Shown here: positions 1-64,000 of the stretch, one piece after another | Position numbering within the stretch: the stretch's first letter is position 1 | Layout of the letters: each line of letters begins with the position of its first letter | Source of the DNA: Ophelia neglecta | Taxonomy: Eukaryota | Assembly: GCA_965285935.1 (NCBI GenBank) | Contig: OZ260662.1 | Location: 70,246,001-70,310,000, forward strand | Length of the DNA stretch: 64,000 nucleotides | Direction of reading: 5' to 3' | Notes under the pieces: model-generated | The model's input: the letters and a program-made list of their open reading frames with translations, nothing else | Database searches by the model: none | What the model was told of the DNA's origin: nothing | Position numbers and translations under genes: made by a program

Positions 1-472
1 GGGAAGAACTGGTTTAACGAATGAAAGGACACCATCTCATATTTCTTTTACAAGATTTCATTGGCTGCAATCGTTTTGCATAAAGTAAGAAATCATGTAC
101 GAAATGCCTCTGAACTGTTTATCTATTTTTCTTTTCGCAACGTTCCTTTGTTCCTCTAGAAATTAAGCAGTGTTATATTTTTGTTTAACAAACATAAATT
201 CAAGTTAATTCATTGTGAAATACAAAGGTAGAAATATTCTAAACTACTTGCTCTAATGGAATCCCTTCACTCGAATGGGCGTATTTTGAATAGGGTAAAG
301 GGTTACGGCAGTAGTTCCTGTGGATTGTTTATACATTCATTGATTTTGAACACTTCTGTGCCCGAGTTCGGGAGATTGTCACGTTTAATTTGTAGTATAA
401 CATGTTAGAAAACAACATTTGATTTGCGTTTAAATACAGGAAAAATCGCCCAATTCCCGAAACTTGCAGAAA

Positions 473-3400
473 ATGTGTGGGCGAACTGCATGGTAAACCA
501 GTCTTTAGATATCCATACTTCCCAGCTTCCCCTTTGAGCATGGTAAATGCATGCTTCTGACGTATCCTTCCATCTTCATCGTCGCCGACCTCGGTATCTG
601 GCTGCAGGGGTGCTCTCGGCCCTGCCAAGAGTGCTGTACATGTATATATGTATGTAGCAGCTCCTTGTGCATCGAGGGCATTTGAATTGAAACTTTTAAC
701 GAGGCTATTAAAGCAATTCTTCTTGAAATGCCTAAAAAGAAATGTTTTTGAACACCAGATTTTTCCCTTTTAAAGTAAAAAAGGGGGGGATTGTCAAAAA
801 TAATTCTTGAAAAAGGATGTGTTTTTAAACTTTCGGGAATTATCCTGTGTGTCCCCGCTGTCATTAAGTTGGGGCCAAAATTGAGTCTCAAAATAGCAAA
901 GTAATCAATGAATGTCATTAAGTTAGTAATAATAAATGTTGTATTTCAGATGCCCTCATTTATTAACGAGGCCATACCTAAACACTATCTTGTATCTTTG
1001 AGCTAGCCAATGCGATTCTACCATGACCACCCAAATATGCTTAAAGTTTAACACACAAGTGCATGCCTCTTGAACCTTATTGTCCTTTTTCAAATTCTGA
1101 CATGCCTGACAATTTTCATCTATCACAAACGAAAGGATTTCACAATACGCCTGAGCAGTGGCTTGTGCTAGAAGTGTGTTTTAAGCAGTCAAGGTATAAG
1201 GTTAATAAACCGAAGAAGCCCTAAAACAGGCAGGAACATGTTAAAATGGGTTTGCTACACAAACAACTGTAAATAAAGCAGTATCATATAAATTTTTTTT
1301 TAAATATTCCAGTAAAATTAAAGATTGTGGGCTTTCAAAAGCCAAAAAGCATCAGCTCCTTGTCACTTGCTTTATATGCTACTAAGTGCACTTTTCTATA
1401 TATTGTATTGCTTCTCTGTGACTAAATGTACCAGTGTAATTATCCTAGCTCCTGCATGCTGTGCCATGTAAATTGTTCACTTTGTTTCTCCCTGCACACA
1501 TCACAATACCCATTTTATTTGGCAATGCTTGCTTTCACTTCATTGGCTTACATCACTCAATCTTTGCAATGCACACTCTTCATTTTATGGAGCATGCACT
1601 TTGATTCTTTCTAGATCTTGTTCCATTGTTTCTATATCATGAGATGCATTGAAAATGATTTTACTGTTTTCAGTACCCTGTCCCCTGACGATCTCCGCCA
1701 TGCATGTACTCATACCAACAAAGAAGGGAAGAAGACACAGCCACAGTGGAGGGATGCACCAGGAGGACAAAAATACTATACTTCATATAATATAGCCCCT
1801 GGATCACATACGTAAGTGCAGCTATAGAATGAAGGTAACTGGTACCTCATGAAGGTAGTCAGTTGGAAATGGTGCATATACTCAAGGAATAGTCTGTAGG
1901 ATAATGTAGCAAAAGAGTTCAATAAATTATTATACATAGATATTGCAAACTGTACTTTAAATAAATTAAAAGTTTATAGCAATGAAACGAAGATCACTAT
2001 TTGTGATTTCATATACATTTGTTGTTAAAATGAACTAGTGAAGAACACAGATGCACATCTTTCTTGTTTGATGATCAGGGACAGCACCCTATAAGATGTG
2101 CATTACACACTTTATGCCATCAGATTGCTTTGTTATAAAGTGTTTTCAAACTCATAATGACCCTCACTGAATGATAACTTATTGTCAAATTGTATGCAAA
2201 AGAACTGTACATACACATTAAAATAATATGGCATGATTAAAAAAGGCATGTTGGTACACCTTTTACAAGCATTTATCCCAACATTGACCTTACTGAGTTG
2301 CCCTGCTTGTTTATGCATTGGGTACTGGCATGTGCTGGTATGTCCACAAACATAGTATATATTATAAGCTTTATTTTGATAGTACATACAAAGATATGTT
2401 TTAACTTATATACTTTTCTGCAATTTTAAGACCAGTTCTTGTATCCAAAGACCAGTTGTCCACAAAGAAAGGTCCCCAAGGGACCTGTGAAGAGAAATCA
2501 TCTACTGAGTCTTCATGGGTCATACAGCCCATGCACTGGGGCCTGGTACCTCATTGGCACTCTGGGGACCCTAAGTCTGTGGCTTACAACATGAGCAATG
2601 CACGCAGTGATGGAATGCTGGAAAAAAAATCCTTCAAAACTCCACTTGAGAGAGGTCAAAGATGTGTTATTTTATGTGAAGGGTAAGTTAATGTATAAAG
2701 GCAAAATATAATCTTGTAATAGCAAATTTCTCTCTCTTTATCAATTATTAAGGATACAGCTTTCACTTATTAAACTATTGAAGGCCTAGGATTCAGGCTA
2801 ATAAATGTAGGCATTACAATTTTGGGACTATATGGTGATCTAGACTTGAAAACTATTATCAGCTAAAGTGTGTTAAGATATTGTGCAAGTTCTGAACAGC
2901 ATATGTTTTTTTTGTTGTATTTTTTTTTCCAGTTTTTTCATGCATGCATATCATTGGTCAGACTCCAACACCCCCCAGTATTATTTTGCAACCTTCAAAT
3001 ATTGAATCGCCAAATATAAAAATGTAGCAGGCAGACTGTAGAGCGTGACTTGCAGATCATGCTTATTGTGTTGAATTTATCTTTTCTATCAGGTACTTTG
3101 AATGGCAAACAGGAAAGGATGGTTCAAAACAACCTTATTATATTCGCTTTCCCCAAAAGAAGTCAATGGAGAAATCTGAAATACAAGCAGAGGAGACAGC
3201 AGCTACAACCCCAGGTGAAAACTACAATCACTGTGGTCTACAGGATACTTGTAGTTGTAAATTAACTACAGTGACAGCTGTGAATTTAGACCACCTGAAG
3301 GACTTGACAATCCTGGTCTGATTATGGAGGTGGTCTGTTTAGATGGGTCCTCTTATTTAAATTGTATAGTGTGGTCTTCAGATAACTGGTCTGAATTGAC

Positions 3401-5968
3401 AGGTGGTCAGAATATTAATATGGTATTTAAGGCAGGTTTTTATACTGTATGCTGTAATTACCATTGCTGTTTCTTGTCATGTATTCGCATTTTATCTGAT
3501 GCAACCAGTGCATTAAATTAATTTAAATCAGAGGGTTAAATTTTAACAGACTGCTTGTACTTTTACCTAGTAGATGACCAGGAAAGCTCTGATCAGAAGG
3601 TTTTGACAATGGCTGGCTTGTATGATATTTGGCAACCAAAGGATGTAAGTTTCTGGTTTTTCAGCACCCTATTTCCGAAAAAAGTATGGGGATTTGTATT
3701 GGGCCATGTCCTCTCCTCTGCCACCATGCTACCTCCACCATGGTTTTGGCTATAGCTCTGAAACCCTTTGGCCCACAGCATCTATTTTCAACAGGTATGG
3801 TATGTAGGCATCGGAATTGTTTTGTGATAGGTGGCCCCACCCTAGTGCCTATACTTATCCATTTTAGAGCAATATGGTGACAAAAGCTCATTTACAAGTT
3901 GCTCAAAAAGTATTAGAGTAGGCTGAATTGTACTAGGAGGATGCGCTATAGGCTTTTTACTTTAACTGATCAACTTTTGAAATCTGAATATAAATAGTTA
4001 TAAAAAGTCATATTTTTTGCTTTTCTCAATTCTTGCCATTTCATGCAATTTCAAGTGTTTTTTTTTTGGGGGGGAGGGCGGGTCTCAAACTTTTTTTTGG
4101 CAAAATGTACAAAAGTTTTATTTTTCATCCCATTTCATGTGATATCCATTGTTTGGAGGGAAGAAAAATATTGGGGGGGGGGGGATGTCTGTATCTGGGA
4201 CCCATTTTTGTTTTGACTATGCCAGGAGTGATTTTGCAACAGACCAGTTAATTATCCCTTTCAAATGGTGGGGGGCTTGCATTTCTAAACGCTTTGTTGC
4301 TTGTTAACCTGTCAGATATCATTCATTTGAATAGTTCATTAAAATGTCTTTTACATATACATGTATATGGCAACAAGTGATATGTGTATTTATAAATTGT
4401 ATCCAGGGTGGTGCTCCTTTATACAGCTACTCTATCATCACCGTTGATGCCCACAAGAAAATATCTTGGCTTCACCATAGAATGCCAGTAAGTATTGTGC
4501 TTTGTCTTAACTTTCTGTGATACATTTCCATTAAAATTGTTTAATCTAATTATGTATATGTAAAATTGATATGGATTATTCTTCACATACTGGTGAACAA
4601 AACTATGACATTTCATTGTCTAGTAACACTAAAAATAGCACATAGATAGAAAATGTGCAGATTCTTAAGTCAGACATTTTGAAAAAATTAATACTTAATA
4701 ATTTGTCGTCTAGTCTATGTAGTATTATTATAAGATATTAAACAACAACAAAAAACTCTTCTTAAATATAATAACCCTTTAGACACAGGGATGTCATGCA
4801 ACCAGTAATGATAATTTGAATTTTGGACAGTGTAGATTTTTTTCAGGCGATTCTAAATGGGGAAAAGGAAGTCAATGAATGGCTAGACTCTGGAACTGTG
4901 CCATTGTCAAAGGTAACTGAACTACATGATACTAGCATTGTGTTTATCAACCAGAATTGCTCACAAGCTTTTGCCATACCCCCAATTTTCAATGACAAAA
5001 GAAATATAAGGGCATTAAAACCACATTCTTGGAATTTGTAATGACCCTATCCTTTTTCCCAATATTGGGAGCATGTGAGAAACTGTAGGCTGTAATTCTA
5101 ATGGTGCCCATGAGTTTGAACATTGGTCTGCCCCTTGTAAGTCAAATGAAAAACAATACTTGTGTCCTTTATTTCAGCAAGTAGAGCAAAGATTATGTAC
5201 TTGAATAAATTTCAAGCATAATTTTACACGCAACACACAACATGGCATGGTTCTACAAATATTAATTTTTTCAGGCAGTAAAGCTGATTAGGTCACGTGA
5301 CTGTATACAGCAGCACCCAGTGTCCACTGTGGTCAATTCTTCCAGGAACAAAACCCCAGACTGCATTAAACCTATTGACTTAGAGTAAGTACAGTGCATG
5401 TATATGTAATGAACCTATACTGCTAATAAATTTGACCGTGACTATATTTTTAAAGGAAAAGGTTAATTTATCCATATCCTATTTATCCCAAGTGCTCTCA
5501 TGATCTAATGATTTACAGTGTGTGTACATGAAGCCTAGCTTAGAGCTTGTTTGAATGTTGCCACAACTCCAAGGTGCCTGCAAGCCAGGTTTGCTGCTGC
5601 CTCACTCTGTCTAGGTTCAACTAATTTCATGAAAGATATTTTATTCTTGTTGCATCTGCATGTTATGAAATGGAAATTTACTTCCCTCAAACTAGTCTAA
5701 AACCATATTTAAACTGTATGATTTGCAACAGTCTCAACTGATATTCTTAGTGATATACTCAGGGGTCCAAGCCAGGCTAACATAACTTTGAAGTTTAACC
5801 ATTACCATGCAAACTTATTACTAAAACAGGTTTTTTTCATGCAGGAAACAAAAGAGGAAAGCGCAAGCCAGTAGTAATCTGATGAAAGCTTGGCTTAGTA
5901 AGGGGACAAAGAGGCCATCAGATAAGGAGGAGAAAGACACCCCGAACAAAAAACCCAAGCACACATAG
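473..5968 (+). CDS. HMCES: Abasic-site processing protein HMCES (SRAP domain), 9 coding exons, ~328 aa
   Basis: Exons read with GT-AG boundaries and matching phases: 473-492, 1674-1811, 2431-2682, 3093-3214, 3571(or 3574)-3644, 4407-4487, 4847-4912, 5275-5384, 5845-5968 (987 nt, TAG). Translation has the SRAP hallmarks: MCGRTAC (catalytic Cys2), SYNIAPGSHTPV, MHWGLVPHW, NARSD, RCVILCEGYFEW, KQPYYI, MAGLYDIW, YSYSIITVDA, WLHHRMPAIL, HPVSTVVNSSRN and C-terminal LMKAWL. Confidence 0.96.
3269..3447. mobile_element. Degenerate Tc1/mariner-type MITE in HMCES intron
   Basis: TA-CAGT...ACTG-TA termini with internal repeated GGTGGTC/GGTCTG motifs; a related partial copy is at ~37248-37420. Confidence 0.5.
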
Positions 5969-6549
5969 TCATTGATACTTCATTTACATGAAGAAACTAA
6001 GACATGTGTACATAAACAATTGTGGAATAATTGTAAGTGGGTGGTTAGGAGGCCAATTTTATCATTTTTGGCACTATAATTGCATGCCCTTGAGCTAAGT
6101 TATAATTTAAGTTTCTGAAAAGGGGTATTTTTTCTACTGGCCAGACCTTAATTAAACTACCACAGGAGAAAAATAGCCCAGTGGAATATGCTTTTATATA
6201 ATGTATGAATCAGTTGTAGATCATAAGAAGTGTCAGTTGTTTATGTGTATGTGATATTTTGTTGATTGTGTATAATCTGGTGTAAACACTAACTTGAATT
6301 GTGTTATCTTTCAATCTGCCAAGAGAGATTATTAACCAAAGTGTGTTCATTGAAAATTATCAAATCAAATATGATTAGATATTGTATTATCTATAATTGT
6401 ACACAAGCTGAACCATTAATATAGGGGAAGAGCTGATTTAATTTAAATTAACTTACATTCAGTTTAAGTTAAATTTATTAATTAGCAGTGTTATGAGTTT
6501 TCTTTTGAGATACAGCACTTACTACACTAAATGATGGTCTGTATTGTAA

Positions 6550-6555
6550 AATAAA
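6550..6555 (+). terminator. Candidate HMCES polyadenylation signal
   Basis: AATAAA ~580 nt after the HMCES stop, followed by T-rich sequence. Confidence 0.35.
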
Positions 6556-9008
6556 ATCATTTCATTTTTCATTTAATCAGTATAATCAATGTTGATAATT
6601 GCACATTGTATTGCTTATTAAAATATCAACTACAAAAGTAGTCTCTCCAAGTTTAGTACAGTTATAACAACACTAGTGACTCATCAGTCACTATTAAAGG
6701 CAGGAGAGAAAAAAACATCCTCCCTCACGGCTGCACTCTCTCTTCTCTTCTTCCCACCTGGTCTCCTCCCCATCTTCTACTCTGGCCCCTCCTTCTTCCT
6801 TCTACCCCTTCCCATCCATCCCCTCACCTCTCCAAGAATGTGTCTCAAACTCATCAGAGAATTATGATGTCATGGTGACATCCTCTGCATTTACTGGACA
6901 TTGAACACTCCAGTATAAGACGGAAGTTGTAGAACATATTTTCCCTCCACACAACAGGTATTTGTTCCTTTGGCCCAAGCATGTTGGGAAACAGTTTTTA
7001 TAATGTCTGAGAACCAGTAAATACCTTATGCACCCACTTGCCAGAAGTATTGCAATGAAGGCTGCCATGAAACCGTATGTAATAATATGGCAACTTATTT
7101 CACTGTTTAGATATATGTTTGTGTCCTAGCTACCCCCCCCCCCCCCCCCCCCCCGTCATGCAAACGTTAAGAAGTACATGTTGCGTCGGGAGTCAAACAG
7201 ATATCAAGGTTTATATAATCAAACATTTGGCTTTTGGATTTGTCAAAGTACTTTGTTGTGTACTTGTGGTAAATTTTGATTTCAAGTGTTTGGATTTGCC
7301 AAACAAACGGGTAAAAAAGGCAAATAAGTACATATGCAATAAAAATATTGCTAAAAATTTGCACCTCATTGTGTCTATTATTCTCTTCAAAGATTGGTGA
7401 ATATCACTTTCTGTTAATGTTCTGGTTAAGTATTAAGTATTTTGTTGCCTAACTCCATCTCACTTTGTCATAAAGGTGTATTTTGCAGACTGTGGTAGTC
7501 AGAATCCAAGCAAATGTAGCTCCTTAATTGTTAAACAAGAGATTGTAAAAAAAAAATTGTTTGCTATTTTTTTTCTAAATTTATGCTTGTCCCTGGTCTA
7601 ATATAATCCCAAAAAGCGGCTATTAAATTGTCATTAGGTACGGGATAGTTGATCACTCTTTCCATTAAACATGCATGTACCTCAACAGTTTTGTCTGTGA
7701 AGTTAATTCTAAATTTATGGAATCCACATAATTCAATGAATCCATTCAATAATACCCGACAATTTCCCCTTGTCATACTAGTTTCGTGTGGTGGGATCTT
7801 TTAAGTTGCCATGCCTGCTACAAAGCGGCCGTTGAAGCACCTTTCAATGTGGACGGGTCACATATTGTATACATACACCACTGCGCAGGTATACCGGAAT
7901 TTAAGCATCCATATTGGTCAAGCATTTAAAATCTGGATTGATCAGCCTTTAATAGGTAGTAATTTTATCCACCCTGGTGGATCATAATTCTTCAAGGCCG
8001 CATTATTGAATTGAAAGCAAACTCAGGACGTTTAACTGGAAGACAATGGAATAAAAGGGGTCGGATTTACTCCAAGGATCACACCAGGGAAATATCAAAC
8101 TGTAACGGAAGAATTGCTCCATGCGGATCAGAAATATGTCTGTAAGCGGTGGTAAGTTCTTTTAATTTACCTACTCCATGCCAATGCATACAATGTCGTG
8201 TTGTGTACATGTTCATTCGAATCATTTCTACTGTAACAAGGGGAACCAATTCCTCGCAGCTTGGAGTCAGGTAGGCCTTGATCATTAGGCCTATGGTAGA
8301 ATATAAAGAGTGCGTCAAAAGCCTCCTCACCATTACATAAGAACCACCATTTTACCCACCGGCGAAATCTACCTAAATCATTTTCCACTTCAAATCATCA
8401 TCGGCCAGGTTGTACCGGTTGAATTATTCTCCTATGTTTTCGGCCTTATTTTTTAGTGCCTCAACTGAAAATGGCCACCATAATATAATCAACATTCGGG
8501 GGGAAATTTCAAATAAACAAGGGAATTCGCGCCTTATTGTGAGATCGTTTAAATTAATGATCGGCCAAATCAGTCAGGTCGCATTAAAATCCGCCAAATT
8601 CGTTGATAACAACAGGATTGCGTATACATATTTGAAATTGTGATTTTACGTTTTACGTATCCCATCCATTTGGGATAAAGTTATTTCAGTCTAAGCTAAG
8701 GTGCTATTCGTGTATGATTTCGCTAATATACATGTATTTGTAATCCAGAGCGTCAAGAGTTAACTGCTCGTATGGCCATGATTGTTCCACATCATTGCTG
8801 ATCAGGTATCTTTGTGCAGAGCGTGTACACAGCCTCAAGTTGTTCTCAGCATGACAGTTGCATATAAGCAGTACTCATTAAAGTAGAGTTGTTTGCTTGC
8901 CACTTCAAAGACAATGACTTCTAGAATGGAAACCTAGCTTTATAGTAACGGTTCATTTGTAACAAAGTGGATACTAAGTGGCCCGTCGAGGCATTGACTT
9001 TCTCTAAG

Positions 9009-12000
9009 GAAAGTGCCGAGAGCCAGCAGTGTTTGTAGGCCTACTCGCGATATTTGCTGCGCGTAGCTCGAGCTTTAGATCCAATGGTAACAATCTCTAA
9101 GCAAAGGGTTTTTTTTACCAAATCTCGCAAATCAAGCTTTACTCCTGGCAAGGGTCTGTTTTTCACACTAAATAGCTGATTTTCAGAATAAAAATGTAAG
9201 TAGAAGATTTCAGTATGAAAATGCAAGTAGAAGAACAGTGTAATCTCCTTGATATGTATATAGTGTTGCTATAGGAAAGGCAGTCCTCTCCTGGTATGTT
9301 TTCATACTAAGGATGTTTTTGTCACATTTCCCTAACTAATGGTATCCCTTTTTCGCTAGCCAGTGATATGGGTACGAAACCTGCTGCTGCAAAATGTTGA
9401 AAAGTACCTGAAATTTTAATATAATCAACTGCTTTCTAGGCCAAAGGTGTTTTTGTTCTTGTTCCATGCTATATTTGAAATAAGGACTGCAAAGATGTCT
9501 GTTTGTTTTATGTTGTTTCAATTCATATCAAAATATTTGAAATTATTGACTTAAGTGACAAATTTTATATTGTTTAATCATACAAGGTCTTTAAATGTCT
9601 ACATAATTTTTAATTATCTTTTTAATTTTTTTCATTTGTTTTTAAAATTTAATAATATCAGCCTGTATATATGTTTTACCACTTGATTATAATCTTGGAA
9701 TATTAACTAGGTCTACCTTTCTTTTGCAGGTCAAAAGTATTGGGCTGCTGTCGCAGTTTTGCAGGAAAGTATTATGATTTAACTTTGTTGTCTTTGGTCT
9801 TTTCGTTGCGCGTTATTTATATTAATTTGATGATAAGAGCCATATTTAAGGGCAATATTGTCCCGAGTCTATTCTATAGTTTAAAATTTGCTCCGCATAT
9901 TACTATGATTTATGAATTTAATTTTACCAGCTGATATTCATGTTATATGTGTTTTTGGTTTTTCATCATAGCTTTCAAATAAACTATCAATTCTTTTATT
10001 GGTATAAATTCCTCACATTGATATCATCATTATGAGCTTTGAACTATTCAGTTTAACAATTACCATATTTATTATCATTTATGCTTGTTTAATTGTTGTA
10101 AAGCTCATCGGGAGGAAGTTTTAAACTATTGAATACAGTGGGGCAAATATCAAAAAAACCTTTGCTTAAATATATTATTAAAATAAATAATACGTAATGA
10201 AGAGACCAAAGACAACAAAGTGATATTTTTCCACCATTGCCATATTAAAAGCTGGTGTCTTGTCATTTATTTGAATAATTTCTTGATATTGATATCATCA
10301 TTTTAACCTTTAAATGATTCAGATTAGCAATTTTTGTATTATTCTATCATTTCTGCTTGATTATTCGTATATAACCTTCTATACTATAAATATAATGTGT
10401 TACTTTGATATTACCAGCTGATTTCCATGTTATATCTGTGCTAGGTTTGTTTTATCATTGGTTTCAAAAAAGATAGTATTTATTGTCCAATTGATTAACA
10501 TTTTATATTGAATTATCTATTAAGTATAATATTGAATACTATTTAATGTTAATAAGGATTTGAACATTCATATATTTTTTTACAATTATTAGATGGTTCA
10601 AATATTTTCAAAGGGTCTAGCATTTCATGTGCATTTAATTGTAACAATTAAGACTAGGAAAATCCACCTTACTTTTGTGGTGTCCAAGGTGATTTCGCCA
10701 CCCTTTGATTGCAGGCAAGTATTTCGCTTTTGATTTCATTGTCATTAGTATTTTTTTTTAAACTTAGTTCTTAGTTTAAGCTCATATTTTTTCGTAGTTT
10801 TATTTAATTTTAGCTTCTTGAACTATTTAATTATCTTAAAGTACCTCACATTTTTATTATAATTAGGGTTCGAATAAAACCAGCTGATTTCTAGTTCTTA
10901 GGGGTTCTTAGTTCTTGTTCCATGTTATCTTTGAAATAAGAACTGTAAAGATGTCTGTTTGTTTTAATTTGTTTAAATTCATATCAAAATATTTGAAATT
11001 ATTGACATAAATAACCATTTTTATAATGTTTGTCATACCAGTTATCTTAATATCTACATTGTTTTTGTTGGCGATTCTATTTTGTATTTCCTTTTAAAAT
11101 TTACTTACATCGGCTTGTTTATTTGTTTTACCACCTAATGTGCCTTGATTGTAATCATGGAATATTAACAATGTCTACCTCTCTTTTGCAGGTCAAAAGT
11201 CTTGGGCTGCTGTCGGAGTTTAGCTGGAAAGTATCATGATTTTACTTTGTTGTCTTTGGTTTTTTGGTTGCGAATTTTTTATTTTAATTTGATAAATATA
11301 GCCTTTTCTTAGAGCAATATTGTGCCCAGTCTATTCTATAGTTTAAAGTTTTCTCCGCTTATTTCTGTGATTTATGACGTTAATTTCACCAGCTGATATG
11401 CATGTTATATATGTTTTATGTTTTTTCCATCATAGCTTTCAAATAAACTATCAATTCTTTTATTGGTATAAATTCTTCACATTAATATCATCATTATAAG
11501 CTTTGAACTATTCAGTTTAACAATTACCATATTTATTATCATTTATGCTTGTTTAATTGTTTTAAAGCTCATCGGGAGGAAGTTTTAAACTATTGAATAC
11601 AGTGGGGCAAATATCAAAAAAACCTTTGCTTAAATATATTATTAAAATAAATAATACGTAATGAAGAGACCAAAGACAAAAAAGTGATATTTTTCCACCA
11701 TTGCCATATTACAAGCTGGTGTCTTGTCATTTATTTGAATAATTTCTTGATATTGATATCATCATTTTAACCTATAAATGATTCAGTTTAGCAATTTTTG
11801 TATTATTCTATCATTTCTGCTTGATTATTCGTATATAACCTTCTATACTATAAATATAATGTGTTACTTTGATATTACCAGCTGATTTCCATGTTATATC
11901 TGTGTTAGGTTTGTTTTATCATTGGTTTCAAAAAAGATAGTATTTATTGTCCAATTGATTAACATTTTATATTGAATTATCTATTAAGTATAATATTGTA

Positions 12001-15000
12001 TACTATTTAATGTTAATAAGGATTTGAACATTCATATAATTTTTTACATATATTAGATTGTTGAAATATTGTCAAAGGGTGTAGCATTTCATGTGCATTT
12101 AATTGTAATAATTTAGACTAGGAAATTCCACCTTACTTTTGCGGTGTCCAAGGTGATTTCGACACCCTTTGATTGCAGGCAAGTATTTCGCTTTTGATTT
12201 CATTGTCATTGGTATTTTACTTTAAACTTAGTACTTAATTTAAGCTCATATTTTTTCGTAGTTTTATTTTAATTTTAGATTCTTGAACTATTTAATTATC
12301 TTAAAGTACCTCACATTTTTATTATAATTAGGGTTCGAAAAAAACCAGCTGATTTCTAGTTTATATGGGTTCTTAGTTCTTGTTCTATGTTATCTTTGAA
12401 ATAAGAACTGTAAAGATGTCTGTTTGTTTTAATTTTGTTTAAATTCATATCAAAATATTTGAAATTAATGACCTAAATGACCATTTTTATAATGTTTGTC
12501 ATACCAGTTATCTTAATATCTACATTGTTTTTGTTGGCGATTCTATTTTGTATTTCCTTTTAAAATTTACTTACATCGGCTTGTTTCTTTGTTTTACCAC
12601 TTAATGTGCCTTGATTGTAATCATGGAATATTAACAATGTCTACCTCTCTTTTGCAGGTCAAAAGTCTTGGGCTGCTGTCGGAGTTTAGCTGGAAAGTAT
12701 CATGATTTTACTTTGTTGTCTTTGGTTTTTTGGTTGCGAATTATTTATTTTAATTTGATAAATATAGCCTTTTCTTAGAGCAATATTGTGCCCAGTCTAT
12801 TCTATAGTTTGAAGTTTTCTCCGCTTATTTCTGTGATTTATGACGTTGATTTCACCAGCTGATATGCATGTTATATATGTTTTATGTTTTTTCCATCATA
12901 GCTTTCAAATAAACTATCAATTCCTTTATTGGTATAAATTCTTCACATTGATATCATCATTATAAGCTTTGAACTATTCAGTTTAACAATTACCATATTT
13001 ATTATCATTTATGCTTGTTTAATTGTTTTAAAACTCATCGGGAGGAAGTTTTAAACTATTGAATACAGTGGGGCAAATATCAAAAAAACCTTTGCTTAAA
13101 TATATTATTAAAATAAATAATACGTAATGAAGAGACCAAAGACAACAAAGTGATATTTTTCCACCATTGCCATATTACAAGCTGGTGTCTTGTCATTTTT
13201 TTGAATAATTTCTTGATATTGATATCATCATTTTAACCTATAAATGATTCAGTTTAGCAATTTTTGTATTATTCTATCATTTCTGCTTGATTATTCGTAT
13301 ATAACCTTCTATACTATAAATATAATGTGTTACTTTGATATTACCAGCTGATTTCCATGTTATATCTGTGTTAGGTTTGTTTTATCATTGGTTTCAAAAA
13401 AGATAGTATTTATTGTCCAATTGATTAACATTTTATATTGAATTATCTATTAAGTATAATATTGAATACTATTTAATGTTAATAAGGATTTGAACATTCA
13501 TATAATTTTTTACATATATTAGATTGTTGAAATATTGTCAAAGGGTGTAGCATTTCATGTGCATTTAATTGTAATAATTTAGACTAGGAAAATCCACCTT
13601 ACTTTTGCGGTGTCCAAGGTGATTTCGACACCCTTTGATTGCAGGCAAGTATTTCGCTTTTGATTTCATTGTCATTGGTATTTTTTTTAAACTAAGTACT
13701 TAATTTAAGCTCGCATTTTTTCGTAGTTTTATTTTAATTTTAGATTCTTGAACTATTTAATTATCTTTAAGTACCTCACATTTTTATTATAATTAGGGTT
13801 CGAATAAAACCAGCTGATTTCTAGTTTATAGGGGTTCTTAGTTCTTGTTCCATGTTATCTTTGAAATAAGAACTGTAAAGATGTCTGTTTGTTTTAATTT
13901 GTTTAAATTCATATGAAAATATTTAAAATTATTGACCTAAATAACCATTTTTATAATGTTTGTCATACCAGTTATCTTAATATCTACATTGTTTTTGTTG
14001 GCGATTCTATTTTGTAATTCCTTTTAAAATTTACTTACATCGGCTTGTTTATTTGTTTTACCACTTAATGTGCCTTGATTGTAATCATGGAATATTAACA
14101 ATGTCTACCTCTCTTTTGCAGGTCAAAAGTCTTCGGCTGCTGTCGGAGTTTAGCTGGAAAGTATCATGATTTTACTTTGTTGTCTTTGGTTTTTTGGTTG
14201 CGAATTTTTTATTTTAATTTGATAAATATAGCCTTTTCTTAGAGCAATATTGTGCCCAGTCTATTCTATAGTTTAAAGTTTTCTCCGCTTATTTCTGTGA
14301 TTTATGACGTTAATTTCACCAGCTGATATGCATGTTATATATGTTTTATGTTTTTTCCATCATAGCTTTCAAATAAACTATCAATTCTTTTATTGGTATA
14401 AATTCTTCACATTAATATCATCATTATAAGCTTTGAACTATTCAGTTTAACAATTACCATATTTATTATCATTTATGCTTGTTTAATTGTTTTAAAGCTC
14501 ATCGGGAGGAAGTTTTAAACTATTGAATACAGTGGGGCAAATATCAAAAAACCTTTGCTTAAATATATTATTAAAATAAATAATACGTAATGATGAGACC
14601 AAAGACAACAAAGTGATATTTTTCCACCATTGCCATATTACAAGCTGGTGTCTTGTCATTTATTTGAATAATTTCTTGATATTGATATCATCATTTTAAC
14701 CTATAAATGATTCAGTTTAGCAATTTTTGTATTATTCTATCATTTCTGCTTGATTATTCGTATATAACCTTCTATACTATAAATATAATGTGTTACTTTG
14801 ATATTACCAGCTGATTTCCATGTTATATCTGTGTTAGGTTTGTTTTATCATTGGTTTCAAAAAAGATAGTATTAATTGTCCAATTGATTAACATTTTATA
14901 TTGAATTATCTATTAAGTATAATATTGAATACTATTTAATGTTAATAAGGATTTGAACATTCATATAATTTTTTACATATATTAGATTGTTGAAATATTG

Positions 15001-18000
15001 TCAAAGGGTGTAGCATTTCATGTGCATTTAATTGTAATAATTTAGACTAGGAAAATCCACCTTACTTTTGCGGTGTCCAAGGTGATTTCGACACCCTTTG
15101 ATTGCAGGCAAGTATTTCGCTTTTGATTTCATTGTCATTGGTATTTTTTTTAAACTTAGTACTTAATTTAAGCTCATATTTTTTCGTAGTTTTATTTTAA
15201 TTTTAGATTCTTGAACTATTTAATTATCTTAAAGTACCTCACATTTTTATTATAATTAGGGTTCGAATAAAACCAGCTGATTTCTAGTTTATAGGGGTTC
15301 TTAGTTCTTGTTCCACGTTATCTTTGAAATAAGAACTGTAAAGATGTCTGTTTGTTTTAATTTGTTTAAATTAATATCAAAATATTTGAAATTATTGACC
15401 TAAATAACCATTTTTATAATGTTTGTCATACCAGTTATCTTAATATCTACATTGTTTTTGTTGACGATTCTATTTTGTAATTCCTTTTAAAATTTACTTA
15501 CATCGGCTTGTTTATTTGTTTTACCACTTAATGTGCCTTGATTGTAATCATGGAATATTAACAATGTCTACCTTTCTTTTGCAGGTCAAAAGTCTTGGGC
15601 TGCTGTCGGAGTTTAGCTGGAAAGTATCATGATTTTACTTTGTTGTCTTTGGTTTTTTGGTTGCGAATTTTTTATTTTAATTTGATAAATATAGCCTTTT
15701 CTTAGAGCAATATTGTGCCCAGTCTATTCTATAGTTTAAAGTTTTCTCCGCTTATTTCTGTGATTTATCACGTTAATTTCACTAGCTGATATGCATGTTA
15801 TATATGTTTTATGTTTTTTCCATCATAGCTTTCAAATAAACTATCAATTCTTTTATTGGTATAAATTCTTCACATTGATATCATCATTATAAGCTTTGAA
15901 CTATTCAGTTTAACAATTACCATATTTATAAACATTTATGCTTGTTTAATTGTTTTAAAGCTCATCGGTAGGAAGTTTTAAACTATTGAATACAGTGGGG
16001 CAAAATATCAAAAAAACCTTTGCTTAAATATATTATTAAAATAAATAATACGTAATGAAGAGACCAAAGACAACAAAGTGATATTTTTTCACCATTGCCA
16101 TATTACAAGCTGGTGTCTTGTCATTTATTTGAATAATTTCTTGATATTGATATCATCATTTTAACCTATAAATGATTCAGTTTAGCAATTTTTGTATTAT
16201 TCTATCATTTCTGCTCGATTATTCATATATAACCTTCTATACTATAAATATAATGTGTTACTTTGATATTACCAGCTGATTTCCATGTTATATCTGTGTT
16301 AGGTTTGTTTTATCATTGGTTTCAAAAAAGATAGTATTTATTGTCAAATTGATTAACATTTTATATTGAATTATCTATTAAGTATAATATTGAATACTAT
16401 TTAATGTTAATAAGGATTTGAACATTCATATAATTTTTTACATATATTAGATTGTTGAAATATTGTCAAAGGGTGTAGCATTTCATGTGCATTTATTTGT
16501 AATAATTTAGACTAGGAAAATCCACCTTACTTTTGCGGTGTCCAAGGTGATTTTGACACCCTTTGATTGCAGGCAAGTATTTCGCTTTTGATTTCATTGT
16601 CATTGGTATTTTTTTTTAAACTTAGTACTTAATTTAAGCTCATATTTTTTCGTAGTTTTATTTTAATTTTAGATTCTTGATCTATTTAATTATCTTAAAG
16701 TACCTCACATTTTTATTATAATTAGGGTTCGAATAAAACCAGCTGATTTCTAGTTTATAGGGGTTCTTAGTTCTTGTTCCATGTTATCTTTGAAATAAGA
16801 ACTGTAAAGATGTCTGTTTGTTTTAATTTGTTTAAATTCATATGAAAATATTTGAAATTATTGACCTAAATAACCGTTTTTATAATGTTTGGTTTAAACA
16901 TATTTATTTTTTCTATGTTGGATCTTACAAAAGCCTATGGCTTAAAATCGGTAATTTCCAACATATCAACATACAGAACATTAGGTTAAACAGCATGCAA
17001 TGAATGAGGTGAGGTGATGGGATGAAGGGCGACATGAGGTGGATGTACATCAAGCACGCATGTATATATGAAGTGCTACAAACAGTTGAGGAAATGGAAA
17101 TATAATGTTTGTCATACCAGTTATCTTAATATCTACAATGTTTTTGTTGGCGATTCTATTTTGTAATTCCTTTTAAAATTTACTTACATCGGCTTGTTTA
17201 TTTGTTTTACCACTTAATGTGCCTTGATTGTAATCATGGAATATTAACAATGTCTACCTCTCTTTTGCAGGTCAAAAGTCTTGGGCTGCTGTCGGAGTTT
17301 AGCTGGAAAGTATCATGATTTTACTTTGTTGTCTTTGGTTTTTTGGTTGCGAATTATTTATTTTAATATGATAAATATGGCCTTTTCTTAGAGCAATATA
17401 GTGCCCAGTCTATTCTATAGTTTAAAGTTTTCTCCGCTTATTTCTGTGATTTATGACGTTAATTTCACCAGCTGATATGCATGTTATATATGTTTTATGT
17501 TTTTTCCATCATAGCTTTCAAATAAACTATCAATTCTTTTATTGGTATAAATTCTTCACATTGATATCATCATTATGAGCTTTGAAATATTCAGTTTAAC
17601 AATTACCATATTTATTATCATTTATGCTTGTTTAATTGTTGTAAAGCTCATCGGGAGGAAGTTTTAAACTATTGAATACAGTGGGGCAAATATCAAAAAA
17701 ACCTTTGCTTAAATATATTATTAAAATAAATAATACGTAATGAAGAGACCAAAGAAAACAAAGTGATATTTTTTCACCATTGCCATATTATAAGCTGGTG
17801 TCTTGTCATTTATTTGAATAATTTCTTGATATTGATATCATCATTTTAACCTATAAATGATTCAGTTTAGCAATTTTTGTATTATTCTATCATTTCTGCT
17901 TGATTATTCGTATATAACCTTGTATACTATAAATATAATGTGTTACTTTGATATTACCAGCCGATTTCCATGTTATATCTGTGTTAGGTTTGTTTTATCA

Positions 18001-21000
18001 TTGGTTTCAAAAAAGAAAGTATTTATTGTCCAATTGATTAACATTTTATATTGAATTATCTATTAAGTATAATATTGAATACTATTTAATGTTAATAAGG
18101 ATTTGAACATTCATATAATTTTTTACATATATTAGATTGTTGAAATATTGTCAAAGGGTGTAGCATTTCATGTGCATTTAATTGTAATAATTTAGACTAG
18201 GAAAATCCACCTTACTTTTGCGGTGTCCAAGGTGATTTCGACACCCTTTGATTGCAGGCAAGTATTTCGCTTTTGATTTCCTTGTCATTGGTATTTTTTT
18301 TAAACTTAGTACTTAATTTAAGCTCATATTTTTTCGTAGTTTTATTTTAATTTTAGATTCTTGATCTATTTAATTATCTTAAAGTACCTCACATTTTTAT
18401 TATAATTAGGGTTCGAATAAAACCAGCTGATTTCTAGTTTATAGGGGTTCTTAGTTCTTGTTCCATGTTATCTTTGAAATAAGAACTGTAAAGATGTCTG
18501 TTTGTTTTAATTTGTTTAAATTCATATCAAAATATTTGAAATTAATGACCTAAATGACCATTTTTATAATGTTTGTCATACCAGTTATCTTAATATCTAC
18601 ATTGTTTTTGTTGGCGATTCTATTTTGTAATTCCTTTTAAAATTTACTTACATCGGCTTGTTTATTTGTTTTACCACTTAATGTGCCTTGATTGTAATCA
18701 TGGAATATTAACAATGTCTACCTTTCTTTTGCAGGTCAAAAGTTTTGGGCTGCTGTCGGAGTTTAGCTGGAAAGTATCATGATTTTACTTTGTTGTCTTT
18801 GGTTTTTTGGTTGCGAATTATTTATTTTAATTTGATAAATATAGCCTTTTCTTAGAGCAATATTGTGCCCAGTCTATTCTATAGTTTAAAGTTTTCTCCG
18901 CTTATTTCTGTGATTTATGACGTTAATTTCACTAGCTGATATGCATGTTATATATGTTTTATGTTTTTTCCATCATAGCTTTCAAATAAACTATCAATTC
19001 TTTTATTGGTATAAATTCTTCACATTGATATCATCATTATAAGCTTTGAACTATTCAGTTTAACAATTACCATATTTATTATCATTTATGCTTGTTTAAT
19101 TGTTTTAAAGCTCATCGGTAGGAAGTTTTAAACTATTGAATACAGTGGGGCAAATATCAAAAATACCTTTGCTTAAATATATTATTAAAATAAATAATAC
19201 GTAATGAAGAGACCAAAGACAACAACGTGATATTTTTTCACCATTGCCATATTATAAGCTGGTGTCTTGTCATTTATTTGAATAATTTCTTGATATTGAT
19301 ATCATCATTTTAACCTATAAATGATTCAGTTTAGCAATTTTTGTATTATTCTATCATTTCTGCTTGATTATTCATATATAATCTTCTATACTATAAATAT
19401 AATGTGTTACTTTGATATTACCAGCTGATTTCCATGTTATATCTGTGTTAGGTTTGTTTTATCATTGGTTTCAAAAAAGATAGTATTTATTGTCCAATTG
19501 ATTAACATTTTATATTGAATTATCTATTAAGTATAATATTGAATACTATTTAATGTTAATAAGGATTTGAACATTCATATAATTTTTTACATATATTAGA
19601 TTGTTGAAATATTGTCAAAGGGTGTAGCATTTCATGTGCATTTAATTGTAATAATTTAGACTAGGAAAATCCACCTTACTTGTGCGGTGTCCAAGGTGAT
19701 TTCGACACCCTTTGATTGCAGGCAAGTATTTCGCTTTTGATTTCATTGTCATTGGTATTTTTTTTTTTAACTTAGTACTTAATTTAAGCTCATATTTTTT
19801 CGTAGTTTTATTTTAATTTTAGATTCTTGATCTATTTAATTATCTTAAAGTACCTCACATTTTTATTATAATTAGGGTTCGAATAAAACCAGCTGATTTC
19901 TAGTTTATAGGGGTTCTTAGTTCTTGTTCCATGTTATCTTTGAAATAAGAACTGTGAAGATGTCTGTTTGTTTTAATTTGTTTAAATTCATATGAAAATA
20001 TTTGAAATTATTGACCTAAATAACCATTTTTATAATGTTTGTCATACAAGTTATCTTAATATCTACATTGTTTTTGTTGGCGATTCTATTTTGTAATTCC
20101 TTTTAAAATTTACTTACATCGGCTTGTTTATTTGTTTTACCACTTAATGTGCCTTGATTGTAATCATGGAATATTAACAATGTCTACCTCTCTTTTGCAG
20201 GTCAAAAGTCTTGGGCTGCTGTCGGAGTTTAGCTGGAAAGTATCATGATTTTACTTTGTTGTCTTTGGTTTTTTGGTTGCGAATTATTTATTTTAATTTG
20301 ATAAATATAGCCTTTTCTTAGAGCAATATTGTGCCCAGTCTATTCTATAGTTTAAAGTTTTCTCCGCTTATTTCTGTGATTTATGACGTTAATTTCACCA
20401 GCTGATATGCATGTTATATATGTTTTATGTTTTTACCATCATAGCTTTCAAATAAACTATCAATTCTTTTATTGGTATAAATTCTTCACATTGATATCAT
20501 CATTATGAGCTTTGAACTATTCAGTTTAACAATTACCATATTTATTATCATTTATGCTTGTTTAATTGTTGTAAAGCTCATCGGGAGGAAGTTTTAAACT
20601 ATTGAATACAGTGGGGCAAATATCAAAAAAACCTTTGCTTAAATATATTATTAAAATAAATAATACGTAATGAAGAGACCAAAGACAACAAAGTGATATT
20701 TTTCCACCATTGCCATATTACAAGCTGGTGTCTTGTCATTTATTTGAATAATTTCTTGATATTGATATCATCATTTTAACCTATAAATGATTCAGTTTAG
20801 CAATTTTTGTATTATTCTTTCATTTCTGCTTGATTATTCTTATAAAACCTTCTATACTATAAATATAATGTGTTACTTTGATATTACCAGCTGATTCCCA
20901 TGTTATATCTGTGTAAGGTTTTGTTTTATCATTGGTTTCAAAAAAGATAGTATTTATTGTCCGATTGATTAATATTTTATATTAAATTATCTATTAAGTA

Positions 21001-23189
21001 TAATATTGAATACTATTTAATGTTAATAAGGATTTGAACATTCATATAATTTTTTACATATATTAGATGGTTAAAATATTGTCAAATGGTGTAGCATTTC
21101 AGGTGCATTTAATTTTAACAATTTAGACTAGGAAAATCCACCTTACTTTTGCGGTGTCCAAGGTGATTTCGCCACCTTTTGATTGCAGGCAAGTATTACG
21201 CTTTTGTTTTCATTGTCATTGGTATTTCTTTTAAAATTTAGTATTTAATTTAAGCTCATATTTTTTCGTAGTTTTAGTTTAATTTTGGATTCTTGAACTA
21301 TTTAGTTATCTTAAAGTACCTTACATTTTTTTATAATAAGGGTTCTAATAAAACCAGCTGATTTCTAGTTGTAAGGGGTTCTCAGTTCTTGTTCCATGTT
21401 ATCTTTGAAATAAGAACTGTAAAGATGTCTGTTTGTTTTAATTTGTTTAAATTCATATCAAAATATTTGAAATTATTGACATTAATAACAATTTTTATAT
21501 TGTTTTGTCATACCAGTTATCTTTATATCTACATTGTTTTTGTTGGCGATTCCATTTTGTTATTCCTTTTAAAATTTATTTACATCAGCTTGTTTAATTG
21601 TTTTACCCCTTTATGTGTCTTGATTGTAATCATGGAATATTAACAATGTCTACCTTTCTTTTGCAGGTCAAAAGTCTTGGGCTGCTTTCGGACTTTAGCA
21701 GGAAAGTATCATGATTTTACTTTGTTGTCTTTGGTTTTTTGGTTTCGAATTATTTATTTTAATTCGATATATATAGCCTTGTGTTAGGGCAATATTGTCC
21801 CCAGTCTATTCTATTGTTTAAAATTTCCTCCACTTATTACTGTGATTTATAACTTTAATTTCACCAGCTGATATGCATGTTATACATTATGTTTTATGTT
21901 TTTCCATCATAGCTTTCAAATAAAATATCAATTCTTTTATTGGTATAAATTCTTCACATTGATATCATCATTATAAGCTTTGAACTATTCAGTTTAACAA
22001 TAACTATATTTACTATCATTTATGCTTTTTTAATTGTTTTAAAACTCATGGGAGGAAGTTTTAAACTATTGAATAGAGTAGGGCAAATATCAAAAAACCT
22101 TTGCTTTAATATATTATTAAAATAAATAATACGTAATGAAGAGACCAAAGACAACAAAGTGAAATTTGTCAGCCATTGCTATAATATAAGCTCGTGTCTT
22201 TTCATTTATTGGTATAATTTCTTGATATTGATATCATCATTGTAACTTATAAATGATTCAGTTTAGCAATTTCTGTATTATTCTATTCATTCTGCTTGAT
22301 TATTCGTATAAAAACCTTTTGGACTTTAAATATAATGTGCTACTTTGATGTTACCAGCTGATTTTCATGTTATATCAGTGTTAGGTTTTGTTTTTTCATT
22401 AGTTTCAAATAAGATAGTATTTATTGCCCGATTGATTAATATTTTATATTGAATTATCTTTTAAGTATAATATTGAATACTATTTAATGTTAATAAGGAT
22501 TTGAACATTCATATAATTTTTTACATATATAAGATGATTACAATATTGTCAAAGGGTGTAACATTTCTTGTGCCTTTAATTTTAGCAATTTATATTATAG
22601 GAAAATCCACATTACATTTGCGGTGTCCTAGGTGATTTCGCCACCTTATGATTGCAGGCAAGTATTTCCCTTTGGTTTTTTTGTCATTGGTATTTTCTGT
22701 TTTTTAAACTTAGAATTCAGTTAAGTTTTTCGTAGTTTTATTTTAATTTTGGATTCTTGAACTGTTCAATTGTTTTAAAGTACCTCAGATTTTTGTTATA
22801 ATTAGGGTTCTAATAAAACCAGCTGATTTCTAGGTCTTAGGAGGTCTTTGTTCTTGAGGAGGTCTTTGTTCTTGTTCCATGTTATCTTTGAAATATGAAC
22901 TGTAAAGATATCTGTTTGGTTTAATTTGTTTAAATTCGTATCAAAACATTTGAAATTATTGACCTAATAAACAATTTTTATATTGTTTAATCAGACAAGT
23001 TGTTCGATTATCTGCATTGTTTTTAGTTGAATAGACTGGGGACAATATTGTCCTGTTTTGGAATTCATTTTAAATGTTTAATTGTTTTACCACTTGGTGT
23101 GCCTTGATTGTAATCTTGGAATACTGACAATGTCTACCTTTATTTTGCAGGTCAAAAGTCTTGGGCTGCTATCGGAGTTTTGCTGGAAA
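9009..23189 (+). ncRNA. Putative multi-exon spliced transcript (lncRNA or repeat-peptide gene) running through the tandem array
   Basis: Every unit keeps exon A (39 nt; polypyrimidine+cag acceptor, AAA|gtat donor) and exon B (57 nt; tag acceptor, CAG|gcaagt GC donor). Unique upstream exon-like pieces with short introns: 9009-9086, ending 9195, 9275-9293, 9360-9403. No expression data available. Confidence 0.5.
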
Positions 23190-23345
23190 GTATCACGAGT
23201 CTGTTATTATTACAATAATATACAGTATTATTATAATATTACCATCTGATGAGTGTTTTGTATTTCCATGCTATATTTTTTTTTAAAGCAACGTTTTCTA
23301 TTTATTTTAATTTGTTCAAATTCGTATCAAAATATTTAAAATTCG
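9400..23345 (+). repeat. Tandem array of ~1,464-bp units (9 full units plus partial ends)
   Basis: Anchor tttgcag|GTCAAAAGT recurs at 9730, 11192, 12658, 14122, 15585, 17271, 18735, 20201, 21667, 23151 (spacings 1462-1466, one 1686 due to an insertion, last 1484). Core units are nearly identical; terminal units are more diverged. Confidence 0.98.
16892..17100 (-). mobile_element. 5'-truncated non-LTR retroelement 3' end inserted into one array unit
   Basis: 209-bp sequence absent from the other units, flanked by an 11-bp direct repeat TATAATGTTTG (16881-16891 and 17101-17111). On the minus strand it ends with stem-loop atgttgga...tccaacat, then AATAAA and ...tttaaac. Confidence 0.8.
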
Positions 23346-23399
23346 GAAGATCAAATTGGGCATCTAGATAAGCATTAACAACGTTAAAATATGTCGTTT

Positions 23400-23930
23400 T
23401 GTTAAGGTCTAACGGTGCGAGAAAAGCATTTCAAATGTATTGAACACTTAATAGAAACGGATATACAAGGAATCTAGTGGTGTCCTCGAATTTGACTTTA
23501 ATTTTTCAAGGTCAAATTGAGACTTGGCATATCATATTGTGAATCTAAAAAGCTAACGGTGCACGAAAGACATATCAGATGTAATGACAACTGGTAAAAA
23601 GTCCTGTGCAAGGAATCTAATAGCGATCTCATTTTTGACCTTGGATCTCATTTCCAAAGTCAAATTGAAATTAAGGATGTCTTTTTTGTAGTCTAGATTG
23701 TCAATGGTGCAAGATATAAATATCAAATGTATATTGACCACTAATAGGAAACCGTCTACAAGGTACCCTGTGGTGACCTTGTATTTAACTGGTCTTATTT
23801 TAAAGGTCAAATTGAAATTATGGATTCCTTTTGATGGTCTAGATCCTTTGTGGTGCAGAATAGACCTTCAATATAATGACAACTAATATAAAGTTCTTTG
23901 CAAGGAATCTAATGGACTGATATATGTATT
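23400..23930. repeat. Degenerate ~140-bp tandem repeat with TGACCTT...AAGGTCA hairpin cores
   Basis: Cores near 23491, 23635 and 23774 with recurring caaggaatcta flanks. Confidence 0.6.
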
Positions 23931-26900
23931 TATTCATGTCTTCTGAGGAATGCAAATGCAATTCATTTCATATTTCTTAATAGTTCTTTGTACTAGCCCA
24001 TCGGATTACGCAAACAATGAAAAGATAACTCGAATTCACATTTGATAAACAATATTGTGTATTACAACAATGAATATTCATCAGGCTTACACATTCATCA
24101 ACTTTAAGATATCAAAATAATGAATTCTATGTTGTCTTTTTTTCTTTTTCACTGTTAAAAACCATTTTTGCTGGCAGCTGACGACAAGCCCTTTGCTTCA
24201 TTTTACATACAAAAACAAAAAACTTGTTACTGCCAAATCTTATAATGACTGAATATATATAAACAGTAACAATGGCTGCATTGATACCAAACACTAGGCA
24301 ATATTTTATCAGCAATTAAAAAAGGGAGGCAATTAATAAATGCAATATTAATGCATAATACAAAAAGGCTTATCAGTATTACATTTAGGTGTTCTTTACT
24401 ATGAAATTGTTTTAACATCGGACACAAAGTTCTAAGGGAATTCACAAGATAAAATGGATACATATATACTTCACATATAAGAATTAAAAGCATGCCACAA
24501 AATATTGTCTAAATAAACACACATGGCGACATGTGATTTGTCTAGCTTCTTTATCGCATCAGTACACCACATTGGCAGGAATAATAAATATTACAAAATG
24601 ATTAACCTTTACCCTATCAGTGACATCTGATAGTAAAAGGGTTAAATTCCTTGCAAAGATAAAATCAAGTTATCATATCACCATTGCTTTAATCACCTTC
24701 TGCGCCTTTACTTGAACCATTTAATACACCTGGATATCTACATCAGATACAGGATAAAAAGAAACACCCAACAACTTTTAAATTACATGTTTATCCACAT
24801 ACATGATATCTTCTGTTACTCAAAAAAAAGTTCTGAAAATAACAGGAGTATTGTTACTTCAAAACTGTGTCTTTCAGATGTGCACTTCTTTATCTATGAT
24901 TATAATATTAGAACCTTTATATAATATGATTGAAACTTTTATGATTAACCTACATTTATATAATGATATATCTACATGAATATATAATAAGCTGCACAGA
25001 AAGATGTGGTTATAGGTCACCTGATAGGTGCTCTAAGAGGTCACATGCCTGCAATAGCTACTTGGTAATCAACTGCTCAGAGTGGATCTCTGGCAAGACC
25101 ATGAAACTAAATGTAAATGCAGAGATGAAATTATTTATTTCTAGAAGAAAAACAAACATGATAAAGACAATATGGACAGGGAGAGAGAGTGCCAACTTAC
25201 CTGAGCATGTAAAATAATTCCACTTCATATCTCTTCCAGTTGCAACAACAACAAAACATTAAGCAAACTAATGAGGACATTGATCTCACTGATCAACTTT
25301 AAGCAAGGGAGAGGTAATCATTTCAGACAGACTCCATGCTTGTGACCCTCAATGTGTACCCTTTGTATTAAATTCACATAGTTTATACATTCAGTGTAAT
25401 GAACTCTGATTGGTCATTTGGCCCTTGACTTTCAATTTATTAAACTCTCATTGGGACCCTTTTATTTCTCTCCTGCAGCCAACTTACAAATTATGAAAAG
25501 CTGCCTGCATTGTGCTAGAAATAAACATTTTATTACTACACATTTGAGATAAAAGTCTGGAATGCAAGACTTATTTCTGTATTGGCATATACTACCTGTA
25601 TTAATAAAGCAAGACATATGCACTTTTGTAATTGTCTCCTGCAAAATTAAGTGAAGATTAACAACAAGTTTATTGTCTGGTGCAGCATGTACACAATCTT
25701 TCCTATTAGCTATTCTAATAACCCTTAAATAAACCAATAAACCGACAATTACCATTTTCTTCTCTGTAAAAGATTGCCAGTCTTTGTATATGATTGTTAA
25801 TAAACTTAACAGATAATTAAATATAATCCTAACACGAAAATTGTCTACTGAAGTACATCAGGTCATTAAGAAATTATAAACCAAGTAAAATACTGGTAAA
25901 CAGGAATCCCATCTACCTTAAATAGTAGCATCATTATTTAAATACAAATATTTCAATTGAAACCTTGCAGATGAAAGGTAAGCAAATCATAATTAACTAC
26001 ATGTTACTTGAAAACAACCTTGAGGAAATAATGGTGCTGCAAATCTTACATTTGTTTCACAGAAGGTCGGTTTTAAACAGCTTTATGAATCAAGAAACAT
26101 ACCCAACTACTTTTAAAAGCAAGCACATTAAGGAATGAAAACCATTGTCACTCTGGGCTACTACTAGATGTGTTAAGCAGAAAACACTAGTTAATTATAC
26201 AGGGTTGTCCAAACAGTGTTCTTAGAGGTATAACTTATATATATATATAATAGTAGTATATTCCTAATATTTACATAATACTCTTGCTGAACATTTAAAG
26301 TACATTATATCATTAATCAGTTGTTCTGGACCCAAATGTGACACCAGCAAAATTCTATAGATCATTTTTTGCAAGGGGATACTTAATGATTTGGCCACCT
26401 TACCCCATTACATGGCATACCTTGTAAACCATAACTTGAACTAATCAAATGCACTTATTATGCATTTTCATTGTAAATTAAATAGTATTTTACTCTTATC
26501 TATAGGCAACGTTTACAGCATTGCTATAGATAAGCTCATAGTGCACACTACAATCTTCTTGTTCCTTAGTTCCACTTGTGCCTGTTTTCGCACTTTTTAA
26601 CAATAATAATCACAACCATAGCCAAAACAAATGAGGGACACAGCTGGGGGATATTAAGGCAAATTGCCTAGGAACCAAAGCAGTTTACAACTAAATTTAG
26701 ATACATGTCATCCACACTTGCTGGGGCTTGAAGTCTTGCTTGTTTGATAAGAAAATCATGCCAGGGACTTTCAAAATGTGGTGTGCACTCACAAGGCCAG
26801 GCCTCCCTATTAAGAATATGGTATTACATCAAACAGCCTCATACACAATGCCATGTATAATTATTGTATATGCAGCAACTGGTAATGAAATTTTACATCC

Positions 26901-27034
26901 ATTTGTATATCAAAACAAACACCCACAATGATGTGAAATCCATCTTAGAGCGACTCACTTGTTACAAAATATTGTAATAAAGAGCTTTTCCAGTAAAAAA
27001 GCAGTTTAAGATCAGTAAGAATTGTTGGCAGCAC

Positions 27035-30000
27035 CTACTGTGCTTTGGCATTGAGTCTTCCCTGTTTGGCGTTACCAATATTTGTTCGCTGTATTATGTA
27101 TGGCCAGAGACTGCTTGGCAATGAAACAGGTGATGTCTCTTCACTGTTAGTGTTGTCCCTGTGTACAAATACAAGAATATTATTAGCCACAGGAATGTAG
27201 ATAATTCAGCTTCAAATGTCAAGAAGTATTTGTGTTTGAAAGGAAACATGTAAGCCTATATGGAAATACTTTGATAGAAACAATGAAAGAATGTAATTTA
27301 ATATGATAATGTTAATACCACAAATAAAAAGGAAAGCAAAATTGATATGCTTTATTTATTAAATGAAAGATTTCATCTTAAAAGATAAAATGTGTGAAGG
27401 AAGCAAACAAAAGATTTGGTCTTGTGATCCTCAAAAATTCCCGAATAAATCCATCGCAAGATTGACTGTAGGGTATTGTGTGACTAGTGGTCGTGATTGG
27501 CAACCATTGTGATATCAATCCTGGTGACCTGTGACCAATCATACTTTTAATCTAACCCTACAACTGCTCACACAATCAGCCAAAGCCCAGTAGTGGCAAT
27601 GCCCTCCTGAAGTGCCCCCCAACCTCCCTCTCCTATTCTCGCATCCGGTTGGCATATTTGCTATACAATGACTACCTCTGAATCCAGGCACACCCAGAAT
27701 TGTGCTTTCTTCTCTTCTTGTTCTTGTTTATCTGCCGGAACAGTACAGTGGCGACAAGAGCACTCAGCTCTTGTTGTTGCTCCCTTTGCAGCCTGACCAA
27801 CATGAGATAAAGTCTTTTTGGTGGCACTGGTGCATATGCTATAGCAATCCTCTTTGGGGTTGAAGTGCACAGTGACTTTAACTCCATGGCTTGCTCTATA
27901 TATTCCATGGGGGCTACCTAGGGAAATTTGGGAATATGAGGGTTATGGTTGGAATTTGAGGAATATGACAGGTGGCCCCACCTAACGGCAGGTGGCACAT
28001 CCAGTTGCACAACTAATCGTGCAACTGTTTCACCTGCGATCATGCAAGACTAGTGTTACGACCATGCAAGACTGTCTACAATTTGGAACTCCCAGGTCAG
28101 AAATTTTGAACATGACCAACTATGCTGCAACTGATTTTGCTTTGGCAAACCTCCACTACCTCCCGGACCAGGCTCCACTCTATTTACAACATCTAATGAT
28201 TTGAGCAGTTTTTGGTTGCAATCAGTTGTGTCTGGTGTGGCTGTGGCTGTAGAAATATATATGTACAAATATCAGTCAAAACTCAAAAATAACAGAATAG
28301 GTCATCTTACCATATAACAGTTTGTGTATCTTCTGTAGAGCATTCCATCTGGGCATCAATGCTGTACAGGTTGATTCTCATGGAATCCTGGCAGGCAGCT
28401 GGGCCCAGGAGGGAAGCCTTGTTGAAGAGGTCATTGGCCATCCAAAAGCTTGGCATACGAGGATACATGTCCCCATTGTCCTCTGGCATATGAAACCCTA
28501 GCAGTTGAAGCAATTTGAGAAAGTGCTTGTTCTTAAGCCATCAGACTGAATTCTGTAAAGGCAACCAGTGGTAGGGACTTCCCCAGTGCTGAAAAATATT
28601 GGATAGAATTAAATGAGGTTAAATATGAAACCCTCTACCATGGCTAGCCATTAAAAGCCATAAGAAATTAAAAGAGATTAAAAGCCAGTGAGTCCTCACT
28701 GTCTCGCATCGTATCAATTGATTGTCTGAGGAGCAGTGTTCTCAGTTTACACACTGTTGCTTTGCCCTCTCTTGTCTTTTCTCTTTTTAACCTTTTGGTT
28801 TCTCAGGATAATCAATTGAACACATAATATATTTGCAAAACACTTCAAAACAAAGAAAGAAAGACAGGGTAAACCTCTGCAATGTTCCTCATCTAAAACC
28901 AACAGTTATAATGATTTCTTGAGTCTAAGATCTATGTATTGTTTCTGTTGCCTGCCTTACCAAGATACCCATAAAACTATTCTCAAGGTGAAGCTAATAA
29001 CCAAGTTTCACATAATCATTTTCAAAGAAAATAGGCTAATACACTGAACCATAAAGCTCCAGCTAGATGTAAATGTATGAAACTGATGGCTAGACTGGCA
29101 AAAGCAAGTGGCTCATTCTAGTCTCACAACTGCAACTCAATAAGGTGCAAGAATTGTGGTTAACTAAAGGTTCTCAATGTAGTTCTGTGCTCTAGCGCTT
29201 AAAACAAATGCAGAAATAATTATTTTTGTGGTTTGACCTTGAAAATGACACCAAGGTAAAATTTGAAAACAAATTTGATAAAATGACCAAGATTTTCTTT
29301 CCCAAGGTGTTCCAATGCTGACCTAGGTTGTAACTATTAAACTGAAAGCAGACATCTTGCATATAATGATGTGACCTTGAACTGAAACATCAAGGTCAAG
29401 TGATAACTTGATAAGATCCCCAAAGAGAAAACCTGATAAGAACCCCAAAATAATCATTTCTATTGGCTTCCAGTGTTGATCTAGGTGTTAGTTGTTAAGT
29501 TAAAGGCAGAAATCCTAAATATGGTATTGTGACCTTTAAAATGGACATCAACAGCAAATTTGAGAACAATATAAGACAACCAAATATGCATTTCTATAGA
29601 TTTCCAATAATGATCTGGATTCTAGCTGTTAAATCACGATATAAGTGATTTGACTTTGAAAAGAGACACCAAGATCAAATTTAAGAACTCGGTAAAACAC
29701 ACAAAATATGCAAATCTATAACCTGCCAATGTTGATCTAGGTTCTATCTCCTATAAACAGAGTTGAAATCTTGATTGTAGTAATTTGACCTTGAAAATGG
29801 ACCCCAAGATCAGATTGATAAATTGATTTTATGCATAAGATATGATTTCTTATAGAATCACAATGCTGATCTTTGTTCTAACAGCTAAAGCTAAAATCTT
29901 GAATTTTATTGATCACACCTTGAGGATTAGGCCAAGGTTAATGAATGATGCCACAGGAATACTTAAATTATTCAGTCAATTGCTCAATTTAACTCCAACT

Positions 30001-33000
30001 TCCATTAAGATGGATGTTAATGTGTAAAACAACAAGGAGCAGGAGTAATTGCAGATGCCCCACCACCACCCACCTAAATCCAATGTGGGAGATTTGGGTT
30101 TGTTTATGTGGAAATGAATTGTTACCAAGAATAATTTTCGTTTCCTGCGCAAATTATGAATGGCTTAGGATGAATCAATAATTCCTATGTAAATTGTTAA
30201 GTAGATTTCATTAAAACCCTAATTAAGTGGATTTGACATATCAAACGGAAATGGCATAAATAAAATACCGGCATTATTTGACATAAGGACAACATTATTC
30301 AGGATATCGGGGCTTAGAAGGTTTAAGGGAGCTCTGAATGATTTTAGTTGGTGATTGGTTACACGACCAACATAAATCTGCTTTTGTAAAGACACAATGA
30401 TAGCTTATCTGCTTCTGGCAATTTCTATAGAATTCGCAGGGGAAACGTGCCCACATTCATCACATGTCACACACAATCACATGACAATGCACGATTTGAC
30501 TCCTATACATGATACATTGTTATCACTCTTCAATTCAATGAGTGTCACATGGTATTAATTGTCTCTAGCCAAGCCATGAAAATTCATGGGTGCCTGATGG
30601 GCTACCTGTGATCGTGGTGGGGTGCGCTGCTTGGTTGTGATGCCATAGGACAATACAAGAATACCTAGTGCCATGACTGTGACCTACCGCGCCCAATGTA
30701 AGCCAACCCAGCAATCCTCTGATGTGCCTGCTGCATTGAATACATAGGGCTAGCTTAAGGCTGGCAAACAACCTTGTCTTTTTTTGACATAATACAGAAC
30801 AATGAATTATCCAGCTTATGCCATAAATTATTACTAAGATTGAACTGGAATGATCCCTGACACAATCTGGGGTATGTTTAATTAAACCACTTTAGTAAAA
30901 GTTGTAAAATCAGTTATTTGAATTAATTTCAATTGAATTTTTTATTATTAACAGACGTTTAAAACATGTGGAGACCCTCAAATGTTTGTGCATAAAATAT
31001 GTTCTAAATATGTTTTTTGCACCTGTTATAAGACCAATGATTGTGAACAGACAAGCTGTTATTCAGCAGTCTTGGTTTGGTGGCACCAATTACCACATTC
31101 CTCCTTGGGGATGTGCTAAACTTTCACCAGGTACAAATATGTGTTAATAAATATTAACATCCCCTTAATATTGAATGTCATCATCCTTAAAATCAATTGC
31201 ACTGTCTGTGGCTGCATCCTTTGAACGAAAACATGTGACTTCTAGACACGCATGTAGTCAGCTTCCAACAAAGGAAAATTGTATGAAGACGTTGTGTGTC
31301 AAAAAATAATCAATTAGCTTAGGATTGATGATAGTAATTAATACATTTGATTGAACAATAGTAGGATAATAGCATGATGCCCTTCATGCAGATTATAACC
31401 CACCAGTAATGTTATCTATTTGTTCCAGCTTGACATTCTAATGACAGAATAACAACTAACAAAACAAGTCATCATTGCTCACACAGGTAGAAATTCCAAA
31501 TACACTATACCTTATGCTGATGGAGGATTTTAAGTCTGTGAAAACTCTTGTAACATGTCATTCCATTAAGCAAATGAGCTTAAGGGCCTCAGCGCACACT
31601 ACGCAAGCAATGACAAACACTCTTCATTTTTCCTTTACGTAAATAAAGTGTTTTTATTTCTAGTCATTTGATTTTCCTTTGGCAAGCACCCTCACCACTC
31701 ATTCTAGGTAAGAATACCTTGGCACCCAATAACCTAAAACAATAAAACTAGTCACCCCATACCAAAGCTTCTACATACTCTAAAGTGTTAGGCAGTTTTG
31801 TGTAGGAATTTCCCAGTTGCTAATTTATGGCTGATTTATAAGCGGTGGTGGAAGTAACCCATGAGGCAAAATTTTATTATGATTATATTCAGGGGGGAAG
31901 GAGCAAAAACTAATGATCTATCAAATATGAGTATTTTATATTTTTGCCATTGCTCTACTTTGGGTGAGAAGGGGGAGGATCTTCCCATATACATAAATGT
32001 ACATCCTCCCCTGACACATGCATATTCTTTGACCATCCCCCCTCATTGTCATCCCTTCTCAAAAATGGTTAGTTAATGTGTGATGGGATTTGTCCTCTAC
32101 AATGTCTCTTGGCATGGGGAATTTTATTCTTTTTTTTTCAGGAGTCCAGACCAGAATATTAAATCCTCTATTGCTTTAGCTGTTCAATTTTTAAAAGCTT
32201 TTTACCTTATTTACAAGAATTTTCAAGTACATGATAATAAATCGGTGACAAAGTGAGTGTCTAATGGGTGAAAATAAGGAAGTTTGTGGAGTTTCTAAAG
32301 AAACAATAAAGGATGCCTTTTCTGTAATAGCTACAGAGTGCAGCTCAATAGGGGGCCTTATATCCATATTGCTGATCTGATGCTATATTGACAGTGACCC
32401 TGTGCAATATGTAGTAACTCTCTCCTGTACAATATAGCTGCAATTCTGTGGCTATATCTGTAAAAGCTGTATCCAATAATTGCCATTTGCACATGTGCAT
32501 TAATAACTAATTGTACACCAACTTAATCAAATTAACACTGTTATGCTGAATCATATTCTTTCCATGGAGGAACAGCAAATACTGACAGGTGAATATTACC
32601 TTTGTCTTCTACCTGGTCTAATCAAAATTCAGTGATGATGCAAACATTAACATGGTTATGAATCAACGCCCTAGGGTGTCCATTAACTCTTAGATGTGCA
32701 GGTATACCATACCTAATCAGGCTAATAGTAGACATGTGTCATGCACATAAACCAGGTACAAAAGAAATAAAAAACGTGTGTTGGGCAAGGGAGATATATT
32801 CTTACAGGTACAAAAGAAAGCCACACCAGCACATATATAACACAATCAATATTGCCTACCTGTATAATGGAGAATTGTTGGCTCCGCTGGCTTTCCGCTG
32901 CAGTCAGTTAGATAGGACCCAGACTTCACAAAGCAGGCTTCCACCAATGTACCCTGTAACCAATGTACTAATTTGTCCTTCTTTGCCTCACACAGAATTT

Positions 33001-35795
33001 TAACACACTGATCTATAGTGGCATGTTCTATCTGATCTGATGGATCTTTTCTGTTTTGCCTCAATAAGTGATCTTCGCTACTAAATTGTATGTCTTGCAG
33101 TAAGCCATGCTTATGCAAGTGTTGCTCAACTTGTTTAATGCTCTTCTTAATGTTCAATGTGTTGAGTTCACTGACCACTTCAGAGAGTAAACGATCCGTG
33201 CTCATGGGCTTCTTCAGCTTGCTGTATAACATAAACAGTTCATCTTCCTCTTCCTGAGTCCAAGATGAATTTACCTCACTGTTACAGTCCTTCTTCTCAT
33301 CTGAGTCATCCTCCTTCAAGGCATTCATACCTTCCATTTCAAAGTCCAACCCACACAACAGTCTGATACAATCAAGTGAGTTAGCCTGGAGCTTACCCAG
33401 ACAGCTTTGGAGTATGTACTCCATTAGATCACAGCATTCAGGTGGAATGCAGTCCATCATGGGATTATCAAGAATGTTGAGGAAGTTCTGTACAATAGGT
33501 ATCTGAATGAGGGCTTCTGGACATTGGCAGTCTCCAGCAACATGGTGCATCATGGTGAAGACGCGGTCATTCAACTCTGCTGGATTTGTTTTGAAACCAT
33601 CCAAAATAGAGCTATACTTGAGCATGAGCTCCGATGTGCCAAAGTTCCTGACATGTTCTAGAATATCATAGTGCTTGTACTTTTCCCCCCAGGACATCAC
33701 CACATCAGTGATGAGAAGGAATTCATGGTTGGCCGTAACCACATCAATTAGATACTGCTTTCCATGAAGTTCTTGCTTGTAATGTCTGAGCAAGAGAACA
33801 AACAGAAGCCGAAGATCAGTCATTTGTATAATGGAATTCTGAAGTTTAGATAAATAGCGTCTATTGGCAGCTGATAATTTGTCACTGTGAAAATAGTTCA
33901 TAGATTGTAGAACTTGTAGAATGGCCACAACCGTAAGGTAGTTTTTTCTCACAGTCCCTAGGACTAACATGTTTCCTTCTTGGTGAGTATTGTTTTCAGT
34001 TGATTTTTTACATTCTTTGCTAATGTCCTCACAGCTAGTAACACTGAGGGAAACCAGTAAGCCAATGATATCTATGCTTAAACAATCCCTGCAAGGAAAC
34101 AGAAGAAATTATTACACTCAACAACACAGTAACATTTGCTTTGGTTCCTGGTTTATAATGGTTGCAATTAAGGAACTATTCATCATAATAGTTACATTTA
34201 TAAATTATTCATCACAGAATATCAACGACAGCAATTAATGAAGCTGCCAGCATATAATCCATTTCAAGGATTTCTTAACATTAGAATAACAAATGATCAG
34301 TTATGTAACAATACAACTAATATCTTGCATTTCAATGGACAACTGGACAGCAGGGGTAAGTATGAGATGGGGGAGGATATATTTTTATGGTTTCCTATTT
34401 ATGATGTTCATGGTAGAAATCATTTACAAGTAATTTCTGAAATATTACTTACTTGACATGCTGAAATGGGATGTCTAAGGTGTGGGCCAATTTGAGGAAA
34501 TACTGGACCAGCCACATGAAATAGTGGCCCTCTAGTTGATAGCGATTTTTCTTCTGGTTGACCAGCACAGCTTTCACAGATTTCAAAAGCTCTCCCCAGC
34601 CATTTTTGATGAATTCTCGGGCAAAATCGGACAACACCACACGCAGATGGCAAATCATATCTTTAAGAGAGATATTAGCCTCATTGGTAGTGTCATCATC
34701 CTCAAGTTTATTTCTGTTTTCCTCTTCTCCCAAAACATTCTTCATTCCCTCTTCCTTCTCAGCATGGCATTGTGGGGCAACAGCTTGGGTCTCACATTTA
34801 CCGAGAGAGGCTTTGCTAATGGCACGAGCCATTTCAGCATCTATGTCCATATCAACTTCTGTCTCATTGCAGGATGGTGAGCTCGTTCGTTCCTTGTCAT
34901 TATTCAGAGAAGTTTCACTTGGTTCCCCACAATTAACCGACTGACATGGTCCAGTGTTCTGTCCTCGGTTTTCTGGCTGGCCCAATCTGCCCTGATCACC
35001 GCTGTTTTTGATGTTACGATTGTGAGCTGATTTTGTCATTTCCCCACAGTTGTTCAAAGGACCCGGACCAAAATTAACACACCGCTTGTCCTTAAACAGC
35101 AAGGAGATCAGTTGAATAATAGAAACACACCAAAAGTCTCTGTGTTCAATTGTTAACATCTTAAAAAAGACGTCTTTCAAACCATGCTGAAACATTCCCT
35201 TAATTATTCTCATATTCATTGGTAGTTCATTGGCTGTTTCTGGATCCTGAATATACAGCAAGTTTCTGTAAAGGTATATGGAATAGTCTATCGCCTGGTA
35301 TGCTTGATCAGACAGTCCTTTATTAGGAAGTTGTAGATCTAGAAATATATGCTGCAGTTCTCCAAAGATAACCTTTGTCACTTGAGGATTGAGGAAGGCT
35401 TTTTTGGTTTTATATAACAGTTGATTAATTTCAGTAACTACTTCATGCAGACTTGGATGCTGATAATTCTCTGGAATCATCAAGCAATCTAAAGGCTGGC
35501 TCAAGTTGGCTAAGAGCTTCATTGACAGATAAAATATCTGATCAGTATCTACCTCACACTTATTTTCTTCAATGTGAAGCAGCAATGGAATGATACTCTT
35601 GTTAATGACATCAACAAATGCCAATCTTCTTCGCAGCGGTCTGGATATAGTATCTTCTTTTTCCAGAGATGTTGCAAGTTCCTGAAGAGTATCTACACAA
35701 GTATCAGCTATGATGAAGGACCCATCAGCTAATTCAATTCCAATACTGGCATCAACATAGCTCAGGCCATCAGCATTCATAATATATTGCTCCAT
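27035..35795 (-). CDS. tim: Timeless 1 (insect-type circadian TIM), 4 coding exons, frame disrupted in coding exon 3
   Basis: Coding exons 35795-34453, 34088-32860, 28588-28311, 27158-27035 with GT-AG boundaries and matching phases; acceptor of the first coding exon at 35948. Motifs resemble Drosophila TIM as I recall it: EDTISRPLRRRLAF, LANLSQPLDCL, EINQLLYKTKKAF, YRNLLYI, LSDFAREF, YFMWLVQYFLK, FTMMHHVAGD, SLPLVAF, LLGFHMPEDNGDMYPRMPSFW, terminal LPSSLWPYIIQR. Summed length 2974 nt is not a multiple of 3. Confidence 0.93.
29200..29950 (+). repeat. Degenerate ~135-bp tandem repeat (TGACCTTGAAA...CAAGGTCAAA family) in tim intron
   Basis: About six units with cores near 29233, 29371, 29529, 29649, 29784, 29915; same family as 44100-44880. 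Confidence 0.75.
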
Positions 35796-38700
35796 GATTA
35801 TATTTGATCTGTTTAGTACTGTCTTTGAAATAGATCTGATGTTAACTATGAGAACTGTTGATCAGTTTTGAATGACTTGAGCACACACTGCATACCCTAA
35901 GTCACTACAATATTCCTTCTCCACTTGTGAAAATCTAGAATGATTTGCCTGCAAGAAAAGAGGATGTATTTTAAAATTCAATGCAAGATGCATTTCTACT
36001 TTTAAAAACTTCTAGCCGTACTCTGGCAATCACTCTGGCAATCCCACTATTTATAGTCAGTTTGTGGCAGCATCTCTGCTCCTGACAAAATGTTTCCCTA
36101 ATAAACCACAGCTGATAAATGGTGCCCTTATATGGGTGTGTTCTCAAATCTTATTATGTCTGACCCTTGCGTGGGCAGATACCTGTTACACGCTACCTGT
36201 GTCATAGGCTTAATTGACGTCACACTCTCAGATAGCCTTCACACTTCAAACCGCTGTGCTGATGGCTCCCTATCACGTTTTGTTACATGTGTAGCATTTA
36301 ACTACTGTGCCTATGTCAGTGTGGACTCTCCTGCTTTGTGCTATAAGCATCTATATTACAAGTCTGCTATAATTTATAACTCTTTCAAAGCATGGAGTCA
36401 CTCCCTTTGCCTTTTGATAAGGATTGACAAACCAAATTTATAGACAGGGTGTAAATTTCCTAGTAGCCTTAGTGCATGTGGTATGTAGTCATAGAGAGTT
36501 TATGATTACATAGACACATGATTGAACCACCTGTAGCGTACGTGCCCTGTATACAGGTTTTTCTATACATGTATGCTTTCATAATTATGTTCAGGCTATT
36601 AACATCATTTTGAAATGCATGCCCCCTGCTATCTGTGGGGATAGTCAATATGTCTGTGCCACTCATTGACTTCAAAAGGGGAGGTTACATGTTCACACTG
36701 GCAGAGATTACTTCTAGGATAAATTGGTATTTAGAACACACATGTAAATTTAACGTGTCCAAAAACAATAGATGTTCTCAATATTACAAGTGAATAATCT
36801 ACCAGTCAAGGTATTAATGAAAGTTGTTAATACAAACACAGAAAAAGCAAACATACTATAATAATAAATTTTTGCTTTTTTCTCACTGATACCCCACATG
36901 ATGAACTAATCATATAAAGATTGCAAAGACCACTAGGAATGTCAAAACAAAGCTAAGGAGGTGATCACTAACAGCAGAGACCCCACTGATTCTTTGCCTC
37001 CCCCCTTCCTACCATTCTCTATATTGGGGCGGAATTCAAATTGCAAATAAAACCGTAGGGGGTTTCATCAACAAAGACCAGGAGGTAATGGACTCAACCT
37101 CTGGTACCACCTAGCATATGAGGATATTATCATTCCAGATTGGGTATGGTATGAAATTTCACACTCAACTTTCAACTGATTGGCCAGACCAGATAAATTT
37201 GGACCAAAGGCCCCATTTAATGTCCCCATTTGAAAGCAATTTAAAAATACAGTAAAGCTTGTGCATTGTCACCAACCAAGAGTCTGTGAAATACAGGTCT
37301 GAATAGAGAGATGGCCTGTTTTGACAAGTTATTTAAGATTGAATGTGTACATTATGTTAGTGTACATGGTATTCACAATTTAAATTTAGTGGTCTGAGTT
37401 GACCGGTGGTCTTAAAATATAGTAAAAGTAAAAGTAAATTTAATCATTTTTGGCTAACCTTATGGGAAGATTATATATGTATTTTGTTATCAAAGTTATT
37501 TTCATGATTCAGGTGCTTAGTTTATAGACAGTAAAAGCAATGTGTCAGTACCTATGGGAGTCGTTAATTCCCCCCCTCGTTATTGTAATTAGCCACCATC
37601 AGTGGCATTGCCATGATCTTGGCATGCGAAAATGTGGCATTGTTTCTGATCTATCGCTATTGTAATAATAATATTTGTGTATAACAAGGGAATGGTAATG
37701 CAGCCAGACTGGCTGACATTTGGTTAAGTTTATCAGAGTTTATCGATGCTCCTTAGATTACAATGAAAACAATCAGTGTTAGCGTCAGAGTCTCATATAA
37801 ATTTCTGGCTTGGATTAAATTGCTATTGAGGGAGGCAGCATGAATCTAACCATAAACATATCTGGATCTCCTGCAACTGAATGCAAGCTCAGCCAATGAA
37901 TCATATAGCTTATTTAATCTAGTGCGTATATATGTATGTTGTATGTATGTAACTGACAGAAAAATCTGCACTAGTGCCCCCCCAACTTTTTTTTGGAATT
38001 TTCAGACATTAATTTTTTTCCTTTTCTCTCCATTTCAGACAATTTTGTGTGTTTGGATAAGGCATTATTTGGGATATATAAACTGTATACCGTCTAACCC
38101 GTATAATACAGCCACCCTTGGGACTTCTATATAATTCTGAGGACTTTTTAACAAAACTTTTCAGTATCAATATTCAATTTTGACCCCTTTGCATATTACT
38201 CTATGGGGTGTGTTTATCTGTGTGTTTCAAAGTCAACATTTGTGAAGCAAATAAGGCTACACACAATGGAATAATAACACAAATTTCCAAATTTGAGTTT
38301 TGGTAGTTCATACCCAACGACAAGCAGTGATTTCGCTAATTACGGGATCTGTGACCTTGCTCCAGTGTACAGTGTGTGTCCATATTGCGAAAGCTATTGG
38401 TGCTATAATGATGCTAGACAACAAATGAACATGAAAACCATATAAAAATGTGAACAAAGCTGAATTAGTACATGTATCTGAATACATATATCCTCTCAGA
38501 TGTCTTAACGCCTATACCATTAAATATATCTGTAATGGTTCAGCTTTTCTTAAATTACAAGCCACATCCCCTGTTTCCTCTTCCCTGCATTTCCTCATGA
38601 TTAACCTTCACTTTAACTTAGCTAATTAACCTCTATCATTATGGATGTAATCATACCAATTTCTTTATAATTATGCCATGTGTTTATAATCCACATAACT

Positions 38701-39599
38701 CTACAAAGGTGACAGTGCTTGTCTAAGAAGTGTATTCCAAGATTGCATCCTGTGATGAAACTATGCAAAGCATTTATAGATGGCAGCAGGTTCAGGCCAT
38801 TACTCACTTGTACGTTTCTGGTTCATGGATGTAATGAAAGGAGTAAACTGGTTTGGAGTATATTTTTTATTTCTAAACTAACACACCCTGAGGTAGGTGA
38901 AGTAGCATCCAGCCAGCAGAGTAGGCCATTGAATTAATCCAGCTGGTGCGTTACTCCTGCTAGTATGTGATGGTGGATGCCACTTCAGGGCACCCTTACA
39001 ATAGAGATAATCACAGAACTATTACAGGATACTTGTGTTCAGATATAGTGCGTGGGGCGACTCTGCAGCCACCGCCACCACTGCTTTCTAACATAAGAAA
39101 CCAAGTACTGTTGCCTGACAGGAAAACTTGGGGCCTGTAGGTCTGCACAAAGTTGACAATTGTTTTTGTAGTACCATGCTTATAGCAAAATATCTGCATA
39201 AGTGTCTGCATGGCGGCACCTGCCTAATAACTAAGAACTTGCTACCTTGACAGTGGAGAAAACTTTGGGCTTCAGCTGTCACATCCTCTTGGGCATGCAA
39301 GCTGAAACGCCTGCTAAATGCAAGGCCAAGTACCGTGCGTGCCATCAAATATAACATGCTTGAAGAATAGTCTGTTGACCACTAAGTAAAAAAGATTAAG
39401 TACAAGTAAATTAGCTAATTAGTAAGAGGCAAACTTATGATAATTATATGCGATTATCTAGCTTTCTATATCTTAGAGTTGTGGTGCTTATGGACCTCTG
39501 CTAGCATTTTATATATTTCATTCTATTTATTTTCATTTTCTTACTCGATGTTTTGAATAGAAGATGAGGCAAACAACATCCTAACTGTGGCCAACTAAC

Positions 39600-39895
39600 T
39601 ACTAGGCTGGTTACAATTGACAAATAGTGGGAAAAACCGGGGGAAACGGTTGGGACCCTCAAACCGTGCATGGGTGTCATGGGCAGGGTTAAAAAGTGCT
39701 GTGCCTGGCTTCTTGCTGTGACTTGAGCACTGGAATGACAGACTGAGGGGAGGACCCTTGAGTTATGGCCCCCCTGATTGTCTATTGTCAGTGGCTAGGC
39801 TGTGAGCCTTGTGGGTTTTTACTTTCGTCAGTGCACCTTAGTATCAAATGGGATGTGACGACCACACACTTGGTTGCTGTTGACAACAACAACAG
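39600..39895 (+). mobile_element. Possible old SINE
   Basis: ~300-bp GC-richer island ending in an (AAC)n tail; the central aaaaagtgctgtgcctggcttcttgctgtgacttgagcact resembles invertebrate SINE core domains; no clear tRNA A/B boxes. Confidence 0.35.
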
Positions 39896-40709
39896 TGTTG
39901 TTGCTCATTTGTTTGGCTCATTATCCTAATGACTGATTAAGCAACCCTTAATACCAATGGTATTTTGACCGACTGAGCATGAAAGATGTTATACAGTTAA
40001 ATATATTTAAATATATTTTATAATATTCTGGTTTCCATTGAACTGGTAGAGTTCAAAGGGCTCATATTCTGTAGAACAAGAGTGGGCATGGTTATTCCAA
40101 ACCTTTCCAGATCTTACAGACCAATGTAATCCAGATATATGGCACTCAAATCAACATTCTTATGATATCCTACAGATACATGTATTGCAGGTTGTTGGCC
40201 AATGCCATGATTAATCACAAGCTGAAGGAGCTTGATTACCATGGCAACCTACAGGTAATTTAAACATTTTGTCTTAATATTACAACTTTTTTCCAATTGA
40301 AAGGTCTTGAATTTTTACAATAAAAGGCTGTGGGTTCCCTCACCCCAAACCATGCATGATTGAGTCATCACAACACTCATAAAGTGATCCTTAATAAATT
40401 CACTGCTGGATCAATGCAACTAGGCAGGAGGCCAACCAGAGGCTCAAAAAAGAAGCAGCATCCTTTCTTTCATTTTTACACATCTCCCTTTTGATCTCAT
40501 TTGAGAACATCTTTGCACATAACCACAATGGCCTTTCACTGCTGACAGCATGGTTGCAAATATTGTGGTTAGCTGTCCTAAAATATTGGAATATAGGGCA
40601 TGCTGGCACCCCTGCTCAGGGTAGACTCCAGGTTGCCAGTCATTTTTTATTTTGATTAACCATCTCTTAATTCTGATACTAATAAATAGAAAAACTTTAC
40701 CTAAGTCCA

Positions 40710-41880
40710 TCATTGCACAAATGGTGAAAATTGAGAAAATATAACTTCATTTAACCAAATGAACAACAAAACACAAATTTATTTAGAATTGCAGCAAGTC
40801 TACGTGTTGTTTCTTGTATGCAGATTTATTTTCTGGTATGGTCGGACAGGCTTCTTAAATCCTGAATTGGTACACTACCATTTGGGCTATTCAAAATTCT
40901 TGGCCATCATTAATAGGGGGTGGTCCATACCTTTTGGGTGAGGGGGTATCAGGATAGGTTGAGATGCATTCTATCAACAACCCTTCTGATATTATTATAT
41001 AGATAATAATATGTATTTACATAGTAAATAATTAAATATCTAAATATATAAAAATGAAAATAAAAAGCCCAATAAGATAATTAGAACAATATAATATCTG
41101 TAGAAAAATAGACATTAAGTTAAACACAAAATATAAATATAAATTTGACATTACACACAAATTTAAATGCACATCTCCCAAGTACAAAACTGACAAGTGT
41201 TCCAATATAAATGCATATATGCCAAAGTAAACTAAAAAGATGGGTCTTCAGAGAATTTTTAAAACAGTCAATTGATGGCATATTACATTATTTTAATGGC
41301 AGATAATTCAAATCTCCACAATTGACTTTTGAAATCTTCTAGTCTTGTGCAATCTCATAATTTCCCCTAATTTCCCCTATGGGAAAATAGATTGGCTGCT
41401 CATGTAAACTATATTCGTGTGATGCTGGTTGGTTGCCAATTTTGTTGTTAGCAGCCCTCATATCTTGGGTGGTGGCAATTGCCAGCCCCTCCAAACCCTA
41501 AGATGTTGGCCATTGGGAATTGCCACAACAAATAGAGCATACAAGCCCTTCTGTTCAGGGTATTCTGGCTTCCAAACTTTTTTTTTCATTGCACAATTGA
41601 GTCATTGCACAATTGAGAACATGTCCCCTTAATTAATGCAAAATATTACAACAACCCCCAAATTTATTTAGATTTGCAGCGAGTCTACATGTTCAGGATT
41701 TTATTGTATACCGATATTTCCTGATATGGTTGGTCAGGTATCTAATCCTGAAATCAGTACACTCCTGTTTATGCTGCTCACAGTGATCTTACTAACTTAT
41801 TACAGTATATGCGCAAGGTAACTCACTTATGGCTTATTCAAAATTCTGCACCACCTTTAATAGTGGGTGGTCAATATCTA
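40710..41880 (+). repeat. Two diverged direct copies of a ~250-bp sequence
   Basis: 40710-40950 and 41587-41880 share cattgcacaa...aaatttatt(t)aga.ttgcagc.agtctac.tgtt...atggt.gg.cagg...aatcctgaa...gtacact...tattcaaa...gggtggtc. Confidence 0.7.
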
Positions 41881-44099
41881 TTACATCATATATATGTAAC
41901 TTACCTAGAATCACAGCGGTTTTCCAAAATTTTGCTGTTAGTGACCCAGCTGGGCATACACTCAACCTGAAAGTAATAGTATCCTTATTACCACCTTTCA
42001 ATGTTGTCATCACTCAAATTGGCCCCAACCTCAGGAGAAAGCATAAAAACACCCCATAGTTACATGTGTCACATGGTATTCAAAATCATTTATATTAGGT
42101 ACACAGGAAACAGTAAAGACAGAATAGCCAGGATAATATGGATAACCTTGCTGGATGAAGATTTTTTTGTGCATTAATTCAAATTTTGTGCATGGTAAAA
42201 TTCTTATCTTTACCATAATTCATCATAAATTTCAATTTCACAAAAGTACATACTTTGTATGCAATTTTCTGGCACTAATAATTACAGTTGATGGTGTGCG
42301 TGGCATCACTTTAAGCACCGATACCACCTTGTAGGCTGTGTTTGGTTTAAGCTATACTCATTTTATCCTTTTTATTACAAGTATAAAATCATCTTTTCCT
42401 TAAGTACTAGAAAAATACAGTAACTGTTCAAGTAACTTGAAAAATGCTGCCATATGATTTTCATTGATGGAAAATCTGATGCTAGATGCTTTGGTCACAT
42501 TGGATGAAGCTTTATTTACATTAATTGAAAATTGCCAACATTTTGCATATTGCATAATTCTCTGCTTTTGCTTAAAAGAATTTGTTCACACATGGGTGGA
42601 CCTTCTAGACCTTCTGCTATTATATCTGACCAATCATATAACACCCAGCTGACCCTTTCTGACCAATCGGTACCTTTGTTTATTATCTTTCTATGCTGAT
42701 AGTTAATTGCTCTTAGGTTGGGCAATTTGGTTAATCATACAACAATCCAAGTAATTCCAAAAGAATATGAGCCAGATGTCATATTCCTGACCATTGTGTG
42801 AGTAGGGATTTAAATCACATTACTGGCATTTTAATTCACATGTCCAAGTCATAGCTACAGGATGTGAACCGGTATCTAAAGTAGAATGTTTATTTCCTGC
42901 TGTGCAGAATAGCTACTCTCTGTCTGAATTGCATAGGCACTCCTTGTAATTTAATACTATAAAATGGAGTTAAAGACGTCATAATATGTTTTGCGCCTAT
43001 GTCTACATTTAGATATGTTTACGTTTACCTTATGCAAAGTGTAGACTGATGTGCTGCACATGGCAAAGAACTAAAAGGATGGTCGTTCTAGTGTATTTAT
43101 AGATTGTAAGATTAAGTCTGAGGTGTAGTTCTAGGCCATGCTAGTGAACGTATGCTTAGGGTCACAATTGAGCCTAGCCCAGAAAAAGGCCTAATTATGT
43201 ACAGGTAACTAATAACGTCAAAAAATGTGTCTTTAGTCCAGGAACCAGCCTCAGTGAACATGTTGTGGAAGGTGGACATAGCTTGGTAAATAAAAAATCA
43301 AATAAAAAACTGAACATCACCCACATTTTCCTGCAAAAATGGGGTTATACTGGAAAGTAAATAAACTGAGATCTCCACATAAAACCAAAGCTTTTAACTC
43401 TATTCAAATCCCATGGATTAACACTGAATCTTATTTCTCTCTTTCTCTTTATTTTTTAAAACTGGGCACTTACTTTTGTCCTGTTGCTGTGAAAACAGAT
43501 TAGAAGCTTGCTTAATAAGAGGATCATTGAAACAATAATCTACAACTGGCAATCTACAAACAAAGTGTATTTTGTGAAAATGATGCATCCCAACCAATTT
43601 TTATGCATAAAATTGATACTGGGATGGCTTAAGAACGAACCCTGTACAGAGAAATTTTTTCTTGATCTTAAAGCTTGGGTAAACAGATTTTTTGCAGCTT
43701 TAATGTGAAGCTAGCCTGTTGTTTAACAAGTTATGGCCTTTAGGTGTTTCTTTAGCTTAATTACCAAACATAACATTCAATAATTACGTCGCACTTATTA
43801 TCATTTCATGATATTGATTATGACTATATGGTTATAATTATAGTGTGCAGCCCACGTATTTATGGAAAAAACAAATGATTGAGTGCCTTTTACAATATCC
43901 AGGAAAAAATCATGACCCTGACAACAACAATAGTGTTCAAATGAACAAATGGTGTTCTTGCTGTCAAACTGTGCCATCAGGTCAACCTAAAACAAGGGGT
44001 TTAGAAAAACATGCCCTAAACATGTTTGTTGGACAGTCCACTCCCAACAAAGTCTAAAATGACATACATTAATCCAAAGAAACTTTTTTTCTCCTTCAT

Positions 44100-44880
44100 G
44101 TAATGCTAACAATTCTGGTAATTTGACCTTGAAAATTAATGCCAACTTGATAAATGCAGAATGTATTTTTTCCTATAGGTTCCCAAAATACTTCTAGGCT
44201 TTAACTGCTAAAATAAAGGCTGTAATAATCTTTTTCTGTAATTTGACCTTGTAAATCTGAAAACTCTCACTCTATAATAAGTGATAAAATATCGTTTCCT
44301 ATGTTAAACTTTGGATATTTGAGTTTCAACTTGGGAAATATCTTATTTCAATGACTTGATTAAAATGCTGCTGATGTTTGAGTTGGGTATACAAGAAGAG
44401 TGACTACCTTAACTTCTTTAATCAGTTAGACCTTAGATTACTTTTGAGTGGGTATAGAAAAATATATACTGCAAAATCAATTGTGCTTTATGCATTGACT
44501 TTGGCCTAGGTCTTTAAGGTCAAATAAATAGAAAAACAAGATGAAATCTTTACTTATAGGAGATAGAACCAAGATCAACATTGGAAGCCTATAGGAAAGC
44601 ATATTTTGCACATCTTATCAAGTTCTCATGTTTGACATTGGTATCAATTATCAAGGTCAAATCACTAAGTTCAAGATTCCTGCTTTACTTATAGAAGATG
44701 GAGCCTAGGTCAACTTTAGAAGCTTATGGGAAAGAATATGAAGTGCATCTTGTCAATTTTATTAATTTTGATCTTGGTGTCCATTTTCAATGTCAAATCA
44801 CAAAACCATGATTTCTGCATTTCAATCAACAGCTAGAAGCTAATCAACATTGGATGCCTATAGAAATCATATTTCTCTTA
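44100..44880. repeat. TGACCTT/AAGGTCA family degenerate tandem repeat, two blocks in opposite orientation
   Basis: + oriented cores at ~44121 and ~44241; reverse-oriented units at ~44495, ~44630, ~44768 match the reverse complement of the 29200-29950 units. Confidence 0.7.
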
Positions 44881-44984
44881 GTGGACTAGCACAAAATTTT
44901 GTTTCCCTACCAGTTTCTCCTTAGTTAATACACAGAACTAAGCTTTTCAAAGCTCTATTAATGCCATCAACATGTTCTGATGTT

Positions 44985-45560
44985 GCTCTGCAGACTTGGC
45001 CATCTCTATTATTTTTTCTAGTGTGAAGATCTTCTCTTGTAATAGTCACTTACTAATGGAACTGTCCTGAAAACCAAAAACTATGTGATCATATCCTATT
45101 TTATTTTCTAGCTATAATTACATTTTGCCACCTGGTATTTCAGTGCAGTGAGAAAAGCATCAAATGCCTCATCTTGTTGCTGGATTCCATGATTGAAGAA
45201 GTACCATGCACTCATAAATATGGTACATGCTCGCCAATTATTCAGTATTCTTTCATTTTCTTACAAACTTCAGCAAAATTCTTCTTATTGTCCTCATTTG
45301 CAGACCAGAAGACATTATAAACTTTCAGGGCACTTGTTCCGAAGCATGAGAGTAAGGTGCACACCTATACCTCAATAGCCTGTTGTTTGACCTTTAGAAG
45401 CCACTTTGCTACTCTGCCCATTTCATCCATTCTGTCCATATGGCTGTACTGCCTTAAGTATAAATGTCTGTCAGCGTCATCCACCTGACTGGTGGGCTTG
45501 GGGTATGGAGGAAAAATAAAACCTCTTTTTTAGACTTTTAAGCAAGTGCCCTTGCCCTCT
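44985..45560 (-). mobile_element. Decayed Ty3/Gypsy LTR-retrotransposon gag fragment
   Basis: Minus-strand translation with stops and frameshifts: EV*VCTLLSCFGTSALKVYNVF...NFAEVCKKMKEY / YFFNHGIQQQDEAFDAFLTALKYQVAKCNY / DHIVFGFQDSSISK*LLQEKIFTLEKIIEMAKSAE. This follows the invertebrate Gypsy gag pattern (QVATLL..G...Y; Q..GE..D.F...L..L...C.F; RD.IV.G..D...R..LL....LTLEKA...). Confidence 0.8.
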
Positions 45561-45701
45561 CCATACCTAGTCACACACAGACACTCTTCTGCAAACACCC
45601 CATTACTAGAATCCCCCATTAGAAATGTATACCCCATTTTCACCAAGCTGGCTGATAAGAGATTGCCTGGAATCACTAACTGTGTAAACACACTGGTGGT
45701 G

Positions 45702-46013
45702 CTAATCCTTTAAGTAAACAAGCTGCCATATTGGGACTGCAGGGACTACTTTTCTGAGGTTAAGAAATATTTTGACAAGCCATGGTAATTGACAACTGGC
45801 TAGTTTTACTTTGACAAGTCTTTGCTGTTCCTCGAATGGAGGTAGTGGAGCACGTAGTTCAAGCTGTGACACTACGATGTCACATCTAGGATATCCCTGA
45901 AAACCAACCAAAAAACCCTCTTCCTCTGTCACATCTTTTATTCTTGCGTTTGACCACCTCCCCAACTCATCCACGGCCTGCACCCTACTTCCAACAATGA
46001 ATACTCCTGCCAT
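45702..46013 (-). CDS. Orphan Tudor/chromo-barrel-like ORF (probably a first coding exon or gene fragment)
   Basis: aaaATGG start at 46013; MAGVFIVGSRVQAVDELGRWSNARIKDVTEEEGFLVGFQGYPRCDIVVSQLELR fits the royal-family pattern F.VG..V.A.D..G.W..A.I......V.F.GY...D..V....LR; candidate acceptor ttaaccttcttccggtag before 46081. No downstream exons identified. Confidence 0.5.
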   Translation of the reverse strand: MAGVFIVGSRVQAVDELGRWSNARIKDVTEEEGFLVGFQGYPRCDIVVSQLELRAPLPPFEEQQRLVKVKLASCQLPWLVKIFLNLRKVVPAVPIWQLVYLKD

Positions 46014-46914
46014 TTTTAGGTCTACTCGCCACATCCAGCCATTGAATAATTGTGAATGATTGCGTCCGAATGTTTTTGTATCTACCGGAAGAAGGTTAAC
46101 CGCATGTGTGGTGCGTCGCCGTTAGAAAGTAGTTCCAGCCTCAAAGTTATCCCATTCTACCCGTGAATGATTCAAAGCGCCATTTATCGCAACCAATAAA
46201 TAGTTAGGATGATTCTTTATCCTTGGGTAGACTAAAAGTGCATTATTTTGCCTACGGTTAAATATTATCATTTACCCAGTAAAAATATTGACATGTATTC
46301 ATGCGCCCGAGTGTAGGCAGTGCTGGCAGTGTTGTTGTCAGTCCTATTTCAGGCAATTCTTGGTCGATTTTTGTGATTTAAAGTTGCACAGTTTTTATTT
46401 TTTAATCAACATTTTATATATTTAGTTTTCGAAGCGGAAAAACACATAATAAAATAAAGCAGAAATTGAGGCCAAGACAATCGGGATTGCTGTCATGCAC
46501 TGGCTCCGTGTACTATATAAAACACACAAAACCAAATCCCTTGGCGAATGACTTTTAAAAGTCACTTCTTTTTATTGAATTTCTAAATTTCTCTAACCCA
46601 ATTGCCTTTTAGAGAGATTGACAAACAAGGACAGAAACTATAGCCATCGTTCACATATTCTTTGATTATTAATTAAAGGGCGCCTAGCAATGGAGTTTTC
46701 TAGATTTTATATATAATCATGCGTATAAGCCCTATATAATAATCATAGTCTTCATGTGAAATGCTTTTATAATACAACAATGACTATAAAATAATTATCT
46801 AGTTTACCTGAAACAATTTTTGCTGATTTGGAGTTTCGTTTTTTAATAAATGCATCACAATAAATATGATGCCAGACAAGAAAACGATATGTTTGAGTAA
46901 GAGGAAAACAATTA

Positions 46915-47700
46915 ACTTACGATCCCTTTTCTTCGGCACTTGCTGCTTCAGCATGATGCTCATCCTATTTGAGTGTCTGCAGCTGCTGTTATCATGTTGT
47001 GTTCATGTGTTAGGGTTCCACGTGATTTCATGAGTCGCGTGTAGAATGTAAGGTAATTAGTGGCTGACAATTTGTTTTCCAGGGGAGTGGGGGGGGGGGT
47101 CGTGGTTTTTGTTTTTGGAAAAGGAAAAATATAAAATTGCTTCATTTATAATATAATAATGACATTTTGCCATAGGTCTATATAAAACCACTAATTGTGT
47201 ATGTACTGATTCTTATATAAAACCCTAGTTTATGAGGAAAAAAAAGAAAAAAGACAGTAAGATTATTATTTTTGCGTTGCCGCCACCAAAATGGAGCCTT
47301 GGCTCCCCCTAACCTTCCCCCCCCCCGCCCATGAAGTTAGCCACAGTATACTCGATCGGGTTTCTTTATCAGTGCCATATACCCATAGGTATCGACACTA
47401 TTTTAATATGCCTAAATATACTTCGCGTTACACAATGTTACTATTCAGACTGTTATGCATATATATAGGAAGCATATTTGACGTGAAGGAGATTCTTTTG
47501 CAGAAGCAGTTCATGTCTGATAGTCAGAAAAGTGGCAAAGTTTAACACACCCCTGGAGTAACCCCCCCCCCCCCCATTCTCTTCGCCACGTGCTACGGCG
47601 ACAACGACCTAATAAACCATAATAACCATAAGCAGGTAAACACACGTTGCGTCACCGACTGCCGCCAGGTGGCAGTATACGATGACGATATTGTCAAGTG
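46915..47700 (-). promoter_or_regulatory. Candidate minus-strand promoter and first non-coding exon with E-boxes
   Basis: Minus-strand donor ATC|GTAAGT at 46920; CACGTG at 47019-47024 and 47587-47592, CACGCG (minus) at 47036-47041, CACGTT at 47643-47648; locally CpG-rich. Confidence 0.5.
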
Positions 47701-47776
47701 CACCACAGGTAGTAGAATTCTTACGCCAATCATGGGCCGCCTTACAGACAGCCATTGGAAAGGGCGAACCGAGTAT

Positions 47777-50700
47777 CGGTCAGGCGAAAACACCGGAATA
47801 ACCTTTGAATACCGAAATAACCCGGAATAACCTCTAAAAACTACATGTACCAATTTTGACGAAATAACCCCTTAATCATGTTTGGTATTGATATTATAGT
47901 ATGTTTAGATCCTTTTTGTTTCGATAAACGCTTTTCCTTTGACATGTATTCAACTTAACACATTAAGATTTATGCCCGGTTTTGCACAGAAAAATGGCTG
48001 CTATATCATATAGATAATTGTGTTTTCAGGTGGTCTTAGAGCAAAATATCAGTGAAGAAAACGCTGTTTTGAGACAACGACCTTAGGAAGTTCTTTGCAA
48101 TGGAAAGATAAATATTCACAGAACCTATTCCTTTTACATTTAGATTCCCATATTAATGGGCAATATTTAGCAAAAAAAAAAAACTACGGTCTAGTTCGAA
48201 AACTTTGTGCAGGAACGGCCAGTACCTATCACCACATTACCTACCCCCTTAATATAAAATATGGAGAATTCGCAAAAATATTTATTATGATTAATCTAAG
48301 AGGCCTAGACTTTCTAATTATCCATGGTGACTAAATTGGGGTCAATGAGACTAATTCATGGAGATTATCACAGGCCTTGTTATCACATTTTTGTAGCAAT
48401 TCCTACAGTTTTGTACTGGGTTGCTTTTATTAACAGCGACAGGAGGTGGTGTTGCAATTTTTAATTTTCACACTGATTCTTATTTCCTGATATTCTTTTT
48501 TTTATTCTTTCCTTCCGATACCTTTTCCAGGTGCTACATTGGTGAAAGATGACAGGCCATACTGGTAGGCCCAATATGAATAAATGATTTATTTTCCAAA
48601 TTGAATAACTGTGATTCAATTGATGGTGTTCTTGTAGTCCATACACATATATGCAATTAACCGGCAGTAAGTTGTTTTGCTGTTTATGAACAAATTTTAA
48701 AAAATTAATTTTTTACCAGGCTGATTTTTACCAAAGTTATGGCAGCGCATATTGTCTGACAGTATACAGGCCATACTAAATTTATGGACTTCATTGTACT
48801 GTGTCAGTGCTAAAGGATTTTATTTTGATTTTCTTTTTAAATGTGCAGGAAAACTAACTGCCAGCAAATGAAGGAAGTGTGACCCTACAATATCAGCTTT
48901 GTTAACTGGAGTAAACAGTCACTTTGCACAGGCATGTGCATGTCTGCGCTGGGGGGATGTTATCTCACGGAGGGGCTGTTTGTGTACTGTTAGGGATGGA
49001 TACAGGGACCTTGTTTACACACAGGCATGTCTGAGGTGGGTGGATGTTATCACACAGAGGGCTTTTATGAGGGGAGGTAAGGGGGTTCTCAGGTACCAGT
49101 TTGAAAAAAAGGAATAAGGTATTTTCCACTTCCCGATAAATTAAAATAGAGATTCCTGATACACGGAAAAATTAAACAGAACATTCAGTCCCAGTAAATT
49201 CAAATCCTTGATCCCGAATCACAGTCAATTGTCTGACTGTGAATCCCGATTCACAAAAAATAAACCTCAAATTCCCAGTCCACAAATAATTAAAAAGGCA
49301 GATTCTGAGGGTCGGAAATACCCCTTACCTCTCCCCCTTTATGTACTGTGAGGGATGGAGACAGGCACCGTTTTTACACAATGGGATGGGCCGGGTGAGA
49401 TTGTTTTCACACTGGTTCAGAGAACTGTGTTCAGCAGATACCAAATCTGGGTTGGGAGGGGTCCGTAGGTTGGACGATCTTAAGTTTAGTGAAGTATAGT
49501 AATTGCTAAAGCTAGCTAGATAAAAATGATGAAAGGTTAATAATAAATACATTATCAATAAATATATATTTATATATTTTCAATTCCCAATTTTAGATTT
49601 CATACACGAACAAAACCAGCACAAGGCCCAGGTTAACTGGGGATTATTAAATTCAGAAATTGCCATTTAATAACAGCCTTTAAAGGCTTAAATATCTTTA
49701 AAGGGATACTATATAGTGCCAAAAGAAGGCAAGAACAGTTATACATCATTTTAGTTTTGAAAGTTTTACTTAGCCATTTACTTGTTTTTGTCACTCCTCA
49801 TTTTGATAGGTTTGCGAATGACAATAGTCGTTATAATGTTTGAACAGTGACCCTGGATCTGGTTGCAATTGATTGAGAACTCTTTGACAGCCAGTGAACA
49901 GGATTAAGTATAAATAATAAGAATTTGGTTTCAGATAATTTCTAGAAAACCTCATTGGACAGTTATTAACTGCAATTATGTTGAAGTTGTCATAAAAAGA
50001 GGATTTTTTCTGTTTCAGTCCAGTGTCATACAGAGAAATCTTTATGCCACTACCCACCAGTAACTGATGAATAAGGAGCAAGATCGAAGATTGAGAATAC
50101 TAAGAATTGTTGCCCTAATACAAGTTTGAGAGACTGAGCTGGATTTAGCAGCATAGAAGCTTGGCAGATTGAGCTTGAGTTATCAGCTTAGTAGTTTTAG
50201 ACAGTTTCATATTAGCTGTTATACCAAGTCATTAATCTTACAACTGTATTCCAAGCTGTCTTAGCAGTGTAGAAGTTACCAGCATACAAGTTTTAGAGAA
50301 TTCAATTTATCTATTTGCTGTTATACCAGACAATTTCCTTTGTCAGTATATCTGTGCTCCAAATTGTTTTTACCTGGAAGGTTTGACTTGGTTTTGCAAA
50401 CAACACAGTGGACATCACACAAGGTTAGTGCTTTTATTTACACAGATAAATGTTTGTCTGTTCATGGGTGTTGTTGCAATGTATATTAATTCATTGTCTT
50501 AAATTAATATTCCAAAAAGAGAAAAACAAATGTTAATGGCAATGAGACAACTTTGGTCTTACATAAAACATACACAGATTAAAATTAAATATACAGAGCT
50601 TAAATTATTTCACACATTTTTTTATTATTATATATTTTGATTCTGATGAGTTAATTGTGTTTTTAACTAAACATTTAATGTCTGACAATTTCCAATTTTT

Positions 50701-52029
50701 ATCTTTGCAGGAAGGGACCTCCATGTGGTATTTCATTAGTCTGTCATGTTTTTGAATATTTGAAACAAAATGTGATACATTTGATGGTTAATTGTAGATG
50801 GATGCGTCAGCTGTTATCAATTACCTAGCTAATGATAAAGATTTATTACAGTTTATTAAAAGCATGGCCATAGTACATAGAATTGGAAATCATAGAATTA
50901 TATATCGCCAAGAGTCGATAAAGTTTGAATATATACACAGCTCATTACGATAAAAGTCTACATATAAATGTGCATTTAATTATTTTTTTTAGAGTCTAAC
51001 CTAACAACTGTATTTCCTTAGGGCTGTTCCATTTGGAAAAATGAGGAGGGGTTGCAACTGGAGCATTTTCTTTCTGCGTCCCCTCCAGCACAAGAACAAA
51101 TAGCTGTTGGGGGAAGTTCTAATTTATTGGGTCATATGATTTTTATAAGATATCAAGAGTCTGGACAAATGTTGTCATGTCTACCAGATACAACTCATAT
51201 TTACTAGTCCATATTATGTTCACCCAAGGTCAATTTTCTTTGTCAAAAAATAAAACAAAACTCTCAGAACAAGACTTAGTATTAGTGAGTGGAAACGCTA
51301 TTCAGACATAATGGTCCCAACGCTAATATTTTCTGCACTGTTGTGACCTGTCAATACCACGAGACATATGTACTAATCAAGGAATAGGCAGTGCCCCCCT
51401 CGGGCATGCACCACTAACCACTTTTTTTCTGTACATGGGTGTTTTATTGTTTAGCCTAGGCATGTCACTTGTTACCCATCTGGATTACAACATTGCTCAC
51501 TTTGTATTTGTCACCTTATTCTCTGATATTGAATTGTAAACTAAAAACCAATGCCCAAAAATGAAATACATTTGAATGAATAAAAGTGACATGCCAAGAT
51601 ATTTGACCAGAAAGGCATATCTCCCGGCTGATGTGCCCTTGGGTAAGCTAATGGGTCACTAACATGTTAAAAGGACGAAAACAGAGTGATCACAATATTT
51701 AATTTAACATAAATTTGAATGATTGAACAGATGCCTGGACAAATAGTTGCCTTCCAAGCAAGTTGAATATACCCGAGTGCTGACACCTAGCGATTAATGG
51801 TGATATAGCGGCTAATTTGCTGTACCAGACCGGGCATAGATAGTGTTAAAGTTGATTAATGTCAAGGGAAAGGCTTTATCGATTCAAAAAACATCTAAAC
51901 TTACTACATAATAACTGCCGAACATGATTAAGTGCAAATTCGACAAAATTAATAGTCATTAGAGGTTATTCCGGGTTATTCCGGGTTATTTCGGTATTTT
52001 AAAGGTTATTCCGGTGTTTCCCCTGACGC
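47777..52029. mobile_element. 4.25-kb non-autonomous DNA transposon (Mutator/fold-back-like) with ~230-bp TIRs
   Basis: 47777-48010 is a diverged reverse complement of 51800-52029 (gtcagg..aaacaccggaataaccttt..ataccgaaataacccggaataacctctaa...). Flanks ACCGAGTAT (47768-47776) and ACCAGGTAT (52030-52038) are a 7/9 match TSD. No transposase ORF inside. Confidence 0.8.
49070..49337. mobile_element. Small MITE nested in an ~85-bp minisatellite
   Basis: Termini ggggaggtaagggg...ccccttacctctcccc; TTTATG duplicated on both sides; interrupts copy 2 of a repeat spanning ~48925-49410. Confidence 0.65.
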
Positions 52030-52399
52030 ACCAGGTATGGTTCCGGAATATGGAGAACTGTAAAAGATGTTATTTTTTTCTAAGTGCCAAACAAGAATCG
52101 AAACAAAAATCATGCACCGAAAGGCTCAGAAAGGCACAAAAAGGAAAACTGTATGTGGAGATGACAACGACGGGATGATGAGTTTGTTTGTATAGTAAAT
52201 TGGATCGTTTTGTCTGTAATAAACAGGCAGTATATAAGGTAGGCCTACCCTTGGAAAATGAATAGTCGCAAAATAAGTTTATTATTATCATAATATGTGG
52301 ATATATGCTGTTAAACTCCAGGTTGAAAGTACGAGGGCCCTATTCTTACGCCGAGGCATATCCCTTACCGTACTTACGTAGTGCTAAGCACTGGTTACA

Positions 52400-53166
52400 C
52401 GGTAGGAGTAAACACTGAAACCGACCGAAACCGAGAAAAAACACCGAAACCAGGGCCAATCTGGTAGTTACTTGGTTGAATTGCTTATGGACGTGGGTAA
52501 TAGATGAACAATTTCCCAGGCGCTTGGCACACCTGTTTTCATTTTAGTATGCCAAAAAACAAATGTACGATGTAATGTGCGGACACCGACAGATCGGTGG
52601 CCATGACACTTCTAGGCCCCTGGTTGGGCCATCTGGTGGCGACGTCGGTGTCGTGGAAATTGTCGTGGAGTCTCTGGCCAGTAGTGTTCAGCGAGTCCCG
52701 CCCTCTGGTGCCATTTTCACATGTAAGCGAATGTAAACATTGAGACATTTTGACAGATATAGTTTGACAGCTCCGTGTAAGTGAACTCTGTCTGATTAAT
52801 CTAAGTTAAAATATGTTAACATGAAACAGTAGCCTTTAAAACTGCTCTGCTATGGATGTATGACAGACTGGCATGCAGTGTAAGTAGGCTAATCTATAGC
52901 CTACCAGAGGGCCCCACCAGGGGACTACAAGTGTCATGCCCACCGATCAGCCGATGTCCGCACATTACATTGTAAATTTGTTTTTTGGCATACTAAAATG
53001 AAAACAGGCGTGCCAAGCGCCTGGGAAATTGTTCGTCTACAAATATTACCCACGTCCATAACCAATTCAACCAAGTAACTACCAGATCGGCCCCGGTTTC
53101 AGAGGGTTTCGGTGTTTCTTCTCGGTTTTGGTTGGTTTCGGTCGGTTTCGGTGTTTACCCTTACCC
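52400..53166. mobile_element. 767-bp fold-back MITE (Mutator-like)
   Basis: Long TIRs (52400-52640 vs 52900-53166) with accgaaacc subrepeats; perfect 9-bp TSD CTGGTTACA at 52391-52399 and 53167-53175. Confidence 0.92.
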
Positions 53167-53365
53167 CTGGTTACATGCTAAAATAAGCATTTTCAACGCT
53201 CGATTGTCACTTAACTTTATTGCATAAAAAAGGAATGATATGGAATTCTAATTCTTCCTGATTAAACGGTAATTACAGTTGAAAACACATTTGAATTTGG
53301 TTAAGTTAAAAGCTTACAGAGTAATTACCATAGAAAATAAAGCAACTTGACAGCAACTTCACCGA

Positions 53366-53900
53366 TAGTCCTAGATTCCTCTGCCTCTTACACCACGACC
53401 ATGAGTAACGTTTTATATGGCATGGTCTCGTTTAGAGTCAGAGATACTCCTGTATAAAAACACGCAAATTTTGCGCATACACGGACACAAGCGAAAAGAA
53501 TTGAAATACATATCTGCCATCGATCGATTCCTCAGATATTTGCCTCGACGTACGAATACTCCCGAAAGTGCTTATTGGCATTTTTCACACTCTTTTGAGC
53601 CTCAAAACATCATTGTTTACATTCCGCTGCCAGCCATCAGCGACTAGATCACATATCAGTGACGTAGTACACAAGTGACACGCAATTGTCATACTTTGAC
53701 GGGGGTCGTCTCAAAGTGCCGTTTCTATCCTTTTTGCTTGTGTCCGTGAAACTTGCAGAAAGCGGTTAGGGGGCCGCATCCAAGGTGGATGCGCAAAATT
53801 TGCGTGTTTTTATACAGGAGTATCTCCGACTCTAAACGAGACATGCCATATAAAAAGTTACTCGTGGTCGTGGTGTAAGAGGCAGAGGAATCTCGGACTA
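53366..53900. mobile_element. 535-bp fold-back MITE with TAG...CTA ends
   Basis: TIRs ~140 bp (tagtcctagattcctctgcc... / ...ggcagaggaatctcggacta); 9-bp TSD CTTCACCGA (53357-53365) / CTTCACTGA (53901-53909), differing by one CpG transition. Confidence 0.9.
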
Positions 53901-54021
53901 CTTCACTGAGCGTGGATAAAGGAGTGATTTGTGATTTGCTGATCACCATGACCAACTGCACAAATATCCTCTTTCAAATAGGAGACTTACAAGTTTTTTG
54001 GCAATTCGTCCATACACCTAC

Positions 54022-54120
54022 CAGGGTTGGCCGATTTAAATCACTCCAAAATCACTCCGATTAAAATCATTCCAAAAAAATCATATTTTATGTTTTTTTG
54101 TTTTTGTTGATATGAACATG
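54022..54120 (+). mobile_element. Possible hAT-type element end
   Basis: CAGGGTTGGCCGATTTAAATCA followed by repeated aaaatca motifs; matching opposite end not confidently found. Confidence 0.35.
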
Positions 54121-55401
54121 ATTAAAAAAATATTGAATTCAAGAAATGCATGGTGTCTGAATAATGCTTCAAAACACCTATTACCACTGTCAATTAGGTA
54201 ATCCAATTAAAACAATGGAGACTATCTCCCTGTCACTCCCTGTTTCATGTCTCATTTCCTGGCGTCCAGTTAAATTGTTTAACCTTTCAAGGCTGTTCGC
54301 TTTGCTGGAGACCTTATGTTCACCAGACTAGACACCTGCCATTGATGGTCTTGTGCTTGGGTTGTTATCACTGGCCAGGAATATTGAAAAAAAAGATAAT
54401 CAAATCACTGTGACAGCTTGCAAAATGGCCATGAATATAGTGTAATTAAGAAAAATCTTCCTTAGCCTATTTTATTTTTGTTGCCTAATCCCATTAGTCA
54501 CAAGATATATTAAAGGTATAGTACCTACGTTAAGCAGTGAAACCTTGAAGGTGTCTAGTGACATTTGATCATGATGTAAACTTTCATTGGGTTTTTGAGC
54601 GAATGCTCTAAACCCGCCTTGTTTACCTGAGTATTTGGTTATATTTCTTTTGAGAAAAAAGCAAAGTACAAATAATGGAGAAAAAGCAGGTTTTGATGTG
54701 TGAGAAAATGAAAGTAAGATTGATAAAATGAAAGTAAATATATGACATTTTCTACTGAAAAAAGGGCACAGGAGAAATTGACAATTGTGATTGAATTGAA
54801 AACGCCCCCTCTATTTTATGTCATTATCAATCCTAAATCAGATTGTTTTCTTTGTTTTTTTCCCAGCCTATCAGACGCAAAGTCTGATTTTTTTTTTATC
54901 AAAACAGACATAAGGCTTTGTTATTTTGTTAGAATAGATAGTTCATCTTTAAGAACTCAATGAAGTTGCTGACCTTTGGGTCAAACTTCCCTTTTGTGAT
55001 TTTAAACATCTGGACATTCAAACAAATACACTGATTATTCAATTCTCCTAGTGAAAGTTATATTTCTACATCATGTACCTGTCTTGTTTATTGTGTAAAC
55101 CATTTTGATAACTTAAGCCATCACTTAAAATGTATCTGTTATTATTAAACTATATTTATTTAACTGCCTGTGATCTTCAAACAAAAGCCATAGTTTTATG
55201 TGGAGTTATTGTTAAAACAATATTTTTTTTAATTGCCAGTAAACTTCAAACAACAAAATTTAATACAAATCTCTCCTTTTTTTCAGATTAAATTTGAAGG
55301 ATATTACTCTATTCTACAGATTACTGTTATCACATTGATAACATGTCCTAAATATTATTTTCTCAGTAAGTTTATGTTGATTGAAGCATAACAAACTGAC
55401 C

Positions 55402-58400
55402 ATGCCAATACAGGCCCCCCAATGGACGGAGTTTTTGTCCTGTCCAATATGTTACAACATGTTTGATGAGAGCCTTTTCCGGCCGATAAGTCTTGGTTGT
55501 GGTCACACAGTATGCAAGACCTGTCTCTCGAAATTACATCAGAAAAAGTGTCCGTTTGACCAGAATATGATAACGAGGGCCATTGATGAGCTACCAGTGA
55601 ATTTTGCACTGCTGCAATTGGTGGGAGTGGCAGTGCCTGACACCCAGGAGAATATCAGCGCTGATGGCTTGGCAGAAAACATCACCTACTACAACAGCAC
55701 CAAGAAATGTATTGAGGAGCTAGCTATATACCTAAAACCAGTCTCAAATTGTAAGTTCTAAACTATTTTTACTATCTACTTCTTGTTAAATTCAGTTGTT
55801 GCCCCCTTTCCCCTTATATTTGTTGCCATTCCTTCCACTGCCAGAAGCCTGTTTCCATGAAAATAGTTCTTCTGTGATGTCTCCCATGCATGCACATGGT
55901 CATATTAAACTGAAACTAGAGGACAAATCAAATGGCAGTCAAAGACGGTGTTGCCAAGCTTAATGACTTGTGCTTTGCTGTGTAAGTATAATGTAAGAAA
56001 TTCATTCAATAAGAAAAATTGATATGTTCATTGTGTCAGCAATAAAAAATGATGGCATAATTTTAATTATAAAACTGTTTAGATTAAGGTTTTGGTGAGT
56101 TGAGCCCTGATCACAGCAATGATCAGATGATCCCAATGTTCTGATCACAGAAGTGATCAAATTGTCCCTATTACCAGGGAAATGATCTGATCACATATAT
56201 GATTAAACAGCCTCAATGATGTGAGCCCTGATCACAGCCATAATCAAACTGTCCCAATGGTCCCAACGTTTTGCAATATTAAGTGTTAAATTTTGTACCC
56301 GAGTTTTCGCCATTTGCACCTGGGTTTTAAGCTACTAGAGGTCTATTGATCCCGGCGCAAAGGGCAAACAAAGACAGAGGTGTGACTCCAAGCCAGTAAG
56401 CTGTGAAACAAGCCATGCGGGTGTGACAGTTTTGACTAGGAATTTAAACAAATCAATATATTATAATAACCTTTTTAAAAGTAGGGGACATCGGTTTGGT
56501 TCGGTCAATCCATTGGGTTGTAAAAACAGAGGGCAGATAACCAGAAGGGCACTGCATTTGACACAGCCATATCCTGATTGCATATACCTTGCCCCTTTGT
56601 CCTTCTAGCCAATTCTGAATTATCAGGACCACTCACTCCGAACCCATACTATTCAGTGGGAGAGACTGTACTTCTTTTTTCTGTATCAATAATTACCATA
56701 CATGTAGTTTAACTTATGTTAATTGAATTTAGCAACAGCATCAGCATCCACAGCCAGCTCAACCACACCTATACTGAGCCGACCAATGCAGAGGAAGCTT
56801 GTCACCTTGGTGAACTGTCAGTTGATTGAAGAGGAGGGCCGATCCCGAGCCATGAGGGCAGCCAGATCCTTAGGAGAGAGGACGGTCACTGAGCTGATCT
56901 TACAGCACCAAAACCCTCAGCAGCTATCTGCCAACCTGTGGGCTGCTGTCAGAGCAAGGGGCTGCCAGTTTCTTGGTCCTGGTAAGGAACATGCATAATA
57001 CTCAAAGATACTATTGTCTAATATGAAAACTTTTGGAAAATTTTAAAGAATATCAACTGCAACACAATGGAAAATATTCTGCTTTCCACAACAGATAAAA
57101 AGGTTGTTTGTTTAATTTTCAAGAAATAACAGGGTTGTTTGTATACACTATTTTTGTTTACAGCCATGCAAGAAGAAGTTTTAAAGTTGATTTTGCTAGC
57201 CTTAGAAGATGGTTCTGCTCTGTCCAGAAAAGTTCTTGTGCTGTTTGTTGTACAAAGACTTGAGGCTCAGTACCCACAGGCATCTAAAACAGCTATAGGC
57301 CATGTTGTTCAACTTCTTTATAGAGCTTCTTGTTTCAAGGTATTACAATTGGTGATCATGTACTATCATATTTTGTGACCTAGTATTTTTTCAGGAATTA
57401 TTCCAATTAATTTGGTAACAGTTTAAGATATTATTTTAAAGAATACCTGAATAAATTTGGTATATAACCTTAATGGAACCACATAGAATTATTATTTTAT
57501 ACTGTTGGAATATGAAATAGGAGTTATGTTTTGTTCTTAATGTCTTAATCTTTCTCTAATGTCTGCATTATGAGTTAAATGTGCATCATTGACAAAATGT
57601 ACAGGTAACTAAGAGAGAAGAAGAATCTTCGCTGATGCAGCTAAAGGAGGAGTTTAGGACCTACGAGGCCTTGCGGAGGGAGCATGATGCTCAGATTGTA
57701 CAGATAGCCACCGAAGCTGGTTTAAGAATATCTCCAGAACAGTGGTCCTCACTGCTTTATGGGGATACAGCACACAAGTCTCATATGCAGTCCATCATTG
57801 ACAAGGTTGTTGTTACAATATATTCTAGTGTGACCATTGCTCTAATAAAAATACAATTCTGAGTTGGAAAGACCATCACCAAAGTGAAATGATATAAGCA
57901 AAGAAGCATTCCTATTACTATAATAAGTTTGGTAATTTCAAGAAATTTCTTAATGGCATTCCTATAATTCAACTGACTGTCCTCAGCTAAATCAAATATT
58001 GGTGACAGTTGCAGACTCCTCAGTCTTTTGCCCAGAGTGTGAGTGAATTGGTTATAGCACTACAACGTACCAGTGACCCAGGCAACCTTTCTCGGCTGAG
58101 GACATACTTGGAGCTGCTGGCTAACATCGACCCCAGTCCTGGTTGGTTTTCAGAAACCCTTTTTTCCTAATTTGACAAAGAAAAAGTTGCTTGTATACTG
58201 ATCAATGTACTCTAAAAGACTTAAGAAGATATATATTTTAGAAAGTTTGTACTATTTTTCATTAAAATTACAAACTGTGGTGCAATATTAAACATATGAG
58301 AAATTAAGTTGGTCAAAACTCTTGTAGGAACTGTATTAACTGTTTTGAGTGCCAATGGCTCCTTTACTCACTGTAGTTTACGAAATATCTAAACACCTGC

Positions 58401-61400
58401 TGTCATCTGTGTGTGGATGACAAGATATCTCTATTCTACCCAATCATACAAGAGATGCAGACATTCATCATCTTTAATAACCCCTTCAGAGTTCTCAATA
58501 TAGTTGTTACTGTGCTGTTTTGTCCCCAGATGCCCCTGCCCCATCATGGGAAAACTTGGAAGCAGTGCTTAAGGCTGTTAAGACTGTAGTTGTTGGACTT
58601 GTGGACTTTATCACCACCCGAAATGTCCACAAACCTGAACCAGTGCCACTACACAACACCAAATACAAGACCAGCATGTGTCGTGATCTAACTCAGAAGG
58701 GCAGCTGTCCAAGAGGGACCAACTGTACCTTTGCACACTCACAGGATGAAATGGAAAAGTATTTCAAATTAAATAGCAGTTGAAATATTAACGAATGACA
58801 AACCTCCATTAAATATAAACAACATTTGGTTTTATATGGATTATTTCCATGAAATAATGAAATATGTTCTAAAAAATGTAAGGACACTATAAAAACCTAG
58901 CATGTATAGGAAGTGGAAACTCGTATCATCTTGTCCACCATCAGACATGATCCATAAATCATACAGTTGACTATGTTCTGATGTTTCATTGAAGGTATCG
59001 GGCAAGAAGTAAGAAAAGTTTGAAGCCGAATGTCTTGACTGTAAACCAAATGAAGGTTGTGACCTCCTCTTCATTGACAGCCAAGGAGCAGGCTGAGCTG
59101 GCCCTGGTTTCACGCACAGCTCAGGCCAAACTCTTCAATAGGGGTGTAGAGACAGAGTCTACCAACCCCACCAGCTCATCCCATCCACCATCAAATCTAA
59201 CAATCAGATCAAGAGATAGGTAGGTGCCCAAATATCTTCTGTCATACAAAACAATCCTGCTGCTTTTACTAGTAGTATTCTTTTGCAACCAACAATGACT
59301 GGAATAATCATAAATGGTAAAAGTAGCAGTAGTAGTATTTTTTATGTCATTCATTGTTGATGATTGTTAATTTGGTACAGATATTTTTTCCGTACTTCAT
59401 ATAAAAAATATGAATTGGTTTGAAATAAAATGGCCATAAAAATAAAAGGTTGGGTGGTATAATTGGCTCAGTCATTTTGCATACCTAACACTTAGGCTAA
59501 GTACAAGCATGTAATACAATTGTACGATGGGAACCATGAACCACCATGGATGACTAATATTCTTGACATAATTCTATCTACAAATAGCCTTTATGATTCC
59601 AGTTCCATTAATGAATGAGCAATACAGTGCTAGTTCATTTCAGAATTACCTTTGGCAAGGCACACCGTTAGTTCAGTAATGGACCTAGCAAGTTCTTATA
59701 TGAATATAGCAACATTGTTCAATAGCTTTTGCAGGATAGACTTTGGAAGAACTGGCAATTTCAATGTTCCAATTGCGAAGCCCTCTAGGTTGCCAATGAG
59801 AAGTAATGCTATTGCTAAGCAGACGATCTACTCTTCACCTGTACCTGATGCACATGTATCAGACTTCAAACCTGGCCCAATATCAACTCCACATCGGCTG
59901 CCTATCTATCAGCCACAAGTTACACACAGGACAGGTAAATATTGTTTACCCCTCATCAGGAATATCTACTTTATTATCAGCCAAAACAAGCCTAGTTCAT
60001 AAGTGTTGTTAATCAGTGCCAGTTTCATAATCGATCATCGGTTGTAGTAAATGTAAACGTCAGTCATCAGATATAATTGGTTTTTTATTATATTTGCTTG
60101 TCTCAGTTGGGAACTAACATATGCCATGAGGCAGGGACAGTTCTGATTATCTCCCATTTACTTGTCATTAAAAGAAATAACATGAATGCTGCTCTTTGTT
60201 TCACATGGAGCCAACGATATAAAAACAGTATAATTTATATACATGTATTGTAGTGTTACTGTAGGTCCTGGTTCATACATATAATCAATTTTTCTCATTC
60301 AAGTGCTTTGGTTACGCAAAATAAATAACCGACTTTTGAATATGCTGGATCATCATGACTACAGTACATTCAAAGCTATATATTCTATTTTAATTCAACT
60401 GCTGGTCACAGATCAGGCTTGATATTCAATTTAATGCAGATACGTGTGTATGTGTTGTAACAATTTAAGTCTTTTAATGATAGTTGAATACCTTGAGCAT
60501 GCATATGAGTATGAGCATTGTGCATAAACACATATTTTTTTTTTATGCAGAGAGTTTTATGAGTCAGGGTTTCAATGCAATGGTTGGCGTGGTTCCCTGT
60601 TCACCCGGTCACTCGTATATACAGGAGTCGAATGATCCTTATGCAAATATGACAGGCCCAAGAGAGAACATGAACACCAGACTTTCGACAGCCTATGCCA
60701 CTTCTGAAACCATGAGGAATACAGTGGCCCTACCCCCCAACCCTTACACCACAAACGACAACAGGCCCCAGATGAATGGAGCACAGCCGAATCATACAAG
60801 GGTAAGCAACAACATCACTGGTTGTCAAATATATTCTAAAGGACATAGCATGAACAAATTTGGTAAATGATTTATTGGTGATTTATCCTGTCAGGCTCAG
60901 TCACCTTCCCAGCAATTGGAGGAGCTCCATATGAGACGGAAAGAGTTGTTGTCCCAGCTCAGCAAATCCAAAGCCAACAAAGAAAGTGTGAACAGCCCAC
61001 CTCCTACTGGCGTATCTACCACCTCAGTTGGGCAGCCCATCTCCTCAGCCGTAGCCACCCTGGTCACAGATGACTTGTCCTCCTCAAGTATGAAGACAAC
61101 TGTACCAGAAAATCCAGCCTCGACAAATTCCCATCTAACGCCATCAGTGGCTGACAGTATGGCCACAACCCTCAGTGTAATGTCACTGGACAGGCAGCAG
61201 GAGAGCAGCATCTGGGGTAAGTCTCTACTTTGATAGGAAATCTATTTAGAAAATATATTACAGATGTCTACAACATGGAAAAAATGGGTTTCTATATATG
61301 AAAGTTGAGTTTAAAGTCTCTATTATTTTAAAAGATATTACATTTGCAGTCCAGTATGCTGACCAGGCTTCCAGTCTGTCTATGGATTCAGAGCCAGATG

Positions 61401-63980
61401 AAGACAGTGAACTCTCACCCATGTTCCAAACCTACGTACCCTGGTCCAGTGGAGTAGAGATCTTACAATCTAAAGCAAGCTTTGATGATATTAATGGGAA
61501 ACAGGTAAATACAGTGTAGCTTTCTATTACTGTTTTAGAGGATCCATTTTAAATAAATTAATTACTATGGTAAATTTATACCAGTTTCATTAACTTGTAA
61601 TGACTTTAACAATTAATTAACTAAATGACTTTGGAAGTTCTCAGGGAAACAAGGCAGTTATGGAGCATTCTTAGAAAACTTGTTAGTAGTAAACTTCGTA
61701 CAAAACGTCTCTGGACACCTTTAAGGTTACACTGCTTAACAGAATATAATCCAGTTCTAAAAAATGTGGAAAAAATAGAATGGACCAGAAATGGGGAAGG
61801 TATTTTTGTGAAACCATTCGGTACAATTTTATCCAAAAACTTTGGAAATAAGCTTCAATAAATATCTCTGTAACAAGTCAAAACACACTAGCAAATCTTT
61901 GAATTTCTATTATGAACCTACATAAACTGTCTGTGGAATTTATCATTATTGCATTATTATTGAGGTAGTATGGCACCTTTGAACCAGCTTGAATGTATAG
62001 CCTTTTTGTTATTTAGTTAACTTTATTAATAAGGATAGAAAAAGTAGTTAAGTTTTTATTTCTTTATTAATGAGTTATATAGGACAGTTTGACCATGTAG
62101 TTGCCCTAGTTAATGTAGTTAATTTTCATTAATAATATGATAAAAGGTTACCAGGTAACTTTACACTATGATTAATAATAATTTTATTATTCATTTTGTT
62201 GAAAACCCCCATCTTGACCATATCTTTGTAACTAAGCAATATATTTGCTCCAACTTTTGCATAGTGATTCATGTGATACCTATCGACAATCTATGTCACT
62301 TTGCCTGTGAAAAGTAAAGTAATAAGTTGACTAGTTGACTTTATTAATAACTGCCAAAAAAATAGGTAAGGGTTCTTTCCTTGAAGTGCAGTTTACATAG
62401 ACACTTTAATCACTTACAATTGATTTTTTATCTAACTTTATTAATAATGATAGAAAAATTAGTTAAGCTTTTATTACTTTAATGATGAGTTATATAGGGC
62501 AGTTTGACCATGTAGTGGCACTTGTTATGAAATTTACATCCTTATACTATTTCAGTTAAGTTATTTTATTATTGATAATATGTGATAAGGTTACTAGGTA
62601 ACTTTCCACCACAGTATTATTAATAATAATTTTATTATTCATTTTGTTGAAAACACTTTTTTGACCATATCTTTGAAACTAAGTAGGATATTTGCTCCAG
62701 ATTTTTTTCATAGTGATTCATGTAATATCTATCGACAATCTATGTCACTTTCTCTGTGGTTCATGAAAAGTCAAGTAATAAGTTGTATCAGTTCAATATA
62801 AAAAGAAGGTTGTCAATTTAAGGTATTTCTTCTGTTGGTATCTGGCAGGAAGAAGCAGAGCAGATGTTAAAATGGTGTCCATTTCCACAGATGAGAGACC
62901 TGTCACCATCCTTGTCTTTTCCTCCCAACTTCTGCTGGAGCTCTTTAGAACAAGAATACATCAGGTCAGTTCTGCAATTACACTTTATCAATTTTGGAAA
63001 CAAGAATATATAACTACATTTTTAATTTAAGGGCTGTGTCATTTGAATTAGCGATTTTTTTTCACACTTTTAAGTGAAATAGCCCTAAGATAATATAGGT
63101 TCTTCTGGACTTCCGTTACCATATGCTTATAGTTCTCCATATACAATTGTGCCTTTTTGGCTAAAACCAGAGTTATTAATTTACCCACATAATTCTCTTT
63201 TCCTGACTTAGTTTCCATAAAACTGAGAGCCTTTATTTCAGTTTAATTAGCTGAGGTGATATTTTTATTTAGCCTAATTCATAGCTGTTTAGCACATGGC
63301 TAAAAACTTCCTATTATGGGAACCCAGCTTTTTGCCATATCATGCAGGAACTAGTTGGGCAATAATCATGAGATGTGGTAACCTGGGTTGCACCGGAGCC
63401 ATCTGGCAGGTGTCTCCACTGCATATTGGGCGCCAACATGTATCTCTCACGGGTGAATAATATGGATGTCACCCTTGGAGCTCCAATCCAAACCTATACA
63501 TTTTCCTACCAAGCTATTCTTCCCAATTCTATAACCCATCGATTGGTTGGTTGTCAGCCATGTTATTTACCTTAGATAAACAGGGTAGAACTTCTTTTTA
63601 AAAGTTAACATTTTGCTCATATTGACTGATACAATGCTGGGCTGAATTTAATGGCTGGGGTCCTGGCCCCAGGCCACTAACCTTGCCCTCAGGCCAGTAC
63701 AAAATCATTCTGGTTCAAATATTTTGTTTAAGCCAGGATGCAGCAGGCCAGTGTGTCTTTGTATCAAGTGTTGATAACCAAAAATGTGATGTGAACAATA
63801 AAAGATATGAAACAAAAAAGTTTAATTTGCTAATTTATTTGACCAAACAGGGGCTGTTTGGATGAAGAAGACGAGTTTGTGCCCTATGAAATGACTTCAG
63901 TTTCTAGGTATGGACCAATTTCGAGAGCAGCTAAGATCAAAGGAAAAAACACAAATCCTGTACAAGTAACTGCATCAATG
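55402..63980 (+). CDS. RC3H1: Roquin (RING finger and CCCH-type zinc finger protein), 3'-incomplete in this window
   Basis: Exons 55402-55750, 56733-56981, 57164-57339, 57605-57805, 58009-58141, 58530-58758, 58995-59219, 59735-59934, 60551-60801, 60895-61216, 61350-61504, 62849(or 62891)-62964, 63851-63980 join in frame (912 codons). Motifs: [21 protein letters not shown]; ROQ domain ([13 protein letters not shown]...[34 protein letters not shown]); [14 protein letters not shown]...[11 protein letters not shown]; [12 protein letters not shown]; VSRYGPISR. Likely co-orthologous to vertebrate RC3H1 and RC3H2. Confidence 0.96.
56100..56262 (+). repeat. Degenerate TGATCA-rich minisatellite in roquin intron
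   Basis: Repeated ctgatcacag...tgatca...cccaatg units of ~35-45 bp. Confidence 0.55.
62015..62790 (+). repeat. Tandem duplication (~415-bp period) in roquin intron
   Basis: taactttattaataa.gatagaaaaa.tagttaag...gacaatctatgtcacttt...aagtaataagttg occurs at ~62018-62330 and ~62434-62785. Confidence 0.85.
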
Positions 63981-64000
63981 GTAGGTTACATCAACGATAT

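Follow-up and report, generated by a model that had tools for sequence, protein, structure and literature searches.

The 64,000-nucleotide window of the Ophelia neglecta assembly analyzed here carries a tandem array (9414..23343, + strand) that consists of nine full 1.46-kb units with partial ends and is T-rich on the + strand. Unit length ranges from 1462 to 1484 nt, and identity among units is 97.9–98.7% in the core, about 96% for unit 8, 93–94% for unit 1 and 88–90% for unit 9. Contigs from three public runs, possibly including the run behind the assembly, contain the head-to-tail joint as well. An initial annotation of this DNA had described two short blocks within the unit, both on the + strand: a 39-nt block A (9730..9768, with further copies beginning at 11192, 12658, 14122, 15585, 17271, 18735, 20201, 21667 and 23151) and a 57-nt block B (10658..10714, with further copies beginning at 12122, 13588, 15051, 16516, 18201, 19665, 21132 and 22601). 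All ten copies of A and all nine of B begin at these coordinates, their flanks are as described (TTTTGCAG|A|GTAT in 10/10 copies, TAG|B|GCAAGT in 9/9), and the blocks are the GC-richest parts of the unit, forming its top two 40-nt windows with 49% and 46% GC versus 25%. The same annotation cited their freedom from indels in support of a spliced gene, and this argument fails: none of 22 indel runs falls inside A or B, but only 1.5 would be expected there (P about 0.23), and spacer windows of matching size are often free of indels as well (55% at 39 nt, 45% at 57 nt). Inside the array A and B mutate at a spacer-like rate, with 0.205 substitutions per column in A, 0.175 in B and 0.194 in the spacer.

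Just behind A, each unit contains an inverted duplication (9777..10221 on the + strand in the first copy, with arms at about 9777–9916 and 10111–10221 that are 72% alike). Its second copy folds at −109.8 kcal/mol (z −6.4), and G-U outnumber A-C mismatches 8:1 to 12:1 on the + strand, or 5:1 in unit 9. Among the family loci compared, it is confined to the window array, and a hairpin RNA (endo-siRNA) gene was rejected on that ground and because each stem has 26–32 non-wobble mismatches. A motif containing CAGCTG occurs three times per unit on the + strand (10413..10422; first copies at 9926, 10413 and 10879), giving 24 exact hexamers in the array, and AATAAA poly(A) signals number 27 in 13.5 kb. 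Unit 5 is interrupted by a young mobile-element insertion (16892..17100, flanked by an 11-bp target duplication at 16881–16891 and 17101–17111) that lies inside the intron predicted below. Mutation asymmetry towards a transcribed + strand was not significant (ratios 1.36 and 1.44; P 0.13). Among public runs containing positions 7800–12700, none from RNA was listed, which speaks neither for nor against transcription.

Upstream of the array lies a region (7691..8220, + strand) that is likely the promoter and first exon of a gene family, judging by its CpG content and its similarity to paralogous loci. It is 69–85% identical to the regions preceding arrays at C2:67.84, 68.74 and 73.71 Mb, and observed/expected CpG is 0.60–0.97 at 7501–9000 versus 0.0–0.24 in the upstream gene body. 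This CpG-rich region is common to the four loci, and each large array stands behind it in the same orientation. Exon 1 likely ends at a canonical donor, GTG|GTAAGT (8149..8157, + strand; intron from 8152; score 7.6, U1 duplex −9.1 kcal/mol), which is intact at two of the four loci (the window and C2:67.84 Mb) and altered at 68.74 and 73.71 Mb; an alternative donor at 8271 is found in the window locus only. Tandem units behind one putative promoter would match the layout of tandem snoRNA/microRNA host genes.

A low-copy family with a conserved GC donor

Searching the genome for further loci with the unit, a check proposed in the initial annotation, uncovered a low-copy family: DNA searches found at least seven loci, six of them on one chromosome within 7.1 Mb, which comprise at least five loci on one chromosome arm and at least two fragments. 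That annotation had also considered that the unit might belong to a dispersed transposable element. We reject this explanation, since the unit forms a clustered family rather than many scattered copies: its at least seven loci compare with 325 genomic candidates for the 209-bp insert of unit 5, for which all 40 scored candidates are full copies at 96–100% identity. A Helitron-type or other element was also rejected, as the window and its paralogues have no common 3′ end and copy number is low. A pattern match at C2:72.28 Mb is unrelated to the family, and a metagenome pattern scan returned no matches.

In a tree of modules, the nine from the window form one clade (support 0.99) and the 25 from C2:67.82 Mb another (1.00). 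The module has thus been amplified separately at these two loci, in at least two independent events. At C2:67.82 and 68.74 Mb, B is repeated without A, and a module amplified three times at 68.74 Mb has a damaged −1 base. The recurrent donor is repeated 9 to 25 times at a module spacing of 0.6–1.5 kb, higher-order repeats occur at the paralogues (3307 and 1607 bp), and three family members look decayed.

The feature that stands out across these loci is the GC donor at the end of B, CAG|GCAAGTAT (10712..10722, + strand), whose predicted introns start at 10715, 12179, 13645, 15108, 16573, 18258, 19722, 21189 and 22658. The initial annotation had noted its conservation within the window, and the paralogous loci uphold it: the GC donor is conserved far beyond chance across the family. 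Among 16 diverged modules, hand-picked from 52, its 11 columns changed in 9 parsimony steps against 28.8 expected, making it the best conserved of 447 windows (P 0.0018, in tests that treat columns as independent), and the C at +2 never changes. Next in conservation comes the CAGCTG motif (P 0.054 after correction). When modules were anchored without regard to the donor, it was kept in 49 of 54 full-length matches; two of the five misses are in a locus without the 5′ region, two are last modules and one is a partial duplicate. GCAAGT itself is intact in 50/52 modules. The donor is preceded by TT at −6/−5 and YAG, so that it also reads as an acceptor. It pairs with the genome's own U1 5′ end at 10 of 11 bases (−9.3 kcal/mol). 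A variant U1 suited to GC donors was considered and rejected, as the standard 5′ end is found in all 12 of the U1 genes read (from 42 matches).

Splice sites of A and B and what the arrays may be

The initial annotation held that A and B all keep splice signals, and this is borne out for only half of the sites. For scoring, 45 sites in three neighboring genes (23 acceptors, 22 donors), called by eye or homology, were compiled into a splice matrix. Of the 115 GT/GC sites in a unit, it places the B donor first and the A donor 45th, lower than every true donor; of the 52 AG sites, the A acceptor comes 4th and the B acceptor 28th. Conservation of these two weak sites was not significant (P 0.10 for the B acceptor), whereas seven bases of the A acceptor are invariant over four loci, against a background invariance of 32%. 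A and B both derive from a single ancestral exon and have lost complementary parts of it: A has kept the ancestral acceptor and lost the GC donor, and B has kept the GC donor while its ancestral internal acceptor changed from AG to GG. A profile made from B only recovers 5/5 A regions, with their lowest score reached by 0 of 1000 shuffles. The length of A, measured to the matching GT, varies by locus (39, 35, 43 and 34 nt). Given the poor scores of the A donor and B acceptor, a single GC-AG intron in each unit is more probable than two micro-exons; from the site ranks and A/B homology we predict a 477-nt intron from the B donor to the next A acceptor (10715..11191 in the first unit, + strand). 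The exon-intron-exon-intron cassette of the initial annotation is doubtful, as A and B are homologous, their inner sites weak, A variable in length and the indel argument unsound. Its broader view of an amplified spliced gene, not inert satellite, gains support from the 5′ region and donor shared with the paralogues.

It is on the shared 5′ region and a GC signal conserved beyond chance that we base a tentative preference, held at somewhat less than an even chance, for the arrays being spliced non-coding genes grown by internal duplication, a small family with a conserved GC donor. RNA polymerase II would start in the 5′ region, and exon 1, ending at 8151, would be joined to the first A acceptor. 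Because the A donor is dead or weak, the next exon would start at A and continue through B over about 985 nt, with U1 binding the GC donor at its end. The 477-nt GC-AG intron would then be spliced out as far as the next A, and copies of the A-B pair would have accumulated through unequal crossing-over. Selection would likely act on the presence of a strong U1 site every 0.6–1.5 kb. By analogy, such sites could shield a long AU-rich RNA from cutting at its many poly(A) signals and hold it in the nucleus, the product being a nuclear RNA and not a protein. The U1 roles invoked here come from mammalian work or general knowledge; chromatin retention of lncRNAs by U1 motifs is described in 10.1101/310433. 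The enrichment of GC donors in lncRNAs is likewise described (PMC7242645). Counting against the proposal are the exon-1 donor, intact at 2/4 loci, the amplification of a damaged module at C2:68.74 Mb, the non-significant strand asymmetry of mutation, the similar rates of A/B and spacer, and the similar composition of the predicted 985-nt exon and intron (T 44% vs 47%). The one-intron model also fails at C2:67.82 and 68.74 Mb, because B is repeated without A there.

Could A and B nevertheless both be micro-exons, with two introns per unit and a 96-nt ladder, perhaps in a host transcript that releases intronic RNA? An AG is present at −57/−60 in 45/52 B modules, the B body is mildly conserved (P 0.014), and both blocks are GC-rich islands; true acceptors of this genome include equally weak ones (5/23 score 0.4 or less), a roquin donor is of the same AAA|GTAT type, and the CAGCTG motif stands second among conserved windows. 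We still consider this unlikely: the A donor falls below all true donors and is a remnant of the lost GC donor, the B acceptor has the rank and conservation given above, and a small RNA to be released was not detected. Rfam gave no match at the gathering threshold in the window and one chance match (E 1.3); representative units from five loci hold no exact box C, with a weak C-like/D pair at one locus; a 90-nt scan for pre-microRNA hairpins in one unit from three loci reached at best z −2.5 on the + strand; and a search for a conserved hairpin around B gave no consensus structure. Alternatively, the end of B may be a composite acceptor and donor (AG|GC), serving as a zero-length ratchet point or an unspliced U1 landing site, with the whole array one long intron or nuclear RNA handled stepwise. 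This would account for the arrays with B only. The AG adjoining the donor outscores every other acceptor within 75 nt in 14/16 modules and, over whole units, ranks 1 of 52, 1 of 27 and 2 of 26, its tract-only scores resemble true acceptors and not ordinary exon ends, YAG precedes the donor in 47/52 modules, and the pyrimidine tract is conserved (P 0.025) next to the invariant +2 C. TT at −6/−5 is found in 50/52 modules versus 1/20 ordinary donors and 11/23 ordinary acceptors; it marks 196/197 ratchet points in fly (10.1101/006163). However, the ratchet points described in PMC13149111 and PMC6110457 have an AG|GT core and lie in introns that mostly exceed 10 kb, and the AG|GC core and 0.6–1.5 kb spacing here fall outside that definition. 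A ratchet step would also strip CAG from the GC donor, CAG|G itself supplies part of the acceptor rank, the 52 modules come from few ancestors, and tracts are common because the strand is 44% T, their score lying near the 85–90th percentile of the array. We regard composite sites of this kind as rather improbable. Still more doubtful is the fuller version, bolder than our preferred explanation yet less likely, of a non-coding gene family whose bodies are tandem AG|GC ratchet ladders, with a 10–21 kb AU-rich transcript coated by U1 and removed stepwise, almost exon-free.

The arrays could instead be inert, pieces of a once-spliced gene that are now local satellites, donor conservation reflecting past selection. 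This would fit the absence of constraint within the array, the satellite-like profile with diverged ends, the higher-order repeats of the paralogues and the three decayed-looking members. The ratio of repeat to flank contig depth also differs by run (about 10–13, 4–6 and 2–2.5 fold), a weak hint of copy-number differences given that depth is not equal to copy number. Yet the donor was kept on long separate branches to three arrays, after the loss of the ancestral acceptor, and the large arrays each still stand behind the CpG-rich 5′ region with orientation unchanged; we consider inert remnants to be unlikely, nearly on a par with the two micro-exons. A fast-evolving protein with a 32-residue, cysteine-containing repeat encoded by A and B is very unlikely. 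The lengths 39, 57 and 60 are divisible by three, one frame is without stops in 25 of 30 distinct B sequences (of 32, two irregular B modules being omitted) and through eight A-B units, pN/pS in the open frame is 0.66 versus 0.87–1.24 in the other five, and an ATG at 8209 with the donor at 8271, both particular to the window, could lead into it. The synonymous excess is not significant, though (P 0.10–0.16), and stops are not avoided; the shared exon 1 lacks an in-frame ATG and differs between loci by frame-shifting indels, a start common to the loci was not found, and A is elsewhere not a multiple of three, with a stop in the needed frame at C2:67.84 Mb.

Significance and comparison with known systems

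If the family is transcribed as spliced non-coding RNA, satellite-like DNA of a kind normally masked in annotation would be a gene in which selection acts on nothing but a splice site, neither a protein nor a small RNA being conserved. With paralogues that range from A-B pairs through B only and a single module to a headless form, the family offers a natural series for studying the function of a 5′ splice site in a non-coding RNA, the reasons for keeping GC over GT, and the reassignment of splice partners once an acceptor is lost. If the ends of B are instead ratchet points, the family would represent a form of recursive splicing that uses GC donors and was assembled at several loci by satellite-like amplification. 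A literature search that took in few subscription papers, and main texts rather than supplements, did not find such a family or AG|GC ratchet arrays described.

Rat Bsr and primate C19MC belong with SNHG14 to one class of tandem snoRNA/microRNA host genes; unlike in these, the repeated donor here is GC and was amplified separately at several loci. SNHG14 with SNORD116-115 (10.1101/305557, PMC3413130) has one promoter (putative here) and tandem exon-intron units that are non-coding, and its spliced RNA is nuclear and its amplification lineage-specific, a likeness that is predicted for our family. Units of such host genes hold a snoRNA or microRNA, however, and neither was found in the window family. 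The Epstein-Barr virus IR1 repeat, with exons W1 and W2, has two small exons and two introns per unit in variable unit number (10.1101/176099), which is the architecture proposed in the initial annotation. IR1 is viral and protein-coding, with a promoter in each unit and known intronic RNAs, whereas the window family has one shared 5′ region and yielded no coding signal.

GC-AG introns of lncRNAs share their donor with this probable non-coding gene, but they are mostly single, weak and often first (PMC7242645), while here a near-perfect U1 match recurs 9 to 25 times. Zero-nucleotide recursive sites likewise place a donor immediately after an acceptor, carry TT at −6/−5 and show a peak of conservation on the site (10.1101/006163, PMC6110457, PMC13149111, 10.64898/2026.09.10.750672). 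AG|GC is named, in the last of these, only as a motif excluded from controls, and the known sites have an AG|GT core and belong to coding genes with long introns (10.1101/006163, PMC6110457, PMC13149111). The candidate sites here are, in contrast, 0.6–1.5 kb apart and products of tandem amplification. Satellite DNA with higher-order repeats typically has a homogenized core, diverged ends and locus-specific clades, as is the case here. What sets the present arrays apart from it is that they share a promoter-like head and carry a splice site, specific to one strand, on which selection appears to act.

The array and its surroundings

The tandem array (about 9414-23343, T-rich on the + strand) comprises nine full units of 1462-1484 nt each at 25% GC, and all 19 A and B blocks (39 and 57 nt) described by the initial annotation were recovered with their positions and flanks. 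Homogeneity is 98% in the core and 88-94% at the ends. The head-to-tail unit joint was found in contigs of the public sequencing runs X1-X3. Depth in these contigs differs by run and weakly hints, in one study, at a core of anything from 2 units to 10 or more, which weighs against a gene. The lack of indels in A and B had been read as a sign of constraint; this does not hold, as 0/22 indel runs falling in these blocks is unexceptional (P about 0.23). Substitution rates are equal in A, B and spacer, and constraint is absent inside the window array, which counts against the gene reading.

The window covers C2:70,246,001-70,310,000 in an animal with a 762-Mb genome, and the array sits between the end of an HMCES/SRAP-domain gene (1674-5968, +, eight exons read in one open frame, 5' end upstream of 1674) and the 3' end of a Timeless-domain gene (24000-35950, -) with two very large exons of 470 and 420 open codons. 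On the timeless side, sequence poor in CpG reaches as far as about 24 kb; this could be a long 3' UTR converging on the array end. Further along lie an open frame of 139 codons that looks like a coding exon with no Pfam match (45702-46121, -); a GC-richer core between two long arms resembling inverted repeats by eye (52390-53150, possibly a non-autonomous DNA transposon), with a similar pair at about 53330-53900; and a Roquin gene (55402-64000, +), several of whose acceptors almost lack a pyrimidine tract.

A family of loci with a common 5' region

Searches with the unit and its upstream region, whose locus counts are lower bounds, found related loci at 65-77% identity at least at C2:66.61, 66.96, 67.82-67.84, 68.74-68.75 and 73.71 Mb and C1:57.67 Mb (C1 and C2 are chromosomes). 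One A and 25 B modules span 21 kb at C2:67.82; C2:68.74 has 14 B modules in 11 kb, and C2:73.71 a single A and a single B. C2:66.96 has three recognisable B modules and lacks the 5' region, in whose place stand LINE-like reading frames (L014:7014-8700). This 5' region (window 7691-8220) is common to four loci, 69-85% identical, and CpG-rich, whereas neighbouring gene bodies are CpG-depleted; the GTAAGT closing it at 8152 is intact in 2/4 loci. In the module tree the window modules make up one clade and the C2:67.82 modules another, and none was resolved for C2:68.74 or 66.96; amplification of this module thus took place more than once, behind a shared head. Three family members look decayed and one amplified module carries a damaged donor, both of which count against the gene reading.

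A 1.8-kb block upstream and a 0.7-1.3-kb block downstream (L019:766-1053, parts of L015, L017/L018) recur at C2:66.96, 67.82 and 68.74 Mb, the downstream one holding an EF-hand exon on the other strand. These three loci are thus segmental duplicates; neither block occurs at the window locus. A dispersed mobile element as the nature of the family was ruled out, since a real one, the young 209-bp element in unit 5 (16892-17100, 11-bp target duplication), gave 325 candidates genome-wide against a low-copy family. Dozens of its copies are 96-100% identical, and some are accompanied at a distance of 150-280 bp by a second, partial match.

Conservation of the GC donor

We aligned 465 nt around the donor in 16 of the 52 modules, picked for divergence (mean identity 67%). 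The 11 U1-pairing bases show 9 parsimony changes, with 28.8 expected for their base make-up, and are the best of 447 windows (P 0.0018); conservation falls to background from about +9. The original module set had been gathered by a donor-like motif, so modules were re-collected with a profile restricted to the spacer upstream, and the donor was kept in 49/54 full-length matches. The U1 genes read in this genome (12/12) carry the standard 5' end, and pairing with the GC donor covers 10/11 positions at -9.3 kcal/mol, stronger than 17/20 ordinary donors. U1 snRNA genes form a large tandem cluster at C5:105.66-106.54 Mb in this genome (G000), with a spacing of about 1356 bp. The C at +2 never changes, as is true of 5% of C columns. 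Conservation is weaker in the body of B (P 0.014), in the tract that precedes the donor (P 0.025) and in a CAGCTG motif (P 0.054), which presumably resembles a bHLH site and is broken in most C2:68.74 copies; conservation of the proposed B acceptor was not significant in the 16-module alignment (P 0.10). The + strand of the array carries 27 AATAAA signals, and U1 sites suppress poly(A) signals of this kind. U1-dependent retention of RNA on chromatin is described in 10.1101/310433.

Predicted splicing, candidate product and known systems

A profile built from B regions only aligns collinearly to 5/5 A regions (E 7e-13 to 5e-6; 0/1000 shuffles), and by this homology A and B are one putative exon present twice. 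The A acceptor, in which seven bases do not vary among four loci (background invariance 32%), matches an internal position of B at which the window and C2:67.82 now have GG in place of AG; AG survives at this offset in 5/52 B modules. The A end matches the B donor, and GC is lost in all five A regions. Ranked within a unit by a local splice matrix, the B donor (1/115) and A acceptor (4/52) are strong, and the A donor (45/115) and B acceptor (28/52) weak. The two-micro-exon cassette is thus probably not correct, and the simplest reading of the window unit would be one predicted GC-AG intron of 477 nt and one exon of 985 nt. The claim that the array is a spliced gene and not satellite gains from the family, the 5' region and the donor; the array is a real feature, and judged from sequence the gene reading is better supported than the initial annotation could show.

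The one-intron model cannot apply to B-only arrays, whose acceptor could be a weak upstream AG (45/52 modules) or the AG touching the donor, which outranks every other acceptor within 75 nt in 14/16 modules. The latter would work as a ratchet point, an acceptor fused to a donor. TT precedes the GC donor at -6/-5 in 50/52 modules, both exceptions lying in the headless locus, and fly ratchet points have it in 196/197 according to 10.1101/006163. However, the strand is T-rich, the 52 modules are not independent, and ratchet sites as described in PMC13149111, PMC6110457 and 10.64898/2026.09.10.750672 are AG|GT in long introns; we consider this reading unlikely.

One B frame is open in 25/30 distinct sequences, and coding tests of B gave no significant synonymous excess and no shared start. 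A search of the window matched no Rfam family, representative units from five loci held no exact box C, and a scan of one unit from each of three loci found no microRNA-like hairpin. An inverted duplication specific to the window has a strong fold (z -6.4). On the + strand, G-U outnumbers A-C among its transition mismatches by 8:1, 12:1 and 5:1 in units 1, 3 and 9 (P 0.04, 0.003 and 0.22), hinting that + may be the RNA strand; its many further mismatches argue against a maintained hairpin.

The array differs from mammalian tandem non-coding host genes and from the viral W1-W2 repeat in the tests that define each. Even so, the candidate gene would work like the former, as presented in 10.1101/305557 and PMC3413130, and its layout resembles the latter as outlined in 10.1101/176099.

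Follow-up and report, generated by a model that had tools for sequence, protein, structure and literature searches.

A two-base frameshift in timeless1 of Ophelia neglecta is probably a local consensus error

A stretch of 64,000 nucleotides of the Ophelia neglecta assembly (contig OZ260662.1, positions 70,246,001 to 70,310,000; hereafter the window) harbors what is most likely an intact, single, four-exon timeless1 gene coding for a Drosophila-type TIM protein of 991 aa, with the error residing in the window consensus. As written in the window, the third coding exon is frameshifted and runs into a premature stop codon. An intact allele is present in public sequencing data, and its frame and spacing fit those of the Timeless family.

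Structure and identity of the timeless1 gene

The gene is located on the minus strand, and its model comprises the following coding exons:

34453..35795, minus strand: timeless1 coding exon 1, with the ATG at 35795 and the TIMELESS N-terminal domain; phase 2 at its end
32860..34088, minus strand: timeless1 coding exon 2, open, with homology matches; phase 1 at its end
28311..28588, minus strand: timeless1 coding exon 3, of 278 nt here versus 280 nt in the public runs; encodes the PAB domain
27035..27158, minus strand: timeless1 coding exon 4, the last, with a TAG stop ending at 27035

All exon junctions are of the GT-AG type, and exons 1, 2 and 4 are fully open (2,696 nt), as a sequence-only reading of the window had stated for the exons other than the third. 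Exon 1 encodes a Pfam TIMELESS N-terminal domain (PF04821; residues 29-243; E 2e-23), while the Timeless PAB domain (PF05029; profile positions 51-88; E 3.1e-9) was recognized in the frame downstream of the break in exon 3. The placement of exon 4 is based on a weak tblastn match of the C-terminus of protein P0003 (27121-27074; E 0.025), together with a fitting AG acceptor and phase. A long last exon, broken by indels at 27700-28270, was considered and rejected, as this stretch belongs to intron 3, with the last exon situated at 27158-27035.

The longer proteins matched by exon 2 all contain Timeless domains (11/11), and nine of the eleven are named as insect timeless. Its best match is the 995-aa protein P0003, which shares 46% identity over exon 2 and 42% over the whole model. 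The highest-ranking PDB match of the same exon is chain B of 8dd7, annotated as 'Protein timeless' (8dd7_B; E 5.3e-28), followed at a distance by a 'timeless homolog' (7pfo_K; E 1.1e-10). In a midpoint-rooted FastTree phylogeny of 30 rows, the model is placed within the TIM1 side (24 rows), which is separated from the 'timeless homolog' side (6 rows) with a support of 100. The domains, the PDB ranking and the placement in the tree therefore indicate that timeless1 is the right name for this gene. The N-terminal and PAB domains, as well as the spacing within the latter, are held in common with the Drosophila-type TIM1 proteins (8dd7 chain B, the insect proteins P0004-P0012 and the bivalve timeless-like proteins P0136 and P0139), although the named TIM1 proteins share only 24-30% amino acid identity with the model. 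By contrast, the TIMEOUT/TIM2 proteins and vertebrate 'timeless homolog' proteins (among them P0241 of Pecten and P0259 of Heptranchias) belong to the same superfamily but show distant similarity, and the 'timeless homolog' proteins, which are 1087-1510 aa in size, are set apart as a clade of their own (support 100) by a long branch of 1.47 changes per column.

In Drosophila, TIM functions in light entrainment, binds PER, is degraded in a CRY-dependent manner in the light and is rhythmically expressed. The role of TIM in nudibranchs is given as still to be determined in the relevant passage of one study (PMC6180908), while a passage of another describes full-length TIM candidates of marine zooplankton which carry both domains (PMC9939569).

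Several other features can be observed in the window. A gene encoding HMCES, with an SRAP domain, lies at 1674-5967 on the plus strand, tail to tail with timeless1 (35795-27035, minus strand). Eight of its exons were found, with 321 open codons and 65% identity to P0292, while a short first exon is absent from the model. P0292 and P0003, the nearest HMCES and TIM proteins respectively, may be encoded on one contig, which would represent a kept gene pair. A tandem array occupies positions 9418-23195 and consists of approximately 9.5 copies of an AT-rich unit of 1462-1484 bp (GC 26-29%), with anchors at 9735, 11197, 12663, 14127, 15590, 17276, 18740, 20206, 21672 and 23156. The inner copies are about 98% alike and one unit is lengthened to 1686 bp. 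The array was missed by TRF because of the period limit of that program, and a mitochondrial insertion, considered for the AT-rich 9-23 kb stretch, was rejected once the stretch was recognized as the array. At the other end of the window, a roquin gene (RING, ROQ and CCCH domains; 55402-63980, plus strand) comprises 13 exons with 2,736 nt open to the window end, including a 116-nt exon (62849-62964) that is required for phase and has no tblastn match. A 340-bp direct duplicate (62006-62309 / 62420-62758) is found within a roquin intron. Two inverted-repeat pairs, one of 202 bp at 89% (52446-52640 / 52899-53100) and one of 117 bp at 95% (53366-53482 / 53785-53900), resemble the ends of non-autonomous transposons. 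Finally, an open frame of 139 aa (45702-46121, minus strand), which has an ATG within it, reads like a real protein fragment.

The reading frame of exon 3 in the window and in public runs

The last base of exon 2 is 32860, in phase 1, and behind the AG acceptor exon 3 starts with base 28588. From this base the frame ends in FSLMA followed by TAA at 28535-28533, with the conserved continuation that starts LKNKHF in another frame, exactly the frameshift that the sequence-only reading had claimed. The sizes of about 875 and 991 aa which it gave for the broken and the repaired products proved exact, with timeless1 spliced as written yielding 875 aa and the version with two bases added 991 aa. Its placement of the stop upstream of the last intron likewise holds, since in the spliced model the TAA precedes the exon 3/4 junction by 222 nt.

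Three public runs (X1-X3), derived from one sample in one study and none of them recorded as RNA, contain this DNA, and their contigs were compared with the window over 27600-29250. In each of the three, a single contig spans 27963-29115 and has both extra bases. The affected sites are as follows:

28549..28550, minus strand: first missing base, in a T run that reads TT in the window versus TTT in the runs (an A inserted behind 28548, in 3/3 runs)
28533..28534, minus strand: second missing base, in an A run that reads AA in the window versus AAA in the runs (a T inserted behind 28532, in 3/3 runs), overlapping the apparent TAA

At both sites, the homopolymer is thus two bases long in the window and three in these independent data. 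The peptide that had been predicted from the addition of two bases is recovered, with phenylalanine (TTT) as its one unassigned residue, while the proposed site of the second addition has to be corrected, since this base falls in the A run at 28534-28533 and not in the pair of G residues.

Of 159 Timeless-like proteins, 75, selected with the restored model as the query, cover the exon 3 region and were aligned, the rest being fragments or not extending to it, and a profile of the PAB region was built from the homologues alone. The restored 991-aa protein aligns without gaps across the break site with all seven homologues tested, as does the full PAB domain of the run version, and the 18-residue span of the run version has the same length in 74 of the 75 homologues (19 residues in the other). 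The run version scores 98.8 bits against the profile, compared to 19.8 bits for the form as written. Repairs at a single site (nine one-base removals and ten additions of two bases at one place) also open the frame, but these 19 candidates score lower than the two-site version (87.1-93.0 bits) and are absent from the runs, and they were rejected, as was the skipping of exon 3, which leads to 878 aa in the wrong frame.

Outside the exon, the runs differ from the window by ten listed intronic SNPs (11-12 by another count), nearly all of which are common to the three runs. Furthermore, a 21-bp indel distinguishes window and runs at 28668-28688 in intron 2, and a 57-bp block at 27905-27963 in intron 3 is replaced by 72 other bases in the runs. 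On the basis of these SNPs, the 21-bp indel and the replaced block, the sampled animal carries another haplotype than that of the window, and the runs are probably not the source reads of the assembly. The share of window words found in the runs (0.67-0.71) adds no independent information, as the listed differences predict a value of 0.73. Repeats that belong to other parts of the genome accumulate over 27936-28060 and 28830-29250.

According to the part of its description that bears on alleles, the Logan resource collapses the alleles of a sample into one path in its contigs (PMC12424806), and site 28788, which differs between the runs, provides an example. For a sample heterozygous for the broken allele in balanced proportion, the computed chance that all three runs are resolved to the intact path is one in eight. 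A second contig over 28216-28663, including one with the broken version, was seen in none of the three runs, where contigs show presence and not absence. Given the other haplotype and the collapsed alleles, what the runs prove is the existence of an intact allele, and not the absence of a broken one from the assembled animal. A recent paralogue collapsed in the sample is not indicated, as the depth of the exon 3 contig is close to that of a window-identical neighbour (34.9 versus 32.8 in X2 and 11 versus 10.2 in X3, contig depth being a weak measure).

Sequence error and the alternatives to it

It is thus nearly certain that timeless1 has not been lost, and there is a strong case that the frameshift is a local error in the consensus of the window. 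The sequence-only reading had listed an assembly error among its options and had named reads with two additional bases as the result that would establish it, and both bases are present in all three runs. We infer that both bases are missing in error and that the short form is no real allele of the assembled animal. Two homopolymer runs of exon 3, each of three bases, would have been shortened by one base in the window consensus, and both losses would fall inside a patch of approximately 27700-28550 with a locally less accurate consensus. Such a patch may go back to a small number of long reads, or to long reads with poor correction.

Both losses in exon 3 are homopolymer contractions from three bases to two, 16 bases apart. 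Homopolymer indels are described as the main class of long-read errors in the sections of a paper on small genomes (PMC12007338), where one-base deletions in short runs likewise create a false frameshift and stop and so fragment genes, although there they occur genome-wide, whereas here the damage is limited to a single patch of an animal window that is clean elsewhere. The exon shows no substitution relative to the runs, where 3.2-3.8 would be expected from the rate in the introns (10-12 substitutions over 875 bp; P 0.02-0.04), and has therefore been under selection until now. At the indel share of the tandem array, two indels would arise before any substitution with a chance of about 0.01, and for another, independent indel to fall no more than 17 nt from the first the chance is likewise about 0.01. 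The adjoining part of intron 3 is rich in indels:

27963..28310, no strand assigned: indel-rich part of intron 3, 348 bp, with five small indels (1-2 bases) and four SNPs among the differences listed

This ratio of five indels to four SNPs compares to 41:358 in seven copy pairs of the tandem array (p 0.0013), with boundaries that were chosen post hoc. On the intron 2 side, where the boundaries are likewise post hoc, one small indel is found against six SNPs, which is in line with the array background (p 0.54). Of the nine small indels that were examined, seven have the shorter form in the window and the longer one in the runs. The excess of indels and the predominance of shorter forms are suggestive of a locally poor consensus at approximately 27700-28550. 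A contrast of transversions, for boundaries chosen after the data had been seen, was not significant (p 0.08).

Against an error it can be argued that the coding sequence elsewhere in the window reads open over about 6.4 kb (exons 1, 2 and 4 of timeless1, the 13 roquin exons and eight HMCES exons), so that the assembly is not noisy overall, and that the inner copies of the tandem array differ by only one or two indel events per 1.46 kb. Real slippage mutations likewise favour homopolymers. A real null allele, private to the assembled individual or of low frequency in a species that keeps a working allele, is the most serious alternative, if an unlikely one. The two bases would have been removed by one compound slippage event or by two close deletions, and the transcript would be subject to nonsense-mediated decay (NMD) or yield a protein of 875 aa that is truncated within the PAB domain. 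This is consistent with the distinct haplotype of the window and with the error-free state of its other 6.4 kb of coding sequence in three genes, and a stop located 222 nt before the last junction satisfies the usual rule, by which NMD acts on stops more than 50 nt before the last junction. It requires, however, two one-base losses 16 bases apart in an exon otherwise free of substitutions, both of them homopolymer contractions with more small indels close by in intron 3, and the broken version occurs in no contig of the three runs, which record presence and not absence. That a natural timeless1 null allele segregates beside an intact one in this non-insect invertebrate thus appears doubtful. 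A literature search, with subscription journals mostly outside its scope, established no published natural tim null or loss.

The loss-of-function allele that the sequence-only reading had offered as a further option is compatible with the data in this private form, while loss at the level of the species is contradicted by the intact frame. Because all three runs carry both bases and an open frame, such a loss is practically excluded. A fixed and recent loss in the lineage of the window would demand that the animal behind the runs belonged to a very closely related sister taxon or population, for which the intronic difference of approximately 1.1-1.4% leaves formal room, but the only sample at hand has an intact allele, the 2,976 nt of coding sequence show no other lesion, and exon 3 is identical to that of the runs apart from the two bases, so that we consider this highly improbable. 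A disabling change fixed in the species, by which a unitary pseudogene is defined, was not found in the one sample available, where the frame is intact in 3/3 runs. Neither relaxed selection nor further lesions were detected, exon 3 having no substitution, compared with 10-12 over 875 bases of intron, and the other exons being open. Least probable of all is a real lesion bypassed by splicing, in which 32860 would be joined to an acceptor within exon 3:

28497..28499, minus strand: candidate cryptic acceptor, an in-frame AG at 28499-28498 and the first base after it, giving 960 aa

The AG before 28497, predicted to drop about 30 aa, does exist and lies in frame, with nine pyrimidines in the 14 upstream bases versus ten for the true acceptor, and a second in-frame AG before 28482 would give 955 aa. 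Use of the AG before 28497 would nonetheless remove 31 residues that include the most conserved columns of the PAB core (Pro in 73 and Phe in 66 of the 75 homologues), thereby halving the profile score (48.4 versus 98.8 bits), and it is superfluous for an intact allele. The proposed rescue is therefore unneeded as well as damaging.

Meaning for clock-gene comparisons

Loss of timeless1 throughout the species is ruled out with near certainty by the intact allele in another sample, and the locus probably represents an ordinary timeless1 gene with a sequence error. If the assembly were annotated as it stands, timeless1 would appear truncated or absent, and a false loss would be introduced into comparisons of clock-gene content. 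Should the assembled animal really carry the allele, this would represent a natural knockout allele of a clock gene, the role of which beyond insects is presented as unsettled in the passage on TIM in PMC6180908. Carriers of such a null allele, if it is true, would allow a direct test of the importance of TIM1 for the clock outside insects.
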